From assembly GCA_046153565.1 (NCBI GenBank), contig JBJXDU010000030.1, positions 3,793 through 67,792 of the forward strand: a stretch of 64,000 nucleotides of DNA, read 5' to 3'. The notes below the pieces were generated by a model. The model did not search any database, was not told where the DNA came from, and worked only from the letters and a program-made list of their open reading frames with translations. This document shows, piece by piece, positions 1 to 64,000 of the stretch. The first letter of the stretch is position 1. Every line of letters begins with the position of its first letter. The DNA comes from Sphingomonadaceae bacterium. Lineage in GTDB: Bacteria; Pseudomonadota; Alphaproteobacteria; Sphingomonadales; Sphingomonadaceae. The position numbers and the translations under genes are program-made.

Positions 1-475
1 GCCCTTCGGCGAGCGTTGCCCCGCGCACCGCTTCGATTCTAGGGTCAGTCAGCCAGCCAAAATCCGGGATTGTCGTCGCGTCCGCCTTGTCCGCGTCACC
101 CATCCAGATCCAGAGCAAAGCGTGGCGCTCGACCAGCGGATAGACCGCCACACTGGCCCGCGGCATGGTGCCCGGATGCGGCGAGAAAATGCATTTGCCG
201 TCGCCCCCGAACCGCAATCCGTGATAGGGACAGGCAAGCGCGCCATCGACCACAGCACCATTACCCAGCGGCGCAAAGCGGTGTGGGCAGCGCCCGCCAA
301 TCGCCTTTGCCATGCCATCTCCATCGCGGAACAAAGCGACAGGCTCTTCAAGAAACACTTTGGCTTGCGGCGCCTCACGCAGCGCGTCAGCCCAACCTGC
401 GACATACCACGCATTGCGCAGGTAAGGCGCGCCACTTGACGAAAGTTTGGGCATTGGCGCGCGGGCATCGGTCAT
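1..475 (-). CDS. VanA-like Rieske [2Fe-2S] oxygenase (aryl O-demethylase / phthalate-family oxygenase component). N-terminal part only, because the gene runs off the window edge.
   Basis: Absent from the ORF track because there is no stop inside the window. My reverse-strand translation from the ATG at 473-475 gives MTDARAPMPKLSSSGAPYLRNAWYVAGWADALREAPQAKVFLEEPVALFRDGDGMAKAIGGRCPHRFAPLGNGAVVDGALACPYHGLRFGGDGKCIF...HALLWIWMGDADKAD. The NAWYVA start, the CPHR..CPYHG Rieske motif and IWxWxGD are typical of VanA-type oxygenases. An AGGGGG SD lies 7 nt upstream, and an alternative ATG is at 476-478. Track ORF 49..468(-) is a different, Arg-rich frame. Confidence 0.75.
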   Translation of the reverse strand, partial: MTDARAPMPKLSSSGAPYLRNAWYVAGWADALREAPQAKVFLEEPVALFRDGDGMAKAIGGRCPHRFAPLGNGAVVDGALACPYHGLRFGGDGKCIFSPHPGTMPRASVAVYPLVERHALLWIWMGDADKADATTIPDFGWLTDPRIEAVRGATLAEG

Positions 476-487
476 CATTTAGCCCCC

Positions 488-1018
488 TTACAGATACAAC
501 GCCGTGTTCACGGCCAAGCCATGCTCTTTGCAGTGGCTTTCATAGTGGTTGATGAACCACCACACATCGAGCGTTTCGACATGATTGCCCGCTTCGTCAT
601 AAAATTCGTTCGCGCCCTGCATGTGGAACAGCGCCTTCATGCCTTCCGCATTATCGGTCACCAAAGTGTGCGCGGTGCCCGGCGTTTCGGTGATGAACTC
701 GCCCGCCTTGCATACCCAATCATATTCGAGATAGCGGAAATTGCCTTCCAAGCAGACCGCCCACACCTTGCCGCGATGCTTATGCGTGCCGATGACGCCG
801 GGGCTTTTGATCCAGAGGATGTTGACATAGACATTTTCGCGCACGTCAAACGCAAGATGGCGGATCGCCGCATTATCGCCGAAGGGCACCCAAGGACTTT
901 CGGCCTCCGACCCGCCGATATAAGTGCCCTCAATGCCGTGCTTTTTGATTGTGTCCGCATAGGGCTCGGCAACGTCAACGATCTTGTAAGCACCTGACGG
1001 CGGGGCGGTCATCGCCAT
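488..1018 (-). CDS. Cupin-fold dioxygenase, 2,4'-dihydroxyacetophenone dioxygenase (DAD)-like, paralog 1
   Basis: 176 aa, similar to the roughly 177-aa DAD subunit. Cupin metal motif GTHKHRG ... ETPGTAHTLV. Conserved blocks SPWVPFGDNAAI, RYLEYDW and DVWWFI.HYE.HC are shared with paralog 2. AAGGA SD 8 nt upstream. 12 nt gap to the Rieske gene. Confidence 0.72.
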   Translation of the reverse strand: MAMTAPPSGAYKIVDVAEPYADTIKKHGIEGTYIGGSEAESPWVPFGDNAAIRHLAFDVRENVYVNILWIKSPGVIGTHKHRGKVWAVCLEGNFRYLEYDWVCKAGEFITETPGTAHTLVTDNAEGMKALFHMQGANEFYDEAGNHVETLDVWWFINHYESHCKEHGLAVNTALYL

Positions 1019-1029
1019 GGCGTTTGTCC

Positions 1030-1566
1030 TTAGAGATAGAGTTTGGGATTGATCGGAATGCCGTTCGCCTTGCAGTGCGTTTCATAGTGATCGATGAACC
1101 ACCAGACATCGGCGGTGAAAACGAACGCGGCATTTTCATCGTAAAATTCAATCGGCCCCTGCATCCAGCCGAACAGCTTGGTACCCTGCGGATGATCGGT
1201 GACGAGCGTATGGCTTTCGCCGGGCACTTCGAGGATGAGCCCGCCGGGCGAGGCAACCCAATCATATTCAAGATAGCGCACACTGCCTTCAAGGCAGACC
1301 ATCATGATCGTGCCGCGGTGCAGATGCGTGCCAATCGCGCCTGCGCTCTTAACCCACAGAATATTCGAAAAAATGCCCTGCCGGACGTCGAACGCGAGAT
1401 GCTTGATCGCGGCATTATCGCCAAAAGGAACCCAGGGGCTGTCATCGTCGCTCATCGCGTCGATATAACGCCCACCGGGGCTCAGCCGCGCGACCAATTC
1501 CTTGTGCGCAAAGGGCACATCGACGATCTTGGCGAGGTTTGAAGGGGGCGCGGTTATTGATGACAT
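1030..1566 (-). CDS. Cupin-fold dioxygenase, DAD-like, paralog 2
   Basis: 178 aa. GTHLHRG ... EVPGESHTLV cupin motifs. Colinear with paralog 1 by eye. AGGAG SD upstream. 11 nt gap to the next gene. Confidence 0.72.
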   Translation of the reverse strand: MSSITAPPSNLAKIVDVPFAHKELVARLSPGGRYIDAMSDDDSPWVPFGDNAAIKHLAFDVRQGIFSNILWVKSAGAIGTHLHRGTIMMVCLEGSVRYLEYDWVASPGGLILEVPGESHTLVTDHPQGTKLFGWMQGPIEFYDENAAFVFTADVWWFIDHYETHCKANGIPINPKLYL

Positions 1567-1576
1567 GGCAGGGCTC

Positions 1577-2110
1577 CTATCGGATCAATGTATCAACATA
1601 GTCCGCGCCAATGCCGTTGCTGGCATAATGCGCGCGCGCGGCGGCGATATAATCAAACACGTCATAATGGCCGACAGTCGCGCCGCTTTCGTCAAGCCAC
1701 ATCAGCGGGCCTGATACGACGAAGAAGACCTTCATTGGTTCGGGGCTGTCATAGCAAACGAGCGTATGCGACTCGCCGGGCGTTTCATAAACGAAATCGC
1801 CCGCAGTCGCCGTCCATTCATGCTCAAGATAGGCCCATTTGCCGCTGATCGTATAGGCCCAGATCGGGTGCGGATGATAATGGCGGCTGACCAGCCCCGG
1901 CCCGCTCGACATCAGGACATCGGCCCACATATTCTTGGCCGGGCTGATCCAGACGGGCTTTGACGAAACGGTCTCGCTGATCGGCACCCAGTGGCGCGGA
2001 TCGCCCTCGGCAATTTTGGAGGCATAAACTTCAGGAAGGCTGCCGTCCTTGAACACCTTTTCAATCGGCTTGATATCTTTCCAAAATTCAAGATGCGGCG
2101 ATTCAGGCAT
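1577..2110 (-). CDS. Cupin-fold dioxygenase, DAD-like, paralog 3 (the most DAD-like of the three)
   Basis: 177 aa. SRHYHPHPIWAYTISGKWAYLEHEWTATAGDFVYETPGESHTLV and the C-terminal AHYASNGIGADYVDTLIR match my recollection of the Alcaligenes sp. 4HAP DAD pattern. GAGGAA SD upstream. Confidence 0.72.
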   Translation of the reverse strand: MPESPHLEFWKDIKPIEKVFKDGSLPEVYASKIAEGDPRHWVPISETVSSKPVWISPAKNMWADVLMSSGPGLVSRHYHPHPIWAYTISGKWAYLEHEWTATAGDFVYETPGESHTLVCYDSPEPMKVFFVVSGPLMWLDESGATVGHYDVFDYIAAARAHYASNGIGADYVDTLIR

Positions 2111-2170
2111 CGTCTAGTTCCTCATATGAAGAGGGCGGAACTGTCGCCAGCCCCGCCCCCGCTTTTCAGA

Positions 2171-4732
2171 TTAGAATTTGAATCCAACCTTGGCATACCA
2201 TTCACGCGGCCTGCTAAACGATCCATAGACCTGACCACCGGCAAGCTGCGCCTGTCCCGTGGTCAAATACCGATCCTTTGTCAGGTTCGTTCCGCCAACG
2301 CTAATGTCCCAATGATCGTTGGGTTCACGGTAGGTTATGCTGGCATTGACGAGATCAGTCGCCGGGCGGTTTGTGAGGAAGAAGCCTTCGGTATCATTCT
2401 TGAGCGATGTTGAATGTGTCCAATCGCCAAGGACGATGAACTTCCCGCCGCTGCCGGTTTCAAGTTCAACACGCGGGCTGATATTGAATTTCCATTTCGG
2501 TGTTTTGGGAAGGGTGACACCGGCGGCAACCCCGGCTGCGCCGAACAATCCGGTTGAAGCCGCCACAAAAGCACCCGCATCAACGCGCGTATATTTCGCA
2601 TCGAGATAACCAACTGATGATGTGACCGAGAAAGCCCGGATAGGAGCAAAGGTCGCCTCGATTTCAAATCCGCGAATGCGCGCATCGCCAGCATTGCGGA
2701 TCGTGGGCGATACGCCTTGCTGGAAGTTGAGCTGAATACCCTTGTAATCCGTGTTGAAAATCGCCGCGTTGATCTGCAACTTACGATCAAGCAAAGTCGA
2801 TTTCACACCAAGTTCGTAGGTTCCCGCTTTTTCTTCATTGAAATCAGGTGCGGTTGGCAATGGATTTGAAAGCCGCGTGGTCCAGCCACCGGTTTTATAG
2901 CCTCGTGACCATGATCCGTATACCAACAAATCTTTGCCTGGATGAAGCTGAACGCCTACCTTTGGCGAGAAATTGTTGAATTTCTTCTTCTGCACACCGG
3001 CAATATAATAACGCAACGGCTCCCCGGGATTGGGGAATCCGGCCGCAATCCGGCACGCGTCCGAAATCGGATTGATCGTGATGCACGCTGGCGGCCCCTG
3101 TCCGATGAGCGCAAGTTGATTGAGGATCTTGTAGGTCAAGCCATTAGCGTCGGATTGGAACCCTTCAAATTCCTTGTCTTCGTGCGTGAAACGACCGCCA
3201 GCAGTAAAGCTGATCAGATCATTCACGCTATAATCAACCTGCCCAAAGAAGGCGAAATTTTTGGTCGATAGATTGTTGGGACCATCAACTTGCAACAAGC
3301 CTTCAGCAAAGGTCACATAGTCGTGTAGATTGCCCGATTCCTGAAAGTAATAAGCACCGAGAACATAGTTCAACGTCTTGTCGAGTGCTTTGCCATTAAT
3401 TTGAAACTCTTGGCTGAACTGCCTCTGGTTGGTCGTAAAGCTGGTATGCAGGAAATTCAGCGGCGAACCATCGAGGTCGGTTCCCACATTCCAATCAATA
3501 TTGCGATACGCCGTGATTGATTTCAACGCGACATTGTCACTCAACTCGAAATCAATAACTCCCGAAAAACCATAGCTTTTCAGCTTACTGTAGTTATTGC
3601 CATTGGCATAGCTTGTATCGACATTATTCGTGACGAAACGATTGTCATAGGGCAAGCGGTTATTTGATGGATTGGCGTCGGTATTCGCGCCGAATACGGT
3701 CGGATTGTCAAAGATCGTATTCAAGCCACCAATGCCGCCCAGAAAAGCAAAAGCTGGTGGTCCGCCAATTCCCGCGCTGCAATTATTTGCGTCCGCGACA
3801 ATCGCGCAATTATATGTCCCTGCAAAAACGGCAGGAAAGGTTGCGATTAGCTTGTTTGCCGCCTGGGATTGATCAACATTGGTATAATCACCGCTCAGAG
3901 TGACTTTGAATCGGCCGCCATTGTCCCACTTCAGCTTTGTCCGGCCGCTCCACGTATTGTCGCCGCCTTCGGTGCCAAGACCGATATTGTTGTATCCCGC
4001 TGCCCGGTAATTGGTAACCGGGGTCGACGCGAAGTTTGACGCGCCGGGAAAGGCAATCCGCCGCAGAAAACCGTCGCGGTTCTTGATCGAAAAGCTGACC
4101 GATGATGATAGCGAGTCAGACAGCGGCAGATCGACCGTGCCCCGCGCCTGAAGCAAACGGTAACTGCCGGTTGTCACGTCACCCTTGAACTTAAACTCTT
4201 TGCCGGGATCGTGCGTGACGACTGAAATCGCCCCCCCAATCGTGTTCCGGCCGAACAATGTGCCTTGTGGCCCTTTGAGAACTTCGATCCGCTCAACGTC
4301 GCCAAGCTCTTGGTTGGCACCGATTGACCGCGCGAGATAGACACCGTCCAAATAAGTGCCGACGCCGGGATCGATGTTAAAGGCGAAATCGTTCGCACCG
4401 ATGCCGCGAATATAGGCCGACAAGACATAGGGCGACCCCGAAAACGGCGTACCTGCGTCAAGCGTCACATTCGGTGCAATGTTCGAAAGCGCAGCGACAC
4501 TGGTTACAGCGCGTTCCTTAAGCGCGTCAGCCGTAAACGCCGAAATCGCAATCGGCACGTCCTGAACATTTTCAGCGCGCTTCTGCGCAGTCACAACGAT
4601 TTCAGCGATCCCGCCTTGGTCTTCGGCGGCGGGCTTTGCAGCCGCAGCGGCGGTGCCCTGTGCAAATGCAGGCGCGGAAAGGGCCAAGACCATGGCCGCC
4701 CCCGCGAACAATGAAGCAATATTCACTTTCAT
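2171..4732 (-). CDS. TonB-dependent outer-membrane receptor
   Basis: Signal peptide MKVNIASLFAGAAMVLALSAPAFAQ. Plug region IVVTAQKRAENVQDVP...ERIEVLKGPQGTLFGRNTIGG. Long beta-barrel ending ...AKVGFKF with an aromatic terminus. I prefer the ATG at 4732, preceded by GGAGAGG, over the track TTG at 4750. Confidence 0.9.
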   Translation of the reverse strand: MKVNIASLFAGAAMVLALSAPAFAQGTAAAAAKPAAEDQGGIAEIVVTAQKRAENVQDVPIAISAFTADALKERAVTSVAALSNIAPNVTLDAGTPFSGSPYVLSAYIRGIGANDFAFNIDPGVGTYLDGVYLARSIGANQELGDVERIEVLKGPQGTLFGRNTIGGAISVVTHDPGKEFKFKGDVTTGSYRLLQARGTVDLPLSDSLSSSVSFSIKNRDGFLRRIAFPGASNFASTPVTNYRAAGYNNIGLGTEGGDNTWSGRTKLKWDNGGRFKVTLSGDYTNVDQSQAANKLIATFPAVFAGTYNCAIVADANNCSAGIGGPPAFAFLGGIGGLNTIFDNPTVFGANTDANPSNNRLPYDNRFVTNNVDTSYANGNNYSKLKSYGFSGVIDFELSDNVALKSITAYRNIDWNVGTDLDGSPLNFLHTSFTTNQRQFSQEFQINGKALDKTLNYVLGAYYFQESGNLHDYVTFAEGLLQVDGPNNLSTKNFAFFGQVDYSVNDLISFTAGGRFTHEDKEFEGFQSDANGLTYKILNQLALIGQGPPACITINPISDACRIAAGFPNPGEPLRYYIAGVQKKKFNNFSPKVGVQLHPGKDLLVYGSWSRGYKTGGWTTRLSNPLPTAPDFNEEKAGTYELGVKSTLLDRKLQINAAIFNTDYKGIQLNFQQGVSPTIRNAGDARIRGFEIEATFAPIRAFSVTSSVGYLDAKYTRVDAGAFVAASTGLFGAAGVAAGVTLPKTPKWKFNISPRVELETGSGGKFIVLGDWTHSTSLKNDTEGFFLTNRPATDLVNASITYREPNDHWDISVGGTNLTKDRYLTTGQAQLAGGQVYGSFSRPREWYAKVGFKF

Positions 4733-4806
4733 AACATCCTCTCCTCTCAAGCGCCCGTAACCGGATCATTTTGTCTTGTTATCATGCTATCGCGTTTGTG
4801 CATCAT

Positions 4807-4823
4807 TGTAAGCAACACATATG
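4807..4823. promoter_or_regulatory. Degenerate copy of the TGTATG-N5-CATACA operator, upstream of the TonB receptor gene
   Basis: TGTAAGCAACACATATG matches TGTATGCAAGACATACA (6138-6154) at 13 of 17 positions. The internal dyad symmetry is weak. Confidence 0.3.
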
Positions 4824-4864
4824 ATTTTCGTCAATAGATTTCACCAGGTGAAACTTTCGCCGTG

Positions 4865-6088
4865 CTACCTCTCACCCTTGGCGCCCACGATCCGCGGTGC
4901 GGTCTCGCGCAGGCCAAGTGCGACAATGCCAGCCGCGATGCACAGGCCGACCATCAGCCACATGATCGAATCGCGGCCATAGGCGTCGGACAATGTCCCC
5001 GCGAGTGACGGGCTCAGCACGCCGCCGATCACTTCGCCAATGCCCATGACAATCCCCGTGAGCGATGCGGTGAGTCGGGGATCGACCGACTCGGACGGCA
5101 CTGTCGCCATGAATAGCGGGAAGACCCCGTTCAGCCCCCAGCCAAAGAAGAAGATCAGCGCCATCACCCATGGGCTTCCCGCATAGAAGAGCGCGGCGAG
5201 GGGCAGAATCACGCCCAAAAATGAAAAGCCAATCATGGCGGGCTTGCGGCCAATATAGTCCGACAGCGAAGAGACCGCGAAGCTCCCTATTCCAGCCGAA
5301 ATGCCAAGCGTTGCCATCAGCCATTTCGTCGTATCGGGATCGAAATGCCGCGTCTCGGTGAGGTAGAGCGGCATGAACGCCCAACACACGACGAGATAGG
5401 AAACGAGCAGAATCGAAATCAGCGCGCAAATCTGAACATTTCGATCGGCAAAGGCGGTGGCGATTGTGGCCCTTGGCTTGTCGTCCGCTAGGATCGTTTC
5501 GGGCGCAGGCTCCTTGACCACGAACCAGATGATCGCCGCTGAAATCAGTCCAGGTATTGCGGCGAGATAAAACCCTTCGCGCCAGCCATAAGTCATCGCA
5601 ATCGGGATCAGCAGCAGTGGCGCCAGCGCCGAACCAAGCACATTTGAACCGAAATTTTGCGCAACGCCCATCGCCAGCCCGCGATTCTTTTCGTCTACCT
5701 CGGTCGCAATGATCGAATGGCTGACGGGCATCACGCCGCCTTCAGCTGCCCCCATCAGGATACGCGCACCGAGCAGCATGAAAAAGGACGATGCCAGCCC
5801 CGAAATGACCGAACAGACGCAAAAAGCGATCGTACCAAGCACAATGATTGGCTTGCGCGACCCAAGCCGGTCAGACAGCGCGCCGACGCCAAAGCCAGCG
5901 ATGGCCCAGGTCAGCGACAGACCCGACGAGAGCATCCCAACCTGCGTATCGCTCAACCCCAAATCAGGTTTGACGAAAGGCATAAGGAAATTGAGCGCGT
6001 TGCGATCAAAGAACAGAATACCGAAATTGAGGCTGAGCAGCCCGACCAGCAACGCCTGATAGCCGCCCGAGCGACGTTCTTTCACCAT
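4865..6088 (-). CDS. MFS transporter (probable aromatic acid/anion importer)
   Basis: 407 aa with about 12 hydrophobic segments and the MFS signature GALSDRLGSRKP between TM2 and TM3. It is the first gene of the minus-strand operon. Confidence 0.85.
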   Translation of the reverse strand: MVKERRSGGYQALLVGLLSLNFGILFFDRNALNFLMPFVKPDLGLSDTQVGMLSSGLSLTWAIAGFGVGALSDRLGSRKPIIVLGTIAFCVCSVISGLASSFFMLLGARILMGAAEGGVMPVSHSIIATEVDEKNRGLAMGVAQNFGSNVLGSALAPLLLIPIAMTYGWREGFYLAAIPGLISAAIIWFVVKEPAPETILADDKPRATIATAFADRNVQICALISILLVSYLVVCWAFMPLYLTETRHFDPDTTKWLMATLGISAGIGSFAVSSLSDYIGRKPAMIGFSFLGVILPLAALFYAGSPWVMALIFFFGWGLNGVFPLFMATVPSESVDPRLTASLTGIVMGIGEVIGGVLSPSLAGTLSDAYGRDSIMWLMVGLCIAAGIVALGLRETAPRIVGAKGER

Positions 6089-6130
6089 ATCCCACTCCTA
6101 TGTGATTGACGTTTCGACTCGCCAGCCATC

Positions 6131-6154
6131 ATCAATTTGTATGCAAGACATACA
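6131..6154. promoter_or_regulatory. Candidate operator ATCAATT-TGTATG-CAAGA-CATACA, upstream of the MFS/TonB/cupin operon
   Basis: Perfect 6-bp inverted repeat with a 5-nt spacer, 43-66 nt upstream of the MFS start codon (6088). It is nearly identical, including the ATCAAyT flank, to the site at 8903-8925. Confidence 0.6.
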
Positions 6155-6301
6155 TTGAGAGGGGGCAAGCGCAAGCGCATCTGCAACGACGCGCCATTGA
6201 GCGGGACAATATGTCGATCGCTCAGGCCCCTTCGGCCCGAATCGGAATTGTTAATGTTCTTAATTTGTACTCAATCAGCGTTACGCTGTCAAGCCCGGAT
6301 A

Positions 6302-8207
<1,906 letters not shown>

Positions 8208-8211
<4 letters not shown>

Positions 8212-8885
8212 AGATATGTGAGCCCCATCTCAGCCAACTTTGCGCGCATATTGTACATATCAAGGCCAAGCTCGCCCTTCGCGAGCCGTTCGCGCTTATC
8301 GGCCTCGTTCGCCTCGCGCGCCTTGGCCGCCTTCGCAACCTCGCCCGCTGTCTCACGCGGAACAACGACGACGCCGTCATCGTCAGCGACGATCACATCA
8401 CCCGCATTGATCGCAGCACCCGCGCAAATAACCGGCACATTGACCGATCCAAGCGACGCCTTGATCGTGCCTTGCGCAAAGACGGCCTTGGCCCAGACCG
8501 GGAAGCCCATTTCGGTCAGATCGCGAACATCGCGGATACCGGCATTGATAATCAACCCCTTGCACCCCCGCGCTTGCGCCGACGTTGCCAGCAGGTCGCC
8601 AAAATAACCGTCTTCGCAAGGACTGGTGGGCGCAATCACAAGAATGTCCCCCGCTTTCAATTGTTCGATGGCGACATGAACCATCCAATTATCACCGGGA
8701 GGCGCGGAGATGGTCACTGCCGAACCAGCAATACGCGCACCCGCGTAAATCGGTCGCATATAGCTTGCGAGTAAACCCGTCCGCCCCTGCGCTTCGTGTA
8801 CGGTCGAAACCCCGCAATGCTCCAGATCGGCAATGTCACTGGCATTGGCCCGCTCGATATTCTGGACAACAATAGCGCTCATCAT
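8208..8885 (-). CDS. ligK: 4-carboxy-4-hydroxy-2-oxoadipate aldolase / oxaloacetate decarboxylase (RraA-like class II aldolase)
   Basis: 225 aa. RraA-fold pattern ([13 protein letters not shown] ... GDxxVI ... [15 protein letters not shown] ... AGIRDV ... GFPVWA ... [15 protein letters not shown]) matching recalled LigK. Confidence 0.88.
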
Positions 8886-8902
8886 TTCCCTCTCTGACGC
8901 AG

Positions 8903-8925
8903 ATCAACTTGTATGTAACGCATAC
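8903..8925. promoter_or_regulatory. Candidate operator ATCAACT-TGTATG-TAACG-CATAC in the 58-nt ligK / ligJ-operon divergent region
   Basis: Same half-sites, 5-nt spacer and ATCAAyT flank as 6131-6154. It occupies most of the very short divergent intergenic region 8886-8943. Confidence 0.6.
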
Positions 8926-8943
8926 CATCTCTAAAGGGAATGC

Positions 8944-9729
8944 ATGACGCAAGCGACTCTAATCGGCTTTGGTGAGGCAGGACAAGCCTTTGCGGCCGTG
9001 GGAAATTGGCGTGCGTTCGATACCGATCGCGCAAAGACGCGGTCACTCTCTCTGTTCGAAGCGCTCGACGGGGCGGAAGTTGTGCTTTCGGTGGTCACGG
9101 CCGATCAGGCGCTGATCGCTGCGCGCAATGCGGCGCCGCATATCGAGCGGGGGACGCTTTTCTGCGACATGAATTCGGTTGCTCCGGGCACCAAGCAAAA
9201 GGCAGCCGACGAAATTGAAGCGGCAGGCGGGCGCTATGTTGATGTGGCGATAATGTCACCGGTCAATCCCGCACAGATGGCAACGCCGCTGCTGGTAAGC
9301 GGGCCACATGCAGATTCGGGCATGGCGGCGCTTGCCGGGCTCGGCTTCACCTCCGTCCGCGCGGTGGGCGATCAGGTTGGCCGCGCGTCGACGATCAAGA
9401 TGCTGCGCTCGGTCATGTATAAGGGGATGGAGGCGCTTACCGCCGAATGTTTGATCGCGTGCGAAAAAGCGGGCGTGACCGATGAGGTGCTGGGCAGCTT
9501 CGGCAACGATTGGTCAAGTGGGGCAGACTACCGCCTCGACCGTATGATGCTTCATGGCGTAAGGCGCTCGGCAGAAATGGCCGAAGTGGTAAAGACATTG
9601 GAGAGCCTTGGCGCAGAGGCGCTGATGACGCGCGGCACGCTCGATTGGCAAGCCGCCATTGGTTCGCTGGAGATTACATGTCCGCCACATGGATTGGACG
9701 CAAAGCTGGAGAGGCTTTCAAGAACATGA
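8944..9729 (+). CDS. NAD(P)-binding oxidoreductase, 6-phosphogluconate-dehydrogenase-like (DUF1932-type); function unknown
   Basis: 261 aa with an N-terminal IGFGEAGQAF dinucleotide-binding loop and an all-helical C-terminal half. Its stop overlaps the ligJ start in an ATGA arrangement, so it is the first gene of the ligJABC-pobA operon. Confidence 0.55.
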   Translation: MTQATLIGFGEAGQAFAAVGNWRAFDTDRAKTRSLSLFEALDGAEVVLSVVTADQALIAARNAAPHIERGTLFCDMNSVAPGTKQKAADEIEAAGGRYVDVAIMSPVNPAQMATPLLVSGPHADSGMAALAGLGFTSVRAVGDQVGRASTIKMLRSVMYKGMEALTAECLIACEKAGVTDEVLGSFGNDWSSGADYRLDRMMLHGVRRSAEMAEVVKTLESLGAEALMTRGTLDWQAAIGSLEITCPPHGLDAKLERLSRT

Positions 9730-10748
9730 CGATGATTATCGATTGCCACGGCCATTACACCACGGCTCCCGCAGCCCATGATGCGTGGCGGCAAGAGCAG
9801 AAAGCGGCGCATAAAGCGGGGACGGCTATTCCCCCCTACCCTGCCATGTCCGACGATCAAATCCGTGAGACGCTTGAGACCAATCAAATCCGCCTTTTGA
9901 AAGAACGCGGCGCGGATATGACGATCTTTTCCCCGCGCGCTTCGGCGATGGCGCCCCATGTCGGCGATGAGAGCGTTGCGCTGGAATGGGCACGTGTGAA
10001 TAATGACCTGATCAAGCGCTGCGCCGATCTCTACCCGGCGATCTTCGCCCCTGTCTGCATGCTTCCGCAATCGCCCGCCGCCGACATGCAGGGAAGCATC
10101 GCCGAGCTAAAACGCTGCGTCGCGATGGGCTTCATTGGCTGCAATTTGAACCCTGATCCCGGCGGCGGGCATTTTACAGCGCCGCCGCTGACCGACGCCT
10201 TTTGGTATCCATTCTACGAAGCGATGGTCGAACTTGACGTGCCGGCGATGATCCATGTCTCGGGGTCGTGCAATCCGGGTCTCCACGCAACGGGGGCCTA
10301 TTATATCGCTGCCGATACAATTGCGTTCATGCAGCTGATCGAGGGCGATTTGTTCGGGCGCTTTCCGAGCCTGCGCTTTATCATTCCGCATGGCGGCGGC
10401 GCGGTGCCCTATCATTGGGGGCGGTATCGCGGCCTCGCCGATATGCTCAAAAAGCCCGATCTGGCGGGGCATGTGATGAACAATGTCTATTTCGATACAT
10501 GCGTCTATCACCAGCCAGGTATCAATCTGCTTGCCGATGTGATCGACAATAAGAATATTTTGTTTGGGTCCGAAATGGTCGGAGCAGTGCGCGGGATCGA
10601 TCCGACGACTGGCCATTATTTCGATGATACGAAGCGCTATGTCGATGCGCTCGATATCAGCGATGGTGAGCGGCACATGATATTTGAAGGCAATGCGCGG
10701 CGGGTTTTTCCCCGGCTTGACGCGCAACTGAAGGAGCGCGGACTGTGA
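9726..10748 (+). CDS. ligJ: 4-oxalomesaconate hydratase
   Basis: Track ORF 9510..10748 trimmed to MTMIIDCHGHY. It is near-colinear with recalled SYK-6 LigJ (IIDCHGHYT, ERGADMTIFSPRASAMAPHVGD, GFIGCNLNPDPGGGHF, VPAMIHVSGSCNP, FIIPHGGGAVPYHWGR, NILFGSEMVGAVRGIDPTTGHYFDDTKRY). The upstream 72 codons overlap the preceding gene. Confidence 0.9.
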   Translation: MTMIIDCHGHYTTAPAAHDAWRQEQKAAHKAGTAIPPYPAMSDDQIRETLETNQIRLLKERGADMTIFSPRASAMAPHVGDESVALEWARVNNDLIKRCADLYPAIFAPVCMLPQSPAADMQGSIAELKRCVAMGFIGCNLNPDPGGGHFTAPPLTDAFWYPFYEAMVELDVPAMIHVSGSCNPGLHATGAYYIAADTIAFMQLIEGDLFGRFPSLRFIIPHGGGAVPYHWGRYRGLADMLKKPDLAGHVMNNVYFDTCVYHQPGINLLADVIDNKNILFGSEMVGAVRGIDPTTGHYFDDTKRYVDALDISDGERHMIFEGNARRVFPRLDAQLKERGL

Positions 10749-11149
10749 ACCAAGATATCCACGCCTATCTCGCCGAATTGGAAGACATTCCTGGCACCAA
10801 AGTCTTCACCGCCGCACGCGCGCGGGCTGGCTATCATCTCAACCAATTTGCGATGAGCCTGATGAAGCCTGAAAACCGCGCAGAATGGAAAGCGGGTGAA
10901 CGCGCCTATCTCGACAAATGGCCGATGACTGATGATCAAAAGGAAGCGATCCTCGCGCGCGACTATAACCGCTGTCTGGAACTGGGCGGCAATGTCTATT
11001 TCCTAGCTAAAGTGTTCAGCACCGATGGCTTGAGCTTTGCCGAAGCGGTATCAACGATGACCGATATGACCTTCCCTCAATATCGCGACATGATGCTCGC
11101 GGGCGGTCGTTCGCCAGTGGGCAATCGATCAATCAAGGGAGGATATTAA
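10745..11149 (+). CDS. ligA: Protocatechuate 4,5-dioxygenase alpha subunit
   Basis: 134 aa. HAYLAE..DIPGT.VFTA.RAR.GY.LNQFAMSLMK.ENR ... GGNVYFL.K.FSTDG.SF ... GGRSP.G.RSIKGGY matches recalled LigA. 4-nt overlap with ligJ. Confidence 0.9.
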   Translation: MNQDIHAYLAELEDIPGTKVFTAARARAGYHLNQFAMSLMKPENRAEWKAGERAYLDKWPMTDDQKEAILARDYNRCLELGGNVYFLAKVFSTDGLSFAEAVSTMTDMTFPQYRDMMLAGGRSPVGNRSIKGGY

Positions 11150-11162
11150 GATGGTGATGCAG

Positions 11163-13070
<1,908 letters not shown>

Positions 13071-13089
13071 TATCCCCCCAGGAGGATAT

Positions 13090-14238
13090 ATGAAGACCCA
13101 GGTCGCGATCATTGGCGCGGGTCCGGCAGGCCTCTTGCTTGGCCATTCACTCCGCCAAGCCGACATTGACTGCATCCTGATCGAACGCACATCGCAGGGT
13201 CACGTCGAAGCACGCATCCGCGCAGGCATTCTTGAACAGACGATGACCGATCTGCTCGCGCGGCTGGGGCTTGATGCGCGGCTCAAGGCCGAAGGGTTGC
13301 GCCATGAAGGGCTGATGCTTGTCAATGACGGGCGCACCATTCCGGTCGAAATCTTTGGCCATACCGGTAAGCATGTGACGGCTTATGGCCAAACTGAAAT
13401 CACCCGCGATCTGATCGCCGCGGCACCGGGGGCCGGACTGGCGATTAAGTGGAGCGCCGATGATGTCGCGCTGCATGATGTGGAGAGCACCGCGCCATTT
13501 GTTACCTGGGCCGGTGGCCGCATCGATTGTGATGTGATCGTCGGCTGCGATGGCTTCCACGGGCCATCACGCGCTGTCGTGAGTGGCCAGAATTTCGAAC
13601 GCGCCTATCCGTTCGCCTGGCTGGGTGTGCTGGCCGAAGTACCGCCGTGCCACGCCCATGTCGTTTATGCGAGCCACGAGCGCGGCTTTGCCCTCGCCTC
13701 GATGCGATCACCAACGCGCAGCCGCTATTATGTGCAGGTTGGGCTTGATGAGAAAGTTGAGAATTGGTCCGACGACCGCTTCTGGGGTGAACTTTGCACG
13801 CGGCTCGGCCCCGAAATTGCGCCGCATGTTACCACTGGCGCGTCGATCGAAAAATCAATCGCGCCGCTGCGCTCATTCGTTTCGGAGCCGATGCGGCGCG
13901 GGCGGTTGTTTCTGGCGGGGGATGCCGCGCATATCGTGCCGCCCACTGGCGCCAAGGGCCTGAACCTTGCCGCATCTGACGTCATCTATCTCTCCGAAGC
14001 GCTGATCGCCTGGTTCTCCAAACAAGAGACAGCAGGGATCGACGGCTATTCGGACCGCGCACTGCGCCGCATCTGGAAAACCGAGCGGTTCAGCTGGTAT
14101 CTGACCAAATTGATGCACCGTTTCCCTGAAGACGGCCCGTTCGAACGACGTATGCAAAACGCCGAACTTGACTATATTGCCAATTCAGATGCTGCGCAGT
14201 CGATGATCGCCGAAAATTATGTGGGTTTGCCACTTTGA
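13090..14238 (+). CDS. pobA: 4-hydroxybenzoate 3-monooxygenase
   Basis: Trimmed to MKTQVAIIGAGPAGLLLGHSL, which contains the GxGxxG FAD fold. Also GCDGFHGPSR and LAGDAAHIVPPTGAKGLNLA, typical of PobA. AGGAGG SD 6 nt upstream. Confidence 0.87.
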   Translation: MKTQVAIIGAGPAGLLLGHSLRQADIDCILIERTSQGHVEARIRAGILEQTMTDLLARLGLDARLKAEGLRHEGLMLVNDGRTIPVEIFGHTGKHVTAYGQTEITRDLIAAAPGAGLAIKWSADDVALHDVESTAPFVTWAGGRIDCDVIVGCDGFHGPSRAVVSGQNFERAYPFAWLGVLAEVPPCHAHVVYASHERGFALASMRSPTRSRYYVQVGLDEKVENWSDDRFWGELCTRLGPEIAPHVTTGASIEKSIAPLRSFVSEPMRRGRLFLAGDAAHIVPPTGAKGLNLAASDVIYLSEALIAWFSKQETAGIDGYSDRALRRIWKTERFSWYLTKLMHRFPEDGPFERRMQNAELDYIANSDAAQSMIAENYVGLPL

Positions 14239-14255
14239 TCGTCACAAATGGCAAA

Positions 14256-15107
14256 TTACGGCCAGGTCAAAGCCCGCAATAGGGGTTCAAGCGACGTCAA
14301 CAACATGTGCGGCCTCTCTGCAGGCGATAGACCATTTAACGTTTCGGGCTTCATCAACCCAGTTGTCATACCTATACTGACAGCGCCCGCGCCATTGGCC
14401 ATGCGCATTTCGAGTGCTGGATCATCGCCCACAACCACGATGCCGCGCCGATCACCCTTGGCAACCGCCATCGCATCAGCCGCGACCTCGAACGCCACGC
14501 GCGAAGGTTTACCGAGCACTTTGGCGCGCTTGCCCGTCATCGCACTGATCATCTTGTTGATCGCAAAGCTTGATCCGATGCCGCGGCCCGTGGCGGTCGC
14601 GAAGAAGGGCACATGGCTGGCAGTCGTCAGGATCGCGCCGTCCCAGATTGATTGGCACGCAGCTTCCAAATCAGGGAAAGTGAATTCGCGAAACCAGCCG
14701 GTATAGACGGCTTCAACCCCTTCGGCGTCCTCAGACGCGCCAATGATCGTGATACCGGCTTCGCGCAACGGGGCCGCCACCCCGTCGTTGCCGAGCACGC
14801 GCACACGGCGGATCCCCCGCTTCACAAACCAGAGTGCGGCTGATGAAGACGGCGTCATCATCTCCCCGTCGCCTAGGTCAAACCCCGCCGCGCGCAGCGA
14901 CGCAGCATAAGTTGCGGGCGGCTTTGCGGTGCCATTAGTATAGACGCGAAACGGTGTACCGCGCGCGCGCAAGGCGGCAAGCGTCTCGATTGCAAAGGGC
15001 AAGGCCTTATGCCCGCCGCTCGCTGCGTCGCCGAGCGCAATCGTGCCATCCATATCGAATATGAAGCCGGGCGCACGCTGAACCGCTGCGATGCTGTCAG
15101 GACTCAT
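14256..15107 (-). CDS. HAD-superfamily phosphatase (subfamily IIA, NagD-like)
   Basis: 283 aa with the nucleophile motif FIFDMDGT, then YTNGT, then C-terminal VVVGDD. 4-nt overlap with the upstream carboxyltransferase gene. Confidence 0.72.
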   Translation of the reverse strand: MSPDSIAAVQRAPGFIFDMDGTIALGDAASGGHKALPFAIETLAALRARGTPFRVYTNGTAKPPATYAASLRAAGFDLGDGEMMTPSSSAALWFVKRGIRRVRVLGNDGVAAPLREAGITIIGASEDAEGVEAVYTGWFREFTFPDLEAACQSIWDGAILTTASHVPFFATATGRGIGSSFAINKMISAMTGKRAKVLGKPSRVAFEVAADAMAVAKGDRRGIVVVGDDPALEMRMANGAGAVSIGMTTGLMKPETLNGLSPAERPHMLLTSLEPLLRALTWP

Positions 15108-16573
15108 AACGACGCTCCGCCGTGGAGCGCAATCCGCAAACCGCCGCGTTCGACAACGATATCGCGCGCGGCAGGACGCGCGGCAAGTTGCCTGAGCAAG
15201 GCGAGCAAAGGGGCTGCTTCGGGCGTATAAGTGGTGCGAGAGCGGCCCGCACTAAGCATCGCATCAACCTGATCCCCCGGCATCACTGCGCGGAGCAAAA
15301 ATTCCTCGTCGGGCATTTTGGTGCCAAAGGTTTTGCGCAAATCGCCAAGTGCGGGAAAATCAGGTTCGTTCATAATCACTTTGGCTTGAGGCCGATCAAG
15401 GATCGCTGCCTCAACCGCCGCATCGACCGGCCGCGTTGGCTTGCCGAATTTGCCAAGCACGTAGCGGATCACCTGATCGCTCACTTGTGCGTAGCGTTTG
15501 GTGCCGATCACATTCACCAAGGCCTGGCTCATCACCATTTGCGGGAAAGGCGTGACCATGATCGGATAGCCAAGTTCGGCGCGCACTTGTTCGGTTTCGG
15601 CGATGACGGCAGGCAAGCGGTCGCCAAGGCTCAGTTCTTCGAGCTGGCGCTTCGTCGTTGTCATCACCCCGCCAGCGATTTGATGGCGCAGGAAGCTCGC
15701 ATCAAAGGCTTGGGGTGTGCCCGGCGGCAGACCTTCGGCGTGCGCGAGCCGCGTCCAATAATCGGAAAGCTGGCGCAAGGTCGCCCGGTCGATTGACACA
15801 TCGTGCCCCGCCTCGATGAGATTGGCGACCATCCGCTCGGCCTCGGGGAGCGACGAGCCATCGCCGCCGGGACCAATGCCGACATGGATCGCCGATATAC
15901 CTAGCTTCGCCGCCTCAAGCGAGGAAAGCGCGCCCAAGCCCAGCGTATTATGCGCGTGAATTTCGAGCGGGCGATTGCCAATCACCGCCTTAACCGCCGG
16001 GGCCAGGGTGCGGACGCGGTCAACCGACATCAGGCCGCTAGGGTCCTTCAGATAGAAGAGGTCGATGTTCGGGCTAGCCATCAGCGCCTTGGCGAAATCC
16101 GCGTAGAAGGCATCATCATGGACATCGGAAAGCGTGTAGGTGAGCGCAGCCATCACTTCCGCCGGCCCTTCCTGCTTGATGATCCGCGCTGCTTCAATCA
16201 CCGCTGGCACTTCATGCATCGGATCGAGCACGACGAAGCGGCGGATGCCGTTCGCCTGCAACGTCCGGTAGACGAGCCGCATGAATTCAGGATCGGCTTG
16301 CTGCCACGCGATAAAGCGCAGGCCGGTTGTGATTAGCTGAAGCGGCGTCGTCGGCATTGCTGCGCGCATCCGCCTGATCCGTTCCCACGGATTGTTGCGG
16401 AAGTAGCGCACCGCGACTGCCATATGGCTCGACGAGGTGAAATCGACCGCGCGAAAGCCCGCGCGTTCGGTGAGCGCTGCGGCTTGAAGCATATGCGCAG
16501 TGTTAAGGCCGGTCGCGCCCCACAAAGACTGATTGCCATCGCGCATCGTGACATCGACAAGCTGGATGGTCAT
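15104..16573 (-). CDS. Biotin-dependent carboxylase, carboxyltransferase subunit (PycB/OadA 5S-type, no biotinyl domain)
   Basis: 489 aa. N-terminal VDVTMRDGNQSLW TIM-barrel (HMGL-like) motif and HAHNTLGLG, followed by a PYC_OADA-type C-terminal region. 4-nt overlap with the biotin carboxylase gene. Confidence 0.8.
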   Translation of the reverse strand: MTIQLVDVTMRDGNQSLWGATGLNTAHMLQAAALTERAGFRAVDFTSSSHMAVAVRYFRNNPWERIRRMRAAMPTTPLQLITTGLRFIAWQQADPEFMRLVYRTLQANGIRRFVVLDPMHEVPAVIEAARIIKQEGPAEVMAALTYTLSDVHDDAFYADFAKALMASPNIDLFYLKDPSGLMSVDRVRTLAPAVKAVIGNRPLEIHAHNTLGLGALSSLEAAKLGISAIHVGIGPGGDGSSLPEAERMVANLIEAGHDVSIDRATLRQLSDYWTRLAHAEGLPPGTPQAFDASFLRHQIAGGVMTTTKRQLEELSLGDRLPAVIAETEQVRAELGYPIMVTPFPQMVMSQALVNVIGTKRYAQVSDQVIRYVLGKFGKPTRPVDAAVEAAILDRPQAKVIMNEPDFPALGDLRKTFGTKMPDEEFLLRAVMPGDQVDAMLSAGRSRTTYTPEAAPLLALLRQLAARPAARDIVVERGGLRIALHGGASL

Positions 16574-17904
16574 GCGGGCAACCCTTCAAAGAAGCGCGTA
16601 TCGACTCCGCCTGCGATGAAACGGGGATTGGCGGCGATCACACGGTGGAGATCACAAGTGGTGTCGACGCCCTCGATATGGAGTGAAGCCAGCGCCTTCC
16701 CGAGTAAGACGATGGCCTCAGCTCGCGTCGGTGCACTGACGATCAGCTTGCCGATCAGCGAGTCATAATAAGGCGGAACTTCGCGCTCGCTGGCCATATG
16801 TGTGTCAACGCGAATGCCGGGGCCTGCGGGCCAAGCGGCGCGCGTTACCGTTCCAGGCGAGGGCCTGAAATCATCGCGCCACGCTTCAGCGTTGATCCGC
16901 ACTTCAATCGCATGGCCCTCAGGACGCACGTTGGCCTGAGTCAGCGACAACAAGTTTCCGCCCGCGATCAGCAATTGCTGCTCGATCAAATCGATCCCAG
17001 TAAGCGCTTCTGTCACAGGATGCTCAACCTGAATCCGCGCATTCATTTCGAGGAAGTAAAAATCAAAACTCTGCGCATCGACGAGGAATTCGACCGTCCC
17101 TGCACCCTTGTAACTCAAATGTCGTGCCAGTGCGACCGCCGCATCTTCTATCGCCGCGCGCTTGTCGTCGGGCATGTTGGGCGCGGGCGCTTCTTCAACG
17201 AGTTTTTGAAAACGTCGCTGGATCGAGCAATCGCGCGTACCGAGGTGAATGGCGGTTTTGCCATCGCCGAGCACTTGCACTTCGACATGGCGGCCTTGCC
17301 CGATAAAGCGTTCGACATAGATCCGCGCGTCGCCAAAGGCCGCTTGCGCTTCGGCCATTGCCATATCGATTTGCGCGTCAAGCTGATCGGGCGTGTCGAC
17401 GCGCTTCATCCCTCGCCCGCCTCCGCCCGATACTGCTTTCAGCAGCAAAGGATAGCCTGCCACATGAGCTTGGGCACGCGCCGCTGCTTTGTCAGCCGCC
17501 TCGCCGCCGGGAACAACGGGGAGTCCTGCCGCTACGCCCACGCGGCGCGCCATCAATTTGTCGCCCATCGCCTCAAGGCTCGCCACCTCTGGCCCAACGA
17601 AAATTATCCCAGCCGCCGCGACCGCCCGCGCGAAGGCGGCATTTTCTGATAGGAAGCCATAGCCAGGATGGATAGCATCGGCGCATGCCGCTTTGGCAGC
17701 GGTTACCACTGCGTTGATGTTGAGATAGGATCTTGCAGAAGGCGCTGGGCCGACAATCACGACTTCATCAGCCATCTGCGCAGGCAGGCTGCGTGCATCG
17801 GCTTCTGACGCTCCTAAGATCGTCGTCATGCCCATTGCGTTTGCCGTGCGGATAATCCGCAGTGCAATCTCGCCGCGATTGGCAATGAACAGGCGCCTGA
17901 TCAT
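16570..17904 (-). CDS. Biotin carboxylase subunit (ATP-grasp)
   Basis: 444 aa. LFIANRGEIALRIIRTA, HPGYGFLSENA, GGGGRGM and EMNARIQVEHPVTE are canonical AccC-type motifs. Confidence 0.9.
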   Translation of the reverse strand: MIRRLFIANRGEIALRIIRTANAMGMTTILGASEADARSLPAQMADEVVIVGPAPSARSYLNINAVVTAAKAACADAIHPGYGFLSENAAFARAVAAAGIIFVGPEVASLEAMGDKLMARRVGVAAGLPVVPGGEAADKAAARAQAHVAGYPLLLKAVSGGGGRGMKRVDTPDQLDAQIDMAMAEAQAAFGDARIYVERFIGQGRHVEVQVLGDGKTAIHLGTRDCSIQRRFQKLVEEAPAPNMPDDKRAAIEDAAVALARHLSYKGAGTVEFLVDAQSFDFYFLEMNARIQVEHPVTEALTGIDLIEQQLLIAGGNLLSLTQANVRPEGHAIEVRINAEAWRDDFRPSPGTVTRAAWPAGPGIRVDTHMASEREVPPYYDSLIGKLIVSAPTRAEAIVLLGKALASLHIEGVDTTCDLHRVIAANPRFIAGGVDTRFFEGLPA

Positions 17905-17912
17905 CGGTTATG

Positions 17913-18359
17913 TCATGCCAGCCGCAAGAGCGCGGCTCCTTTGCCAACCATCGCGCCATTGTCGACAAGGACCGCATCGATAATCCCGTCAACCCCGGCA
18001 TGAACGGGGTTCATCAGCTTCATCGTTTCGATAATGCCGACAACCGTATCGGGCGAGACTGGGTCTCCAACCGTAACAAAGGGCGCGGCCCCCGGCGCTG
18101 GTGCGCGGTAAAAGGTGCCGGGCAGCTGGGCGCGGACGACCTTTCCGTCTTCAACCGCTTCAGCACTGACGCCCAACTCGGTCGCGACCCGCAGCGTATC
18201 ACTCTCGTCAAATGTCCACTCCTGCGTGTGGCCATCGCCGTCGCGCGCAACTCGCAAGCGGAACCGCGATGTTTTTACATCAAGCATCGCATAGTCGCTG
18301 CCGTCAAGGATCGAGACGATTTCGGCAACATCGTCGGGTGAAAGCGGAAGTTCGGCCAT
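17913..18359 (-). CDS. Biotin carboxyl carrier protein
   Basis: 148 aa. The C-terminal biotinyl domain carries the attachment motif IIETMKLMNPV (E-x-M-K). Confidence 0.8.
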   Translation of the reverse strand: MAELPLSPDDVAEIVSILDGSDYAMLDVKTSRFRLRVARDGDGHTQEWTFDESDTLRVATELGVSAEAVEDGKVVRAQLPGTFYRAPAPGAAPFVTVGDPVSPDTVVGIIETMKLMNPVHAGVDGIIDAVLVDNGAMVGKGAALLRLA

Positions 18360-18361
18360 GG

Positions 18362-19579
18362 TCAGCGCTTCATCATCGCCCGCGCGGCACCAATGATGGC
18401 GTCCGAAAAGGCCTCATCATTGAAATGCGCATCGACTGCGGTCACTGGCACATGCGGCGGGATCACGCTTTTCAAATAGTCAGCGAAAGGCGCAGGCAGG
18501 CTTGCATCCTGAAGATGGCCTTCGGCACTGTCATGGCTTGAAAAACCACCCAGCGGGGTGAAGATTTGCACGGGTCCCCGGGCTTCGGCAACGATCTTGG
18601 CGAGATGATCGGCAAGGCCTTTAAGTTCGGGCAATTGGGTGCGCACGGCGGTGAGCTGCGGATTATGCTCATGATAGCGCTTGCCTGGGAATTGCGCTTT
18701 GGCAGCATCAATGGGGCCTGCGATGATGAAATCGGCATTGCCCGGCGCCCAGATCGTTGGAACGCCGCGCGTCATCCCTGCTTTGCCGCGATCAGCGCCG
18801 GTGTCAGCGAGACCACCGTTCAAATGGTCGACGATTTCGGTCACAGACAGATCAAGCACCAGCGCGACATCGCGGTCGCCCGCAATCCCATCGAGCGTTG
18901 GCCCGCCAGCACCCGAGGAGTGGAACACCATAACCTCAGCGCCGTCGCCTTCGAGCGCTTCGCGGATGCGCTTTACGCTTTTCTCGGTTGTACCAAGCGT
19001 CGTAATGAGAACCAATGGTCGTTCAGCGCCAACTGTCGGGTCATAACCCTTCGCCATACCCGCGACCGCAAGCGCGCCGTTGCGATAGACATCGCGGCTG
19101 ATACTGTTGATCCCCGAAATGTCGGTGACCGCGTTGAGCATCGCAATATCCTTGACGCCCATATAAGGTGCCGTGAAACCCGACGCCATTGTCGACACGA
19201 TCAGCTTTGGCAGGCCGTAGGGCATGCTCTGCATAAGCGCTCCGGCGAGTGCTGACCCCATTGACCCACCAACCGCCAATATGCCCGAAAGTGGATGCGC
19301 CGCGTGATAGGCATGAGCCGCTTTGATCGCGCCTTCGATCATGACACCCTGAATCTTGCCCTCATGGCCAATAGCGCGGATCGCTTCGATTGATGTGCCT
19401 GCCGCAGCCGCCACATCTTCGGGCGAAATTTCTGCGCCGCCAATCGTTTTGCGCACACTGGGATCAAGATGGACAACAGCAACGCCAGCCGCCTCGAGCG
19501 TGCGCCGCACGAAGCGGGCCTCGGTCTCTTTGGTGTCTTGCGTAATGATCAACATAACGCGCGGTGTTTCGGCCATCAT
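18362..19579 (-). CDS. UPF0261 (Tm-1 N-terminal-like, putative ATP-binding) protein
   Basis: 405 aa with a two-lobed Rossmann-like pattern (VMLIITQDTKETE..., GILAVGGSMGS, LITTLGTTE, FHSSGAGG) that I associate with the UPF0261 family. It is the first gene of the five-gene operon. Confidence 0.65.
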   Translation of the reverse strand: MMAETPRVMLIITQDTKETEARFVRRTLEAAGVAVVHLDPSVRKTIGGAEISPEDVAAAAGTSIEAIRAIGHEGKIQGVMIEGAIKAAHAYHAAHPLSGILAVGGSMGSALAGALMQSMPYGLPKLIVSTMASGFTAPYMGVKDIAMLNAVTDISGINSISRDVYRNGALAVAGMAKGYDPTVGAERPLVLITTLGTTEKSVKRIREALEGDGAEVMVFHSSGAGGPTLDGIAGDRDVALVLDLSVTEIVDHLNGGLADTGADRGKAGMTRGVPTIWAPGNADFIIAGPIDAAKAQFPGKRYHEHNPQLTAVRTQLPELKGLADHLAKIVAEARGPVQIFTPLGGFSSHDSAEGHLQDASLPAPFADYLKSVIPPHVPVTAVDAHFNDEAFSDAIIGAARAMMKR

Positions 19580-19678
19580 GCTCTCCCTATCTTATCTGTG
19601 GATTCATAGCGCAGCATCGCTTGACAATGCACAGCGGATTCTGGAGACTTCGTTGCACAGAGTGAAACATGAAATGCG

Positions 19679-20479
19679 ATGCTGGAACAAAAGGTCAAAT
19701 CAGTACGCGCGCTTGAACGCGGTTTGGACGTGCTTCTGAAGATTCAGGCGCAGCGTGCGATAAGCCTACATGAGCTTCATCAGGCCTTGCATTTGCCCAA
19801 AGCGACCCTGTTGCGCATGCTCGTCACACTGGGGAGCAAAGGACTGATCTGGCAGCGATTGGCCGATGGTGCCTATTTACCGCATGTCGATGCGGTCGCA
19901 CTTGGCCGCTTTGATCAGGCACACCGGATCGCTGAAATTGCCTCACCGCATATGGAAACGCTCAGCTCGATGGTCGCGTGGCCATCTGTGCTGGCAGCAC
20001 CGCGGCTTGACCATGTCGAGATTATCGAAACCAACAGCCCGCTCTTCCGCCTCGAAGCGGCAACACTTGGGCCGGTTGGATTGAAACTCTCGTACATCCA
20101 CACGGCTACCGGGCGCGCTTATCTTGCCGCCTGTGATGCTGACGAACGCGATTCGATCATTGCCCGGTTGCGACCGCGAGGGGCGAGCGACGAGAGCGAG
20201 GCATTGCTGCGCGCGATCCTCGACGAAGCAAGGGTCAAGGGCTTTTCAATCCGGGAGCCGCTCCACCCCTGGCCCGACCGGAGTCGCCAGATGGTCATTC
20301 GCGATGGACGGCGTTCAATGGGCGTCGCCGTGCTCGTGCGTGAGCAGCCGGTTGCTTCGATCAATATCACCTGGATGGCAAAGCATGTAACCGACGAAGA
20401 CGTCGTCACCCGCCACCTCGGCGCGTTGCAGGCCACCGCGAAGGCGATTGGCGCGTCGCTTGAACGGCTGATAGATTGA
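19679..20479 (+). CDS. IclR-family transcriptional regulator
   Basis: 266 aa. N-terminal winged HTH (VRALERGLDVLL...SLHELHQALHLPKATLLRMLVTL) plus an IclR effector domain. Divergent from the carboxylase operon. Confidence 0.82.
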   Translation: MLEQKVKSVRALERGLDVLLKIQAQRAISLHELHQALHLPKATLLRMLVTLGSKGLIWQRLADGAYLPHVDAVALGRFDQAHRIAEIASPHMETLSSMVAWPSVLAAPRLDHVEIIETNSPLFRLEAATLGPVGLKLSYIHTATGRAYLAACDADERDSIIARLRPRGASDESEALLRAILDEARVKGFSIREPLHPWPDRSRQMVIRDGRRSMGVAVLVREQPVASINITWMAKHVTDEDVVTRHLGALQATAKAIGASLERLID

Positions 20480-20558
20480 TTTCATCACGTGAAAGCCGCT
20501 TGCCTTGTGCGCGCCAGGATTTGGGTTCAGGGACAAACCAAAATCGGGAGACAAACGC

Positions 20559-21569
20559 ATGAAATCGTGGCAATTGAACAAGGGCGCAACGTCCTTGGAT
20601 GATATGATAATGATCGAATCGGATGTGCCGACGGCCGGGCCAGGCGAGGTGCTGATCCGGGTCCGCGCTTGCTCGCTCAATTACCGCGACGCGTTGATAC
20701 CCCAAGGACTTTACATGGGTGGCACTGTTGATCGTGATATCACCCCCCTATCCGATGGCGTTGGCGAAGTGACGGCGGTTGGCGAAGGCGTGACCCAGTA
20801 TAAGGTTGGTGACCGCGTCGCTGGCACTTTCTTCCAAGGCTGGGTGTCAGGGCCTGCGCACGCTGCGGTTGGCCCCGCGCTTGGTGCGCCGCCTGCCAAG
20901 GGAATGCTCAGTGAATATGTGACTTTGCCCGAATATGGCATTGTGCCCATTGCCCAGTCGCTGAGTTTCGAGGAGGCAGCGACTTTGCCCTGCGCAGGCG
21001 TGACGGCGTGGAACGCGCTGATGGAAGGGACGCCTCCGGTGAAGCCCGGCGCATGGGTTGCGGTCCTCGGCACCGGCGGCGTTTCGCTGCTAGCGCTGCA
21101 AATTGCCAAGGCAGCGGGCGCGCGTGTGATTGCGACATCGTCGTCAGACGAGAAGCTGGCGCGGGTGACCGCTCTGGGGGCCGATGCTGTTATCAACTAT
21201 AAAACGAGGCCCGATTGGGGCGTTGAGGCCATGCGGATTACCGGCGGCGTTGATCATGTCGTCGAGGTTGGTGGTCAGGGCACAATTGCGCAATCGATGC
21301 AGGCAATTGGCTTCAATGGTGAAATTGCGATCATTGGCGTGCTGTCACGCGAAGGCAATGTCACGCCGCGCGATATGATGTTCAAGGCTGGTCGGATGCG
21401 CGGAATCTTCGTCGGATCGGCGGCGATGGCGCGAAAGCTCAACGCGGCAATTGATGCCAATGCGATCAAGCCTGTGGTCGACAAGGTTTTCGCGCTTGAA
21501 GATGCCAAAGCCGCTTATGCCTATCACGCCTCGCCAGCTTTGTTTGGCAAGACGGTGATTACGCTCTGA
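20559..21569 (+). CDS. Zinc-type/MDR NAD(P)H-dependent oxidoreductase (quinone-oxidoreductase-like)
   Basis: Trimmed to MKSWQLNKG. The pattern GEVLIRVRACSLNYRD ... GTGGVSLLALQIAKAAGA is typical of the MDR family. GGGAGA SD upstream. Confidence 0.8.
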   Translation: MKSWQLNKGATSLDDMIMIESDVPTAGPGEVLIRVRACSLNYRDALIPQGLYMGGTVDRDITPLSDGVGEVTAVGEGVTQYKVGDRVAGTFFQGWVSGPAHAAVGPALGAPPAKGMLSEYVTLPEYGIVPIAQSLSFEEAATLPCAGVTAWNALMEGTPPVKPGAWVAVLGTGGVSLLALQIAKAAGARVIATSSSDEKLARVTALGADAVINYKTRPDWGVEAMRITGGVDHVVEVGGQGTIAQSMQAIGFNGEIAIIGVLSREGNVTPRDMMFKAGRMRGIFVGSAAMARKLNAAIDANAIKPVVDKVFALEDAKAAYAYHASPALFGKTVITL

Positions 21570-22297
21570 TGGCAACCTTCGTCATGATCCACGGCGCGTG
21601 GCACGGCGGCTGGTGCTTTGACACGCTGCGCCCTTTGCTCGAAGCCAAGGGGCACCAAATGATCGCCCCCGATTTGCCGGGCATGGGCGGCAGCGAAGCC
21701 GAACTGGCTGCGGTGACTCTCGGTGGATGGGCCGATTATGTCGCAGCGATCGTGCGCGATGCCGACGCCCCCGTCATCCTTTGCGGCCATAGTCGCGGTG
21801 GCGTCGTGATCAGCGAAACTGCCGAGCGCGTGCCCGAAAAGATGGCGGCATTGGTTTATATCTGTGCGATGTTGCTCCCCAGCGGCATGTCGCGTGAGGA
21901 GATGCGCAAGGTCAACGACCCCAACCCCGATTTCAACGCGATCCGCAGCAACGTGCCCGGTGGTACGGTGATCGATAAGAGCATGGCTGTGCCAATTTTC
22001 GCGCAGCTCTCCCCACCCGATCTCGCCGCCGCTGCCGCAGCGCGTTTGGTCGCTGAGCCTGCCAAGCCAATGGGCACGATGCTGGCGCTAACCGAGGCAC
22101 GCTACGGCTCGGTGCCGCGCCACTATATCGAATGTCTGCACGACCGCACAATTCCGATCAGCGACCAACGGCGGATGCAGACGCTTCAGCCTTGCGCCAG
22201 CGTCACCAGCCTGGCCGCTGACCACAGCCCTTTCCTCTCCACACCCACAGAACTGGCGGGTGCGCTCATCGCCGTTGCAGAAGGATTAACCCCATGA
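21569..22297 (+). CDS. Alpha/beta-fold hydrolase (esterase, SABP2/methylesterase-like)
   Basis: 242 aa. FVMIHGAWHGGWCF start and nucleophile elbow GHSRGG. Its start overlaps the upstream stop. Confidence 0.72.
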   Translation: MATFVMIHGAWHGGWCFDTLRPLLEAKGHQMIAPDLPGMGGSEAELAAVTLGGWADYVAAIVRDADAPVILCGHSRGGVVISETAERVPEKMAALVYICAMLLPSGMSREEMRKVNDPNPDFNAIRSNVPGGTVIDKSMAVPIFAQLSPPDLAAAAAARLVAEPAKPMGTMLALTEARYGSVPRHYIECLHDRTIPISDQRRMQTLQPCASVTSLAADHSPFLSTPTELAGALIAVAEGLTP

Positions 22298-22833
22298 CCA
22301 TATTCGGGTTTGGCCAATCGCTCGGCCAGATTATCCAGACCGCTTATGTCGTCGAAGATATCCACGAGAGCATTGAGTGGTGGGTGACCGATGCCAAGAC
22401 CGGACCCTGGTTTTTACTCGATAGTTTTCTCGGGGCGGATCATGTCTATCGCGGTGCGCCTTCAACTGCTGACGTCAAAATCGCAATGGGCTTTGCGGGG
22501 CATATGTGCATCGAGCTGATCCAGCCGCTTGATGACAATCCGTCGGTCTACCGCGAAACCGTGCAAGCACGCGGCTATGGCTTCCACCATCTCGGGCTAG
22601 CGGTGGCCGATGTCGATGCCGAAATCCCGCATTACGAAGCGCGCGGCTATGACCTTGCATTTCGCGCGGGCGTGCCTAGTGGCGGCGCGGTTGCCTATAT
22701 GGATGGCGGTCCTGCGAATCCGGGCTTTCTTGAGTTGATCCCGGCAACGGCGGGGATGGACGCGCTCTTCACAAAATTCTGGCGCGCTAGCGTCGATTGG
22801 GATGGCATCGATCCCGTGAGAGCTTTTGGTTAG
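22294..22833 (+). CDS. VOC (glyoxalase/bleomycin-resistance/dioxygenase) family protein
   Basis: 179 aa. Paired beta-alpha-beta-beta-beta pattern with IELIQP and HHLGLAV motifs. 4-nt overlap with the upstream gene. Confidence 0.65.
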   Translation: MTIFGFGQSLGQIIQTAYVVEDIHESIEWWVTDAKTGPWFLLDSFLGADHVYRGAPSTADVKIAMGFAGHMCIELIQPLDDNPSVYRETVQARGYGFHHLGLAVADVDAEIPHYEARGYDLAFRAGVPSGGAVAYMDGGPANPGFLELIPATAGMDALFTKFWRASVDWDGIDPVRAFG

Positions 22834-22848
22834 CGCAGGGATGATGCG

Positions 22849-23358
22849 ATGACAATGATGTCCTCCGCCGAACAAGCCCTCTATGACGCCCTTAATGGCC
22901 TTGCGGTCAAGTGGTCGGTGCATGAGCATGCCGCCGTTTTCACCGTCGAGGAAAGCGCACAGCTGCACCGCGACATTGCGGGATGGCATACCAAAAATCT
23001 GTTTTTGAAGGATGCAGGTGGTCAATTCTGGTTGGTGACGGCACCCCATGATGCACGCGTCGATTTGAAGGCACTGCCCGCCGTGATTGGGGCAAAGAAG
23101 CTGAGCTTTGGCAAGGCGGAGGATATGGAGCGACTGATTGGCATCACGCCCGGATCGGTAACCCCTCTCGCTGCGGTCAATGACATTGCGCGCGCGGTTC
23201 ATGTTGTGATCGATGCACGGCTTGCAAGTGCCGATATCGTCAACGTTCACCCGCTGCGCAACAGCGCGACGATGAGCCTTGCGGGTGCTGACCTTATTAC
23301 CTTTTTGACCTATATTGGTCACGCACCCCAGATTGTGGTGCTACCCACGCCGGGTTAA
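22849..23358 (+). CDS. YbaK/ProX-type aminoacyl-tRNA trans-editing domain protein
   Basis: 169 aa. The HTKNLFLKD and ITPGSVTPL motifs are characteristic of YbaK/EbsC/ProX deacylases. Confidence 0.68.
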   Translation: MTMMSSAEQALYDALNGLAVKWSVHEHAAVFTVEESAQLHRDIAGWHTKNLFLKDAGGQFWLVTAPHDARVDLKALPAVIGAKKLSFGKAEDMERLIGITPGSVTPLAAVNDIARAVHVVIDARLASADIVNVHPLRNSATMSLAGADLITFLTYIGHAPQIVVLPTPG

Positions 23359-23483
23359 CGTTCCACATTTTGCTAATGTCTATCATTATTTTTTCCGATC
23401 TAGCGATGGCTGGTTGCTCGGGTGGGCCATGCCCTGCCATATCGCCGACAAGCTTATTTTAGAAATTTCGTGAGGACGACGCC

Positions 23484-25991
23484 ATGAAATCGACGGCACG
23501 GGTAGTGGTGATAGGGGGCGGCGTTGTCGGCGTTAGCACATTGTATCATCTTGCCAAATTGGGCTGGTCGGACGTTGTCCTACTTGAGCGCAAAGAGCTG
23601 ACGTCGGGATCGACTTGGCATGCGGCGGGGCTATTACCCCTGTTCAACCTGAGCTATTCGGTCGGCAAGATGCACCAATATTCGGTGGGGCTGTATCCAA
23701 CACTTGAGGCCGAAACGGGACTGCATTCTGGCTTCTCAAACGTCACCAACATTCGTCTCGCGGTCACCCAAGACCGGATGGATGAATATGCTTATTATTG
23801 CGGCGTTGCCGAAACTATCGGCGTCGATGTTCGCCGGTTGACGCCTGCGCAGGTCAAAGAGATTTGGCCGCTGTGCATTACCGATGACCTAATTGGGGCG
23901 ATCCAACATCCCGAGGATGGCTATATCCAGCCCGCTGATTTGACCCAAGCGCTCGCCAAGGGTGCGCGGCAACGCGGTGCGACGATTTATCGCAACACGG
24001 TCGTCAATGCGATCACGCAGCAGCCCAATGGTGAATGGCTGATCTCGACCGATCAAGGCGACATCATTTGCGAACATGTCGTTTCGTGCACGGGTAATTT
24101 CGCACGGCAAACCGGGGCGATGGTTGGCCTTGATATTCCGGTCATCCCCGTAGAGCATCAATATGTGGTGACCGAACAGCATCCCGCGATCATGGCGCGC
24201 AAGGCGGCTGGCCTCCCCGAAATGGGCGTTCTACGTGAATCCGATGCTAGCTATTATATGCGCGAAGAAGCGGGTGGCTTGCTGCTTGGCCCTTATGAAA
24301 AGGGTGCGCCAGCTTGTTACATTGATGGCCCGTCATCGAATTCAGAATATGAACTGTTTCCCGACGCGCTTGATCGGCTTGAACCTTACATTATGGCGGC
24401 CATGGCGCGCGTGCCCGCCTTTGGCGAAGTTGGCATCAAGAAAGTCTATAACGGGGCCATCGCTTACACGCCTGATGGATCGCCCATCGTCGGCCCGGCA
24501 TGGGGCCTCAAAAATTTCTGGCTCAATGAAGGTCACAGCTTCGGCGTGACGGCGGCTGGCGGGGCTGGCTGGCAGATTGCACATTGGATCGTCGACGGCG
24601 AGCCGACTATCGACATGATGGGCGTCGATCCCAGGCGCTTTGGCGATTATGCGGGGCGCGGCTATCTGATTGAGAAGAATGAAGAGGCCTATGCCAAGGT
24701 CTTCACCGTTCACTATCCCGATGAAGAGCGTGAGGCCGCGCGTGGTTTGCGGCGCACGCCTTGTTATGACCGGATGAAAGCGCTGGGTGCCGTATTTGGC
24801 AGCGTGTTCGGTTGGGAACGGCCCAATTGGTTCGCGCCAGAAGGCTACAGCCTGACCGACGCTGACCTTGCTAAGCCTGAGGTGCTGCTCAACGACAACC
24901 ACCCCGTTGCGCCCGGTCAAGCAGTGCGCGAAAAATGGTCGTTTCGCCGGTCGAACTATTTTGAGCATGTCGGCGCAGAGTGCTTGCACGTTACGAAGCA
25001 TGTCGGCTTGCAGGATATGAGCGCTTTTGCGAAGTGCGAAATTTCCGGGCCGGGGGCTGAAAGCTGGCTTGACGGGCTGCTGACCAACGCCGTGCCGAAG
25101 AAGATTGGCCGCGTCACGCTTTCCTATTTGCTGACCAGCAAAGGCGGGGTGCGCAGCGAATTCACCGTCTATAAGATTGCGCCGCAACGTTATTATCTTG
25201 TGTCGGCGGGTGCCTATGAACGGCATGATCATGATTATCTGCGCAAGGCTATGCCGCACGATGGATCAGTTACATTCGAACGGCTGACAACATCGATGGG
25301 CGTGCTCGTGCTCGCCGGGCCGAAGTCGCGCGATGTGCTTTCCAAACTGACAGATACTGATCTCTCGAACGAAGCCTTCCCATGGCTCACGGGCAAACGG
25401 ATGAGCATCGGCGCGGCGCCGGTCGATGCACTGCGGGTCAATTTCATTGGTGAACTCGGTTGGGAAATCCATCATCCGATCGAGATGCAAAATTACATCT
25501 TTGACCAGCTGATGGAGGCGGGGGCCGAATTCCGCATCAAGCCGTTCGGCATCCGCGCGATGACTTCGATGGCGCTGGAGAAAAGCTACAAGCTGATCCC
25601 ACGCGAGCTGTCGATTGAATATAGCGCGTTTGAAAGCGGGCTTGATCGCTTCATCAGCCTTAAAAAACCGACCTTCCACGGCCGCGATGCCTTGCTCGCC
25701 AATCGGCAAGCGGGCCATGCCAACGCGCTCGTGACGCTCGAAGTCCACGGCGTCACCGATGCCGATGCGCGCGGTTCGGAGCCGATTTATCAAGGCGATA
25801 TGCTAGTCGGTCGCGCGACATCGGGCGGCTACGGCTGGCGGATTGGCAAATCGATTGCGCTTGCGATGGTGAAAACTGATTTAGCCGCTGAGGGAACTGA
25901 ATTGGAGATTGTCATCCTCGGCAAACGCTACAAGGCAACAATCATTGCCGATTCGCCCTTCGATCCCGATAATAGTGCGCTAAAGGGCTGA
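23484..25991 (+). CDS. FAD-dependent oxidoreductase fused to a GcvT aminomethyltransferase domain (dimethylglycine/sarcosine dehydrogenase-like), paralog 1
   Basis: 835 aa. VVVIGGGVVGVS dinucleotide fold, SGSTWHAAG (covalent-FAD histidine context) and a C-terminal folate-binding GcvT region (ELGWEIH). Confidence 0.85.
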   Translation: MKSTARVVVIGGGVVGVSTLYHLAKLGWSDVVLLERKELTSGSTWHAAGLLPLFNLSYSVGKMHQYSVGLYPTLEAETGLHSGFSNVTNIRLAVTQDRMDEYAYYCGVAETIGVDVRRLTPAQVKEIWPLCITDDLIGAIQHPEDGYIQPADLTQALAKGARQRGATIYRNTVVNAITQQPNGEWLISTDQGDIICEHVVSCTGNFARQTGAMVGLDIPVIPVEHQYVVTEQHPAIMARKAAGLPEMGVLRESDASYYMREEAGGLLLGPYEKGAPACYIDGPSSNSEYELFPDALDRLEPYIMAAMARVPAFGEVGIKKVYNGAIAYTPDGSPIVGPAWGLKNFWLNEGHSFGVTAAGGAGWQIAHWIVDGEPTIDMMGVDPRRFGDYAGRGYLIEKNEEAYAKVFTVHYPDEEREAARGLRRTPCYDRMKALGAVFGSVFGWERPNWFAPEGYSLTDADLAKPEVLLNDNHPVAPGQAVREKWSFRRSNYFEHVGAECLHVTKHVGLQDMSAFAKCEISGPGAESWLDGLLTNAVPKKIGRVTLSYLLTSKGGVRSEFTVYKIAPQRYYLVSAGAYERHDHDYLRKAMPHDGSVTFERLTTSMGVLVLAGPKSRDVLSKLTDTDLSNEAFPWLTGKRMSIGAAPVDALRVNFIGELGWEIHHPIEMQNYIFDQLMEAGAEFRIKPFGIRAMTSMALEKSYKLIPRELSIEYSAFESGLDRFISLKKPTFHGRDALLANRQAGHANALVTLEVHGVTDADARGSEPIYQGDMLVGRATSGGYGWRIGKSIALAMVKTDLAAEGTELEIVILGKRYKATIIADSPFDPDNSALKG

Positions 25992-25995
25992 TTCG

Positions 25996-27234
25996 ATGCC
26001 CCAATTCGCCAATATGAAAGCCTTACTGGCGCAAGATCGCACAGGCTATACGCTGCCGCGTGATCTCTATGTGAGCGACGCGGCCTTTGCCTTTGACACA
26101 CAGGTGATGCTGAAATCAGTCTGGCTTTACGCCTGTACTGTCGCGCATGTGAAGCAGCCGGGCGACTATTTCCTGTTCGAGCTGGGGCATAACTCGATTA
26201 TCATTGTGCGCGGCCGCGACGGCGACGTTCGCGCATTCTGGAACAGTTGCCGCCACCGCGGCGCGCAGCTCTGCGCTGACCAAAGCGGGCGGATGGCGCG
26301 GATCATGTGTCCCTATCATCAATGGACATACGGCCTTGACGGCAAATTGCTAGCCGCGCGCAATATGGGGGCCGATTTCAGCAAGGACGACCATGGCTTA
26401 TCACCCGTAGCGGTTGAAATCATTGGGGGGCTGATCTTCATCTGCATGAGTGACACGCCACCGCCAATTGATCGCGTTAAGGCCGACATCGCCGAACAGA
26501 TTGCGGTCTATGATCTCGCGCATATGAAAGTTGCGGTGCAGGATAATTTGATCGAAGACGCCAATTGGAAGCTCGTGATGGAAAATAATCGCGAATGCTA
26601 TCACTGCGACGTCGGCCATCCCGAACTGATAAGCGTGCTCGGCACCTATGGTTTTGGCAAAGGATTGCCCGAGGACGGCGACACCGATATGGTCGATGAC
26701 CGCGCTTATGATGACATGGTCGAGGCTAAACGTGCAGAGTGGAAGGCGCTTGGTATTTACCGTGACCTTGTCGAATTTCCTGATGGGTGGTGGCACCGGA
26801 TTGCCAGGCTGCCGCTGGCGAACGGTGCCGTGACGCAATCAATTGATGGCAAGCTCGCCTGCCAGAAGCTGATCGGGCCTTTCACGCAGCCTGAAAGCTC
26901 TAGCCTGTCGGTCTGGACACAGCCCAATAGTTGGCATCATTTCTGTTGTGATCATGTCGTCACCTTCTCGCTGACCCCGCTTGCCGCAAACAAGACGTTG
27001 CTGCGCACAAGCTGGCTGGTGCACGAAGATGCGGTCGAAGGGGTCGATTATGACCCTGATCATATTGCCGCTTTATGGCGCACGACCAACAAGCAGGATT
27101 GCCATTTTTCGAGCATCAACCATCTGGGCATATCGTCTGATGGTTATGCTCAGGGGCCCTATGCGGTCGAGGAAAAATTGGTCGACGATTTCAAGCGCTT
27201 CTATGTGGATGCTGCGAAGGCCGCGCTGACATGA
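25996..27234 (+). CDS. Rieske non-heme iron oxygenase, GbcA/Stc2-like (N-methyl quaternary amine demethylase type), paralog 1
   Basis: 412 aa. Rieske motif CRHRGAQLC...CPYHQWTY. Mononuclear iron motif ENNRECYHCDVGHPE. Confidence 0.83.
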   Translation: MPQFANMKALLAQDRTGYTLPRDLYVSDAAFAFDTQVMLKSVWLYACTVAHVKQPGDYFLFELGHNSIIIVRGRDGDVRAFWNSCRHRGAQLCADQSGRMARIMCPYHQWTYGLDGKLLAARNMGADFSKDDHGLSPVAVEIIGGLIFICMSDTPPPIDRVKADIAEQIAVYDLAHMKVAVQDNLIEDANWKLVMENNRECYHCDVGHPELISVLGTYGFGKGLPEDGDTDMVDDRAYDDMVEAKRAEWKALGIYRDLVEFPDGWWHRIARLPLANGAVTQSIDGKLACQKLIGPFTQPESSSLSVWTQPNSWHHFCCDHVVTFSLTPLAANKTLLRTSWLVHEDAVEGVDYDPDHIAALWRTTNKQDCHFSSINHLGISSDGYAQGPYAVEEKLVDDFKRFYVDAAKAALT

Positions 27235-28484
27235 CGCGGTTTAGCGCGCTTAGCCTGTTCACCAATGCGCTTGGCGGTCATAAGGATTGGCCGCGGCAAT
27301 GGCCAGATGCGGCACCCAAGCCAGCCTATGATGCGATCATCGTTGGCGGCGGCGGCCACGGCCTTGGCGCGGCTTATTATCTCGCCAAAAAATACGGGAT
27401 CACTAAGGTTGCGGTCATTGAAAAGGGCTGGATTGGCGGTGGCAATACCGGGCGGAACACCACGATCATTCGCTCAAACTATCTCTACGACGAAAGCGCG
27501 CATCTCTATGATCATGCGGTGAAGCTGTGGGATGGCCTGAGCCGCGAACTCAATTATAACGTCATGTATTCAAAACGCGGCGTCATGATGCTCGCGCACA
27601 ATGTCCATGATGTGCAAAGTTTCAAGCGCCATATTCATGCCAACCGGTTGAACGGCATCGACAATGAATGGCTGACCCCTGAACAAGCCAAGGCCTATTG
27701 CCCACCGCTCAGCATCGATCCGGGCGCCCGTCACCCCGTATTGGGCGCCGCATTGCAACGGCGCGGGGGAACGGCGCGGCATGATAGTGTCGCTTGGGGC
27801 TACGCGCGTGCGGCGGCTGCGCTCGGCGTTGATATCATTCAGAATTGCGCCGTCACCGGCGTGCGCCGCGATGCACAGGGAGCAATCGAAGGCGTTGACA
27901 CAACGCGCGGCTTCATTGCGGCGAAGAAAGTTGGCGTCTCAGCTGCAGGTAATACGTCGATGATCATGAATATGGCGGGGCTGTCGTTCCCGCTCGAAAG
28001 CTATCCGCTGCAAGCACTCGTGTCCGAACCAGTGAAGCCAATCTTTCCCTGCGTCGTAATGTCAAACACGGTTCACGCTTATATGAGCCAATCGGACAAG
28101 GGCGAGCTCGTTATCGGCGCGGGCACCGACCAATATGTCAGCTATTCGCAGCGCGGCGCGCTCCACATCGTTGAACATACGCTTGCGGCGATTTGCGAGA
28201 TTTTCCCGATTTTCTCACGGATGCGGATGTTGCGTTCATGGGGCGGAACTGTCGACGTCACCCCGGATCGGTCGTGCATTTTGGGCAAGACTCCGGTGCC
28301 GGGCCTTTACGTCAATTGCGGCTGGGGCACGGGGGGCTTCAAGGCAACGCCGGGCGCTGCCGACTTGCTTGCCTATACAATCGCCAAGGATGAACCGCAC
28401 CGCATCAACGCGCCGTTCACGCTTAACCGGTTTCGCAATGGCCGGTTGATCGATGAGGCCGCGGCAGCAGCGGTGGCGCATTGA
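27231..28484 (+). CDS. soxB: Heterotetrameric sarcosine oxidase beta subunit
   Basis: 417 aa. DAIIVGGGGHGLGAAYYLAK, then the typical SoxB run GNTGRNTTIIRSNY. The operon order is soxB-D-A-G. Confidence 0.9.
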   Translation: MTRFSALSLFTNALGGHKDWPRQWPDAAPKPAYDAIIVGGGGHGLGAAYYLAKKYGITKVAVIEKGWIGGGNTGRNTTIIRSNYLYDESAHLYDHAVKLWDGLSRELNYNVMYSKRGVMMLAHNVHDVQSFKRHIHANRLNGIDNEWLTPEQAKAYCPPLSIDPGARHPVLGAALQRRGGTARHDSVAWGYARAAAALGVDIIQNCAVTGVRRDAQGAIEGVDTTRGFIAAKKVGVSAAGNTSMIMNMAGLSFPLESYPLQALVSEPVKPIFPCVVMSNTVHAYMSQSDKGELVIGAGTDQYVSYSQRGALHIVEHTLAAICEIFPIFSRMRMLRSWGGTVDVTPDRSCILGKTPVPGLYVNCGWGTGGFKATPGAADLLAYTIAKDEPHRINAPFTLNRFRNGRLIDEAAAAAVAH

Positions 28485-28485
28485 T

Positions 28486-28758
28486 ATGATGCTGATCCCC
28501 TGCCCTTACTGCGAAGAAGCGCGTCCCGAAATTGAATTTGCTTATGCCGGACAAGCCCATATCGCGCGCCCTGCTGACCCTTCGACACTGAGTGACCAAG
28601 AATGGGAAGCCTTTCTGTTCATCCGCGCCAATCCGCGCGGACGACATAATGAACGGTGGCGGCATGTGCATGGGTGCGGGCGCTTTTTCAATGCGGTGCG
28701 TGACACCGTGACCGACAAGTTTGAAACAACGTACAAAGCGGGCGAGGCGCGGCGGTGA
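28486..28758 (+). CDS. soxD: Sarcosine oxidase delta subunit
   Basis: Trimmed to MMLIPCPYCEEARPEIEFAYAGQAHI, the SoxD zinc-ribbon start, giving about 90 aa. It starts 2 nt after the soxB stop. Confidence 0.85.
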   Translation: MMLIPCPYCEEARPEIEFAYAGQAHIARPADPSTLSDQEWEAFLFIRANPRGRHNERWRHVHGCGRFFNAVRDTVTDKFETTYKAGEARR

Positions 28759-31712
28759 CTGGCTACCGATTACCAAATGGCGGGCGCATTGACCGGTCAC
28801 GGCCGCTGACATTCAGCTTTGATGGCAAGACATATCAGGGCTTTGCAGGCGATACACTCGCATCCGCGTTGATCGCCAATGGGGTGCGGCTTTTTGGTCG
28901 CTCGTTCAAATATCACCGCCCGCGCGGAATCATGGCGGCAGGCACGGAGGAACCAAACGCACTCGTCTCGGTCACGCGCGGCCCGGGGCGTCACACCCCC
29001 AATCTGCGCGCGACGTCGGTTGAGCTTTATGAAGGCCTGACCGCAAGCAGCCAAAATCGCTGGCCATCGCTGCGCTTTGATCTGGGCGCGATCAATGATC
29101 GCTTGTCGATGTTATTCCCCGCTGGTTTTTACAACAAGACCTTCATGTGGCCGCGATCATTTTGGGAAGCGCTTTATGAGCCTGTGATCCGCAAATTGGC
29201 GGGGCTGGGCAACCCGCCGACCGAGCGTGATCCTGACCATTACGGTGCAACCTACGCCCACTGCGATTTGCTCATCGTGGGCGCTGGCCCTGCCGGGATT
29301 GATGCGGCGCTGGCGGCATCAGCAACGAACAAGCGTGTCATCTTAGTTGATGAGCAAGATGAACTTGGCGGCGGTTCGCTGAGCGATCCCGCACTATGGC
29401 CATGGCTTGATCGCAGCATAAAGGCGCTGAGAGCGGCGCCAAATATCCGCGTGCTGACGCGCACGACGGCCTTTGGCTATTATCATGACAATATGGTCGG
29501 CGCGGTTGAGCGGCACACCGATCAGCTTGCCAAGATCCTCCCCGGGACGGTGGGGAGCGAGTCGGTCATGCTCCCTGAGCATTTATCGCACAAATCGGAT
29601 GCCCCCCTCCGTCAGCCTGCGACTGACACCGCCCTGTCCCGGGAAGGATTGCCTCCGCGCGAAACATTATGGCGCATCCGCGCAGGCGAGGTGATTTTGG
29701 CCCAGGGCGCAATCGAGCGACCATTGGTGTTCAGTGGCAATGATACGCCCGGGGTCATGCTGTCATCCGCCGCCAAGACATTCACTGTGCGCTTCGGGGT
29801 CGCAGTGGGGAAATCAATCGCGCTGTTTGCCGCGCATGACAGCGGCTGGCACGATGTGTTTGCGCTCGCCAAAGCTGGCGTCATCATTGCGGCAATAATT
29901 GACGTGCGTGATCAGGTTGATCCAGCGTTGCAGGCGCAAGCTGAAGCACTGGGCATTCCCATATCCCTCGGCCACCGCGTTAGCGCCGTTAAGGGCCGGC
30001 ACGGCGTCAGCGCGGTCACCATAATCGCGTACGGCAGCAGCGCTGTTCGCGACATTGCCTGTGATGCGCTCCTGATGGCAGGCGGCTGGACTCCCAGCGT
30101 CCATCTATGGTCGCATAGCAAAGGCAGTCTGAAGTGGGACGATGACTGGGGCGCTTACCTGCCCGGTACGCCTCTTGAAACTGCACGCTGTGTTGGCGCA
30201 GGCGCGGGCGATTGGCAGTTCGGCAGCGGCGTTGCCCACGACACACAGAATCCGGACAAGCAAAAGGCCTTTGTCGATTTTCAAAATGACGTGACCGCGA
30301 AGGATATCAGGCTCGCCATCCGCGAAGGCTTCACGTCGGTTGAACATATCAAGCGATACACGACCAACGGGATGGCGACCGACCAAGGCAAGACATCAAA
30401 CATTAACGGCTTGCAAATCGCATCGGAGGCGCTCTCGCTACCGATCAGCGCGATCGGCCTCACCACGTTTCGTCCCCCCTATACGCCGCAAACGTTTGGG
30501 GCGCTTGCCGGGCATTTGAGGGGTGACCTGTTTCAGCCAACCCGCAAATCGCCGATTGATGGCTGGGCGGATGCGCAGGGTGCAGTATTTGAACCTGTCG
30601 CGCAGTGGCGGCGCGCGCGCTATTTCCCAAAAGCGGGTGAAGATATGCATGCGGCGGTCAACCGCGAATGTGTGGCGGTTCGGGAACGCGTCGGCATTTT
30701 CGATGCTTCAACGCTTGGCAAGATCGAAGTGGTCGGGCCAGATGCTGCCGAATTCCTCAACCGGATGTACACCAATCCGTGGAAATCGCTTGAGCCGGGG
30801 CGCTGTCGATACGGGCTGTTGCTCAAGGAAGATGGTTTCATCAGCGATGACGGCGTGTCCGCGCGCCTTGCGCCTGACCGGTTTCACTTGACCACAACAA
30901 CGGGCGGGGCCGCCCGCGTGCTCAATATGATGGAGGATTATCTCCAAACCGAATGGCCCGATCTTGATGTGTGGCTGACAAGTGTAACTGAAGAGTGGGC
31001 AGTGATTGCCTTGCAAGGGCCCGATGCCCGCAAAGTGTTAGCGCCGCTGGTCGAAGGGATTGATCTGTCGCCCGATGCATTTCCTCATATGGCCATCCGG
31101 GAGGGTAAAATCTGCGGCGTGCCAACGCGACTGTTCCGGGTGAGTTTCACCGGTGAGCTTGGCTTTGAGATCAACGTACCAGCAGGTTACGGACACAAGC
31201 TTTGGGAGGCGCTGATGACGGCGGGGGCTGCGCACGGCATAACGCCGTACGGCACCGAAGCGATGCACGTCCTGCGCGCGGAAAAGGGCTTCATCATCGT
31301 CGGGCAGGATACAGACGGCACCGTAACACCCGCAGATGCCGGGCTGGGATGGGCGGTGGGCAAAAAGAAGCTCGATTTCGTGGGCAAGCGGTCGCTCACG
31401 CGGCCCGATATTGTCGCGGCGGGGCGCAAGCAATTGGTTGGGCTGCTTACCGATGATCCCAAGGTTGTTCTGGAGGAAGGCGCACAAATCGTCGCCGATC
31501 CCGATCAGCCGATACCCATGACGATGATCGGTCACGTCACATCATCTTATTGGAGCGCGACGCTGGGCCGCTCGATCGCGATGGCCCTCGTTGCCGGTGG
31601 CCACAACCGCATCGGTGAAACGCTTTATATCCCCATGCCCGAAGGCACCCTGCGGGCAATTGTTTCGGAAAGCGTCTTTTATGATCCGCAAGGAGCGCGG
31701 CTAAATGGCTGA
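28755..31712 (+). CDS. soxA: Sarcosine oxidase alpha subunit (carries an in-frame repeat insertion)
   Basis: 985 aa. N-terminal LTFSFDGKTYQGFAGDTLASALIANGV, LLIVGAGPAGI and a C-terminal GcvT-like folate domain. 4-nt overlap with soxD. Confidence 0.9.
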   Translation: MTGYRLPNGGRIDRSRPLTFSFDGKTYQGFAGDTLASALIANGVRLFGRSFKYHRPRGIMAAGTEEPNALVSVTRGPGRHTPNLRATSVELYEGLTASSQNRWPSLRFDLGAINDRLSMLFPAGFYNKTFMWPRSFWEALYEPVIRKLAGLGNPPTERDPDHYGATYAHCDLLIVGAGPAGIDAALAASATNKRVILVDEQDELGGGSLSDPALWPWLDRSIKALRAAPNIRVLTRTTAFGYYHDNMVGAVERHTDQLAKILPGTVGSESVMLPEHLSHKSDAPLRQPATDTALSREGLPPRETLWRIRAGEVILAQGAIERPLVFSGNDTPGVMLSSAAKTFTVRFGVAVGKSIALFAAHDSGWHDVFALAKAGVIIAAIIDVRDQVDPALQAQAEALGIPISLGHRVSAVKGRHGVSAVTIIAYGSSAVRDIACDALLMAGGWTPSVHLWSHSKGSLKWDDDWGAYLPGTPLETARCVGAGAGDWQFGSGVAHDTQNPDKQKAFVDFQNDVTAKDIRLAIREGFTSVEHIKRYTTNGMATDQGKTSNINGLQIASEALSLPISAIGLTTFRPPYTPQTFGALAGHLRGDLFQPTRKSPIDGWADAQGAVFEPVAQWRRARYFPKAGEDMHAAVNRECVAVRERVGIFDASTLGKIEVVGPDAAEFLNRMYTNPWKSLEPGRCRYGLLLKEDGFISDDGVSARLAPDRFHLTTTTGGAARVLNMMEDYLQTEWPDLDVWLTSVTEEWAVIALQGPDARKVLAPLVEGIDLSPDAFPHMAIREGKICGVPTRLFRVSFTGELGFEINVPAGYGHKLWEALMTAGAAHGITPYGTEAMHVLRAEKGFIIVGQDTDGTVTPADAGLGWAVGKKKLDFVGKRSLTRPDIVAAGRKQLVGLLTDDPKVVLEEGAQIVADPDQPIPMTMIGHVTSSYWSATLGRSIAMALVAGGHNRIGETLYIPMPEGTLRAIVSESVFYDPQGARLNG
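29533..29650. repeat. Nested-palindromic element, copy C, in frame inside soxA
   Basis: 29533-29556 (AGATCCTCCCCGGGACGGTGGGGAG) matches the copy A left end. 29602-29650 (CCCCCCTCCGTCAGCCTGCGACTGACACCGCCCTGTCCCGGGAAGGATT) matches the reverse complement of the copy A left arm at about 44 of 51 positions by my hand alignment. The boundaries are approximate. Confidence 0.65.
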
Positions 31713-32214
31713 TATGCTGACCATCACTAGCCCACTGCCCTCTACGCCTGCGACGTTCGCGGATGTAACGATCAGCGTGGCACCCCCGCTCGCCCGCTAT
31801 TCACTACGCGCGCGCGACCGCGTCACGCTTGAGCAAGTGGTAGGGTTTACCTTGCCATCGATGATTGGGCAAACGATCGGCGGCGTCGCCTGCCTTGGTC
31901 CAGACGAATATTATGCCCGGCTGCCCGAAGGGACTATGATCGCAACAGGCAACGGCTTGCCAGTCAGCGTAACCGACGTAAGCCACCGCGCAGTGGGCAT
32001 CATCGTTGAAGGCGCAGACGCATGGCGCGTGCTCGCTGCCGGTTGCCCGCTTGATCTCGAACGCTTCGTCGTGGGGCGCACCGCGCGCACAATTTATGAA
32101 TTGGTTGAGGTGATCATTTACCGCGAGAGTGAGACCCGTTTCCACATCGATGTCTGGCGCAGCTTTGCGCCTTGGCTGTGGGGAGCGATGAACGCCGCGG
32201 CCGGGGCTATGTAA
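31705..32214 (+). CDS. soxG: Sarcosine oxidase gamma subunit
   Basis: 169 aa. Call based on its position after soxA (8-nt overlap) and a size typical of SoxG. The sequence itself is weakly diagnostic. Confidence 0.75.
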   Translation: MADMLTITSPLPSTPATFADVTISVAPPLARYSLRARDRVTLEQVVGFTLPSMIGQTIGGVACLGPDEYYARLPEGTMIATGNGLPVSVTDVSHRAVGIIVEGADAWRVLAAGCPLDLERFVVGRTARTIYELVEVIIYRESETRFHIDVWRSFAPWLWGAMNAAAGAM

Positions 32215-32234
32215 CGCTCTTTTCGATCAGACCC

Positions 32235-33200
32235 TCACCCATCCCCCGGCCATTCAATCTGATCTGCAATCCAGGGGTAAGCCTCAACAATCGGGGGGAA
32301 AGTCTCACAGCGCAACACGGTCCGTGCCAGCGTTGCGGTCTCTTCGGGCAGGTTACCCAATTCTCCCGCGCGTGACACTATTTGAACACGGCGCGAGAAG
32401 CGCGTGTCAGGGATGGGTGCAACCCGGAGTGCTGCCATCATGGCCGGTTGCGCAGCGATGCACAGCAGCGAAGTGATGCTCCATCCCAGCCCCTGCGCAA
32501 CTGCTGAGATTTGCTGGTGCGTCATATCGACTTCAACGACGTTGGGCAGGCTCACCTTCATCCGCACCAATTGCCGCTCGATCCGTTGCCCCATGCCGCT
32601 GCTTAGCGAATAGCGGATGAAGGGCAGCGCGGTGATCGCCTTCATGTCGGCGGTCGTCCCCCGATAGTCGGCGGGGAATATGAGCACGAAGGGGTCAACA
32701 ACCAGCGAGCGATGGTCAATCCCCTCCATCTTTTCGAGCATATTGCTGCCCGTAACGAGCATATCATAGCGTCGCGCGAGGAAATCCTCATGCTGCGCCG
32801 CCGAAATCCCTGATCCGATTTTCCACCGGCTAACGCGGTTACCAAGGACGCGGAGCAGGGGCGCGGTCAGCTGTGCCGCGAGGCTTTCGGACATGCCGAT
32901 CGTCACATGATCAATCGGCAAGTTAGCGCCGGCACGCACGTCATCATAAATCAGCCGCGCCTGTGCGAGCAATGCGTGACCGCGTTCGTATAATGCCTTT
33001 CCCGTTGTCGTGAGGGCAATCGGGCGCAGTGAACGATCGAATAAAGGCGCGCCCACGCCCGCCTCAAGCTTGGCAATTGTTTGCGACACCGCCGATTGGG
33101 TGATGCGCAAATGCTGCGCAGCAATTGTCATGCCGCCAAGCTCGACCGTCAGGATGAAAACCTCAATCGCGTGCAGATCAAATTCGGGCGCGCGGGTCAT
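32235..33200 (-). CDS. LysR-family transcriptional regulator
   Basis: 321 aa. N-terminal HTH LHAIEVFILTVELGGMTIAAQHLRITQSAVSQTIAKLE. Its start overlaps the fdhD stop by 4 nt. Confidence 0.85.
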   Translation of the reverse strand: MTRAPEFDLHAIEVFILTVELGGMTIAAQHLRITQSAVSQTIAKLEAGVGAPLFDRSLRPIALTTTGKALYERGHALLAQARLIYDDVRAGANLPIDHVTIGMSESLAAQLTAPLLRVLGNRVSRWKIGSGISAAQHEDFLARRYDMLVTGSNMLEKMEGIDHRSLVVDPFVLIFPADYRGTTADMKAITALPFIRYSLSSGMGQRIERQLVRMKVSLPNVVEVDMTHQQISAVAQGLGWSITSLLCIAAQPAMMAALRVAPIPDTRFSRRVQIVSRAGELGNLPEETATLARTVLRCETFPPIVEAYPWIADQIEWPGDG

Positions 33201-34033
33201 GAATAAAGACCAGCAGGGTCGTTCGCGACGAGCATTGCATCGCGGCGCGCCAGCACGATTAGGGTCAAATCATGCGCAGCCGCGCGTTCGACCGCGAGGC
33301 TGGTGGGGGCCGATATCGTGACGAGCATTGGGCACCCCGCGATGATCGTCTTTTCAACAAGTTCATAGCTGCACCGCGCGGTCACCAGAATGAAGCCGCT
33401 CGCGGGATCCATCCCGCCGCGAGCGAGCGCGCCAATCAGCTTGTCGAGCGCATTATGCCGCCCGACATCTTCACGCGCGATAAGGATGGTGCCATCATGA
33501 GCGCAAAAGGCGGCGCCGTGCACGGCACCGGTTTCAACGCTTAAGGGTTGATGGTCACGCAGCGCCTCAAGCGCTGCAAACAGCGCAGCAGGAATCGCTG
33601 AGGGTCGCGCGCTGATTTTGGGTAGCGGTCGCATCACTTGCTCAAGGCTTTCAAGCCCGCACAGACCGCAACTGCTTTCCGACACACGCTGCCGCGCGCG
33701 ATCGAGGATCGGTGCCATGTGGTCAGGGTCTAAGGCAATCCGCAGGATCATCCCCTCTGACTGTTCGATGGCCTCAATCTCAACCACGTTACGCGGCGAT
33801 GTGATCAGCCTTTCGGACAAGCCGAAACCAATGGCAAAGTCTTGGAGGTCAGTCGGTGTCGCCATCATCACCGCATAGCCTATGCCATTAAACTCAATCG
33901 CAATGGGTATCTCGATGGCGAGCGGGCGCATGATGTGGCCCACTGGCTCGTCAGGACGCAGCACCCCCAGCGTGCGATTGATGCTGCTTAGTTCAGGCGC
34001 TTTCATGGAAAGTGGCAATCGCGGCCGCCGCAA
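33197..34033 (-). CDS. fdhD: Formate dehydrogenase accessory sulfurtransferase FdhD (FdsC)
   Basis: 278 aa. SESSCGLCGLESLEQV cysteine motif and EDVGRHNALDKLIGA. The start is uncertain, with an alternative MKAPEL at 34006. Overlaps the fdsD 3' end. Confidence 0.83.
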   Translation of the reverse strand: MRRPRLPLSMKAPELSSINRTLGVLRPDEPVGHIMRPLAIEIPIAIEFNGIGYAVMMATPTDLQDFAIGFGLSERLITSPRNVVEIEAIEQSEGMILRIALDPDHMAPILDRARQRVSESSCGLCGLESLEQVMRPLPKISARPSAIPAALFAALEALRDHQPLSVETGAVHGAAFCAHDGTILIAREDVGRHNALDKLIGALARGGMDPASGFILVTARCSYELVEKTIIAGCPMLVTISAPTSLAVERAAAHDLTLIVLARRDAMLVANDPAGLYS

Positions 34034-34196
34034 TGGCGCTTAGCCCTGACCCGTCATGGGCTTTGATCATCGCCTTCATCCGTGGATCCCAGAAATCGGC
34101 AATATGCTGCGCGGTCGCGCGCGTTGGATCGGGATCAGTCGCTAGGTTGGCGGCGATATGATTGGCCGAGCGCACCAACCGTTCAAGCGTCGTCAT
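33993..34196 (-). CDS. fdsD: NAD-dependent formate dehydrogenase delta subunit
   Basis: 67 aa. LVRSANHIAANL...ATAQHIADFWDPRMK resembles FdsD. Lies directly after fdsA with a 4-nt overlap. Confidence 0.7.
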   Translation of the reverse strand: MTTLERLVRSANHIAANLATDPDPTRATAQHIADFWDPRMKAMIKAHDGSGLSAIAAAAIATFHESA

Positions 34197-37036
34197 TCGG
34201 CCGGCACCGCCACAACAATCCGCCGCGACCTCGTGCCCAATTCTTCATAGCTTTCCTGCCAGTCGGTCGGGCCGTTTGAGGCACTGATCTGCACCGCCGT
34301 CACCTTATATTCGGGGCAGTTGGTGGCCCAATCGGAGAAGTCAGTGGTGACGACATTGGCTTGCGTGCTTGGGTGGTGGAAGGTCGTATAGACAACACCC
34401 GGCGCGACCCGGTCTGTCACCGTCGCACGCAGGGTCGTTTCGCCCGCGCGCGATGCGAGCTTGACCCAATCGCCCGATTTGATCCCGCGATCTTCAGCGT
34501 CGGTTGGATGGATTTCGAGCAAATCTTCAGGGTGCCATGCAACATTCGCCGTCCGCCGCGTCTGCGCGCCGACATTATAGTGCGCGAGAATCCGCCCGGT
34601 CGTGAGCAGCAGCGGAAAGCGCGGGCCGGTTTTTTCATCAGTCGGCACATAATCGGTAACGACGAACTTGCCTTTGCCGCGCACAAAGCCATCAATGTGC
34701 ATCACGGGTGTGCCTTCAGGTGTCGCGTCGTTGGCGGGCCATTGCAGCGATCCAACCTCGTCAAGCTTGGCGAAAGAAACACCCGCAAAAGTCGGCGTCA
34801 GGCGCGCAATTTCATCCATGATTTCGGAAGGGTGGGTATAATTCCAATCGAGCCCCATCGCATTGGCAATACCCTGCGTCACTTCCCAATCCTCATAGCC
34901 ATTGAGCGGGGTCATCACCTTGCGCACCGGCTGGATGCGGCGTTCGGCGTTGGTGAAGGTGCCATTCTTCTCAAGGAACGTCGATCCGGGGAGGAAGATA
35001 TGTGCGTAATTGGCAGTTTCGTTGAGGAAAAGATCATGGACGATCACGCATTCCATCGCCGCAAGCCCCGCCGATACGTGGCGCGTATCAGGGTCGGATT
35101 GGAGGATATCCTCACCCTGTATGTAGATCGCCTTGAACAGGCCATCGACAGCGGCATCAAGCATGTTGGGAATGCGCAGGCCCGGTTCGGGATCAAGCCG
35201 CACGCCCCAATCCGCCTCGAAAAGTGTGCGCGTCGCGCCATCGGAAATGTGGCGATAGCCTGGCAATTCGTGGGGGAAGCTGCCCATATCGCACGCGCCC
35301 TGCACATTATTCTGACCCCGTAAGGGGTTCACGCCGACGCCCTTGCGCCCGATATTGCCCGTCGCCATCGCAAGGTTGGCAATCGCCATCACCGTCGATG
35401 ATCCCTGACTATGTTCGGTGACGCCCAGACCATAATAGATCGCGCCATTGCCACCGGTTGCGAACAAATGCGCTGCCGCACGGAGCTCTGCAGGGTCAAC
35501 GAGTGTGACTGGCTGCAACGCTTCGGGGCTGTTGCGGCTGTTTGAAACGAATTCGGCCCAGTGGCTATATTCATCCCAATCACACCGTTCGCGGATGAAG
35601 GCTTCGTCGGCCAATCCCTCGGTCACGATCACATGCGCGATGGCGGTGAGCACCGCGACATTGGTGCCGGGGCGCAGGGGCAAATGATGCGCAGCCTCGA
35701 TATGCGGCGTGCGTACGATATCGATGCGGCGCGGGTCAACGACGATCAGTTTCGCGCCTTTACGCAAGCGGCGCTTCATCCGGCTCGCAAATACGGGGTG
35801 ACCGTCGGTTGGATTGGCCCCAATCAGCAGGATGACATCGCTATGTTCAACACTATCAAAATCTTGTGTGCCCGCCGACGTGCCAAAGGTCGTCTTGAGC
35901 CCGTAACCCGTCGGCGAGTGACACACGCGCGCGCACGTATCGACGTTATTATTGCCAAAGCCCGCGCGCACAAGCTTTTGCACAAGGAAGGTCTCTTCGT
36001 TGGTACAGCGTGATGATGTTATCCCGCCCAGCGCTGCCTTGCCATATTGCCCCTCGATCCGGCGCAGTTCAGACGCGGTATAGGCAAAGGCCTCATCCCA
36101 GCTGACTTCGCGCCACGGCTGATCGATTGAGGCACGGATCATCGGCTTGGTGATCCGCTCCTGATGCGTGGCATAGCCCCAAGCAAAGCGACCCTTGACG
36201 CAGCTATGCCCGCGATTTGCCTTGCCCTCCTTATGCGGCACCATCCGCACGACCTGCTCGCCGCGCATCTCGGCGCGGAAGGTGCAGCCAACGCCGCAAT
36301 AGGCACAAGTGGTGACGACCGCGCGTTCAGGTGTGCCGATTTCGACCAATGCTTTTTCGGTGAGCGTTGCGGTTGGGCAGGCCTGAACGCAGGCGCCGCA
36401 CGAAACACATTCGGACGACATGAAATCATCGCCAAGCAGCCCCGCCGACACTTTCGATCCAAAGCCCCGCGCTTCAATCGTGAGCGCAAATGTGCCTTGC
36501 ACTTCGTCGCACGCGCGCACGCAGCGTGAGCAGACGATGCACTTTGACGGGTCAAAATCGAAATAAGGATTGGAGACATCTTTGGCTTGGCCCAAATGAT
36601 CGTCGCCAGCGCCGTAGCGCACATCGCGCAGGCCAACCGCGCCTGCCTGATCCTGCAGCTCGCAATCGCCATTGGCCGCACAAGTGAGGCAATCGAGCGG
36701 ATGATCGGAGATGTAGAGCTCCATCACGCCCTTGCGAAGCTTCGCCAGACGCGGGTTTTGGGTCTGAACGACCATGCCTTCGGTGACTGGCGTGGTGCAG
36801 GAAGCCGGCGTGCCGCGCATCCCGTCAATCTCGACAAGGCACAGGCGACATGAGCCGAAGCTTTTGAGGCTATCGGTCGCGCACAATTTGGGGATCGACG
36901 TGCCATTCTCCGCCGCCGCGCGCATCACGGTCGTGCCCGCAGGCACGCTCACCGCGCGGCCATCGATGGTGAGCGTCACCACATCGGTCGAACGCGATTC
37001 GGGCGTGCCAAAATCTTTTTGTGGCTGGTAGGTCAT
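34193..37036 (-). CDS. fdsA: NAD-dependent formate dehydrogenase alpha subunit (molybdopterin, multiple Fe-S)
   Basis: 947 aa. N-terminal 2Fe-2S and 4Fe-4S cysteine clusters (SCRLCLVEI, CIVCSRCVRAC, CVSCGACVQACP, TCAYCGVGC), then molybdopterin oxidoreductase and dinucleotide-binding domains. No in-frame TGA, so this is the Cys-type enzyme. Confidence 0.9.
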   Translation of the reverse strand: MTYQPQKDFGTPESRSTDVVTLTIDGRAVSVPAGTTVMRAAAENGTSIPKLCATDSLKSFGSCRLCLVEIDGMRGTPASCTTPVTEGMVVQTQNPRLAKLRKGVMELYISDHPLDCLTCAANGDCELQDQAGAVGLRDVRYGAGDDHLGQAKDVSNPYFDFDPSKCIVCSRCVRACDEVQGTFALTIEARGFGSKVSAGLLGDDFMSSECVSCGACVQACPTATLTEKALVEIGTPERAVVTTCAYCGVGCTFRAEMRGEQVVRMVPHKEGKANRGHSCVKGRFAWGYATHQERITKPMIRASIDQPWREVSWDEAFAYTASELRRIEGQYGKAALGGITSSRCTNEETFLVQKLVRAGFGNNNVDTCARVCHSPTGYGLKTTFGTSAGTQDFDSVEHSDVILLIGANPTDGHPVFASRMKRRLRKGAKLIVVDPRRIDIVRTPHIEAAHHLPLRPGTNVAVLTAIAHVIVTEGLADEAFIRERCDWDEYSHWAEFVSNSRNSPEALQPVTLVDPAELRAAAHLFATGGNGAIYYGLGVTEHSQGSSTVMAIANLAMATGNIGRKGVGVNPLRGQNNVQGACDMGSFPHELPGYRHISDGATRTLFEADWGVRLDPEPGLRIPNMLDAAVDGLFKAIYIQGEDILQSDPDTRHVSAGLAAMECVIVHDLFLNETANYAHIFLPGSTFLEKNGTFTNAERRIQPVRKVMTPLNGYEDWEVTQGIANAMGLDWNYTHPSEIMDEIARLTPTFAGVSFAKLDEVGSLQWPANDATPEGTPVMHIDGFVRGKGKFVVTDYVPTDEKTGPRFPLLLTTGRILAHYNVGAQTRRTANVAWHPEDLLEIHPTDAEDRGIKSGDWVKLASRAGETTLRATVTDRVAPGVVYTTFHHPSTQANVVTTDFSDWATNCPEYKVTAVQISASNGPTDWQESYEELGTRSRRIVVAVPAE

Positions 37037-37069
37037 GCCATAATCCTTACACCAAAATATGCATCATTG

Positions 37070-37942
37070 TTAGTCGCGCGCACCAGCTGACAGCGCGGCG
37101 ATATGTGCGGCCCCAATCCCGCAACATCCGCCGACCATTGTTGCCCCCGCTGCGATCCATTTCTGCGCCCAATCGAGGTAGCGCGGCGGATCAAGGTCAG
37201 CGCGAATTTGCTGCAAATCAACATTGGCATCCTTGTCTTCGGCCTTCGCCGCAAAGCCGTTGGCGTAAACGCCAATCGCGATCTCACTATCGCCGAGCGC
37301 TGCCTTCGCCGCCGCAACGGCGGCCTCCATCACCTCAGGCGCGCTGCAATTGAACAGAAGAGCTCCCGCGCCAACCTGTTTCGCAAGCGCGGCGGCTTGG
37401 GCGATTGTTTCCCCCGAGCGCAGCATAGGTTCGCCGTCATCCTTAAGCGTGAATGACAGCCATAATGGCCGCTCATCCCCCGCCAGCAAATCAGCGATCA
37501 ACGCTCCCTCTGCAATCGTGCTGAGCGTTTCGGCGAGCCAGATATCGGCGGTGGGGGATAGCGCCGCGATCAGCACCTCAAGGATGGCTTTTGCCGCGTT
37601 CACTTCAAACAAGTCAGGCCGATACGAACCAAGCACCGGTGGCAATGAGGCCGCAACTCTGATGCCCCGCCGATCCGCAACCTCGCGCGCCAGCTGCCCC
37701 GCGCGCGCGGCCAAAGCGGGGCCTTCCGCCGCAAATCGATCCTCGCCAATATGGAACGGCACAACGGCATAGCTATTGGTGCTAATCACCTGCGCGCCTG
37801 CCACCGCAAAATCGTCATGCACTTGCGCCACCAAATGCGGGGTTTCGATAAGCGCAAGCGCCGACCATTCAGGCTGACGAAAGGGCGCGCCAAGCCGTTG
37901 CAGCTCGCGGCTGATCCCGCCATCGAGGATGGTAACACTCAT
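37070..37942 (-). CDS. Homocysteine S-methyltransferase family protein (betaine- or S-methylmethionine-homocysteine methyltransferase type)
   Basis: 290 aa. ILDGGISRELQ start, and the C-terminal zinc-ligand context VGGCCGIGAAHI is typical of Pfam S-methyl_trans. 4-nt overlap with the fdsB stop. Confidence 0.8.
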   Translation of the reverse strand: MSVTILDGGISRELQRLGAPFRQPEWSALALIETPHLVAQVHDDFAVAGAQVISTNSYAVVPFHIGEDRFAAEGPALAARAGQLAREVADRRGIRVAASLPPVLGSYRPDLFEVNAAKAILEVLIAALSPTADIWLAETLSTIAEGALIADLLAGDERPLWLSFTLKDDGEPMLRSGETIAQAAALAKQVGAGALLFNCSAPEVMEAAVAAAKAALGDSEIAIGVYANGFAAKAEDKDANVDLQQIRADLDPPRYLDWAQKWIAAGATMVGGCCGIGAAHIAALSAGARD

Positions 37943-39504
37943 GCGGGATCACCGCGAAAATCTTCGGGAAAGTGCGTTATCGCACTCATTACGGGATAGG
38001 GGGTGAAGCCGCCAAGCGCGCAGAGCGAGCCGAATTTCATCGTTTCGCATAAATCAGCGATCAGCGTCAGATTCTCCTCACGCCGCTCGCCTGCGATGAT
38101 CCGGTCAAGCGTTTCAACGCCGCGCGTGCTGCCCAATCGACACGGCGTGCATTTGCCGCAGCTTTCAACCGCGCAGAATTCCATCGCAAAGCGCGCTTGC
38201 TTCGCCATGTTGACGCTGTCGTCAAATATCACGATTCCGCCATGCCCGATCAAACCGTCGGCAGCGGTGAAGGCCTCATAGTCAAACGGCAGATCGAAAT
38301 CGGCAGATGTATGATAGGCGCCCAGCGGCCCGCCAACTTGAACCGCGCGCACGGGCCTCCCGCTCGCAGTGCCGCCGCCAATATCGTTCACTAACTCACC
38401 TAAAGTGACGCCGAACGCGGTTTCGAACAAGCCGCCTTGCTTCACATTGCCCGCAATCTGGATTGGCATCGTCCCGCGTGATCGCCCCATGCCAAAGTCG
38501 GCATAGGCCTGCGCGCCGTTAGCAAGGATCCACGGCACGGCGGCAAGCGTTAGCACATTGTTGATCACCGTCGGGCAGCCGAACAGCCCCTCATGCGCGG
38601 GAAGCGGCGGTTTGGCGCGCACTTCGCCGCGTTTGCCCTCCAAGCTGTTGAGCAGCGACGTCTCCTCGCCGCACACATAGGATCCGGCCCCGACGCGGAT
38701 TTCGACCTCGAACGGCGCGATGATACCCGCGCACAGGCGGACGGCGGCCTCCATCTTGGCAATGGCATGCGGATATTCGGAACGGATATAGACATAGCCC
38801 TTCCCTGCACCCGTCGCGTGGGCCGCAATTGCCATCCCTTCGATCAGCATGAAGGGATCGCCCTCCATCACCATCCGATCAGCAAAGGTGCCGCTATCGC
38901 CTTCGTCCGCGTTGCAGACGATATATTTGCGTGCGCCTGCCGCGTCAGCCACGGTTTTCCATTTAATCCCCGCCGGGAACCCCGCCCCGCCCCGCCCGCG
39001 CAGCCCCGAGGCAAGCACGGTCGCGCAGACGTCAGCCGGGGCCATAGCGCGCGCAGAATGCAGCCCCGCCCACCCTCCGGTCGCGGCATAATCGTCAAGG
39101 CTCAGGGCACGCGTCTTGCCCGCGCGGGCAAAGGTTAGGCGAGTCTGGCGCGCGATGAAGGGGTGGTCGGCGATGCGGCCGATGCACAATTCCTCCCTGA
39201 GCTTGCCTCGGGGAGGGAGACCATCCGCAGGATGGTGGAGGGGCAATGGCTCAGCCGCTTTCCCCTCCACCACGCCCTGCGGGCGCGGTCCCCCTCCCCG
39301 AGCAAGCTCGGGGAGGATTTCATCGACATCCCCCACCGACACCGGCCCATAGCCAATGCCATCAATCTCGACGAGCGGCTCAAGCCAGTGCATCCCCCAG
39401 CTCGACACGCGTTCGACCGTTACCCCGGCCGCCTCACATGCCGCCGCTACAGAATTAGCACCGCACGCAATCGCAAGGGCATCGTCAGAAATACGAACAA
39501 TCAT
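37939..39504 (-). CDS. fdsB: NAD-dependent formate dehydrogenase beta subunit (NuoF-like; carries an in-frame repeat insertion)
   Basis: 521 aa. GLRGRGGAGFPAGIKW (FMN/NADH site), ESCGKCTPCRLG (4Fe-4S) and an N-terminal thioredoxin-like domain. Confidence 0.88.
   Translation of the reverse strand: MIVRISDDALAIACGANSVAAACEAAGVTVERVSSWGMHWLEPLVEIDGIGYGPVSVGDVDEILPELARGGGPRPQGVVEGKAAEPLPLHHPADGLPPRGKLREELCIGRIADHPFIARQTRLTFARAGKTRALSLDDYAATGGWAGLHSARAMAPADVCATVLASGLRGRGGAGFPAGIKWKTVADAAGARKYIVCNADEGDSGTFADRMVMEGDPFMLIEGMAIAAHATGAGKGYVYIRSEYPHAIAKMEAAVRLCAGIIAPFEVEIRVGAGSYVCGEETSLLNSLEGKRGEVRAKPPLPAHEGLFGCPTVINNVLTLAAVPWILANGAQAYADFGMGRSRGTMPIQIAGNVKQGGLFETAFGVTLGELVNDIGGGTASGRPVRAVQVGGPLGAYHTSADFDLPFDYEAFTAADGLIGHGGIVIFDDSVNMAKQARFAMEFCAVESCGKCTPCRLGSTRGVETLDRIIAGERREENLTLIADLCETMKFGSLCALGGFTPYPVMSAITHFPEDFRGDPA
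39189..39320. repeat. Nested-palindromic element, copy B, in frame (132 nt = 44 codons) inside fdsB
   Basis: The plus strand reads AATTCCTCCCTGAGCTTGCCTCGGGGAGGGAGACCATCCGCAGGATGGTGGAGGGG ... TTTCCCCTCCACCACGCCCTGCGGGCGCGGTCCCCCTCCCCGAGCAAGCTCGGGGAGGATTT. This has the same architecture and end sequences as copy A. Confidence 0.78.
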
Positions 39505-39923
39505 GCGACGCTTTCGATCAAGGCGGAAAGGCCTGCGCTGTCCAATCGGGCATGAACCTCAGTGCCCACCATCGCCGCCGGCCCCACCGAACAAAGCCCA
39601 AGGCAATAGGTCGCTTCAATCTCGACACGGTCGCGCGCCGATGCCTGTGCGTTCGCCAGCAAAGCCTCAACCCCGCGCGCCTGACATGCTTCAGCGCGGC
39701 AGAGTTTGATCACGGGATGCGGCGCGGGCGTGCTGCGATAATCATGATAGAAACTCACCACGCCGTAAACCTCGGCGCGACTGAGATTGAGCGCGTTAGC
39801 AATCTCGCGGATGGCATCATTATCCACACAGCCACGCGCCGCCTGCACATCATTCAGGATCGGCAACAGCGCGCCTTCACGGCCCGCATGCCGATCCAGA
39901 ATATCGTTAAGCGTCTCGTTCAA
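39501..39923 (-). CDS. fdsG: NAD-dependent formate dehydrogenase gamma subunit (NuoE-like 2Fe-2S)
   Basis: 140 aa. [10 protein letters not shown] ... [13 protein letters not shown] thioredoxin-like 2Fe-2S ferredoxin motifs. 4-nt overlaps on both sides. Confidence 0.85.
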
Positions 39924-41026
39924 AATACAACCACACTGCGGATGCTTTCCCCCGCATGCATCAGGTCAAAGCCCTTGTTAATCTCTTCGAGGCTCAACAC
40001 GTGCGTGATCATCGGATCGATCTGGATTGTACCATCCATGTAAAGGTCGACGATCTTGGGCACATCTGTGCGGCCCTTCGCGCCACCAAACGCCGTGCCG
40101 CGCCAGTTGCGGCCGGTAACCAGCTGGAAAGGCCGCGTGCTGATTTCTTTGCCGGCCTCTGCCACACCAATGATGATGCTCGTGCCCCAGCCGCGGTGGC
40201 AGCATTCAAGCGCTTGGCGCATCACATTCGTATTGCCAGTGCAATCGAAGCTGAAATCAGCGCCGCCGTCCGTGAGGGCGACCAGATGTGCAACAATATC
40301 ATCAACCTGTGTTGGATTGACGAAATGAGTCATGCCGAACTTCATCCCCCACTCTTCGCGGGCCGGATTGATATCGACGCCCACGATCAAATTCGCGCCC
40401 GCCATCTTCGCGCCCTGAATGACGTTAAGGCCAATGCCGCCGAGGCCAAACACCACGACATTATCGCCGGGCTGAACCTTCGCCGTGTTGGTCACTGCAC
40501 CGACTCCGGTCGTAACCCCGCAACCAATGTAACAGCTCGTCTTGAACGGCGCATCCTCGCGGATTTTCGCTACGGCAATTTCAGGGAGCACCGTGAAGTT
40601 CGAGAAAGTGGAACATCCCATATAATGGAACACCGGCTGCCCCTTATAGCTGAACCGCGTTGTGCCATCGGGCATCAATCCTTTGCCCTGCGTCGCGCGG
40701 ATTGCGGTGCACAGGTTCGATTTGCCTGACAGACAGGTTTTGCACTGACCGCATTCGGGCGTGTAGAGCGGGATGACATGATCGCCGACCGCAACGCTCG
40801 TCACGCCCACGCCGATTTCGCGCACGATCCCCGCGCCTTCATGGCCAAGCACGCTCGGGAAGATGCCCTCGCTGTCAAAACCGTCGAGCGTGTAGGCATC
40901 GGTATGGCAAATCCCCGTCGCCATAATCTCAACCAGCACTTCGCCAGCGCGCGGTCCCTCGAGATCGAGTTCAACAATTTCAAGCGGCTTTTTGGCTTCA
41001 AAAGCAACGGCGGCGCGTGTTTTCAT
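39920..41026 (-). CDS. frmA: S-(hydroxymethyl)glutathione dehydrogenase / class III alcohol dehydrogenase
   Basis: 368 aa. [60 protein letters not shown] is the canonical class III ADH N-terminus. Also [13 protein letters not shown]. Confidence 0.9.
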
Positions 41027-41091
41027 GGGGCAAGGACCTTTCGAGACGATATGATTTGACCGAGGCTGCTATTACAAAGCATCGCGATCCG

Positions 41092-41119
41092 CAAACTGGT
41101 TTAGAGACCATTTTTGAAA
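41092..41119. repeat. 28-nt direct repeat, copy 1 (relic of a Rieske-gene 3' end)
   Basis: CAAACTGGTTTAGAGACCATTTTTGAAA matches 42232-42259 at 25 of 28 positions. The minus-strand reading gives ...FQKWSLNQFADRDAL-stop (to 41072), compared with the C-terminus KFQQWYLNQFGLETAG of the Rieske gene at 42212. Confidence 0.7.
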
Positions 41120-41129
41120 CATCATCACG

Positions 41130-42197
41130 CTATTTTTCCGACGCCGCGTTGACCAACACGATTTTGCCGACATGGCGCTTTGTCAAAAACGCTTCCTGCG
41201 CCGCAACGATACCACGCATGGGAAAGGTGGCCGATAAAAGTGGCTTGATCTCGCCACGTTCGATATAGCCAATCATGTTGGCAAAGACGTCGCGCTCAAG
41301 AATGGTGCAGCCGATTAAGCGCAAATCCTTCAGGTAGAGCGTCCGCAAATCAAGGTCGACGACGGGGCCAGAAATAGCACCCGAAACACCGTAACGCCCG
41401 CCACGCTTCAGACTATCAAGGATAGCGCTAAACTGGGTGCCGCCGACGACATCGACAGCAGCGTCAAAATAGTCTTTGCCAAATAGCACCGCTGGATCGG
41501 CACTGCGCGCTATCACATGATCAGCCCCTAGGGCGCGGACGGCTTCGGCCTTTTCGACACCTGCCATCGCGACCACCTCGGCCCCGCGACGTTTAGCGAG
41601 TTGGACAGCCGCCGACCCGACTCCGCCCGATGCGCCCGTGATCAACACGCGTTCGCCTGCGACCACGCCGATTCGTGTGAGAATATTCTCGGCGGTCGAG
41701 TAAGCGCAGGGAAAGCTGGCGAGCGCGGCGTCTGACAGGGGTGAGTTGATTCGGTGTGCGCTCGCGGCAGGCACACAGGCATAATCGGCAAATGCACCAT
41801 CCACTTCCGACCCAAAATAGCGGACGTCGAAAGCGCTTGTGCCGCGCCAGACTGGTTCGGCCAATATGCGTTCGCCAATCCTTTTAGGATCGATTCCCCT
41901 GCCAACCGCTACAATCCGCCCGCAGGCATCGGCACCTTGAATTCGGGGAAACGTAAAGCGAGCGCCCGACCAGCCATCATCGCTGGCGCCCGCAATTCCC
42001 GAAGTCGCGCCCGCATGGGTCGTTTCAGCCACGGCTTTTGAATACCAGCCAATCCGCGTGTTGATATCAGTGTTATTGACACCCGCCGCATCCACGCGGA
42101 TCAAAACATCATCAGGCCCCGGCACGGGAACCGGCACATCGTCCCTCAATTCCAATTTATCATACCCGCCATTGCCGATCAGCAGAATCGCGCGCAT
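41130..42197 (-). CDS. Zinc-type/MDR NAD(P)-dependent oxidoreductase
   Basis: The MRAILLIGNGGYDKLELRDDVPVPVPGPDDVLIRV start is typical of the MDR family, with VLITGASGGVGSAAVQLAK. The track start at 42251 would overlap the upstream Rieske gene by 40 nt and lies inside the direct repeat. Confidence 0.75.
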   Translation of the reverse strand: MRAILLIGNGGYDKLELRDDVPVPVPGPDDVLIRVDAAGVNNTDINTRIGWYSKAVAETTHAGATSGIAGASDDGWSGARFTFPRIQGADACGRIVAVGRGIDPKRIGERILAEPVWRGTSAFDVRYFGSEVDGAFADYACVPAASAHRINSPLSDAALASFPCAYSTAENILTRIGVVAGERVLITGASGGVGSAAVQLAKRRGAEVVAMAGVEKAEAVRALGADHVIARSADPAVLFGKDYFDAAVDVVGGTQFSAILDSLKRGGRYGVSGAISGPVVDLDLRTLYLKDLRLIGCTILERDVFANMIGYIERGEIKPLLSATFPMRGIVAAQEAFLTKRHVGKIVLVNAASEK

Positions 42198-42211
42198 CGT
42201 TGCGGGAATGG

Positions 42212-43456
42212 TCACCCCGCCGTTTCCAAACCAAACTGGTTTAGATACCATTGCTGAAATTTGACCACTGAACCTTCCTGATCCGAATAGCGGCCCGGGC
42301 GGTAACGGCTCGACATGATCCCGGCCTGATTATTTTCGGTGATGATTTTGTCTTGAGTTGTGGTGGCGTGATAGCCCCAGATCATCTTTTCCACATCGAC
42401 ATCCGCCTCGGTCGCGCGACCGTCGACAAGCCAGATCATCTCGACGTCGGATGCGAGCGCGCTGCGCGGTGTGAATTGGAACAGGATCACAAAATGATCG
42501 TCCGCCACAATCTGGCTGAACGGGCTGAAGCTCAAATGCATGCGGCCACGATCAGGGGCGGTACGTTTGCCCATTAGCGGGGACGGCGCAGAACCATCCT
42601 GCGTTTCGGCGGCCCAGCCATCCTTTGCCTGCCGTTGCATTAGCAGGCGCAAGTGACTGCTATCGGTTTCGTCATCGATCGTGCCGACCGGGCGGCCCAA
42701 TGCGGCGGCGCTCGCCTCCCATGCGGCTTGTTTGGGCGCGAAGGCAGCGGCGGCATCGGCAGGCCCCGAACTTGGTCCAGCACCAACCGCAATCAGCGTC
42801 TCCGCCGGATGCATCGAACAGAATTCGGGGTGCGACGGGACGCAGTGATAGCATTCGAAGAAATTCTCGATCACCAGCTTCCAATTGGCAGTGGTAGGAT
42901 AGCTGCCCGCATGCGCGATGCGCGCGTCAGCGATCCCATGATAATCGAGGATCGGCCCCAGATCGCCGAAGGTCGCATCGAAATCGTCGGGCTCACCCTC
43001 GCTCATGTTGATGAAGATCAGGCCGTGGAACACACGGATGTGGCAGGTCAGCAAACCATTTTCGGCTTTGTCAAAATCATCTGGCATCAGGCGCGCGGAG
43101 ATCAGCCGCCCGTCAAGGCCAAAGGTCCAGGCATGATAGGGGCAGACAAGCCGCGGGGCATTGCCGCTTTCGGCCTGGCAGATGGTCGAACCGCGGTGAC
43201 GGCAGACGTTGAAAAAGGCGCGGACGCTGTCCATATTTTCGCGGATGATGATGATCTGTTCGGCACCGATTTTGAACAGGAAATAATCGCCCTTGTTCGG
43301 GATGCGCGACATATGCCCCGCCATGATCCATTTCTGGCTGATGACCTTTTCCATATCGGCGGCGAATACGGCGTCGCTGGTGTAGTAGTCTTGCGGCAGG
43401 CTATATCCCATCCGGACATCGGCGGCGAGGCGTTGCATCGTATCAGCGTGAGACAT
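42212..43456 (-). CDS. Rieske non-heme iron oxygenase, GbcA/Stc2-like, paralog 2
   Basis: 414 aa. CRHRGSTIC...CPYHAWTF Rieske motif and ENFFECYHCVPSHPE iron motif. Its start shares 1 nt with the upstream stop (TGATG). Confidence 0.83.
   Translation of the reverse strand: MSHADTMQRLAADVRMGYSLPQDYYTSDAVFAADMEKVISQKWIMAGHMSRIPNKGDYFLFKIGAEQIIIIRENMDSVRAFFNVCRHRGSTICQAESGNAPRLVCPYHAWTFGLDGRLISARLMPDDFDKAENGLLTCHIRVFHGLIFINMSEGEPDDFDATFGDLGPILDYHGIADARIAHAGSYPTTANWKLVIENFFECYHCVPSHPEFCSMHPAETLIAVGAGPSSGPADAAAAFAPKQAAWEASAAALGRPVGTIDDETDSSHLRLLMQRQAKDGWAAETQDGSAPSPLMGKRTAPDRGRMHLSFSPFSQIVADDHFVILFQFTPRSALASDVEMIWLVDGRATEADVDVEKMIWGYHATTTQDKIITENNQAGIMSSRYRPGRYSDQEGSVVKFQQWYLNQFGLETAG
42232..42259. 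repeat. 28-nt direct repeat, copy 2 (inside the 3' end of the Rieske gene)
   Basis: CAAACTGGTTTAGATACCATTGCTGAAA. See 41092-41119. The two copies bracket the MDR gene. Confidence 0.7.
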
Positions 43457-45900
43457 CAGATTTTAATCCGTGCGTTTGTGGGGTCGTACATGGGTTTGAG
43501 CGAGGCGGTGACGGGATAGCGCACGCCGGCAATTTCGATTTCATAATCATCGGCACCAATCGCGCCAACCACGCCGCCATCGGCAGCGGTGACATAGCCT
43601 AGGCCACATGCGCCGCCGAGCGTGTGCGCGTACATCCCTGAACGGATATAGCCTGCGATGCGGTCACCCTGCCAGATCGGTTCATTGTGATAGAGCATCG
43701 GCTCGGGCGACTTCAGCAAGAACTGGACGAGGCGCTGTTTCAGCCCATCTTCCTTTTGGCGCAAAAGCGCATCGCGACCGATAAAGCCGCCGGGCTTACC
43801 CATCTTGACAGCAAAGCCAAGGCCCGCCTCCAAAGGCGTATCTTCATCGGTGATATCATGGCCCCAGTGGCGATAGCCCTTCTCCATGCGCAGCGCGTTG
43901 AGCGCGTGATAGCCGCAATGTTTGAGGCCAAACGCCGCACCCGCCGCGACGATTTCGTCATAGACGCCCGCCATAAATTCGGTGGGAATATAAAGCTCCC
44001 ACCCAAGCTCACCCACATAGGTGATCCGCGAGGCGCGGACGATGGCATAGCCTAGTTCGATCTCTTGGCTGGTCGCGAAAGGGAAGGCCTCGTGCGACAA
44101 ATCGTTGGGCGACAGTGACTGGAGCAGCGCGCGGGCATTTGGCCCCATGATCGAAATCACACCCATGCCCGATGAGACATTGGTGAGCACCGCATGCGCA
44201 TCGTCCGGCATGTGGCGTTTGAGCCAGTTGAAGTCGCGCGTTTCGGTTTCGGCACCCGTCACGATCAGATAGGCGGTTTCGGAGAGGCGCGTGACGGTGA
44301 GATCTGCCTCGATCCCGCCCTTGTCATTGAGCCACTGCGTATAGACCAGTCTGCCCGGCACGACATCAACATCGTTCGCACACACCCGGTTCAGCAACGC
44401 ACAAGCATCGCGGCCTTCCAGCCGGAATTTGGCGAAGCTCGACTGATCGAACAGCCCGACCGCTTCCCGCACCGCTTTGCATTCCGCCGCATTGGCATCG
44501 AACCAATTCTGGCGGCCATAGCTATAGGCGTATTTGGGCGCGCTGCCCGCTTCGCCATACCAGTTGGCCCGTTCCCAGCCGAACGCCTCGCCAAAGCAGG
44601 CTCCTGCCGCCGCCAGCCGGTCATGCAGCGCTGACTTGCGCACCCCGCGCGCGGTTTCATATTGTTTGAACGGATAATGCGTCGCGTAGAGCAAGCCGAG
44701 GCTTTCGGTGACGCGTTCGCGCAGATATTTGCGGTTGATCTGGAACGGCATGTTGCGCCGGATATCGACGCTCCACAGATCGGCCGGGGGGATGCCATCG
44801 CGGATCCAATCGGCCATCACCTTGCCAATGCCGCCCGCCGATTGCAGGCCGATCGAATTGAGGCCAGCAGCTACGAAGCAGCCCTTCAGCTCAGGCGCTT
44901 CGCCCAGATGATAGCGCACATCGGGCGTGAAACTTTCCGGCCCGCAGAAGAATTTCTGGATGCCCGCTTTCTCCAGCGCAGGCACGCGGCGCATTGCGTC
45001 CATCAACAACGGTTCGAAATGTTCAAAGCTGCCCGCGATCTCATCAAAGCAGAAATCTTCGGAAATGCCGTCCATGCCCCACGGCCGGGCATTAGGTTCA
45101 AACGCGCCGACGAGCAGCTTGCCCGCATCATATTTGTAATAGCCGCAATAATCATAATCGCGCAGCACGGGCAGCGTGTTGTCGATCCCTTCGACGCCTT
45201 CGAACAAGACGTAGTAATGCTCGCAAGCATGCAAGGGGGCTGCAACGCCGATGCTCGCGGCCAAGTCACGCGTCCACATGCCGCCGCAGATCACGACATA
45301 GTCGGCGTCGATTGCGCCTTCCGCCGTGTCCACACCCGTGACGCGGTCGCCATTGTGGCGGATGCGCGTCACCTTGGTATTCTCGAAAATCCGCGCTCCC
45401 CCGCTCCGCGCCCCCTTGGCCAGCGCCTGCGTGATATCGACCGCGTTGGCATAGCCGTCGCTCGGGATATGGATGCCGCCGACGACATCATCGACATTGA
45501 CGATGTTCGCCAGCGCCTTGATCTCTTCGGGCGTAACGACATGAACGGGCAGGTCAAACACTTTGGCCATCGAGGCGCTGCGTTTCAGCTCCTCAAAGCG
45601 CTCGGCATTGGTCGCCATCGAGATCGAGCCGCATTGGCGATAACCCGTCGCCTGACCCGTTTCGGCCTCAAGCCCGCGATACAGTTCGCCGGTATATTTG
45701 GCGAGCTTGGTCATATTGATACTCGGGCGAAGCTGCCCAACCAGCCCCGCCGCATGCCAGGTGGTGCCGCTGGTCAGTTGTTTGCGCTCAAGCAGCACGA
45801 CATCATCCCAGCCAATCTTGGTGAGATGATAAGCAATTGAGCAACCGATGACGCCGCCGCCGATGATAACGACCTTTGCTTTCTTGGGGAGTTCAGCCAC
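43456..45900 (-). CDS. FAD-dependent oxidoreductase / GcvT fusion (dimethylglycine/sarcosine dehydrogenase-like), paralog 2
   Basis: 814 aa. KVVIIGGGVIGCS, SGTTWHAAG and a C-terminal GcvT domain (GELGWELY). Confidence 0.85.
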   Translation of the reverse strand: MAELPKKAKVVIIGGGVIGCSIAYHLTKIGWDDVVLLERKQLTSGTTWHAAGLVGQLRPSINMTKLAKYTGELYRGLEAETGQATGYRQCGSISMATNAERFEELKRSASMAKVFDLPVHVVTPEEIKALANIVNVDDVVGGIHIPSDGYANAVDITQALAKGARSGGARIFENTKVTRIRHNGDRVTGVDTAEGAIDADYVVICGGMWTRDLAASIGVAAPLHACEHYYVLFEGVEGIDNTLPVLRDYDYCGYYKYDAGKLLVGAFEPNARPWGMDGISEDFCFDEIAGSFEHFEPLLMDAMRRVPALEKAGIQKFFCGPESFTPDVRYHLGEAPELKGCFVAAGLNSIGLQSAGGIGKVMADWIRDGIPPADLWSVDIRRNMPFQINRKYLRERVTESLGLLYATHYPFKQYETARGVRKSALHDRLAAAGACFGEAFGWERANWYGEAGSAPKYAYSYGRQNWFDANAAECKAVREAVGLFDQSSFAKFRLEGRDACALLNRVCANDVDVVPGRLVYTQWLNDKGGIEADLTVTRLSETAYLIVTGAETETRDFNWLKRHMPDDAHAVLTNVSSGMGVISIMGPNARALLQSLSPNDLSHEAFPFATSQEIELGYAIVRASRITYVGELGWELYIPTEFMAGVYDEIVAAGAAFGLKHCGYHALNALRMEKGYRHWGHDITDEDTPLEAGLGFAVKMGKPGGFIGRDALLRQKEDGLKQRLVQFLLKSPEPMLYHNEPIWQGDRIAGYIRSGMYAHTLGGACGLGYVTAADGGVVGAIGADDYEIEIAGVRYPVTASLKPMYDPTNARIKI

Positions 45901-45903
45901 CGA

Positions 45904-48321
45904 TCAAACCTTCATCTTCGCATTTTCGGGATCGTAAGCGGGATGTTCGAGCACCGTGCCAGCACGCCGTTCGCCTTGCAGCATGATGTCAAACGCCGAA
46001 CCCGGCACGGCATTTTCAATCGGCACACAGGCGAAGAACAGGCTCTTGCCCACGCGGTGGCCATAGCCGCCTGATGTGGTGAGGCCGATGCATTCGTCGC
46101 CAACGAGACAAGGCTCAGCCCCGCGCACATCGACGTTGCTGGCCTCGACTTCGCCGTAAACAATGCGGAACCGGTCGGGCGCATCGAGCGTCGCTTGCTT
46201 GCCGACGAAATCATCTTTCTTGAAATTGATGAAGCGCGGCAAATCGGCCTCGATCATCGTCAGTTCGTTGGTGAGTTCAGACCCCCAGGCTTTATAGCCC
46301 TTTTCCATCCGCATCGTATTGGCGGCGTAGAGTCCGTAATTGACGATGCCGAATTCCTGCCCCGCTTCCCACACCGCGTCGTAAAGCGCAGCGAGATCGC
46401 GGATTTCCGGATGCAACTCCCATCCCAATTCACCCGCATAGGAAACGCGGAGTGCAGTCATTTTGATCCCGGCGATCGACGCGACCCGCCCGCTCAACCA
46501 GCGGAAGCCTTCATTGCTCAGATCAACATCGGTCAGTTTGCTCAGCACATCGCGCGATCGCGGGCCATTCATCACCAGCACACCCCGGTCCATCGTCAGA
46601 TTGAGAATGGTAACATCTTCGTCCGGCATTTTGCTCTGATTAAGCCAATCCAAATCGCGCTGCTCGGCGGCGGCGGCAGAAAGGCAGTAAAAATAATTCT
46701 CAGCCAGTTTGGTAACAGTCATTTCGCCGTAAATGCGCCCTTGCTTTGACAGCAGATGCGTCAGCGCGATCCCCCCCATTTTCTTGGGCATCCGATTGGC
46801 GCAAATACGGTTCAGAAAAGCCTCGGCATCAGGGCCACACACATCATATTTGGCAAAGCCCGACAAATCGAGCACGCCGACGCGCTCAGCCACCGCCTTC
46901 ACTTCAGCAGCGACCGCATCGAAACTGTTGGTGCGATGATAACCGCCCTCTTCCTCAGCCCCGTCGAGCGCGAAATATTTTGGCCGTTCCCAACCATAGG
47001 TCTCGCCGTAAACCGCGCCTGCCGATTTCAATTTCTCATAGAGCGCGCTGGTCTTTTGCGGGCGGCCATCGGGTTCTTCTTCGCCGGGAAGCCGCGTAGT
47101 GAAGGTCATCCGGTAATCGAGGAACACCTTGTCGCGGCTATACTGTTCATCGGCATAGGGGCCGTAACGGCGCGGATCAAACTCGGTCATGTTGATGTCA
47201 GCATCGCCGAACACCATCCACTGCGCCATATATTTGCCAGCCCCGCCGCCCTGCGCGATGCCGAACGAGGTGCCGCAACATTGCCAGAAATTCCTGAGGC
47301 CCACGGCAGGCCCGAGCAGCGGCCCACCATCAGGAGTGTGCGGGATCGCGCCGTTGACGAAGCGGCGCAGGCCGACTTCGCCAAAGATCGGCATCCGCTC
47401 AATCGCGCGTTCAAGCCAGGGGGCGATCCGTTCCAGATCCTCGGGGAACAGCTCGCTGGTTGATTCCCATTCGGGATGCCCGCCGCGCGGCACCCAGGCC
47501 TCGGCAAGGCCGGTGCTTTCATAAACGCCGATCAGCCCGCTCTTCTGCTCCTGCCGGAAATAGCCCGAGACGTGCGGGCAGCGCATGACGGGAATTTCCT
47601 CGCCGCGCTCCTGAAAGGCCGGAATGGGATCAGTGACGACATAATGATGCTCCATATTGGTCACCGGAATGTCGATTCCCGCCATCTGCGCGACCCGCCG
47701 CGCATAGCACCCAGCGGCATTAACGACGATTTCGGCGCGAACCGTCCCCTGATCGGTGATCACGTCCCATTCGCCCGACGGTAATTGGGTGAGGCCCGTG
47801 ACAAGCGTTTTGCGCTGTATCTTCGCGCCCATGTTTTTGGCACCAATGGCAAGCGCATTGCAGATGCCCGATGGGTCAGCATGGCCATCCTGCGTCGTCC
47901 GCGCGCCCGCAATCACGCCGTCGAGCGTCATGAACGGATTGTGTTTGAGAATTTCTTGCGGAGGAATGATCTCCATGTCGAAGCCAATGATCTTCGAAAA
48001 ACCAAGAATATAGCGCATCCACGCCAGCTCGCGCTCATTGGTCGCAAGGCGGATGCCGCCCGATGCGTGCCAACTGACATATTGGCCCGTCAGCCCCTCC
48101 AGCTGCGGATAAAGCTGGTTTGAATAAGCATGCATTTTCGCCAGATTATAGCTGCCGGTGATATTGGGGCATTGCCCCGCCGCATGCCATGTCGAGCCTG
48201 AGGTTAGCTCATCCTTCTCGATCAGCAGGCAATCGGTCCAGCCGAGTTCCGCAAGATGGTAGAGCAATGACGCCCCCATGATCCCGCCCCCGATAATCAC
48301 AACTCGTGCTGATGACTGCAT
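45904..48321 (-). CDS. FAD-dependent oxidoreductase / GcvT fusion (dimethylglycine/sarcosine dehydrogenase-like), paralog 3
   Basis: Trimmed to MQSSARVVIIGGGIMGAS, with an AAGGAG SD 10 nt upstream of the ATG at 48321. SGSTWHAAG and a C-terminal GcvT domain (GELGWELH). Confidence 0.85.
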   Translation of the reverse strand: MQSSARVVIIGGGIMGASLLYHLAELGWTDCLLIEKDELTSGSTWHAAGQCPNITGSYNLAKMHAYSNQLYPQLEGLTGQYVSWHASGGIRLATNERELAWMRYILGFSKIIGFDMEIIPPQEILKHNPFMTLDGVIAGARTTQDGHADPSGICNALAIGAKNMGAKIQRKTLVTGLTQLPSGEWDVITDQGTVRAEIVVNAAGCYARRVAQMAGIDIPVTNMEHHYVVTDPIPAFQERGEEIPVMRCPHVSGYFRQEQKSGLIGVYESTGLAEAWVPRGGHPEWESTSELFPEDLERIAPWLERAIERMPIFGEVGLRRFVNGAIPHTPDGGPLLGPAVGLRNFWQCCGTSFGIAQGGGAGKYMAQWMVFGDADINMTEFDPRRYGPYADEQYSRDKVFLDYRMTFTTRLPGEEEPDGRPQKTSALYEKLKSAGAVYGETYGWERPKYFALDGAEEEGGYHRTNSFDAVAAEVKAVAERVGVLDLSGFAKYDVCGPDAEAFLNRICANRMPKKMGGIALTHLLSKQGRIYGEMTVTKLAENYFYCLSAAAAEQRDLDWLNQSKMPDEDVTILNLTMDRGVLVMNGPRSRDVLSKLTDVDLSNEGFRWLSGRVASIAGIKMTALRVSYAGELGWELHPEIRDLAALYDAVWEAGQEFGIVNYGLYAANTMRMEKGYKAWGSELTNELTMIEADLPRFINFKKDDFVGKQATLDAPDRFRIVYGEVEASNVDVRGAEPCLVGDECIGLTTSGGYGHRVGKSLFFACVPIENAVPGSAFDIMLQGERRAGTVLEHPAYDPENAKMKV

Positions 48322-48440
48322 GAAACGCCTGCTCCTTATATGCATAGCTTAGGCCGCGCAGGGGCACTGAGACAAATGGGTATTATGGGAGGATTGGTTC
48401 AAAATTTTTATGCGTCGATTGCAGCTTGCCGGTCATCCCC

Positions 48441-48455
48441 GTCAAAATTTTTGAC
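48441..48455. promoter_or_regulatory. Perfect AT-rich palindrome GTCAAAA-T-TTTTGAC in a divergent promoter region
   Basis: 7-bp arms with a 1-nt spacer. The related half-palindromes TTCAAAATTTTTATG (48398-48412) and CAATT-N5-AATTG (48465-48479) are nearby. Confidence 0.35.
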
Positions 48456-48536
48456 CCCTTCGCCCAATTTTTTCAATTGTAGCATCACCGCGCACGAGTC
48501 TTAGTTAGACTTTTTTGGTATAAGGACACGCGCTCC

Positions 48537-49490
48537 ATGAAAATCGGGTTCATCGGTCTCGGCAATGTTGGCGGAAAACTTGCGGGGAGCCTGATCCGCA
48601 ACGGCCATGATGTGACGGTGCGTGATCTTGATCCTGGGCTGGTGGCACACTTTGTTGAAAAAGGCGCAACTGCGGCCGCATCGCCGCGCGCATTGGCCGA
48701 GGCTGTCGATTTGATCATAACGTGCCTGCCCTCACCGGCCGCGAGCAGCGCGGTGGCAGAGGGCGAAGACGGCTTTCTGCCGGTGATAGCCCCCGGAAAA
48801 GTCTGGCTTGAGATGAGCACCACCGATTATAGCGAGATCATCCGGCTGGGCGCGCTTGTCGAGGCGCGCGGCGGTTTGTTCATGGAATGCCCGGTGTCGG
48901 GCGGATGCCACCGCGCCGATACGGGGAATATTGCCATCTTTGCCGGTGGCCCGCGCGCGGCGTTTGAAACGGTTCTGCCTGTGCTCACGACGATGGGTCG
49001 TCGCATTCTCCACACGGGTGATCTGGGCACCGCATCGCAGCTCAAGGTGATGACCAACTATCTCTGCACCACGCATCTGGTCGCGCTCGCCGAGGCGCTC
49101 ACGACGTGCAAAGCCATCGGGCTTGATATGAACACCACTTATGAAGCGATCCGGATTTCATCGGGCAACAGCTTCGTCCACGAAACCGAAAGCCAGGTGA
49201 TCCTGAACGGCAGCCGCGACATCAATTTCACGATGGATTTGGTCAGCAAGGATGTTGGCTTATTCGACAAAATCGCGCGTGAGGCAGGTGTGCCCGTTGA
49301 GCTATCGCCGCTCATTGTCCGCTTGTTCAAGGAAGGCGAGGCAGCCTACGGCCCACGCGAACATTCGCCCAATATCATCCGCCGTTATGAAGAACCACTG
49401 GGGATCAAAGTGCTAGGCACGGGCTTTCCGGCCGATATGATCGATGATGAACCCGAAGAACCAGGATATGAGGTTGTGCCCAAGCGGTAG
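48537..49490 (+). CDS. NAD(P)-dependent 3-hydroxyisobutyrate / 6-phosphogluconate dehydrogenase-family oxidoreductase
   Basis: 317 aa. MKIGFIGLGNVGGKLAGSL Rossmann start and HIBADH-like core, with an acidic C-terminal extension. Confidence 0.8.
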   Translation: MKIGFIGLGNVGGKLAGSLIRNGHDVTVRDLDPGLVAHFVEKGATAAASPRALAEAVDLIITCLPSPAASSAVAEGEDGFLPVIAPGKVWLEMSTTDYSEIIRLGALVEARGGLFMECPVSGGCHRADTGNIAIFAGGPRAAFETVLPVLTTMGRRILHTGDLGTASQLKVMTNYLCTTHLVALAEALTTCKAIGLDMNTTYEAIRISSGNSFVHETESQVILNGSRDINFTMDLVSKDVGLFDKIAREAGVPVELSPLIVRLFKEGEAAYGPREHSPNIIRRYEEPLGIKVLGTGFPADMIDDEPEEPGYEVVPKR

Positions 49491-49618
49491 GCTGGTGATA
49501 TCGCCTTCATATAGGCCTCACAGGGCGCCTCAAAACCCTGCCAGCTACCTACCTAGCTGCCCCCTTCCATATCGAGCCTCAGCCTAGCTTAAAATCGATT
49601 TTAGAGCCTATCTGGTTT

Positions 49619-50533
49619 CTACTTCACACTTTCCGAATGCGCTACAACCCAATCCATAAAGGTTCGTACGCGGACATTCTCCTTCATGTCCTTGCGGCAA
49701 ATCAGGCCCCAGCTGCCGGGGCAAACGGCAAAGTGATCGACCGGCGTCACCAGCCGCCCACTCGCGAGATCAGAATCGACAAACGGCCCGTTGACGAGCG
49801 CAATGGCTTCGCCCTCAAGCGCCATTTCAAGCGCGACCGCCAGCGTATCGACAACAAGCGTAGGCGATATCCCCGCGCATGCCACCCCCGCCGAGGCAAA
49901 CCATGCTTCCCAGTTGCGCACCTCTGTATAGACCGCGACCAAAGGCTGGACGAGCAAATCAGCCGCCACAAGGTTCGCTCCGATTTTGTCAGCAAGTGCG
50001 GGACTGCATACCGGATAGACGGCATAGTCAAACAGCGGCACCCAGTGATATTTGCCGGGGTCGGGCACCGTTTCACAATAGACAAGCCCGACATCGGCAT
50101 GAACGTCATCAAATTCCCATTCAACCGCGCAGGTGCTGAGCGTCAGTTTGACCTGCGGATGATCGGTCAAGAAGTGCGGCACGCGCTTCGCCAACCAACG
50201 GATCGATGCCGTGACATAGGTTTGCACGCGTAAAGGTTTATCGAGCGCGTGGCGATGTACCGCCTCGACCCCTTCGATGAGCGAATCGAACGCCGCGCGC
50301 ACATAGGGGTAAAGCGCGCGGCCCTCCTCGGTCGAAACGATATGCCGCCCCTCTTGCGCAAATAGCTGCACGCCCAGCGCATCTTCGATCAACTGCACCT
50401 GATGGCTGACCGCGGGATGCGTCAGGCAAAGTTCGTCGGCAGCATCGCGAATACTTTGATGGCGCGTCGCGGCCTCAAAGCCTTTGAGCGCTTTTAGCGG
50501 CGGCAGCGCTTTCAGGTTGATCTTGGTTGGCAT
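49619..50533 (-). CDS. LysR-family transcriptional regulator (GcvA-like)
   Basis: 304 aa. LPPLKALKGFEAATRHQSIRDAADELCLTHPAVSHQVQLIE is the GcvA-subfamily HTH pattern. Confidence 0.85.
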   Translation of the reverse strand: MPTKINLKALPPLKALKGFEAATRHQSIRDAADELCLTHPAVSHQVQLIEDALGVQLFAQEGRHIVSTEEGRALYPYVRAAFDSLIEGVEAVHRHALDKPLRVQTYVTASIRWLAKRVPHFLTDHPQVKLTLSTCAVEWEFDDVHADVGLVYCETVPDPGKYHWVPLFDYAVYPVCSPALADKIGANLVAADLLVQPLVAVYTEVRNWEAWFASAGVACAGISPTLVVDTLAVALEMALEGEAIALVNGPFVDSDLASGRLVTPVDHFAVCPGSWGLICRKDMKENVRVRTFMDWVVAHSESVK

Positions 50534-50617
50534 GGGCGCACCATATGGCGATCGGACGGCGACGCAATCGGTAAATTTTGTTCAGGCCTTAAATCCTCCC
50601 CGCGCGACCGCGAATAT

Positions 50618-52975
50618 CTATTGGCGCGACCTGAACGTCACCCCAACCACGCGCGGGTCACTTGGGTTGCCAAGGATCAGGCCCGAATTGCCCGCCTGGA
50701 TCGTCACATTCTGGATGTAGTCGGCGCCAAACAGATTGCGCACGAAAAGCGCCACTTCCCACCCCTTGGCACTGCGCAGGGCGATACTCGCATTGGTGAT
50801 CGAATAGCCGTCAATCACGGTAAAGCGCGAAAGGGCTGCATCACCATTATAGCGGCTGCGAAAACTCGTATCGCTATGGAGAGCAAGACTCACGCCCTGC
50901 CCAACCGGCACCGTATAATCGGCACCTATCGTGGTCGACCAGCGCGACAGGCCGACCAGCCGTTGCCCCGTCAAATTGCACGCGGCGGTCGCGCTCGTTT
51001 GCTGCTCAAGCGGGCAAGGCCCCGCTGGATAATCGGCATAGCGCCCATCGGCAAAGGCTGTCGAAGCGCGAAGGTGGAGGCGCGGTGTGATCTGTGCGGT
51101 GGCGTCGATCTCAAAACCTTTAACCGTGACCCGAGGGATATTCGAGAGGAAACCGCGCAGCGCCACGGTCTGGCTGCTATCGACAATTGTTGCCTGAAAA
51201 TTGTGCACCTGCGTGTAGAAATTGGCAATGTTGATGATCAGCCTCTTGTCAAAGAGCTGCGCCTTCACCCCGCCCTCATAGGTGGTATTGACCTCTGGGC
51301 GAATGACGGCGGTTGAAAGCACGGGCTGATTTTGCGCGTTCAGTGGCAATCCAGACACGTTTATCCCGCCCGATTTGAACCCGCGCGCGGCGCTGACATA
51401 GGCAAAGACATTTGGGGTCACTTGCCACCCCGCATTGGCGCGGCCCGACAAATTGCCTTCCCGATCGCGCGCGGCGTAGCTTTGCGGGCGCAACACCGAA
51501 AGCCGCGCCGCGATCAGCGCGGAATTGGTCGTCGGCGGGCTGCCGGCAACGGTCAGGTCATAACTGGCTGACCTCACCTCACTCGTGTAGCGCAAGCCAC
51601 CCGTGATCGTGAGACGTGGCGTGATGCGCCAGTTGACCTCTCCAAACGCCGCATAGCTATCAACGCGAAACCGCGTGGCGCCGTCGCTGCCATAGCCGTC
51701 TAACAAATCAGCGGGCACGGGCGTGTTGCTCGCCCCCGTGGTCGCGCCGATAAGATAATAAGCCCCCGCCGGGCCAAAGATGCTGATCGGTCGCCCGCTA
51801 ATCTTCTGGGTGAAATAATAGAACCCGGCGACATAGCTGACCGCCCGTTCCCCGTTTGAGGCAATGCGCAGTTCCTGGCTAAATTGATCCTGCCGCGACG
51901 GAATGCGCTGGATCGACTGAACGGGGAGCCCCGTAAAATCGCGGTCATTCGCCGCATCCCAATTCCAGAACCGCCACGCACTGACCGAGGTGAGCGTGAC
52001 CGGCCCCGCATCCCAGTCTGCAATAGCGGATACCCCGCCCTCACTAGTATCGACACCGATGGGCGCATCGATATTAGTCACGCGGTCATAAATGTTGAGG
52101 CTAGGCGGCGCATAAGCCCCGCCCGGCGCGTTGGCGGCAAGGAAGGGATATTGCCGCGACGCAGGTCGCAGACTTTGCCCTCCGCGCAAAAAGACCTGCG
52201 TGCAGCATACCGCTTTGAACGCGGCGAAATCCGCCGTCAGCCGCAGTTGGAACGCTGCGGAAGGTTTGATCAGCAATTGTCCGCGCACGGCTTGGTTGCC
52301 GATGGTGTTCATATCCGCGCCGCTGCGGACATTGCGGATCACGCCGTCGCGCCGCGTGGTCAGTCCAGAGACCCGAAACGCAATTATGTGGCCAAATAGC
52401 GGTCCGGTGAGCGATGCTTTGGCTTGCACGAAATTGAAGCTGCCAACCGAAACCTCCTCGGTGGCACCGGGTGTAAAGCTCGGTGGCGCGGTGCGGATGG
52501 CGATGACGCCCGCAGTCGTGTTCTTTCCAAACAAAGTGCCTTGCGGCCCCCGCAGCACTTCAATCTGATCAATATCAGTAAAATCGAACGCTGCGGTTGC
52601 GGGGCGGGCGTGATAGACTTGATCGACGTAGAAGCCGACGCCAGGTTCCAGCCCGTCATTAGCATTGCTCACCGCCACTATGCTGCTCCCCAGCCCCCGG
52701 ATCGTGATGGCGGTATTGCGCGGATTCGCCGAACTATAGGCAAGCGCGGGCACGAGCAGGCTCAGTTGTTGCGTGTTGACGGTGTACGACTGGTCAAGCA
52801 GATCGCGCCCAACTACCGACGCCGCAACAGGTACGCTTTCAAGCGCTTCGCTGCGCCCGCGCGCGGTGATGACGATATCCTCGCTCTGCGCGAGCGCGGG
52901 GAACGGGGCTAATAGCAGCAGCGCTGCCGGTGCGACGCCAATAGCCGCGAAACGCGAACCTCTATATTTTATCAT
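50618..52975 (-). CDS. TonB-dependent outer-membrane receptor
   Basis: I prefer the MIKYRGSRFAAIGVAPAALLLLAPFPALAQ signal peptide as the start, but no clear SD is present and the track start is 53149. Plug motifs IVITARGR ... IEVLRGPQGTLFGKNTTAG. The barrel ends ...GVTFRSRQ, which is not the usual aromatic terminus. Confidence 0.82.
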   Translation of the reverse strand: MIKYRGSRFAAIGVAPAALLLLAPFPALAQSEDIVITARGRSEALESVPVAASVVGRDLLDQSYTVNTQQLSLLVPALAYSSANPRNTAITIRGLGSSIVAVSNANDGLEPGVGFYVDQVYHARPATAAFDFTDIDQIEVLRGPQGTLFGKNTTAGVIAIRTAPPSFTPGATEEVSVGSFNFVQAKASLTGPLFGHIIAFRVSGLTTRRDGVIRNVRSGADMNTIGNQAVRGQLLIKPSAAFQLRLTADFAAFKAVCCTQVFLRGGQSLRPASRQYPFLAANAPGGAYAPPSLNIYDRVTNIDAPIGVDTSEGGVSAIADWDAGPVTLTSVSAWRFWNWDAANDRDFTGLPVQSIQRIPSRQDQFSQELRIASNGERAVSYVAGFYYFTQKISGRPISIFGPAGAYYLIGATTGASNTPVPADLLDGYGSDGATRFRVDSYAAFGEVNWRITPRLTITGGLRYTSEVRSASYDLTVAGSPPTTNSALIAARLSVLRPQSYAARDREGNLSGRANAGWQVTPNVFAYVSAARGFKSGGINVSGLPLNAQNQPVLSTAVIRPEVNTTYEGGVKAQLFDKRLIINIANFYTQVHNFQATIVDSSQTVALRGFLSNIPRVTVKGFEIDATAQITPRLHLRASTAFADGRYADYPAGPCPLEQQTSATAACNLTGQRLVGLSRWSTTIGADYTVPVGQGVSLALHSDTSFRSRYNGDAALSRFTVIDGYSITNASIALRSAKGWEVALFVRNLFGADYIQNVTIQAGNSGLILGNPSDPRVVGVTFRSRQ

Positions 52976-53206
52976 ATATTGAGGATCGCTACAAAGCGTC
53001 GCGTGCCCGCGCAAGGCATGTTTCACAAAATGCGACGAAAGCATGATGCCTTTTGATTGATCCGCATGATCCCCAGGAGCGATTGGGGGCGAAGCGTAGC
53101 GCAGCATCGAAAGCGCGTATCGAAGCCCTTCTATACGCGTCTTCGGCAAATTCAGCCGCTACGCAGAATCATGGCGAGGTTTGGATCAATGCAGTGTCAC
53201 CATATT

Positions 53207-53608
53207 TCAATCGCCGGGAGGTAGCGTTTTCACTGGTGTGGGCATATCGCGCAGATGTTGTACCAGCTGACGATAAATCTCGCTGTCATGTATAGCCGCC
53301 GTATCGCGCTCAAGCGTGCGGTAGGCGGCGAGCACACTTTTGCCCTGCACTGTCACTCGCGCCCCGCGTTCACGCCCGCCGCCCGACAGCGTCTCAACCA
53401 GCTTTGTCTCAAAGCAGCGGTTCATTTCATCAACGAGCAGCCATGTCCGCCGATAGCTCATGCCCAGCGCCCGCCCAGAGGCTGCAATCGAGCCCTCGCG
53501 CGCAATCGCATCAAGCAAATCTGCCTTCCCCGGCCCAAAGGCAACGGCGTCACCGCACATCAATTGAAGCTTCAATTTTAAGGGGCCGATGCGCATACAT
53601 CGATCCAT
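53207..53608 (-). CDS. ModE N-terminal-domain-like winged-helix regulator
   Basis: The trimmed ORF avoids overlap with the TetR gene. GPGKADLLDAIAREGSIAASGRALGMSYRRTWLLVDEMN matches the ModE/LysR-type HTH pattern. The start, 53608 or 53596, is uncertain. Confidence 0.6.
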   Translation of the reverse strand: MDRCMRIGPLKLKLQLMCGDAVAFGPGKADLLDAIAREGSIAASGRALGMSYRRTWLLVDEMNRCFETKLVETLSGGGRERGARVTVQGKSVLAAYRTLERDTAAIHDSEIYRQLVQHLRDMPTPVKTLPPGD

Positions 53609-53738
53609 AGCAAGGATGAGCGGTGGGGGGAACGGCTTCGATCTCCCACTGGACTGCCAGTACGAACTGAAGGTCGGCTTATGGCATTCGCGATGGTAAG
53701 GAGCAATGACCGAAAACTTATCGACTCCCGACACCCAT

Positions 53739-54347
53739 TCAGCTGCGTTCCCCACCCAGCAGCGCCTCAAGCTCCAGAATGGATTTGCGCGCGAGCGCCA
53801 GCACGCGATCAGCCATCGGATCACCCGCCAAGATGCGCGAGATCATCATCGCGCCGATCATCATTGACCAGGCGGATACCGCAAATTGTTCGGTGTCCTG
53901 ATCGGTCTCGCCCTCAACTTCCCTGCCAAGCGCATCCCCCATCACATTGAACGATTTGGCAAGCTGCTGCGCCATGATGGCGCGTACTTGGCGGTCGGCG
54001 CGCCCCACTTCGCCCGCGAGCGTCGGGATGGCACAGCCGCTGGCCGGGTGATCGCGGTGCGCGAGGCTGAGGTAACTGTTGACGATAGATTTGACGGTCA
54101 TGCTGCCCTGCCCACCCGTATGAGCAGCAGCAGCCTTTTCGCCATCCGCCAGCGCTTGTTCAAGCGCCGCAGCGACAAGAGCGTCGCGCGAGTCAAAATG
54201 CCCGTAAAATCCGCCATGGGTGAGATTGGCCGACTTCATAATCTCGCCAACGCTGATTCCGTCGAGCCCGGCTTCGCGGATGCGGGTGGCGGCCGCTGCC
54301 AAAATGCGATTTCGGCTCAGTGCTTTTTCAGCCTTTGAATGTCCCAC
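53739..54347 (-). CDS. TetR-family transcriptional regulator
   Basis: 202 aa. N-terminal HTH RILAAAATRIREAGLDGISVGEIMKSANLTHGGFYGHFDSRDALV. Divergent from the SDR operon. Confidence 0.85.
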   Translation of the reverse strand: MGHSKAEKALSRNRILAAAATRIREAGLDGISVGEIMKSANLTHGGFYGHFDSRDALVAAALEQALADGEKAAAAHTGGQGSMTVKSIVNSYLSLAHRDHPASGCAIPTLAGEVGRADRQVRAIMAQQLAKSFNVMGDALGREVEGETDQDTEQFAVSAWSMMIGAMMISRILAGDPMADRVLALARKSILELEALLGGERS

Positions 54348-54455
54348 TTGTACCCTCCGTTTGCATCAAGGCCAACGGTGACCCTGCGCCCTTGACCATC
54401 TGAATGACAATCATCATACAGGCGGTCAACAGCAATCATAAGAGGATTAGGGCCC

Positions 54456-55199
54456 GTGAAACACGCGCCGACAAAGCAAGTCTGCCTGGTGATCGGTGCG
54501 GGCGACGGCGTGGGCGGGGCCATCGCCAAGGCTTTTGCGGCAGAAGGCATGGCTGTCTGCGTCACACGACGCGCCCGGAACAGGGAACAGCTTGAGGCGC
54601 TTGCAGAGGCCATCCGTAGTACGGGCGGCGAAGCGCATGCTTTCGGCGTGGATGCACGGTCTGAAGACGAAACCAAAGCGTTGTTCACCACAATCGAACG
54701 GGACATCGGACCGATCAGCGTGGTGGTGTTCAACATCGGGGCCAACGTCCAGTTTGGCATTCGCGAAACGACCATGCGGGTCTTCACCAAAGTTTGGGAA
54801 ATGGCCTGTCTCGCCGGATTTCTCGCCGGGCGCGAGGCCGCGAACGTCATGGTGCCGCGCCAAAAGGGCAGCATCATTTTTACCGGGGCGACCGCCAGTA
54901 TCCGAGGCCGCGAAAACCTGTCCGCCTTTGCTGCCGCCAAGAACGGCCTGCGCGCCGTCGCCCAGTCAATGGCGCGTGAGCTGGGGCCGCTGGGCATCCA
55001 TGTCGCCCATGTCATCTGCGACGGGGCGATTGACGGCGTGTTCACGCGCTCACGGATTGACGATGTGACGCCATTGCTCGAGGAAGACCTCATCCTCAAA
55101 CCCGATGAAATCGCGCGCAATTATGTCATGCTGCACAATCAACAGCGCTCGGCTTGGACCCACGAACTCGATCTGCGCCCCTGGCGCGAAAAATGGTAA
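54456..55199 (+). CDS. Short-chain dehydrogenase/reductase (SDR)
   Basis: 247 aa. VCLVIGAGDGVGGAIAKAF cofactor loop and SDR core. Track ORF 54317..55120(-) is its antisense shadow. Confidence 0.83.
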   Translation: MKHAPTKQVCLVIGAGDGVGGAIAKAFAAEGMAVCVTRRARNREQLEALAEAIRSTGGEAHAFGVDARSEDETKALFTTIERDIGPISVVVFNIGANVQFGIRETTMRVFTKVWEMACLAGFLAGREAANVMVPRQKGSIIFTGATASIRGRENLSAFAAAKNGLRAVAQSMARELGPLGIHVAHVICDGAIDGVFTRSRIDDVTPLLEEDLILKPDEIARNYVMLHNQQRSAWTHELDLRPWREKW

Positions 55200-55204
55200 G
55201 GGAA

Positions 55205-55825
55205 ATGACGATGAGCAAACCAGTTATTGAGTTTATCTTCGATTTTGCCAGCCCCAATGCCTATCTGGTATCAAAGGTTCTGCCGGACATCGCCGGGCAA
55301 TATGGCGCAGAGATCAAGCTGATCCCCTGCCTGCTCGGTGGCATCTTCAAAGCGACCGGCAATCAGGCGCCGTTCAACGCCTTTGCGGGGATCAAGGGGA
55401 AGCTGGATTATGATCGCCTTGAGGTGCAGCGCTTCGTCACGCGGCACGGTCTGAGCGCGTTCAAGATGAACCCGCATTTCCCGATGAACACGCTGGCGCT
55501 GATGCGCGGCATGGTCGCGGCGCAGCATCTCGGGGTTGAGCATGACTATGTGGCGAGCGTGATCGGCGGGATGTGGGAAGACGGCGAAAAGATGGACGAT
55601 CCGGAGGTCTTTCTGGCCCGGCTCAATCGCAGCGGGCTCGACGGCTCGCGTCTGCTGGAGCTGTCGACCAGCCCAGAGGTCAAGGCAGAACTGGTCGCCA
55701 ATACCGAGGCTGCTGTCGCGCGCGGCGTGTTCGGCATTCCCACCTTCTTCGTGGGAGACGAAATCTTCTTCGGCAAGGAGCGCATTGGCCAGATCGAAGC
55801 GCTTTTGAGCCAACACGCGGCATAA
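55205..55825 (+). CDS. 2-hydroxychromene-2-carboxylate isomerase / DsbA-like thioredoxin-fold protein
   Basis: The IEFIFDFASPNAYL start motif is typical of the HCCA isomerase family, and C-terminal GVFGIPTFFVGDEIFFGKERI agrees. The start could be 55205 or 55211. Confidence 0.75.
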   Translation: MTMSKPVIEFIFDFASPNAYLVSKVLPDIAGQYGAEIKLIPCLLGGIFKATGNQAPFNAFAGIKGKLDYDRLEVQRFVTRHGLSAFKMNPHFPMNTLALMRGMVAAQHLGVEHDYVASVIGGMWEDGEKMDDPEVFLARLNRSGLDGSRLLELSTSPEVKAELVANTEAAVARGVFGIPTFFVGDEIFFGKERIGQIEALLSQHAA

Positions 55826-55844
55826 ATCAGAGAGGAAACCATTC

Positions 55845-56630
55845 ATGTCCGATATGTCCGAAGGCCGCGTCTACACCGAACAGCATGATCATATCCTCAA
55901 GATCGTCATCGACAATCCAGCCAAGAAAAACGCCTTCAGCCCGGAAATGATGGCCGAGCTGTCGAACGCTCTGACATTGCTCGAAAATCAGGAAGACCTG
56001 TGGGTCGGCGTGCTGTGCGCCAATGGCAGCGCCTTTAGCGCTGGTCTCGACATGCCAAAATTCTTCGGCCCCACGGCCACGGTCAAGCCTGATCCCGAAG
56101 GCAATATCGATCCATTCGGTCTCGCCAATCAATGCACTAAGCCGATTGTGACGGCGGTTCAGGGCATTTGCTTCACCATCGGGATCGAGCTGATGCTGTC
56201 GGGCGATATCGTGGTGGCCGCAAATGACGCGCGCTTTTGCCAGATGGAATCAAAGCGCGGGATTGCCCCGCTTGGCGGCGGACATTTCCGCTACACGGCG
56301 CGCGCAGGCTGGGGCAACGCCATGTACCACCTGTTCCTCTGCGACGAATTCGGCGCCGCCGAGGCCTACCGGATCGGGCTGGTCCAGGAAGTGGTCGAAC
56401 CGGGCGAGCAGATTGACCGCGCGATGGCACTCGCCCGCATCATCGCCTCAAACGCGCCGCTCGGCATCCGCGTGACCAAGATTGCAGGCCGCAAATTCAT
56501 CGAGGCCGGCGAACAAGCCGCCATCGATGCGATCCCCGGCATCAAGGATCAAGTGATGAACAGCGCCGATGCGGCAGAAGGCATCCAGTCATTCGTCGAG
56601 CGGCGGGCGGCGGTGTTCCAAGGCCGCTAG
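55845..56630 (+). CDS. Enoyl-CoA hydratase/isomerase (crotonase) family protein
   Basis: 261 aa. NPAKKNAF, GSAFSAGLDM (oxyanion-hole region) and the crotonase repeat pattern. Confidence 0.85.
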   Translation: MSDMSEGRVYTEQHDHILKIVIDNPAKKNAFSPEMMAELSNALTLLENQEDLWVGVLCANGSAFSAGLDMPKFFGPTATVKPDPEGNIDPFGLANQCTKPIVTAVQGICFTIGIELMLSGDIVVAANDARFCQMESKRGIAPLGGGHFRYTARAGWGNAMYHLFLCDEFGAAEAYRIGLVQEVVEPGEQIDRAMALARIIASNAPLGIRVTKIAGRKFIEAGEQAAIDAIPGIKDQVMNSADAAEGIQSFVERRAAVFQGR

Positions 56631-57136
56631 GCTCGAGGCGTAAAATCGTTTTTCACGCCATATATTAGATCGTCCCCAAAAATGAGACTTCGCGCGATCG
56701 GGATATCGACGTTGCCTTGTTGCAGCAGAACGTATGGAAGGTCTTGAATCACAACGAGACTGGGCCAAACGGCGGAAAACTTGTCGAATGCTGCGTTGAT
56801 ATCTGCGTTCAATGTTCTTATCATGTTCCACCATTTTTTTGACAGCCGCAGGCGGCACTCAATATTCCCTTCCCCCGTGGGTCAGGGACCTCTCATCTGA
56901 AATTTATGCGAAATTCCGTTGCACGGCGGATGCGCCTCAACCTTTTAGGTGAGACTTTAGTGTGACTATTCACGCAGTTCTGCGGCTTCCCACGATCAAT
57001 CGTTTCCGTGAGAGCGGGGCGCCTCCCCATTGTCTGCCGCTACCGATGAAGCGTTGCTGATCGACGACATGGTGCTGGTCAGGCGCGCAGGTTATGGGTA
57101 AACCGCGTGCAATCCCACCCGGCAGGAGCATATCCC

Positions 57137-58153
57137 ATGAAGCATAAACGTCTCGGCAAAAGCGCAATCTACGTCTCCGATATCTGCATGGGGACGATGA
57201 CATTTGGTAGCCAAGCCGATGAGGCGATGTCGTTTCGGATCCTTGACCAGTCGTTTGAAGCGGGCATCAATTTCTTTGATGCTGCCGAAAATTATCCTGT
57301 TCCGCCCGATCCCAAATGGGCAGGGTTGACCGAGGAGATTGTTGGCCGCTGGCTGATGACCAAGCCGCGTGATGCCATCATCCTCGCCACCAAAGTGTCC
57401 GGCCCCAGCCATGGCTGGATCAAGGCGGCGGTGCGCAGCGGCATGACTGCGATGGATCGGCACAATATAGTGCGCGCTGTCGAGGCGAGCCTCACGCGGT
57501 TGCAAACCGATTATATCGATCTTTATCAAACGCACTGGCCCGATCACGGTTGCGAAGTCGATGAGATGATGGAGGCGCTTGATGATCTGATCCGCGCGGG
57601 CAAGGTGCGCACTATCGGGTGCAGCAACGAAACGACATGGGGTCTGATGCGCAGTCTTGCCGCATCTGACCGGCTTGGCGTCGCGCGCTATTGCACGATC
57701 CAGAATAATTTCAGCCTCAACAACCGCCGCTTTGAAGATGAACTGGCGCAGGCCTGCAAGCATGAAGGCGTCAGCTTGATCCCCTATTCGCCTTTGGGCG
57801 GCGGCGTGCTTTCGGGCAAATATCAAGGCGGTGCCACTCCAGACGGCGCGCGTTTCTCGAATTATATCAACAAGGGCGGTCGCCACACTGCAATGGCGCA
57901 GCGCTTCGTCAACGATAAATCGCTGGCGGCGACTGAACGCTATATGGCGATCGCCGCTGAGGCAGGGATAGCGCCAGTGACGCTCGCCACTGCTTGGTCA
58001 AAGCAGCATGATTTCGTCGCTTCGACAATCGTCGGCGCGACGCATGAGGATCAATTGCCCGATATATTGGCAGCGATTGATATGACGCTGAGCGACGAAG
58101 TGATGAAGGCGTGCCATGCCGTGTCGAAGGAAATACTCTATCCGATGGGGTAG
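57137..58153 (+). CDS. Aldo/keto reductase
   Basis: Trimmed to MKHKRLGKSAIYVSDICMGTMTFG with a GGAG SD 8 nt upstream. GINFFDAAENYP and IDLYQTHWPD are AKR signatures. Confidence 0.85.
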   Translation: MKHKRLGKSAIYVSDICMGTMTFGSQADEAMSFRILDQSFEAGINFFDAAENYPVPPDPKWAGLTEEIVGRWLMTKPRDAIILATKVSGPSHGWIKAAVRSGMTAMDRHNIVRAVEASLTRLQTDYIDLYQTHWPDHGCEVDEMMEALDDLIRAGKVRTIGCSNETTWGLMRSLAASDRLGVARYCTIQNNFSLNNRRFEDELAQACKHEGVSLIPYSPLGGGVLSGKYQGGATPDGARFSNYINKGGRHTAMAQRFVNDKSLAATERYMAIAAEAGIAPVTLATAWSKQHDFVASTIVGATHEDQLPDILAAIDMTLSDEVMKACHAVSKEILYPMG

Positions 58154-58485
58154 ATCGGCGTTTTCCGAGTCATCAGGCGATTTCGCCTTCGAGGCGGCCG
58201 TCTTCGCGCAGGTTTGCTCATCGATCGCCTTCGACTTGATCGCCTTCATCGGCTCCGTTCACTTGGCTGTCAAAAGTAACGCTTGTTTAAGCTGCACGAA
58301 CGTCTGCAATCTTATCAATTCCATTGAAAAAGTCAGGTCACCTTATTTCGTCACGCGGTTGGATCGGATTGAATGCTGCGGCGCGGCCCGTTGAATCAAA
58401 GTTGCAAACGGTGTGAGTTGACCGGAAGAAAATTTCGTACCGCCTTGGCAGGTAGACTTTTTCAACAGAATCTCGTCGCACCCAG

Positions 58486-60195
58486 TCACCCAGCCCCCCG
58501 CACCAGCCGCCCCGGAAAGGCCCCCGTCCCTTTGTCCATCCGCCGGATCACCACCCCGCTCACAATCGTCGCGTCATAACCGCTCGCCGCTTGATCGAGC
58601 CGTCGTCCGCCAGCGGGCAGGTCGTGCGCGATGTGGGGGATGGGCAGGGTCAGGCGCTCCATGTCGATCACGTTGATATCGGCCTTCATCCCCACCTGCA
58701 AGAGCCCGCGATCATGCAAGCCCACCGCGCGCGCGGCTTTGGCGGTGAGCATGTGGACTGCGCTTGCCAGATCGATCTTGTGATCCGTGTCGTCGCGCAC
58801 GAAATGTTTGAGCAGGAAGGTTGAATAGCTGGCATCGCAGATCGCGCCGTAATGCGCGCCGCCGTCGCCGAGCGCTGGAATGCAATCGGGGTGCATCAGC
58901 ATTTCATGGGCGCTGTCGAGCGTGCCATTTTCATAATTGCCGAGCGCGGAGAGGAACAGGCCCTTGCCGTTGGTCTCCATTAGCCGATCATAAGCCACCT
59001 CTTGGGGCGAACATCCCCGCGCGGCGGCGAGGGCGGCGAGGCTTTGGTCGGCCGGAGGGGCATAGTCCGGCGGATCATTCAGCGGAAAGATCCAATTCCA
59101 GTTGCGCGCGAGGGCATTGAAGGGATGGCCTTCGCCAAATTCCTCGCTTAGCAAGGCCGCCTTCATCTCGGGTGCGTGCATTGCGGCGACGCGCTCGGCG
59201 AGCGGCAAGTGCGCGATCTTCTGATAGCTTGGACACAGGCTGAACGGATGGACGGAGAGCTCAAGCCCCGCGATCAGGCCGATGGGGCGCGGCATGACTT
59301 GCGCGGTGACCTGATGCCCCTCAGCCTTGGACTGCGCCATCATATCGAGCACTATCCGCCAGCGCGGCGGGCCTTCATTGCCGCTCGCGAGCGTGAAGGT
59401 GGCGGGGCGGCCGCTCGCGCGCATCACCGCGTCGATCACGGGATATTCCTTGTCCCAGCCGACAAAGGCATCAAGCACAATCTGGAACGTGCCGCGGCCC
59501 GCGTCGCGCATCCCTGCGCCAATGGCTTCCAGTTCGGCGACATCGGTTTGAAAGGTCGGGATCGCGCCGCCGTCCGCCGTTCGGTGGATCGAGAGGCGCG
59601 AGGTGGCAAAACCAATCGCCCCTGCCTCCATTGCTTGCTTGGTCAGCGTGCGCATCGCGGCGAGATCGTCGGCGGTCGCCGGCTCCCGGTTCGCCCCGCG
59701 CGCGCCCATTGCATAGACGCGCAGGGGCGAGTGGGGCAGATAGGCCGCAACATCAATATCGCGCTCGCCCGCATCGAGCGCATCAAGATATTCGGGGAAG
59801 GTCTCCCAATTCCAAGGCAAGCCTTCGGTCATGACGACGCCGGGGATATCCTCAACCCCCTCCATGACGTTGATCAGCATGGCATGATCCTCGGCGCGGC
59901 ACGGCGCGAAGCCGACACCGCAATTGCCCATCACCACAGTTGTGACCCCGTGGCTGGAGGAGGGAGACATTTCGCGGCCCCAGATCGCTTGACCATCATA
60001 GTGCGTGTGCACGTCAACAAAGCCCGGCGTAACGATCCGTCCGCGCGCATCGATTTCCTCAGCGCCGCTGCCAGTGATCATACCGATGGCCGCAATCTTG
60101 CCGCGCTTCACCGCCACATCGCCGTCGATCAGCGCTCCGCCAGAGCCATCGACGATCGTGCCGCCACGAATGATCAGGTCATAGTCGTTCATCAC
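58486..60195 (-). CDS. N-acyl-D-amino-acid deacylase (D-aminoacylase) family amidohydrolase
   Basis: 569 aa. DLIIRGGTIVDGSG start and PGFVDVHTHYDG metal-binding HxH motif. Length typical of the family. Confidence 0.78.
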   Translation of the reverse strand: MMNDYDLIIRGGTIVDGSGGALIDGDVAVKRGKIAAIGMITGSGAEEIDARGRIVTPGFVDVHTHYDGQAIWGREMSPSSSHGVTTVVMGNCGVGFAPCRAEDHAMLINVMEGVEDIPGVVMTEGLPWNWETFPEYLDALDAGERDIDVAAYLPHSPLRVYAMGARGANREPATADDLAAMRTLTKQAMEAGAIGFATSRLSIHRTADGGAIPTFQTDVAELEAIGAGMRDAGRGTFQIVLDAFVGWDKEYPVIDAVMRASGRPATFTLASGNEGPPRWRIVLDMMAQSKAEGHQVTAQVMPRPIGLIAGLELSVHPFSLCPSYQKIAHLPLAERVAAMHAPEMKAALLSEEFGEGHPFNALARNWNWIFPLNDPPDYAPPADQSLAALAAARGCSPQEVAYDRLMETNGKGLFLSALGNYENGTLDSAHEMLMHPDCIPALGDGGAHYGAICDASYSTFLLKHFVRDDTDHKIDLASAVHMLTAKAARAVGLHDRGLLQVGMKADINVIDMERLTLPIPHIAHDLPAGGRRLDQAASGYDATIVSGVVIRRMDKGTGAFPGRLVRGAG

Positions 60196-61013
60196 GACAT
60201 CTTTCCGCCCCAGATATCACCCTCGGCCTGCGTATCAAGATCAACCGCGCCGCGTACGCCGAGTTTAGCCCGCGCTTCTGCCAGCGGAATGTGCCAGACA
60301 TCCTCCATCTTCGCCATCCAGAAGGGGTCTGATTGCTTGCCGACCGCGATGCCCTGGCTGATGCAGGTCAGCGCGGTTTCCCATATGTGCGGATAATGGA
60401 GCATCGTGCGGATGACATAACGCATCGTGCCAAGGATCGAGATGACGCTCATTTCCCCTGCCAGTTCCTTATTCTGGATATGCGTATGGATGGTCGATAA
60501 ACGGAACCAATAGGGGATGAGTTCGCCCATATAGTTGAAGCCGCCGCCGGTCAGGATGTGCTCATAATCATGCGTTTGGCCTGATCGGATCGAATAGAAA
60601 TCCCATTGCGATTTGGGTTCGTAAAAGGGGACGATCTGAATTTCATAATTACCGTTTTTGGCGACGTCATAATAGATGCCCCCGACGGTGCCTGACGCGC
60701 AATCAGCCAATTCATCAATCTTGTAATCCGATACAAACCAATCGTTGAACCATGCGTCCAGTTTCGGGTTCACTTTGCGTTCTTGCGTGAACATATGTTC
60801 GATATGATCAAAGTCACGTAACTCCTGAAGGATGCCGATCAGTTCATGCATTTCGGCGGCGGGCGGATAGTCGGGCCCGTTCTTTTTGAGCGCGATCAGC
60901 GCGATCCATTCGCGCAATTTGGGGTGGTTCAGATATTTGGATGAAGAAACGAGCACGCTCGAATCGGTGCCCAAAAGGTTGACGCCACGCGCCAGATAGG
61001 GAATGTTATCCAC
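60192..61013 (-). CDS. Coq4-family (ubiquinone biosynthesis protein COQ4-like) protein
   Basis: 273 aa with a GTG start and a GAAAGG SD 9 nt upstream. Contains HDYEHILTGGGFNYMGE, an exact fit to the Coq4 zinc motif HDxxH-x11-E and similar to the eukaryotic HDLWHVLTG...GE context. 4-nt overlap with the deacylase gene. GC content is visibly lower than in the neighbouring genes. Confidence 0.6.
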   Translation of the reverse strand: MDNIPYLARGVNLLGTDSSVLVSSSKYLNHPKLREWIALIALKKNGPDYPPAAEMHELIGILQELRDFDHIEHMFTQERKVNPKLDAWFNDWFVSDYKIDELADCASGTVGGIYYDVAKNGNYEIQIVPFYEPKSQWDFYSIRSGQTHDYEHILTGGGFNYMGELIPYWFRLSTIHTHIQNKELAGEMSVISILGTMRYVIRTMLHYPHIWETALTCISQGIAVGKQSDPFWMAKMEDVWHIPLAEARAKLGVRGAVDLDTQAEGDIWGGKMS

Positions 61014-61120
61014 TGATGTGCCTTTCGCGATATGCGTAAAACTTATCCCTTTTATATTCGCAAATCTAGGCTATTTATCAAGATAATACGCAAAGTGCGT
61101 CGAATCGGGAGGGTTTTGGT

Positions 61121-61993
61121 ATGGCAAATGGCAAAATTGCGCTGGTCACCGGTGCAAGCCGCGGAGCAGGTGCCGGGATCGCCCGTGGTTTTGGCGAACT
61201 TGGCTATACCGTCTATGTCACCGGTCGCACCATTGCCCCGGGCGATGCCAAGGGATGGGACGGATCTGTCCTTCCCGGAACCGTTGCCGAAACGGCGGCG
61301 GCCGTCACTGAACGCGGCGGCAAGGGGATTGCCGTAATGTGTGATCACGGCGATGATGCGCAGGTCGCCGCGCTATTTGACCAGATCGAGCGTGAGCAGG
61401 GCCGTCTCGATATGCTGGTCAACAACGCCACCTATATCCATCACCAGTTAATTGAGAAGAAGCCCTTTTGGGAGAAGGAAATTGATGCTGTCAATATCCT
61501 CGATGTCGGTCTGCGTTCGGCCTATGTCGCGAGCTGGCATGCGGCACGGATGATGGTCCGCCAAGGCAGCGGGGTGATCGCCTTTGGATCTTCTTTTGGT
61601 GGTTCCTGCTACATGCACGGGCCAGCTTATGGTGCACAAAAGGCAGGCATCGACAAATTTGCGCATGATATGGAGCATGATCTGCGCGACACCGGCGTGG
61701 TTACGGTATCGATCTGGATGGGGCCGCTGATCACCGAACGCAGCCTGATCGCGCGCGATACCAATCCGGAGCAATATGAAGGCTTTATCGAGAGCGCGGA
61801 AAATCCTGAATTCACCGGGCATATCCTTGATGCCATCGCCGCTGCGCCGAACCGTGCTGCGCTGTCTGGTCAAACGCTGATTGGGGCGGAGATTGCCAAG
61901 GCACTCGGCGTGATGGATCGCGGAAAGGAACGGCCTTCCTACCGCGAGATGCTCGGTAATCCGCCGATGAAGAATCCTGCAGCGGTGTATTGA
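61121..61993 (+). CDS. Short-chain dehydrogenase/reductase (SDR)
   Basis: 290 aa. IALVTGASRGAGAGIARGF cofactor motif and the YGAQK catalytic YxxxK. Confidence 0.85.
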   Translation: MANGKIALVTGASRGAGAGIARGFGELGYTVYVTGRTIAPGDAKGWDGSVLPGTVAETAAAVTERGGKGIAVMCDHGDDAQVAALFDQIEREQGRLDMLVNNATYIHHQLIEKKPFWEKEIDAVNILDVGLRSAYVASWHAARMMVRQGSGVIAFGSSFGGSCYMHGPAYGAQKAGIDKFAHDMEHDLRDTGVVTVSIWMGPLITERSLIARDTNPEQYEGFIESAENPEFTGHILDAIAAAPNRAALSGQTLIGAEIAKALGVMDRGKERPSYREMLGNPPMKNPAAVY

Positions 61994-63603
61994 TGACCCA
62001 GACCGACCCGATCTTTGCTGCCGTTACAGCGCCGGGCTCGCCGTTTGAAATTGGCGCGCGCGATGGGATGCGCTGCTTTGTGAACGCGCCCCCTGATCTC
62101 AATATGCTCATCGAAAGCGCGCGGGTGCATGGCGATAAGACTTTCATTGTCGAGGGCGAGCGGCGGCTGAGCTTTGCAGAGGCCTTTGCGCTGCGCGATG
62201 CGCTGGCGGCAGAACTCGGCGTTGCGCACGGCGATCGGGTGGCGATCTGCATGCGCAACTGCGCGGAATGGATGATCGGCTTTCTCGCGGTAATGCGGTG
62301 CGGCGGGGTCGCGACGCTGATCAACAGCCGGGGTTCGCCTGCCGAGCTTTGCGCGATGGTGGCCGAAGTCGGGGCCGACACCATATTGGCCGACGAAGCG
62401 CGCGCCGCGCTTTTGCGCGAAGGCGGCTATGCAGGGCGGATCATCTCAGTTGAGGATTTCCCTGCCGCCGGAGCTACGCCGCAAGCGGCCGCACCAGCCT
62501 CTGCCGATGATCCTGCCGCCATCCTCTTCACTTCGGGCACAACCGGCCGCGTCAAGGGCGCGGTGCTGACGCACAAAAATCTGATCACTGGCATCATGGC
62601 GGTGCAACTGACCGGGCTGATGGTGCTGCACAACAGCGCCGCTTCGCTTGGGATTCCCGTGGCAGCGATCATGGCAAACATGCCGCAACAGGCGACGCTG
62701 CAAGTCTATCCGTTGTTCCATATCTCAGGCCTTGGCAGCGCCTTCCTGTCACCCCTTCTGTCGGGCAGCAAGATCGTCATCCTGCCGCGCTGGGACCCGG
62801 AGGAAGCACTGCGCTTGATCGCGGCAGAAAAAGTAACCCAGTTTACCGGCGTGCCGACGATGCTGTGGGATGTGCTCAACCGCGCGAAGATTGGGGATGC
62901 TGATCTCTCTTCGCTGCGCAATATTGGCACAGGGGGGCAGGCGCTTCCGGTCAACCTGCTCGACGCAATTAGCGAAGCAGCGCCGCAAGCGGTGATGGGC
63001 ACCGGCTACGGCCTCACCGAAACAGCGGGCAGTGTGGCCATGGCGCTAGGCGAGGATTTCATCCGCAACCGCACCGCGGCAGGGCGGGTGCTCGATCTGG
63101 TCGAGATGAAAATCGATGCTGCTCCGGGCGAACCGGGCGAAATTCTCGTACGCGGGCCGATGGTGATGGCGGGTTACTGGAACCGGCCTGAGGAGACTGC
63201 GGCGGTACTGTCCGACGACGGCTGGTTCTGCACAGGTGACGTGGGAACGGTTGACGCCGAAGGCTATGTCTTCATCGTGGACCGCAAAAAGGATATGGTG
63301 ATCTCGGGTGGGGAGAATATCTACTGCGCCGAGGTGGAGCGGGTGATGGGTGAGATGGCGGGTGTTGCTGAGTGCGCGGCCTTTGGTATCCCTGACGAAC
63401 GGTTGGGCGAAGTGCTGGTCGCGGTGGTCTTGGGCAAGCCAAGCGAAAGCGAAATCATCGCCCATGTCGGCGAGAAACTCGCGCGCTATAAGGCACCCAG
63501 CAGCGTCGCATTTGCAACCGCACCTCTGCCGCGCAACGATGTCGGCAAGGTCGACAAGATCAAACTCCGGGCGCTGTGGCCCGACCTGTTGGGAGCGGAT
63601 TGA
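61990..63603 (+). CDS. AMP-dependent acyl-CoA synthetase/ligase (class I adenylate-forming enzyme)
   Basis: 537 aa. ILFTSGTTGRVKGAVLTH (AMP-binding motif), GYGLTET, TGDVG and ISGGENIY. 4-nt overlap with the SDR gene. Confidence 0.88.
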   Translation: MMTQTDPIFAAVTAPGSPFEIGARDGMRCFVNAPPDLNMLIESARVHGDKTFIVEGERRLSFAEAFALRDALAAELGVAHGDRVAICMRNCAEWMIGFLAVMRCGGVATLINSRGSPAELCAMVAEVGADTILADEARAALLREGGYAGRIISVEDFPAAGATPQAAAPASADDPAAILFTSGTTGRVKGAVLTHKNLITGIMAVQLTGLMVLHNSAASLGIPVAAIMANMPQQATLQVYPLFHISGLGSAFLSPLLSGSKIVILPRWDPEEALRLIAAEKVTQFTGVPTMLWDVLNRAKIGDADLSSLRNIGTGGQALPVNLLDAISEAAPQAVMGTGYGLTETAGSVAMALGEDFIRNRTAAGRVLDLVEMKIDAAPGEPGEILVRGPMVMAGYWNRPEETAAVLSDDGWFCTGDVGTVDAEGYVFIVDRKKDMVISGGENIYCAEVERVMGEMAGVAECAAFGIPDERLGEVLVAVVLGKPSESEIIAHVGEKLARYKAPSSVAFATAPLPRNDVGKVDKIKLRALWPDLLGAD

Positions 63604-63605
63604 AT

Positions 63606-64000
63606 ATGGGCATGCCCAGCGACATCAAGATTATCGACTGCATGCTCGGCATTCCCAATAATGAGGATCGCTCGGGCTGGTTTGAGAGCTTCAAGCCGCT
63701 GCTGCGCGATCAAGAGTCGCGTGATCAGTTCAGCATGCCTGCCCAATATATGTTCAAAGATGTCCCGCAGACGGGCAACCCCGGCGACTTTGTTAAATGG
63801 ACCGTCGAGCAGATGGACAAGTTCGGTATCGACAAGGCAATGACCGGATATAATGAGGATGAAACCTCGCGGCGCGCGAAGGAACTTTTCCCGGATCGCT
63901 TTTTCTTCGAGCTGCCCTGCGATCCCAACAAGGGGATGGAGGAGGTGGCCCGAATCCGCCGGGTGCATGCCGAGGTTGGCTTGAAGGCGATCACCGTTTT
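63606..64000 (+). CDS. Probable amidohydrolase_2-family protein. N-terminal part only, because the gene runs off the window edge.
   Basis: Not in the ORF track. My translation from the ATG at 63606 gives MGMPSDIKIIDCMLGIPNNEDRSGWFESFKPLLRDQESRDQFSMPAQYMFKDVPQTGNPGDFVKWTVEQMDKFGIDKAMTGYNEDETSRRAKELFPDRFFFELPCDPNKGMEEVARIRRVHAEVGLKAITV, open to the window end. It starts 2 nt after the ligase stop. The family call rests only on the IIDCH/M-type start and general resemblance, so it is tentative. Confidence 0.5.
   Translation, partial: MGMPSDIKIIDCMLGIPNNEDRSGWFESFKPLLRDQESRDQFSMPAQYMFKDVPQTGNPGDFVKWTVEQMDKFGIDKAMTGYNEDETSRRAKELFPDRFFFELPCDPNKGMEEVARIRRVHAEVGLKAITV

Follow-up and report, generated by a model that had tools for sequence, protein, structure and literature searches.

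A sphingomonad tandem of three DAD-family cupins, candidate alpha-hydroxyketone-cleaving dioxygenases of a proposed alkylphenol pathway

Only part is known of how phenolic ketones derived from lignin lose their C2 and C3 side chains in bacteria, and the routes described use ATP-dependent carboxylation or CoA chemistry. An enzyme called 2,4'-dihydroxyacetophenone dioxygenase (DAD; EC 1.13.11.41; PDB 4P9G and 5BPX) is known from Alcaligenes sp. 4HAP and Burkholderia sp. AZ11, and its classical setting is the degradation of 4-ethylphenol via 4-hydroxyacetophenone and 2,4'-dihydroxyacetophenone (2,4'-DHAP) to 4-hydroxybenzoate (PMC4219425). Characterised DAD is a homotetramer in which Tyr93 hydrogen-bonds to the alpha-hydroxyl group and to intermediates, Glu108 belongs to the O2 site, Trp61 and Asp63 bind the phenol hydroxyl, and Phe43 and Phe129 stack against the ring, with Phe129 also lining the pocket of the peroxy intermediate (PMC4219425). 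In Novosphingobium MBES04, lignin and a beta-O-4 dimer gave 44- to 88-fold induction of a cluster that encodes an SDR, a Zn-ADH and a pair of DAD-family cupins, with hydroxypropiovanillone and 2,4'-DHAP as effectors, and the strain did not grow on the inducing phenylpropanone (PMC10866074). For the biochemistry of DAD-like enzymes in lignin degraders, the literature searched gave only this transcriptome and a genomic-context remark on strain SG61-1L. It contained no description of a tandem set of three DAD paralogs and no report on the enzymology of the two subfamilies designated B and C below, and publications on HPV catabolism, pinoresinol, MarK, aromatic dimers and G-diketone made no mention of cupins of the A, B or C type.

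Three such cupin genes lie side by side in the DNA analysed here, a 64,000-nt stretch of a contig from a Sphingomonadaceae bacterium (JBJXDU010000030.1; hereafter the window). They and their neighbours are as follows:

1..478, minus strand: 5' part of a Rieske oxygenase gene of the VanA/DdmC family, with its start at 478 and its remainder cut off at the window's left edge
488..1018, minus strand: gene C, 176 aa, DAD-family cupin of a widespread uncharacterised subfamily
1030..1566, minus strand: gene B, 178 aa, DAD-family cupin of an uncharacterised subfamily found here almost only in Sphingomonadales
1577..2110, minus strand: gene A, 177 aa, DAD ortholog
2171..4750, minus strand: TonB-dependent outer-membrane receptor (NCBIfam TonB-dependent receptor families), 60 nt upstream of gene A
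4805..4834, minus strand: match to a sigma-70-like promoter before the receptor gene, from a consensus scan only
4865..6088, minus strand: MFS transporter of the aromatic acid or metabolite:H+ symporter type (NCBIfam MFS families)

In the open reading frame listing of the window, the three minus-strand cupin genes have exactly the coordinates reported by the first-pass annotation, and the triplet it described is confirmed in the sequence, with products of 176-178 aa, gaps of 10 nt (A-B) and 11 nt (B-C), and a separate Shine-Dalgarno-like motif before each start (GAGGAA, AGGAG and AAGGA for A, B and C, respectively). Because orthologs of each gene occur in dozens of species and each has a dN/dS of 0.05-0.10, indicating strong purifying selection, A, B and C are real genes and not chance reading frames. 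They are most likely co-transcribed in one catabolic operon. A scan for terminators and promoters returned nothing above background except the promoter-like site before the receptor gene, where a pattern match found TTGACG, an 18-nt spacer and TACAAT (10 of 12 consensus positions).

All three proteins score above the gathering threshold of Pfam Cupin_7 and are mono-cupins of about 175 aa with DAD-type N- and C-terminal extensions. Databases already tag the genes as DAD-family; none of the NCBIfam models is specific to the Rieske protein or to A, B or C. In a phmmer search, A aligned end to end with Alcaligenes DAD (PDB 4P9G; 61.8% identity over 170 aa, E = 2.5e-76), and B and C matched DAD in the PDB with E-values of 4e-18 and 8e-23 and with 33% and 34% identity to the Alcaligenes enzyme, respectively. 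AF2 models of B (pLDDT 85.5) and C (pLDDT 92.5) both had DAD (5bpx/4p9g) as their top structural match, with TM values on the target of 0.81-0.85. B and C share 57% identity, A is 28% identical to both, and the A, B and C families form separate clades with identities of 85-90% within and 28-59% between them. On these comparisons we assign gene A as a DAD ortholog, the only one of the three orthologous to an enzyme with demonstrated activity, and B and C as two further subfamilies of the DAD family. The sequence and fold matches uphold the first-pass reading of all three proteins as DAD-like, including its picture of two close paralogs (B and C) beside a divergent third that most resembles DAD (A, 62% identity).

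Conservation of individual residues was counted over three sets of sequences (67 for A, 63 for B and 75 for C). His76, His78 and His114, which form the three-histidine iron site, are invariant in all of them, and the HxH...H metal motif recognised at first reading is carried by all three window proteins; of the two iron motifs of DAD, RHxHP and EGHTLV, the first reads THxHRG in B and C. Tyr93 and Glu108 are likewise invariant throughout the three families. The phenol-binding and ring-stacking residues, in contrast, are largely present in A but absent as a set from B and C. Trp61, Asp63 and Phe129 are kept in A, with Phe43 replaced by Ile (67 of 67 sphingomonad sequences), whereas B has Phe or Tyr for Trp61, Asn for Asp63 and Gly for Phe129, and C has Tyr for Trp61 and Asn for Asp63 but keeps Phe129. 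Positions 43 and 61 are still aromatic in both B and C. At the DAD dimer interface, Tyr85, Tyr107 and Ile130 are kept in A and replaced in B and C, while Phe128 and Phe105, both kept in A, are replaced in C and in B, respectively.

Across 66 species-level loci related to the window cluster, the A-B-C triplet was found in 53, and the operon is conserved in more than 50 sphingomonad species. The recurrent order in Sphingomonadales is MFS transporter, TonB receptor, A, B, C, VanA-type Rieske oxygenase and SDR, often followed by a cytochrome c and a VAO/PCMH flavoprotein. Orthologs of the SDR were present in 63 of the 66 loci, of the TonB receptor directly upstream of the cupins in 62, and of the Rieske gene (at least 55% identity) in 54, with the cytochrome c and flavoprotein in 35; most related loci have an MFS ortholog upstream, and one also adjoins C where it occurs alone in Beta- and Gammaproteobacteria. 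Other genomes contain A+C, B+C or A+B, or any one of the three genes alone. Named homologs of B come nearly all from Sphingomonadales, while relatives of C occur in at least 385 species-representative genomes. In Paraburkholderia, Chromohalobacter and Paenalcaligenes (Beta- and Gammaproteobacteria), a solitary C gene is accompanied by an SDR and a Zn-ADH in clusters that hold no other aromatic-catabolic genes. These minimal modules include a sugar-type MFS transporter and, in one, an OprB porin; the best NCBIfam matches of their SDR are glucose 1-dehydrogenase, FabG-type reductases and gluconate 5-dehydrogenase, with meso-butanediol dehydrogenase also matched. Two of the three clusters have, beside solitary C, an AraC-type regulator of the kind also present at the sphingomonad clusters, and the third has a XylR-type one. 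In Alpha-, Beta- and Gammaproteobacteria alike, cupins of the B or C type are found with an orthologous SDR (57-85% identity); it is the partner that stays constant for B and C. DAD orthologs outside the sphingomonads have an SDR and a ThDP enzyme as neighbours; a Rieske gene was looked for beside them and was absent, as it was from the examined clusters outside sphingomonads. A plasmid search also returned matches, and the region inspected there carried no annotation.

The complete Rieske gene is supplied by a metagenome contig (L001) that is near-identical to the window (99.7% over the overlap). Its 355-aa product matches Pfam Rieske and VanA_C, combining the cluster motif CxH...CxxH (CPH-17-CPYH at residue 64) with a VanA_C catalytic domain, and its top PDB match is DdmC (8e-61). 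The VanA-like O-demethylase of the first-pass annotation is thus retained as a member of the VanA/DdmC family, with "O-demethylase" best read as a family name only. Just beyond the window, a flavoprotein with a twin-arginine leader is a close relative of nsVAO (PDB 9FFK, E = 2e-293), which we take to be a 4-alkylphenol-oxidising VAO/PCMH enzyme; in vitro, nsVAO showed only weak activity on vanillyl alcohol. A signal peptide is present on the cytochrome c. PobA and the complete protocatechuate 4,5-cleavage (Lig) gene set are encoded in the window directly upstream, and the organism carries funnelling genes of the H, G and S types. The formate dehydrogenase that had been cited together with these genes is also in the window, but it lies more than 30 kb away beside C1, glycine-betaine and sarcosine genes; its tie to DAD is therefore weak and was given no weight. 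A marK-acvCDEF-like acetovanillone carboxylation operon is present as well and would represent a competing route for acetophenones.

On balance, we lean towards a reading in which A, B and C are three separate mononuclear Fe(II) dioxygenases that cleave alpha-hydroxyketones, each with different substrates, in a pathway that turns 4-alkylphenols into aromatic acids. It draws on features that the sequences show, namely the gene structure, the match of A to the assayed Alcaligenes enzyme and of B and C to DAD, purifying selection, the invariant catalytic residues beside changed pockets, the conserved gene order with its SDR, and the separate occurrence of A, B and C. The resemblance of the flavoprotein to nsVAO, the classical 4-ethylphenol route, the induced MBES04 cluster, the SDR beside DAD orthologs elsewhere and the PobA and Lig genes directly upstream also speak for it. 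The TonB receptor would take up a 4-alkylphenol-type lignin fragment, whose benzylic carbon would be hydroxylated by a periplasmic flavocytochrome made up of the nsVAO-like flavoprotein and the cytochrome c. The MFS carrier would bring in the product, the SDR would oxidise it to an aryl ketone, the Rieske oxygenase would hydroxylate the carbon adjoining the carbonyl, and the cupins would then cut the side chain, so that 4-hydroxybenzoate or vanillate could pass to PobA and the adjacent protocatechuate 4,5-cleavage enzymes. The gene A product would bind an aryl alpha-hydroxymethyl ketone (2,4'-DHAP or a methoxylated analogue) through its keto and hydroxyl oxygens on the iron and insert O2, yielding an aromatic acid and formate. 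B and C, with the same catalytic apparatus and rebuilt pockets, would cleave other alpha-hydroxyketones produced by the accompanying SDR, for example those with a longer or bulkier group at the carbinol carbon, to give an aromatic acid and acetate or glycolate. Every substrate in this scheme, and the role of the Rieske protein, is one that we infer. Its nearest solved relative is an O-demethylase, which argues against a side-chain hydroxylase, and since we know of no gene for the acetophenone hydroxylase of the classical pathway, its assignment to this step is a guess. A Rieske gene next to DAD orthologs outside the sphingomonads would have favoured that role, and its absence there and from the other non-sphingomonad clusters examined counts against it. 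Also weighing against the scheme as a whole are the weak vanillyl alcohol activity of nsVAO, the failure of MBES04 to grow on its inducing phenylpropanone, the minimal C modules that would suit non-aromatic diols equally well, and the marK-acvCDEF-like operon as an existing carboxylation route for acetovanillone.

Two other arrangements of the same three proteins had been put forward by the first-pass annotation, and neither fares well against the residue and distribution patterns. Specialisation of A, B and C for alpha-hydroxyacetophenones with p-hydroxyphenyl, guaiacyl and syringyl rings would suit an organism with funnelling genes for all three ring types, the pocket residues do vary between the families, and Ile in place of the ring-stacking Phe43 in sphingomonad A could give a methoxy group room. 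However, the replacements in B and C affect residues that form hydrogen bonds with the para-hydroxyl, a group common to all three rings, and the loss from B of Phe129, adjoining the cleaved carbon, points to the side chain rather than the ring. The occurrence of the paralogs in every pairwise combination, of C alone with an SDR and Zn-ADH where no other aromatic-catabolic genes are clustered, and a 28% identity between A and B/C that is far more distance than adaptation to a methoxy group needs, make ring specialisation distinctly improbable; different side chains or substrate classes would fit the residue pattern better. Assembly of two or three paralogs into one mixed enzyme is suggested by their tight linkage, with gaps of only 10-11 nt, by retention of the triplet in most of the loci surveyed and by the oligomeric state of DAD itself (PMC4219425). 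Yet that oligomer is a homotetramer, all three proteins have a complete active site, and the interface residues of DAD persist in A but are replaced in B and C. Because A+C, B+C, A+B, B alone and C alone all occur, an obligate hetero-oligomer is unlikely, and taking these co-occurrence patterns together with the interface replacements we rejected the mixed enzyme as very improbable, although B and C may form a mixed dimer.

A further alternative is that B and C act on non-aromatic compounds (aliphatic acyloins, for instance, or diketones formed when diols are oxidised) or perform other cupin chemistry, and were merely recruited beside DAD in sphingomonads. Their loss of the phenol-binding residues is in keeping with this, as are the minimal modules, in which the dehydrogenase-type matches of the SDR, a polyol-type Zn-ADH, the sugar-type MFS transporter and the single OprB porin would equally suit non-aromatic diols, and acetylacetone dioxygenase Dke1 is the next structural neighbour after the DAD group. 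Against it, the sphingomonad B and C genes belong to an aromatic operon with lig and pobA genes next to them, and their MBES04 homologs are specifically induced by lignin-derived aromatic ketones and 2,4'-DHAP but not by vanillin (PMC10866074). Aromatic residues persist at positions 43 and 61 in both subfamilies, as does Phe129 in C, and the AraC-type regulator of the sphingomonad clusters recurs next to solitary C in two of three cases, the third having the XylR type. Overall we regard a non-aromatic role as unlikely. It is similarly doubtful, within the aryl-ketone reading, that B and C constitute two new functional classes of DAD-type dioxygenase that cut three-carbon alpha-hydroxyketone side chains. 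Candidate substrates for such a reaction may include 2-hydroxypropiovanillone-type Hibbert ketones and 2,3-dihydroxy-1-guaiacylpropan-1-one; the Rieske hydroxylase could make the latter out of hydroxypropiovanillone, a beta-O-4 product.

If the favoured reading of three separate aryl-ketone dioxygenases is correct, small cofactor-free iron enzymes would convert alpha-hydroxyketones to vanillate-type acids, offering a simple funnelling step for engineered lignin valorisation. Should three-carbon side chains also be cleaved, products of beta-O-4 breakdown and reductive depolymerisation could be shortened to vanillate in Novosphingobium and relatives by a route that needs O2 and neither CoA nor ATP, parallel to the known HpvZ/Vce and Acv/MarK routes. 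A cluster with a related cupin pair ranks, in one strain studied, with those that lignin induces most strongly, and the operon points to a physiological setting for nsVAO, an enzyme solved in structure without an assigned function, and to a cytochrome c as its natural partner. As the DAD family is already known, the gain would be in new substrate specificities and not in a new principle, and the triplet is a useful rather than startling lead for research on lignin breakdown.

Compared with DAD, a single homotetrameric protein, the window encodes three tandem paralogs that all have its fold, length of about 177 aa, three-histidine iron site, Tyr93 and Glu108. The likeness extends in A to 62% identity and the phenol-binding Trp61 and Asp63, whereas B and C, at 33-34% identity, differ at these two positions and at several interface residues, and B also at Phe129. 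The next-best sequence and structure neighbours of B and C are the small mono-cupins Reut_A0381 (3EBR), Reut_B4571 (3CJX) and Dke1 (3BAL), of which the first two have no known function and Dke1, 15-16% identical, cleaves a beta-diketone. For each step of the classical 4-ethylphenol/4-hydroxyacetophenone pathway (Hopper, Darby) the operon has a candidate, namely the flavocytochrome hydroxylase, the SDR as alcohol dehydrogenase, an acetyl-hydroxylating oxygenase, DAD and PobA, although that pathway leaves the two extra cupins unexplained. The MBES04 cluster G-II/L-III (MBENS4_1158-1161), known from transcriptomics only and with three of its four products termed hypothetical by the authors, has two adjoining DAD-family genes, one annotated as DAD and the other misnamed a tRNA modification GTPase. 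An SDR gene comes after them, and an AraC regulator lies close by, as at the sphingomonad clusters. The same module occurs in two further loci (L042 and L088), and it differs from the window cluster in having two cupins instead of three and a Zn-ADH in the place taken here by the Rieske oxygenase and flavocytochrome.

Three consecutive cupin genes on the minus strand (A, B and C) are separated by gaps of 10 nt (A–B) and 11 nt (B–C), and each ATG has its own upstream Shine–Dalgarno-like motif (GAGGAA, AGGAG and AAGGA, respectively), as the first-pass annotation had described. Their operon is transcribed from right to left in window coordinates, in the order MFS transporter, TonB-dependent receptor, A, B, C and Rieske oxygenase, the last being the VanA-like gene already noted after the cupins.

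Features of the operon within the window
6088..4865, minus strand, MFS transporter, first in operon order
4834–4805, minus strand, sigma-70-like promoter match ahead of the receptor gene
4750..2171, minus strand, TonB-dependent receptor, between the MFS gene and A
2110..1577, minus strand, gene A, ORF of 177 aa
1566..1030, minus strand, gene B, ORF of 178 aa
1018..488, minus strand, gene C, ORF of 176 aa
478 (start) and exiting the window, minus strand, Rieske oxygenase gene, directly after C

All three proteins exceed the gathering score for Pfam Cupin_7 and share an HxH...H motif, and no further copies of these genes occur in the window. B and C are 57% identical, versus 28% for A against either. 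Values of dN/dS of 0.05–0.10 for each gene, relative to orthologs from four other genomes, indicate that all three are functional. Between the receptor gene and A, a 60-nt spacer (2111–2170) carries an inverted repeat rich in G+C (GGGCGG...CCGCCC) with TCTTC after it, which could form a partial terminator or attenuator; a consensus scan called no terminator at this repeat.

Searches against the characterised 2,4'-dihydroxyacetophenone dioxygenase (DAD) of Alcaligenes sp. 4HAP (PDB 4P9G) upheld the proposal that all three proteins are DAD-like and the divergent A the most so: A matched over its full length at 61.8% identity (E 2.5e-76), while B (E about 6e-18) and C (E 8e-23) were both 33–34% identical. 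AlphaFold models of B (pLDDT 85.5) and C (pLDDT 92.5) had DAD as their top structural neighbour (5BPX, 4P9G), followed by the Ralstonia eutropha (Cupriavidus) cupins 3EBR and 3CJX, which have no known function, and then by acetylacetone dioxygenase Dke1. In DAD, whose numbering is used here, Tyr93 stabilises the alpha-hydroxyl and intermediates, Glu108 marks the O2 site, the Trp61/Asp63 pair hydrogen-bonds the phenolic hydroxyl of the substrate, and Phe129 borders the pocket that receives the peroxy intermediate; these roles are taken from the structure paper (PMC4219425). Related loci supplied 67 A-type, 63 B-type and 75 C-type sequences, among which His76/His78/His114 (the iron ligands), Tyr93 and Glu108 were invariant, and pocket differences were family-specific and fixed. 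A retains Trp61/Asp63, B has Phe or Tyr with Asn at these positions, and C has Tyr with Asn; only B replaces Phe129, by Gly, and Phe43 is Ile in every sphingomonad A protein. Identity was 85–90% within families, 53–64% between B and C, and 24–33% between A and either. Together, the match, residue and pocket comparisons identify A, at the sequence level, as a DAD ortholog, and B and C as two distinct, uncharacterised DAD-family subfamilies with intact catalytic residues and altered pockets. A is an ordinary DAD ortholog and already carries that label in public databases.

Scanning a single genome for each species recovered relatives of C in 385 genomes, the best 80 of which were nearly all Sphingomonadales (Novosphingobium, Chakrabartia, Sphingomonas, Altericroceibacterium). 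Every ORF of these 80 closest loci was classified against the window proteins, and counts were made on the 66 with sufficient flanking DNA. The A-B-C triplet, whose spread the first-pass annotation had proposed surveying, is real and strongly conserved, occurring in 53 of the 66 loci, with the remainder encoding A+C (6/66), B+C (5/66) or C only (2/66). An orthologous short-chain dehydrogenase (SDR) was present in 63/66, the receptor in 62/66 and the Rieske gene in 54/66. At the two loci nearest to the window's lineage (L005, 8843–9979; L020, 8816–9952), the usual post-C Rieske gene is replaced by another VanA-type one, which shares only 32% identity with it and is located between B and C.

Further combinations occur elsewhere, with A+B in Altererythrobacter atlanticus (L088) and B without A or C in Sphingobium nicotianae (L090); named B-type homologs are almost exclusively from Sphingomonadales. 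A C-type gene without other cupin paralogs accompanies an MFS carrier, a Zn-alcohol dehydrogenase, an AraC- or XylR-type regulator and an orthologous SDR (57–64% identity) in Paraburkholderia, Chromohalobacter and Paenalcaligenes. In Aurantiacibacter hainanensis (L089, 4422–12019), a Baeyer–Villiger-type monooxygenase and an esterase precede B and C, which are followed by an SDR, two Zn-alcohol dehydrogenases and a metallo-beta-lactamase-fold protein, placing two alternative ketone-cleaving strategies within a single cluster. Beyond the sphingomonads, DAD orthologs from Polymorphum and a Steroidobacteraceae genome (L091, 6196–8534; L092, 1786–8534; 64–66% identical to A) share their clusters with an SDR and a ThDP-dependent enzyme, the latter being the immediate neighbour in L091, and these loci lack B, C and Rieske genes. 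ThDP lyases such as benzaldehyde lyase also use aryl alpha-hydroxyketones, and this arrangement may represent a second kind of acyloin module.

A metagenome contig (L001), 99.7% identical across the overlap, extends the operon past the window's left end with the Rieske/VanA_C oxygenase (355 aa; closest solved relative dicamba demethylase DdmC, 8e-61), the SDR (274 aa), a small cytochrome c and a 539-aa FAD protein (flavoprotein region 2755–4691). The FAD protein closely resembles nsVAO from Novosphingobium sp. (PDB 9FFK/9FGE; E 2e-293), a 4-alkylphenol-oxidising VAO/PCMH-family member of the eugenol-hydroxylase clade, for which only weak vanillyl alcohol activity was reported, an endogenous cytochrome remained a possible acceptor, and neither the physiological substrate nor the electron acceptor was assigned (PMC7617285). 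Here a cytochrome c gene lies alongside, and cytochrome c plus flavoprotein genes are present in 35/66 related loci. Because the flavoprotein bears a twin-arginine leader and the neighbouring cytochrome c gene encodes a signal peptide, the pair points to a periplasmic, p-cresol methylhydroxylase-like flavocytochrome, suggesting that the nsVAO-like protein is a dehydrogenase and not an oxidase.

Literature on DAD, alpha-hydroxyacetovanillone, Hibbert ketones and lignin-degrader cupins yielded no characterisation of B- or C-type enzymes, and the only functional data found concern transcript induction in Novosphingobium sp. MBES04 (PMC10866074). Its cluster G-II, adjoined by an AraC gene, comprises genes 1161 (DAD), 1160 ('tRNA modification GTPase'), 1159 (SDR) and 1158 ('GroES') (PMC10866074), the last of which we read as a Zn-alcohol dehydrogenase. 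Guaiacylglycerol-beta-guaiacyl ether induced the four genes 44-, 16-, 8- and 3-fold, and induction by a hardwood lignin preparation ranged from 7.6- to 88-fold; hydroxypropiovanillone and 2,4'-dihydroxyacetophenone (2,4'-DHAP), but not vanillin, were effectors, and MBES04 did not grow on the phenylpropanone (PMC10866074). A table in the SG61-1L paper lists 'two DAD genes' upstream of a dehydrogenase. The wrong label 'tRNA modification GTPase' recurs on B- and C-type cupins in NCBI and UniRef (P0004, P0042, P0057, P0194 and MBES04 1160), and keyword searches therefore miss them.

We somewhat favour A, B and C being three independent alpha-hydroxyketone-cleaving dioxygenases with different substrates. 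The earlier suggestion of a hetero-oligomer, at least an obligate one, is argued against by the way A, B and C combine freely in different genomes, the homotetrameric state of characterised DAD, the intact active site of each paralog, and the replacement of the DAD dimer-interface residues Tyr85, Tyr107 and Ile130 in B and C, and of Phe128 in C. Specialisation for p-hydroxyphenyl, guaiacyl and syringyl rings, also suggested earlier, is not supported: the para-hydroxyl bound by the replaced residues is shared by all three rings, B alters a residue beside the scissile carbon, and C functions in lineages and contexts unlike lignin funnelling. The main rival, in which B and C would use non-aromatic acyloins as substrates or perform other chemistry, seems unlikely; the loss of their phenol-binding pair and the sugar-type transporters and polyol-type dehydrogenases of the minimal modules are in its favour, but the aromatic operon context and the induction of the MBES04 genes by aromatic ketones speak against it.

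As three independent dioxygenases, A would take hydroxymethyl ketones and release formate, while B and C would accept other, probably longer or bulkier, side chains. The SDR could supply alpha-hydroxyketones by dehydrogenating vicinal diols, or through oxidation and hydroxylation of 1-aryl-alkanols, and its constant association with B- and C-type genes fits enzymes fed in this way. The Rieske oxygenase may hydroxylate the carbon adjoining the carbonyl; we infer this role, like all substrate assignments, from context. The DAD step would be followed by PobA and the Lig pathway, and the PobA and protocatechuate 4,5-cleavage genes named earlier were indeed found upstream: LigK, LigU and a LigI-like hydrolase come immediately before the operon and share its strand, while a LigJ-like hydratase, LigA, LigB, LigC and PobA lie on the opposite strand. 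The formate dehydrogenase cited earlier as an outlet is present (34193–37036, with FdhD and a NuoF-like subunit), but says little about DAD because it lies >30 kb from the cupins beside genes linked to glycine-betaine, sarcosine and formaldehyde. The regions 25996–32214 and 42212–43456, which adjoin this formate dehydrogenase and a glutathione-dependent formaldehyde dehydrogenase, encode two GbcA-like Rieske oxygenases along with subunits of sarcosine oxidase, including SoxB (27231–28484) and a 985-aa ORF that is probably SoxA (28755–31712); together they resemble a betaine/C1 island with no relation to the cupins.

The triplet is no surprise in principle and offers no new mechanism, but gives experiments on lignin side-chain catabolism a good starting point. 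The organism already has a DAD-independent route for acetophenone-type compounds, as a marK-acvCDEF-like operon (19579..14256, minus strand), known here from its genes, matches the pathway by which N. aromaticivorans phosphorylates and carboxylates acetovanillone (PMC12624787).

Genes of the marK-acvCDEF-like operon
18362–19579, minus strand, UPF0261 kinase
16570–17904, minus strand, biotin carboxylase
15104–16573, minus strand, carboxyltransferase
14256–15107, minus strand, HAD phosphatase

DAD was discovered in the classical pathway that converts 4-ethylphenol to 4-hydroxybenzoate via 4-hydroxyacetophenone and 2,4'-DHAP, and the cupin operon offers a candidate for each of its steps, with the flavocytochrome as the putative hydroxylase and the SDR as the putative oxidation step. 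Cluster G-II of MBES04 pairs two DAD-family cupin genes with an SDR, whereas the window encodes three such cupins.

Follow-up and report, generated by a model that had tools for sequence, protein, structure and literature searches.

In-frame insertion of palindromic repeats into genes has already been described. Rickettsia palindromic elements (RPEs) are known to lie in frame within genes (Ogata et al. 2000; Claverie and Ogata 2003, as cited in PMC2229807 and PMC3184786). Most reported CGTC-tagged REPs come from Alphaproteobacteria, among them Sphingomonas wittichii, Sphingopyxis alaskensis and Erythrobacter litoralis. Their defining features are an unpaired CGTC head, a stem of 8-9 bp whose first pairs are A-T, a loop of 4-5 nt and a CCA tail. 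They usually form head-to-head dimers, and some CGTC and GTAG REPs are intragenic, including in truB, lnt and tRNA synthetase genes, where they encode 8-30 aa (Di Nocera et al. 2013, PMC3733652). Bacterial MITEs are also found in frame within genes, among them ERIC/RU-1, the 107-bp Correia element and RUP/BOX/SPRITE (Delihas 2007, 2008, 2011: PMC2759123, PMC2229807, PMC3184786). Finally, the Caulobacter CcrM-associated intergenic repeats (CIR; Chen and Shapiro 2003) are described in PMC2229807.

The soxA gene described here is a new member of the class already represented by RPEs and by the intragenic CGTC/GTAG REPs, which include sphingomonad cases. It lies in a 64-kb stretch of DNA, hereafter the window. 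We consider it very likely that a palindromic repeat inserted into soxA in the window's own lineage, stayed in frame, and decayed as a tolerated passenger in a surface loop.

A degenerate repeat copy within soxA

The window soxA gene (Table 1) is part of a soxB-soxD-soxA-soxG operon, and the surrounding synteny is that of L006. Its product aligns end to end with PDB chains 2gag_A and 1vrq_A (E 1e-209) and is 74-79% identical to 120 homologues; the named closest relatives all belong to Sphingomonadales. The homologues were aligned with MAFFT. This analysis revealed a 6-residue loop (e.g. PEIGDA) in 105 of the 120 closest homologues, which are 953 aa long, at a position where the window protein has 42 residues. 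The 36 extra residues agree with the insertion of roughly 35-40 aa that an initial annotation of this DNA had anticipated. The solved SoxA structures are also without about 34 residues at this loop, query residues 258 and 301 being aligned with chain residues 224 and 233. At the repeat, the SoxA reading frame encodes KILPGTVGSESVMLPEHLSHKSDAPLRQPATDTALSREGLPPRE, and the insert-encoded loop is rich in Ser, Pro, Thr and Leu. The frame is open through the whole 985-aa ORF, in line with the annotated in-frame reading of the repeat, and we infer from this open frame that the 36-residue loop is now translated within SoxA. The nearest relative of the window protein (P0001) is P0002, with 81% identity and the same soxG-LysR-FdhD synteny, and its soxA gene carries an empty site, GCC GAA ATC GAC AGC ACA CCC CGC GAA. 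These comparisons indicate that the 36-aa segment is a real in-frame insertion relative to the orthologues. Its edges are approximate: the element measures 116 nt and the net gain 108 nt, and identity to the empty-site relative is no higher than 81%, in a loop that is variable.

An nhmmer profile was built from 121 copies of the repeat, all from genomes other than the window's. It matched the soxA segment over model positions 2-131 of 131 (E 3e-6) and had exactly three matches in the 64 kb, located in the ligA/ligB spacer, fdsB and soxA. SW alignment of positions 29533-29651 with the reverse complement of the ligA/ligB element gave 46 identities in 55 columns and a score of 66 (z 18.8), which was reached by 0 of 2000 dinucleotide shuffles (mean 16.7, sd 2.6). 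The initial annotation had counted about 44 of 51 identities in this arm by hand, a count that is exact in its own 51-column frame, and had assigned the segment to the family of the ligA/ligB element; the arm similarity is significant, and both alignments indicate that the assignment is right. The strings it quoted were found where it had placed them, except that the first is 25 nt long and therefore spans 29533-29557, not 29533-29556.

Fold and alignment show that the arms of the repeat are complementary end to end and form terminal inverted repeats. The inverted termini ATCCTCCCCG...CGGGGAGGAT are present in the soxA copy, as ATCCTCCCCGGGAC at 29535-29548 on the plus strand and ATCCTTCCCGGGAC at 29636-29649 on the minus strand; the pattern has 5 matches in the window versus 0.8 expected by chance. 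The 3' arm contains CCTCCGTCAGCCTGCGACTGACACC, in which an unpaired CGTC head stands beside a hairpin. As regards the inner arm hairpins and the G-run/C-run boxes (GACGGAGGGG ... CCCCTCCGTC), the 3' arm is intact; the inner arm on the 5' side has been lost or deleted, model positions ~21-47 being skipped in the HMM alignment. The copy has one GANTC site (GAGTC at 29559). As previously annotated, it is the most decayed of the three copies, scoring 23 bits versus 54-57 bits for the other two. Its predicted RNA fold (-54.4 kcal/mol) keeps the terminal long-range stem, with a z of -3.5 (1 of 200 shuffles as good) versus -5.0 for the ligAB copy and -10.8 for the fdsB copy. Judged from this decay, the soxA insertion is plausibly an older one.

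The 5' end of the soxA copy is less similar to the left end of the ligAB element (SW score 28, z 4.5, 6 of 2000 shuffles as high). Taken alone, this weak match, together with a source assembly of unknown quality, could be reconciled with an ordinary lineage-specific loop that resembles the repeat by chance, or with a mis-assembled, chimeric repeat. Such an origin is effectively refuted by the score of the 3' arm, by the full-length match to a profile from other genomes that has only two further matches in the window, and by the preserved reading frame. Moreover, the Logan assembly SRR28962028, from an independent sequencing run, encodes an identical 985-aa SoxA, with 5 nt differences in 4143 nt.

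Table 1. Positions of the repeat copies and their host genes in the window.
Feature	Position	Strand	Basis or remark
soxA, sarcosine oxidase alpha subunit, 985 aa, intact	28755..31712	+	ORF list, PDB and homologue matches
Extra SoxA loop, AKILPGTV...SREGLP	residues 259-300 (42 residues)		repeat-encoded part, residues ~261-299
Full-length decayed palindromic repeat copy in soxA	29535..29650	+	nhmmer, SW, RNA fold
5' terminus and remnant of terminal hairpin, ATCCTCCCCGGGACGGTGGGGAG	29535..29557	+	exact match to pattern ATCCTCCCCGRGAC
3' arm, CCCCCCTCCGTCAG-CCTGCGACTG-ACACC-GCCCTGTCCCGGGAAGGATT, 'type A' with CGTC motif	29598..29650	+	SW to ligAB arm
Well-preserved copy filling the ligA-ligB spacer; reference copy of the initial annotation	11165..11288	.	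nhmmer E 1e-16
Well-preserved copy inside fdsB	39190..39319	-	nhmmer E 9e-16
fdsB, NuoF-like formate dehydrogenase beta subunit FdsB	37939..39504	-	Pfam Complex1_51K, NADH_4Fe-4S

The repeat family and its reading frames

The family unit is about 125 nt long (116-145 nt), GC-rich (~70% GC) and nearly palindromic, with termini AAATCCTCCCC...GGGGAGGATTT and modular hairpin arms. A pattern scan gave at least 124 matches in at least 120 DNA stretches, and the matches listed fall in Sphingomonas, Allosphingosinicella, Sphingorhabdus, Porphyrobacter, Caulobacter and Brevundimonas; the family is real and widespread, and is abundant in Sphingomonadaceae and Caulobacteraceae. We found no published name for it, and an Rfam scan of the whole window returned no match at gathering thresholds. 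The unit ends in AAAT/ATTT and has additional hairpins at its termini (CCTCCCCG-loop-CGGGGAGG). In 'type A' arms an inward-facing CGTC precedes a short hairpin, after which comes a CCA(CC) tail, whereas 'type B' arms (GGTGGAGGGG) are without CGTC; 43 copies are BB versus 17 AA. The inner stems are 5-6 bp long in good copies (CAGTCC-GCA-GGACTG in ligAB) and imperfect in the soxA copy, and the tail reads (C)CACC. GANTC is present in 22 of the 121 copies, all but one in the variable centre, and neither the ligAB nor the fdsB copy has it. Apart from the AT fixed by the search pattern, no direct repeat of 2-9 bp was found to flank the 121 copies; the flanking base is A at -1 in 64% and T at +1 in 58% of them.

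The fdsB copy is read in frame in the ORF as DEILPELARGGG...GKLREEL, and the PDB FdsB chains 9wxb_C and 6tg9_B are without about 33 aa at the position of the repeat. In other genomes, in-frame copies were observed in valS, methylmalonyl-CoA mutase (MCM), lnt and truB (twice). The initial annotation had further suggested that translatability in the (K/E)-I-L-P frame is a constraint on the family, an idea that found no support. Over both strands of the 121 out-of-window copies, all frames are mostly stop-free (N-P-P 66.5%, I-L-P 76.4%, S-S-P 63.6%; about 51% per frame in composition-matched shuffles), and element lengths modulo 3 (41/32/48) have no bias towards multiples of 3. The N-P-P frame is read in the valS, MCM and lnt insertions and the I-L-P frame in truB, soxA and fdsB. 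The I-L-P frame is used somewhat more often, yet there is no family-wide constraint.

Since the DNA is GC-rich, open frames across the elements are no proof of coding. Thirty spanning ORFs with at least 100 codons on each side were found to be mostly antisense or otherwise non-coding, and spanning open frames were rejected as coding evidence on this ground. Only the valS, MCM and lnt cases looked real by eye; of these, valS and MCM were retrieved again with a codon-position GC filter, which also yielded the two truB cases. A word-indexed search for other hosts with the FdsB insert peptide returned only a 58-aa hypothetical protein. An exhaustive profile search of 1.84 billion representatives returned 26 matches, mostly ORFs of 44-75 aa that are spurious calls on intergenic copies; at this library size a profile of 45 low-complexity positions reaches no significance inside long proteins. 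In annotation such repeats should be masked or flagged, since they give rise to length variants of conserved proteins and to numerous spurious short ORFs. Recurrent hits also affect truB, lnt and tRNA synthetases.

Recurrent filling of the soxA loop

The same SoxA loop is occupied by another copy of the repeat family in three other orthologues and by a different repeat family in a fourth. The former are the 997-aa proteins P0003, P0004 and P0006, which have a 44-aa insert, and the latter is P0007, whose loop reads SPAKAGV...TPAFAGE. Because the window insert and the 44-aa insert share the codon-level site, the repeat family and a CCTCCGTCAG-type 3' arm, they might be orthologous products of one ancient insertion that was precisely lost in most lineages, including that of P0002. 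Such a history is highly improbable, as dozens of precise in-frame losses would be needed. It also conflicts with the NJ bootstraps, in which P0001 pairs with the empty-site P0002 in 100/100 replicates, outside the other 118 proteins, and the insertion-bearing proteins cluster in 0/100. Similarly, the best matches of the window insert are unrelated family copies. Against it the soxA inserts of L002 and L004 come no higher than 14-15 of 125, although these two match one another best (score 90; 69 for the next). A single event for the window insert and that of the 997-aa proteins was rejected on these similarity ranks and bootstraps. These data indicate that the window insertion is independent of those at the same loop in other sphingomonads, and that, in all, at least two repeat families have entered the loop on at least three separate occasions.

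The insert could also have been domesticated, being kept for SoxA itself, for instance as a new interaction loop, or for the mRNA, where the stem would act as a translational pause or processing site. The better-than-shuffled fold of the soxA copy is in keeping with this idea. So is the comparison of L002 with L004, in which the insert arms are 94% and 90% identical and the flanking soxA DNA 72-78%, suggesting a DNA- or RNA-level constraint in those lineages. We nevertheless regard domestication of the window insert as very unlikely, since this copy is the most decayed of the three and its inner hairpins are gone, and since most orthologues work without any insert. The occupation of one loop by different repeat families likewise points to a permissive site rather than to a needed sequence.

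We favor the tolerated passenger. On this account, one copy of a non-autonomous repeat that is GC-rich and nearly palindromic inserted into soxA after the window lineage split from its closest known relative. The site is a short hypervariable loop between two beta-strands, within the dinucleotide-binding N-terminal part of the alpha subunit. The gene stayed open because it gained 108 nt (36 codons) net and the reading frame is stop-free. The copy has since lost its inner hairpins and ~10-25 nt, in keeping with a passenger whose maintenance as a repeat has ended and which the protein tolerates as a surface loop. We infer that the loop is solvent-exposed and functionally neutral. AlphaFold2 predicts residues 257-300 as coil (block pLDDT means ~24-34) between strands 247-253 and 303-309, which is weak evidence on exposure because the model, made from a 32-sequence alignment, is poor overall (mean pLDDT 46). 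By analogy with what has been proposed for MITEs and REPs, the repeat is probably moved by a transposase acting in trans.

In soxA, a conserved metabolic enzyme has absorbed a selfish palindromic repeat without being broken, a case outside Rickettsia that is clear and can be checked; fdsB is a second such case in the same window. Two repeat families have colonised the SoxA loop independently in different sphingomonads. The loop thus naturally marks a permissive site, of use in engineering insertions into heterotetrameric sarcosine oxidase, and offers a small model in which to ask whether recurrence arises from targeting or from selection. A tentative reading, with the odds somewhat against it, takes the GC-rich mosaic palindromes as an RPE-like system in free-living, culturable Sphingomonadales and Caulobacterales that keeps seeding new peptide loops at a small set of sites. 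The recurrence might then come from genuine targeting of a DNA sequence or structure, e.g. GAAAT^C or a nearby hairpin, and not only from the survival of insertions at permissive sites. Were this true, both protein evolution by selfish-repeat insertion and the mechanism behind it would become open to experiment outside obligate intracellular bacteria.

Comparison with described repeat systems

The CIR, compared here by description only, resemble the present family in being alphaproteobacterial repeats that occur in Caulobacter and consist, over ~110 nt, of a linker and two hairpin arms (PMC2229807). The same paper gives them conserved GANTC sites, stops in all six frames and a location that is never intragenic. 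In contrast, only 22 of 121 copies of the present family have GANTC, 64-76% of copies are stop-free per frame, and copies are intragenic in soxA, fdsB, valS, MCM, lnt and truB. MITEs share with the family a small, non-autonomous structure with terminal inverted repeats and ORFs, and occur as fusions within protein genes or at their ends. Target-site duplications, of TA or another sequence, are typical of them, and for some a matching IS transposase exists (PMC2759123, PMC2229807, PMC3184786), whereas the 121 copies have no duplication beyond a possible AT.

The resemblance to CGTC REPs is seen in the 'type A' arms, which look like a head-to-head dimer with an outer palindrome around it, and in the P0007 repeat, whose peptide resembles the CGTC-1 peptides VIPAKAGI...IPAFAGMT (PMC3733652). 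PMC3733652 also places a CGTC-1 REP at residues 224-232 of Sphingomonas wittichii Swit_0943, a 974-aa 'glycine cleavage T protein'; should these residues correspond to the SoxA loop, they would mark one more independent insertion there, by a repeat class similar to that of P0007. The present unit differs in being a composite of ~125 nt with the extra terminal hairpins and AAAT/ATTT ends, in having inner stems of 5-6 bp rather than 8-9 bp when its sequences are read against the definition in PMC3733652, and in the many copies whose 'type B' arms have no CGTC. None of the peptides in the intragenic table of PMC3733652 matches the family.

It is implausible that the repeat is a member of RPE-1 to RPE-10. 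The present hosts are free-living, GC-rich Sphingomonadales and Caulobacterales, whereas RPE hosts are obligate intracellular, AT-rich Rickettsia, and the family, with its ~70% GC and unrelated termini, is likened to RPEs by mode of action only. In that respect the two are close. RPEs, as cited in PMC2229807 and PMC3184786, are palindromes of ~100-150 nt that are both intergenic and in frame within functional protein genes, to which they add a peptide segment; R. conorii guanylate kinase has been compared with and without its insert. The genes truB and those for aminoacyl-tRNA synthetases are among the hosts of both (PMC3733652), and the soxA insertion, as RPEs do, leaves its gene open and otherwise conserved.

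A palindromic repeat copy within soxA

The product of the soxA open reading frame matches the heterotetrameric sarcosine oxidase alpha subunit over the full length (PDB 2gag_A and 1vrq_A, E ~1e-209). Within this frame, the segment 29533-29651 (AGATCCTCCCCGGGACGGTGGGGAG...CCCCCCTCCGTCAGCCTGCGACTGACACCGCCCTGTCCCGGGAAGGATTG) and its translated peptide are as described in the initial annotation, whose first range was off by one. The 3' arm gives firm statistical backing to the relationship proposed there with the element between ligA and ligB: 46 of 55 columns are identical, and the score of 66 (z 18.8) was reached by none of 2000 shuffles (mean 16.7, sd 2.6). The 5' end, taken by itself, matches less strongly (z 4.5).

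A pattern search located the terminus ATCCTCCCCGRGAC at five places in the window versus 0.8 expected, which gives three elements, in the ligA-ligB spacer, soxA and fdsB. We scanned the GTDB species-representative genomes with the pattern AATCCTCCCC-N(95-125)-GGGGAGGATT and obtained at least 120 DNA stretches with at least 124 matches. Among the matches listed, lengths range from 116 to 145 nt, and nearly all belong to Sphingomonadaceae (Sphingomonas, Allosphingosinicella, Sphingorhabdus, Porphyrobacter) or Caulobacteraceae (Caulobacter, Brevundimonas). From the outside in, the repeat opens with (A)AAT, continues through a terminal hairpin (CCTCCCCG-loop-CGGGGAGG) and another short hairpin to a variable center, and is completed by the mirror image. 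The second hairpin is either of type A (GTGGCAG..CTGAC GGAGGGG, with CGTC on the opposite strand) or of type B (GGGGACC..GGT GGAGGGG), and the two arm flavors are freely combined (43 BB, 17 AA and 28 mixed). No family matching the repeat was found in Rfam.

A profile HMM built from 121 copies outside the window gave exactly three matches over the 64 kb. The soxA match is full-length (model positions 2-131, E 3e-6) and scores 23 bits, against 54-57 bits for the other two copies. Folded as single-stranded RNA, the soxA copy retains the terminal long-range stem (-54.4 kcal/mol, z -3.5), and is clearly less structured than the ligA-ligB (z -5.0) and fdsB (z -10.8) copies. Both measures bear out the earlier view that it is the most decayed of the three. 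A decayed member of this widespread family lies inside soxA and is read in-frame.

The ligA-ligB copy occupies the entire spacer of a two-subunit dioxygenase operon. A 46-codon ORF, probably spurious, spans this copy; its stop consists of the last T of the element and the next two bases, and a single base separates it from the ligB start codon, the ATG at 11293.

Positions of the repeat copies and associated genes, in the window or in loci (L) from other genomes
Feature	Sequence	Position	Strand	Remark
soxA ORF	window	28755..31712	+	985 aa (ORF list)
Repeat copy	window	29535-29650		soxA
Repeat copy	window	11165-11288		ligA-ligB spacer
46-codon ORF	window	11151-11291	+	ATG 11151, TAG 11289-11291; I-L-P frame
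Repeat copy	window	39190-39319		minus-strand gene 37939..39504 (fdsB)
835-aa ORF	window	23484..25991	+	I1/I2/I4 partner
814-aa ORF	window	43456..45900	-	I1/I2/I4 partner
813-aa ORF	window	45904..48345	-	I1/I2/I4 partner
141-nt insert	L002 (GCA_021732525.1) and L004 (GCA_965188385.1)	10779-10919		soxA
P0007 palindrome	L005 (GCA_043741135.1)	~2995-3100		soxA
Repeat copy	L021	3914-4043		valS, N-P-P frame
Repeat copy	L061	6722-6852		methylmalonyl-CoA mutase, linker before B12 domain, N-P-P frame
Repeat copy	L072	3233-3364		lnt, N-P-P frame
Repeat copy	L031	1544-1671		truB, Sphingomonas, I-L-P frame
Repeat copy	L059	2591-2724		truB, second Sphingomonas species, I-L-P frame

Insertion into a variable loop of SoxA

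In solved SoxA chains, chain residues 224 and 233 correspond to window residues 258 and 301, which makes the window protein ~34 residues longer at this point. Its closest 120 homologues are 74-79% identical; 105 of them have a length of 953 aa and carry a 6-residue loop, as in LPEIGDAPRE (local alignment), where the window protein reads AKILPGTVGSESVMLPEHLSHKSDAPLRQPATDTALSREGLP. The net gain is 36 residues or 108 nt, so that the orthologue alignment bears out the insertion proposed initially. The nearest relative, P0002 (81% identity over shared columns), has the same soxG-LysR-FdhD neighborhood and an empty site (GCC GAA ATC GAC AGC ACA CCC CGC GAA). The repeat is therefore absent from the sister orthologue, as from most others. 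An assembly artefact is ruled out, since an independent Logan assembly from a separate sequencing run encodes the identical 985-aa protein and differs at 5 of 4143 nt.

The loop sequence is hypervariable among orthologues, and five 957-aa proteins (P0013, P0026, P0030, P0031, P0050) carry a +4-aa variant (ADGGPNGENA versus ADGGNA-type), evidence that small indels with no connection to repeats are accommodated there as well. Both features are as expected of a permissive loop. AlphaFold places residues 257-300 without secondary structure between strands 247-253 and 303-309, which weakly supports insertion into a loop, the model being poor (mean pLDDT 46).

The repeat probably entered, by the normal mobility mechanism of its family, a SoxA loop tolerant of extra residues. 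The insertion would have survived because its net length is a multiple of 3 and its frame is open, and the copy would have drifted afterwards. A functional role of the insert, as a peptide or as an mRNA hairpin, is less likely given the decay of the soxA copy and the many insert-free orthologues. As for the mobility assumed in this tolerated-insertion reading, CGTC REPs have no dedicated transposase (Di Nocera et al., PMC3733652). In the repeat copies, no target-site duplication was detectable beyond the AT fixed by the search pattern, nor was any duplication signature found to decide between a DDE-type MITE and a Y1-type mechanism. The base just outside the repeat is A in 64% of copies on the left and T in 58% on the right.

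The window also contains long inverted repeats (I1, I2 and I4; 70-76% complementary) that pair the 835-aa ORF with the 814- and 813-aa ORFs; they are taken to be paralogous genes, not mobile DNA. At the position of the 835-aa ORF, related loci harbor a dimethylglycine-dehydrogenase-like gene with the DAO, FAO_M and GCV_T domains known from those loci.

Repeats at the same site in other SoxA proteins

In three 997-aa orthologues (P0003, P0004 and P0006), 44 aa are inserted at the codon-level site that is also occupied in the window protein, P0001. The underlying DNA, 141 nt long, belongs to the same repeat family and is well preserved (AATCCTCCCCGCAACGGGGAGG...CCTCCGTCAGCCCTGCGGGCTGCCACCTCCCCGTTCCGGGGAGGATT). 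At this site P0007 (988 aa) harbors a different in-frame palindrome (TTCCCCTGCGAAGGCAGGGGTCC...GGACCCCTGCCTTCGCAGGGGAA), translated as SPAKAGV...TPAFAGE, whose terminal motif is abundant in metagenomes (at least 120 stretches). It resembles the CGTC-1 REPs, which encode VIPAKAGI...IPAFAGMT peptides (PMC3733652).

In a neighbor-joining tree of SoxA computed without the insert columns, P0001 and the empty-site P0002 paired in 100/100 bootstraps outside all other proteins, and insertion-bearing proteins grouped together in 0/100. The inserts of L002 and L004 match each other better than any other copy, variable center included (score 90, next best 69); against the window insert they reach only ranks 14-15 of 125, and the copies that match that insert best are unrelated members of the family. 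The window insertion is thus best read, from these comparisons, as an independent event. A comparison of L002 with L004 gives identities of 94% and 90% for the insert arms, 58% for the center and 72-78% for the flanking soxA DNA. P0003, P0004 and P0006 apparently share one insert yet do not cluster in the tree; recombination, recurrent loss or several insertions derived from similar master copies could each account for this. Finally, Additional file 3 of PMC3733652 lists a CGTC-1 REP at residues 224-232 of S. wittichii Swit_0943, a 974-aa 'glycine cleavage T protein'. The homologous SoxA loop in 2GAG (965 aa) spans residues 225-232, and Swit_0943 may represent a further independent insertion into it.

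In-frame copies in other genes and known repeat systems

With its Pfam domains Complex1_51K and NADH_4Fe-4S, the fdsB product is the NuoF-like beta subunit of NAD-dependent formate dehydrogenase. The repeat copy in fdsB is well preserved (E 9e-16) and translated as DEILPELARGGG...GKLREEL (DEILPELARGGGPRPQGVVEGKAAEPLPLHHPADGLPPRGKLREEL); the FdsB chains 9wxb_C and 6tg9_B lack ~33 aa present here. Searching ~1 Mb of loci from other genomes, with verification by Pfam and codon-position GC patterns, revealed five further genuine in-frame copies in other sphingomonads, in valS, methylmalonyl-CoA mutase, lnt and, in two species, truB. In-frame insertion is a habit of the family, and the frame is not fixed.

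The initial annotation also suggested that the family is constrained to the I-L-P frame, one of three named by their peptides. The soxA and fdsB copies do use this frame, as does truB, but the constraint is not supported: valS, the mutase and lnt use N-P-P, lengths modulo 3 are distributed 41/32/48 over the 121 copies, and all frames are mostly open. Over both strands, 66.5% (N-P-P), 76.4% (I-L-P) and 63.6% (S-S-P) of copies are stop-free, versus ~51% of interior-shuffled controls, and stops fall mainly in the variable center. The I-L-P excess is only modest (chi-square p 0.002, a test that treats the copies as independent, which they are not). Being GC-rich, the repeat is mostly open in every frame, and the intragenic copies are the subset with compatible length and frame by chance. 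The observation itself is confirmed and its interpretation as an insertion supported. It is slightly above routine in that one SoxA loop has been colonized recurrently by two repeat families, and that two in-frame copies lie <10 kb apart.

We found no paper on this composite element or the soxA insertion, which is weak evidence as literature coverage is incomplete. In-frame palindromic repeats in protein genes are established for Rickettsia RPEs (Ogata 2000), tabulated by Delihas with a 12-bp TIR and open reading frames, and for enterobacterial RU/ERIC, the 107-bp Correia element and pneumococcal repeats (Delihas). Intragenic GTAG and CGTC REPs occur in many bacteria, including Sphingomonas wittichii, Sphingopyxis alaskensis and Erythrobacter litoralis; their hosts reported in the latter two include truB, lnt and tRNA synthetases, and truB also hosts RPE-1 in R. 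conorii (PMC3733652). The present family lacks the defining features of CIR (a conserved GANTC, stops in all frames, never intragenic), and departs from the CGTC families in the stem and loop that define them, even though a CGTC head is present in its type A arms. It is unlikely to belong to the RPEs by sequence, but works like RPEs and REPs and shares some of their host genes, namely truB, lnt and tRNA synthetases.

Follow-up and report, generated by a model that had tools for sequence, protein, structure and literature searches.

A palindromic repeat of a dispersed alphaproteobacterial family lies in frame within the formate dehydrogenase gene fdsB of a sphingomonad

Results

The fdsB locus and copy B

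We analysed a 64,000-nucleotide stretch of contig JBJXDU010000030.1 from a Sphingomonadaceae bacterium (assembly GCA_046153565.1, positions 3,793 to 67,792), referred to here as the window. It contains genes for an NAD-dependent formate dehydrogenase (Table 1), among which fdsB is unbroken and overlaps its neighbour on either side by 4 nt, as expected from the original prediction – made from the sequence of the window – of an intact gene coupled to its neighbours. Within fdsB lies a near-perfect palindrome of about 130 nt, copy B, which is translated as 45 residues of FdsB, E62-L106. Their sequence, EILPELARGGGPRPQGVVEGKAAEPLPLHHPADGLPPRGKLREEL, is the peptide originally proposed.

Table 1. 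Genes and repeat copies in the window
Feature	Position	Strand	Remarks
Copy A, family i	11163..11290	.	between ligA (10745-11149) and ligB (11293-12135); profile E = 3e-17
Copy C, family i, decayed	29532..29651	.	in frame in soxA (28755-31712, +); encodes KILPGTVGSESVMLPEHLSHKSDAPLRQPATDTALSREGL; profile E = 2e-3
fdsA-like, molybdopterin catalytic subunit	34193..37036	-	same operon as fdsB
fdsB, NAD-dependent formate dehydrogenase beta subunit, 521 aa	37939..39504	-	Pfam Complex1_51K and NADH_4Fe-4S; host of copy B
Copy B, family i palindromic repeat	39187..39321	.	minus-strand reading gives FdsB E62-L106
fdsG-like, 2Fe-2S thioredoxin-like subunit	39501..39923	-	last 4 nt shared with the start of fdsB
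Possible solo terminus or remnant	50591..50602	.	exact 12-mer AAATCCTCCCCG in an intergenic stretch

Both ends of copy B carry CCTCCCC-loop-GGGGAGG terminal hairpins, and the entire element folds into one hairpin, with an RNA folding energy of -108.2 kcal/mol compared to -59.9 +/- 4.6 for shuffled sequences (z = -10.4). The AAT(T)CCTCCC...GGGGAGG hairpins, the CCGCAGG...GGAGGGG and CCCCTCCACC cores, and the 3' ends earlier described for copies A and B are all present where they had been placed. To classify the element we used an nhmmer profile built from 60 copies of other genomes, with the window and its close relatives left out. Copy B matches this independent profile with 78.4 bits (E = 1.3e-23) and is a member of a repeat family that we call family i. 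The same profile finds copies A and C and has no match in 20 dinucleotide-shuffled windows (1.28 Mb), so the resemblance among the copies exceeds that of shuffled sequence; with many copies elsewhere, this bears out the view of the segment as one copy of a dispersed palindromic repeat.

Other copies in the window

Copy A is also hairpin-forming (z = -5.4 by RNA folding against shuffles), and its 3' end, GGGGAGGATTTAGCATG, supplies a GGAGGA Shine-Dalgarno sequence 6 nt upstream of the ligB ATG. In copy C most of the pairing is gone, and its score against the independent profile is only 12.8 bits; the segment is a clean gap in 953-aa SoxA orthologues and in PDB 2GAG_A. A third copy had been anticipated and does exist, to which we add its intragenic, in-frame position in soxA. 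The exact 12-mer AAATCCTCCCCG has four matches in the window, three of them termini of copies A and B. Sequences resembling the family i termini are present at three insertion sites: the empty fdsB site has AATCCTC, soxA has GAAATC, and GGGAGGAT precedes ligB.

Position of copy B in the FdsB protein

FdsB aligns with PDB 6TG9_B, 6VW7_B and 9WXB_C (E ~1e-190) only from residue 107 onward, and copy B occupies, in frame, the linker joining the N-terminal domain to the NuoF-like core. This supports the inter-domain position inferred earlier, and the segment is absent from the solved FdsB structures of Rhodobacter capsulatus and Cupriavidus necator, in line with the original prediction for these two proteins. 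An AF2 model of moderate overall confidence (mean pLDDT 71) gives pLDDT <50 at residues 74-102, and the ~40 extra Gly/Pro/Arg-rich residues are probably disordered; structure modelling had been suggested for this very region.

Of 120 listed FdsB orthologues, 66 are 480 aa long and have no equivalent of copy B, so that a linker of 44 residues is not a general feature of the protein. Uninterrupted linkers have 16 residues with the pattern xAILAGTAxxIGRIxD. The fdsB insert is 39 codons longer than the corresponding region of the closest relative, P0004, and ~37 longer than the ancestral linker, about eight residues of which are gone and replaced with the insertion. The gap predicted relative to orthologues is therefore real, but its exact length is not 44 codons and the insertion is not clean. 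The empty site already has AATCCTC, the element's first 7 nt, which makes the left junction ambiguous.

By identity, four orthologues make up one clade, branching as ((P0001,P0004),(P0002,P0003)). P0001 and P0002 carry the element in full, a 75-nt internal deletion has occurred in P0003, and a 21-nt tail alone remains in P0004. We rejected P0004 (482 aa) as an empty site. Its linker reads GKLGDELC and bears no relation to the conserved AILAGTAxx found in outgroups that are equally close, the 21 nt it retains align with the 3' tail of the element, and its sister, P0001, bears the insert. P0004 is a deletion scar. Deletion of the element with retention of the gene is seen in P0003, P0004 and P0039. 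At least 19 of the 120 orthologues have inserts in this same linker, and those in different lineages derive from several unrelated repeat families and encode unrelated peptides. The FdsB linker is an insertion hot spot with visible deletion scars. A phmmer search of 1.84 billion representative proteins with the 45-aa insert peptide gave two matches, a number that says little, as the query is too short and compositionally biased.

Conservation of the arms

Between P0001 and P0002 the arms of the fdsB insert are 89/92/92% identical at codon positions 1/2/3. Third positions agree at 34 of 37 sites in the arms and at 60% in the rest of fdsB (p = 2e-5), although identity at these positions is also raised in the 20 codons upstream of the insert (17/20). 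At the amino-acid level the insert is 78% identical and the remaining FdsB 89%. LigD inserts of two genera behave similarly, with third positions 82% identical versus 54% in the rest of the gene. The arm conservation of the fdsB copy is not what simple neutral decay of junk DNA would predict. Because the arms of any two family i members are ~80% identical, similarity between inserts is not in itself proof of constraint in place.

Consensus and distribution of family i

Family i elements are G+C-rich, hairpin-forming and ~100-195 bp long, with several frames usually free of stop codons. The consensus reads aaATCCTCCCC-loop-GGGGAGGGGGACC-small hairpin-GGTGGAGGGG-variable centre-CCCCTCCACC-small hairpin-GGTCCCCCTCCCC-loop-GGGGAGGATtt, with terminal inverted repeats (A)AATCCTCCCC at either end. 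At the termini, T is found at position -1 in 96% of copies, with conservation of 97% or more in the CCTCCCC core. Scattered CGTC (23/60 copies) and GTAG (13/60) occurrences have no fixed position, and neither is in the consensus.

A blastn search of plasmids and chromids located 86 places in 22 records, all from Sphingobium, Sphingomonas or Novosphingobium, and a 22-nt pattern scan of GTDB genomes gave at least 120 loci. Most of those listed are from Sphingomonadales, the others from Caulobacter, Brevundimonas, Mesorhizobium, Devosia and Rhizomicrobium; family i is abundant in Sphingomonadales and is also present in Caulobacterales and Hyphomicrobiales. In these loci nhmmer recognised 135 copies, of which 107 are close to full length. 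Most copies lie between genes, at gene 3' ends – extragenic copies lie between convergent, tandem and divergent genes in 18, 13 and 3 cases, respectively, and all three examined in S. parapaucimobilis abut stop codons. Copy lengths are not biased towards multiples of three (32/40/33 by remainder).

Direct repeats of 2-9 nt at offsets of 0-7 around 105 copies did not exceed shuffled flank pairing, and we thus find no target-site duplication. No transposase or other mobilising gene is linked to family i among the copies examined, and an unsystematic look noticed no RAYT gene beside them. Among pairs of half-hits that might flank an autonomous parent, sought in the listed loci, one candidate, at L054, was rejected as two solo right arms in the same orientation 2.9 kb apart, not insertion-sequence ends; at L038 and L046 family i arms are spaced by 430 nt. 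Rfam at the gathering threshold has no match in the window, its sub-threshold matches being generic long hairpins (miRNA precursors).

In-frame copies in other genes

Long ORFs span 45 of the 107 near-full-length copies, of which only ~13 are real genes. ORF-spanning was therefore rejected as proof of intragenic status, being too permissive in high-GC DNA, and we adopted a GC3 coding test together with Pfam domains. Among the listed loci, at least 13 of the 107 copies (~12%) are in frame inside real genes. Ten copies beyond those in the window pass the GC3 test, each with Pfam domains on both sides (10/10), and their hosts are a terminase, an acyl-CoA carboxylase, LigA, TruB (3), LigD (2), Lhr and ValRS.

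Discussion

In-frame palindromic repeats in essential genes are usually taught as a Rickettsia oddity of genome decay. Family i is G+C-rich, and we take its consensus to be unrelated to those of the Rickettsia palindromic elements (RPEs). As summarised in PMC10969869 and PMC3733652, RPEs (Ogata et al. 2000, Science 290:347) are 100-150-bp palindromic repeats found in frame in unrelated housekeeping genes. The parallel drawn with them in the original prediction fits the behaviour of family i, which adds peptides in frame, apparently without loss of function, in fdsB, soxA and ten Pfam-verified genes of other genomes. However, family i hosts are free-living bacteria with large genomes, and only ~12% of the sampled copies are intragenic, with most at gene 3' ends. 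Because host lineage and base composition differ, we do not claim membership in RPE-1 to RPE-10.

The accompanying suggestion that sphingomonad genes had no equivalent description does not hold. Di Nocera, De Gregorio and Rocco (2013, BMC Genomics 14:522, PMC3733652; Additional file 3) tabulate REPs of the CGTC type that lie in frame in genes of Sphingomonas wittichii, Sphingopyxis alaskensis and Erythrobacter litoralis, including TruB (S. alaskensis, E. litoralis) and a SoxA-like glycine-cleavage-T protein (S. wittichii). In-frame REP insertion in sphingomonad genes is already known, though not for family i: neither the family nor the peptides GRGT, GEGD, PLHH and SGED are in that intragenic table, and literature searches found no account of family i as a sphingomonad MITE or REP. 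The CGTC REPs (PMC3733652) resemble family i in being small G+C-rich palindromes of free-living alphaproteobacteria, sphingomonads included, that often form head-to-head dimers with structured spacers and one long hairpin, are mostly extragenic with a minority in frame, and have no dedicated transposase found; the two also share hot spots in TruB and SoxA. Family i differs in having no conserved CGTC or GTAG tag, in its termini (ATCCTCCCC), and in being a fixed ~130-bp composite where the REP unit is 20-40 bp.

In REPIN and REP-RAYT systems, paired inverted modules form one long hairpin. These systems (Bertels and Rainey 2011; Nunvar et al. 2010; in part PMC3733652) share with family i the absence of target-site duplication and a preference for extragenic positions at gene ends, whereas family i has no GTAG tag. 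Classical MITEs are likewise short, non-coding and numerous with terminal inverted repeats, and in-frame gene fusions have been reviewed for QMITE1, ERIC, BOX and Anabaena MITEs (PMC10969869); family i, in contrast, is palindromic throughout and not merely at its ends, has no target-site duplication in 105 copies, and has no parent insertion sequence found. The Caulobacter CcrM-associated intergenic repeats (CIR; Chen and Shapiro 2003, as described in PMC3184786 and PMC10969869) have a similar ~110-bp inverted-repeat organisation in Caulobacter and other alphaproteobacteria, but those descriptions define them by GANTC and report them as strictly intergenic. Relative to them, family i is set apart by its intragenic copies and by GANTC in 18 of 107 copies, which is background level (0.22 expected per 135 nt), and on GANTC content we rejected CIR identity.

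We consider it very probable that copy B is a selfish, non-autonomous palindromic repeat of a dispersed family, tolerated in a disordered FdsB linker. The window comes from a 70.6-kb contig of a metagenome-assembled genome, and assemblers can be confused by long palindromes. An artefact or chimera of assembly is nonetheless effectively refuted, since the independent JGI metagenome contig L001 carries this insert, identically placed, in an fdsB of 89% identity with its own substitutions, the reading frame is kept, and related copies occur in isolate genomes. Co-option of the peptide as a functional linker or interaction surface, maintained by protein-level selection, is highly improbable. Retention in at least two lineages (P0001, P0002) and recurrent inserts in the same linker would suit it, but the codon positions are equally conserved, the insert is less conserved in amino acids than the rest of FdsB, the recurrent inserts have unrelated origins and peptides, the region is predicted to be disordered, and close relatives have deleted it.

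A third possibility is that the hairpin is kept for a role in nucleic acid – as an mRNA stabiliser, a processing site, an inter-domain translational pause or a protein-binding site – and is selected even within genes. The uniform conservation of the fdsB arms across codon positions, the high third-position identity of the LigD inserts, the extragenic preference for gene 3' ends and the GGAGGA in the termini, which is the ligB Shine-Dalgarno sequence in copy A, all speak for such a role. We regard it as distinctly unlikely, given that copy C has lost most pairing, that P0003, P0004 and P0039 show deletion of the element and keep the gene, that the raised identity upstream of the insert fits a recombination or gene-conversion tract, and that the general arm similarity of the family leaves constraint in place unproven. 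Nor does a U-tract follow the hairpin, so copy B is not an intrinsic terminator.

The preferred reading, a tolerated selfish repeat, draws on the plain facts that copy B belongs to family i, is missing from orthologues, keeps the frame, lies in a linker, has counterparts in other genes and has been lost by deletion. Family i would have spread across sphingomonad and other alphaproteobacterial genomes, mobilised in trans by some enzyme, and an intragenic copy would survive only where the frame is kept and a loop or linker tolerates ~40 Gly/Pro/Arg-rich residues. Copy B probably entered the short linker that joins the thioredoxin-like N-terminal domain to the NuoF-like core in an ancestor shared by a small clade, to be deleted later, partly or almost wholly, in some descendants. 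The added peptide is presumably neutral; most likely fdsB is functional and the insert a tolerated passenger. Since target duplications are lacking, a classical DDE transposase is less likely to be involved than a REP/REPIN-like or IS200/IS605-like route. Mobility itself is inferred from dispersal, as no recent presence/absence polymorphism was captured, and integration into fdsB may have been homology-guided rather than transpositional because the empty site carries AATCCTC.

More tentatively, and in our view unlikely, family i could be more than passive junk, its arms held constant at the level of nucleotides even in genes, by hairpin selection or by frequent copy-correction from other copies in the genome, with integration at terminus-like sequences. 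Such integration would explain the repeated independent insertion in the same loops (FdsB linker, TruB, SoxA, LigD), and, if true, would amount to homology-guided, transposase-independent grafting of peptides into proteins of free-living bacteria.

In-frame colonisation by repeats is routine in free-living, large-genome sphingomonads and involves more than one repeat family. In the FdsB linker and the SoxA and TruB loops, segments of 25-60 residues have repeatedly been gained, have decayed and have been lost; these sites provide a natural map of insertion tolerance in the enzymes. For annotation, the elements inflate protein lengths, yield spurious low-complexity "domains" and seed false ORFs.

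A palindromic repeat in frame in fdsB

The fdsB gene for the formate dehydrogenase beta subunit carries a palindromic repeat (copy B) in frame within an intact reading frame that encodes the Nuo51 FMN-binding and NuoF 4Fe-4S domains and reads through without interruption, as originally proposed. The description of this repeat at 39189-39320, and of a related one at 11163-11289 (copy A), proved exact at both places. The inserted peptide, EILPELARGGGPRPQGVVEGKAAEPLPLHHPADGLPPRGKLREEL, comprises FdsB residues 62-106 (45 aa; 39187-39321) and directly precedes CIGRIADHPFIARQTRLTFARAG in the minus-strand product. As single-stranded RNA, segment 39186-39326 forms one near-perfect hairpin of -108.2 kcal/mol, compared with -59.9 +/- 4.6 kcal/mol for shuffles (z = -10.4); copy A folds more weakly (z = -5.4). 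To avoid circularity, the window was searched with an nhmmer profile built from 60 copies of other genomes, which recovered copies A, B and C, the last within soxA (Table), and had no matches in 20 dinucleotide-shuffled windows.

Table. Repeats of family i and other features, in window coordinates unless a locus of another genome is named; E-values are from the independent nhmmer profile
Feature	Position (strand)	E-value	Remarks
Copy A	11163-11290	3e-17	between ligA and ligB
Copy B	39187-39321	1.3e-23	in fdsB
Copy C	29532-29650 (elsewhere 29532-29651)	2e-3	in soxA
Copy in L001	1030-1161		in fdsB of P0002
soxA	28755-31712 (+)		sarcosine oxidase alpha subunit
fdsB	37939-39504 (-)		
290-aa ORF	37070-37942 (-)		between fdsB and fdsA
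ORF	39920-41026 (-)		adjacent to next ORF
ORF	41130-42251 (-)		
37-nt direct repeat	41092-41128, 42232-42268		81% identical
Lone 12-mer	50591-50602		intergenic
Inverted matches	23.5-28.7 kb, 42.8-47.4 kb		70-80% identical
Widely spaced arms, L038	1040-1499		
Widely spaced arms, L046	3323-3780		

The fdsB gene overlaps by 4 nt both the upstream gene, for a 2Fe-2S thioredoxin-like protein, and the downstream gene. The latter is the 290-aa ORF, whose same-position counterpart in the syntenic loci L001-L003 has a homocysteine S-methyltransferase domain (PF02574), and a gene of this type is an unusual component of an fds operon. Further along, the units of a 37-nt direct repeat (CAAACTGGTTTAGAGACCATT...) lie just upstream of two adjacent minus-strand ORFs, that at 39920-41026 being the counterpart of a zinc alcohol dehydrogenase gene by synteny with L002; the two units may serve as a common operator or promoter.

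Insertion history and recurrence in FdsB

The 120 best FdsB matches of the protein collection share 70-100% identity with the query. Their commonest length is 480 aa (66/120), as against 521 aa in the window, and alignments give a linker of 53 residues in the window versus a conserved 16 (xAILAGTAxxIGRIxD) in uninterrupted orthologues. A clean gap of about 44 aa had been anticipated; the insert is indeed absent from uninterrupted orthologues, but the junction is not perfectly clean, with about 8 ancestral linker residues gone. The FdsB proteins of R. capsulatus and C. necator lack the insert as expected: structures 6TG9_B and 6VW7_B, and likewise 9WXB_C, match the query without a break only from residue 107 onward, and all three have an ordinary short helix-linker where the insert would be. 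The AlphaFold2 model derived from the alignment of these 120 sequences has moderate overall confidence (mean pLDDT 71) and puts residues 74-102 below 50, which fits a disordered loop.

The immediate clade of the window protein (P0001) has four members. P0002 (518 aa), which comes from an independent JGI metagenome, has the same element in the same place, P0003 (492 aa) has it with a 75-nt internal deletion ending in the short direct repeat CCTC, and P0004 (482 aa) retains only 21 nt, aligning with the element's 3' tail. Because P0004 is closest to the window protein and P0003 to P0002, and the linker is of the standard form in the equally close outgroups P0005 and P0006, a single insertion in the clade ancestor and two subsequent independent deletions make up the simplest history. 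The left junction can be placed only to within 7 nt, because AATCCTC, with which the element starts, is already present in the empty site of P0005 (GCA ATC CTC GCA GGG...).

Long inserts occupy the inter-domain linker in at least 19 of the best 120 FdsB orthologues; in at least 12, an insert lies at a second site, following RIIAG and close to the C-terminus. Their DNA belongs to several unrelated palindromic families (including loci L128-L132): family i, that of copies A-C, in P0089, P0101, P0009 and P0106; a CT-rich family in P0062 and P0068 (-123 kcal/mol); and one encoding SRHAELVSAS...LKQVQDD in P0023, P0024 and P0100, with further families encoding RHSRESGNP...DPRFRGDD or VPAQAGA. Each family-i carrier is nested among relatives with normal linkers, so the site has been invaded several times independently, and deletion scars are present in P0003, P0004, P0032, P0039 and P0047 (NLPRNGEDL in P0047). 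This recurrence could reflect either targeting, which is suggested by the resemblance of the empty site to the element terminus, or a scarcity of positions that tolerate a 40-residue loop.

A dispersed repeat family

Searching plasmid and chromid records by blastn with a 138-nt segment gave 86 places in 22 records, all of Sphingobium, Sphingomonas or Novosphingobium, and an exact-pattern scan (GGTCCCCCTCCCC-N3-15-GGGGAGGAT) of one genome per GTDB species gave at least 120 loci. Among the loci listed, most are from Sphingomonadales (Sphingomonas, Allosphingosinicella, Sphingopyxis, Novosphingobium, Sphingobium, Sphingorhabdus and others) and some from Caulobacter or Brevundimonas, Mesorhizobium, Devosia, Kumtagia and Rhizomicrobium; 0.9 Mb retrieved from them contains 135 nhmmer copies, 107 near full length. 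The consensus, aaATCCTCCCCg..cGGGGAGGGGGACCAtgCGaAGcaTGGTGGAGGGG-variable centre-CCCCTCCACCaC..GCGGTCCCCCTCCCCg..cGGGGAGGATtt, has a terminal hairpin at each end and a small inner hairpin in each of two mutually inverted arms. The copies measure 99-195 nt, with no overall bias towards multiples of three (32/40/33), and the termini are sharp, conservation being at background five bases outside CCTCCCC. There is no detectable target-site duplication around the copies, no conserved GTAG or CGTC tag in the consensus, no enrichment of the CcrM site GANTC, and no match in Rfam searches. Extragenic copies prefer gene 3' ends in classical REP-like fashion: where both flanks could be strand-assigned (n=34), 18 are convergent, 13 tandem and 3 divergent, and each of the three S. 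parapaucimobilis copies inspected lies right against the stop codon of the gene upstream. In L038 and L046 two inverted arms lie about 430 nt apart rather than the usual 30 nt or so, possibly as enlarged or nested variants.

Long ORFs span 45 of the 107 copies, which was rejected as proof of intragenic status since the test is misleading in high-GC DNA; coding-type GC3 was therefore required on both flanks. Ten copies remained, each flanked by Pfam domains on either side. Their hosts are a phage terminase large subunit (L015, between the N and C domains), acyl-CoA carboxylase alpha (L029), the NAD-dependent DNA ligase LigA (L030, within the HhH region), TruB (L032, L049 and L056, three Sphingomonas genomes, one common loop), LigD (L060 and L080, two genera, one common linker), the helicase Lhr (L083) and valyl-tRNA synthetase (L110). 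Counting the window fdsB and soxA and the L001 fdsB, at least 13/107 copies (12%) lie in frame within genuine genes. Each of the three frames is used (ILPGTGRGT...PPRSGED, SSPxxGGGP...VPLPxxGRI and NPPRxGEGDH...SPSPxRGG), and the reading frames differ among the TruB inserts.

Arm conservation and probable mode of spread

Between P0001 and P0002 the host fdsB genes are 92/94/60% identical at codon positions 1/2/3, compared with 89/92/92% in the arms of the insert and 62% in the apex. Third positions of the arms match at 34/37 (p = 2e-5 against the gene-wide 60%), so their conservation is at the nucleotide and not the protein level; a LigD pair has the same pattern (82% vs 54%). It could stem from a recombination or gene-conversion tract (third positions are also raised in the 20 codons upstream of the insert, at 17/20, but not downstream), from correction by other genomic copies, or from selection on the hairpin. 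We consider a selected nucleic-acid function of the element itself improbable, and give little credence to protein-level co-option or an assembly artefact.

Family i is a dispersed repeat, absent from orthologues at its insertion sites, in frame in linkers and loops, gained recurrently and lost by deletion. Very probably it is, or once was, a spreading non-autonomous element that relies on mobilisation in trans; the intragenic copies would be those that selection for frame and location has spared, and the encoded Gly/Pro/Arg-rich peptide a passenger. Without target duplications and with hairpin ends, it would stand closer to REP/REPIN or IS200/IS605-type elements than to DDE-type MITEs.

Relation to known repeats

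The in-frame insertion is correctly identified in the original prediction, and the phenomenon is wider than was thought. Family i behaves in the same way as the Rickettsia palindromic elements, but an equivalent has already been described in sphingomonads, where the prediction was aware of none for catabolic or respiratory genes, and in-frame palindromic repeats are already known as a kind in this bacterial order. CGTC-tagged REPs were reported in 2013 to predominate in Alphaproteobacteria, mostly as head-to-head dimers foldable into one hairpin and with no dedicated transposase found, and the same study tabulated in-frame copies (Di Nocera, De Gregorio and Rocco 2013; PMC3733652): in Sphingomonas wittichii, including Swit_0943 (974 aa, glycine-cleavage-T/SoxA-like, residues 224-232), in Sphingopyxis alaskensis, including TruB at 169-177, and in Erythrobacter litoralis, including TruB at 164-190, IleRS and GlyRS. 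The family-i position in TruB is that of CGTC-1 REPs in the latter two species, and several FdsB inserts of other families resemble the CGTC-1 and CGTC-2 peptides. However, family i lacks the defining tag of CGTC REPs, and its signature peptides are not in the intragenic table of that study. The literature open to searching, which omits most subscription journals, yielded no further account of it; it is apparently an undescribed family, of continuing interest for its multi-family hot spots and nucleotide-level arm conservation.

Copies A and C and possible remnants

Copy A separates the two subunit genes of a LigAB-type ring-cleavage dioxygenase, and its 3' end (GGGGAGGATTTAGCATG) provides ligB with a consensus GGAGGA Shine-Dalgarno sequence; GGGAGGAT, similar to this 3' end, lies just upstream of copy A at the ligA end. 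Copy C, in frame in soxA, is more decayed than copy B. Its position is a clean gap in 953-aa SoxA orthologues and in the solved SoxA 2GAG_A; the loop concerned holds a family-i copy in a better state of preservation in orthologues P0123, P0124 and P0126 (997 aa), and a different repeat in P0127. A lone exact 12-mer of the element terminus (AAATCCTCCCCG) may be the remnant of a fourth copy. Elsewhere in the window, two regions about 20 kb apart are linked by several long, imperfect matches in inverted orientation (Table), which suggests paralogous gene blocks in opposite orientation.
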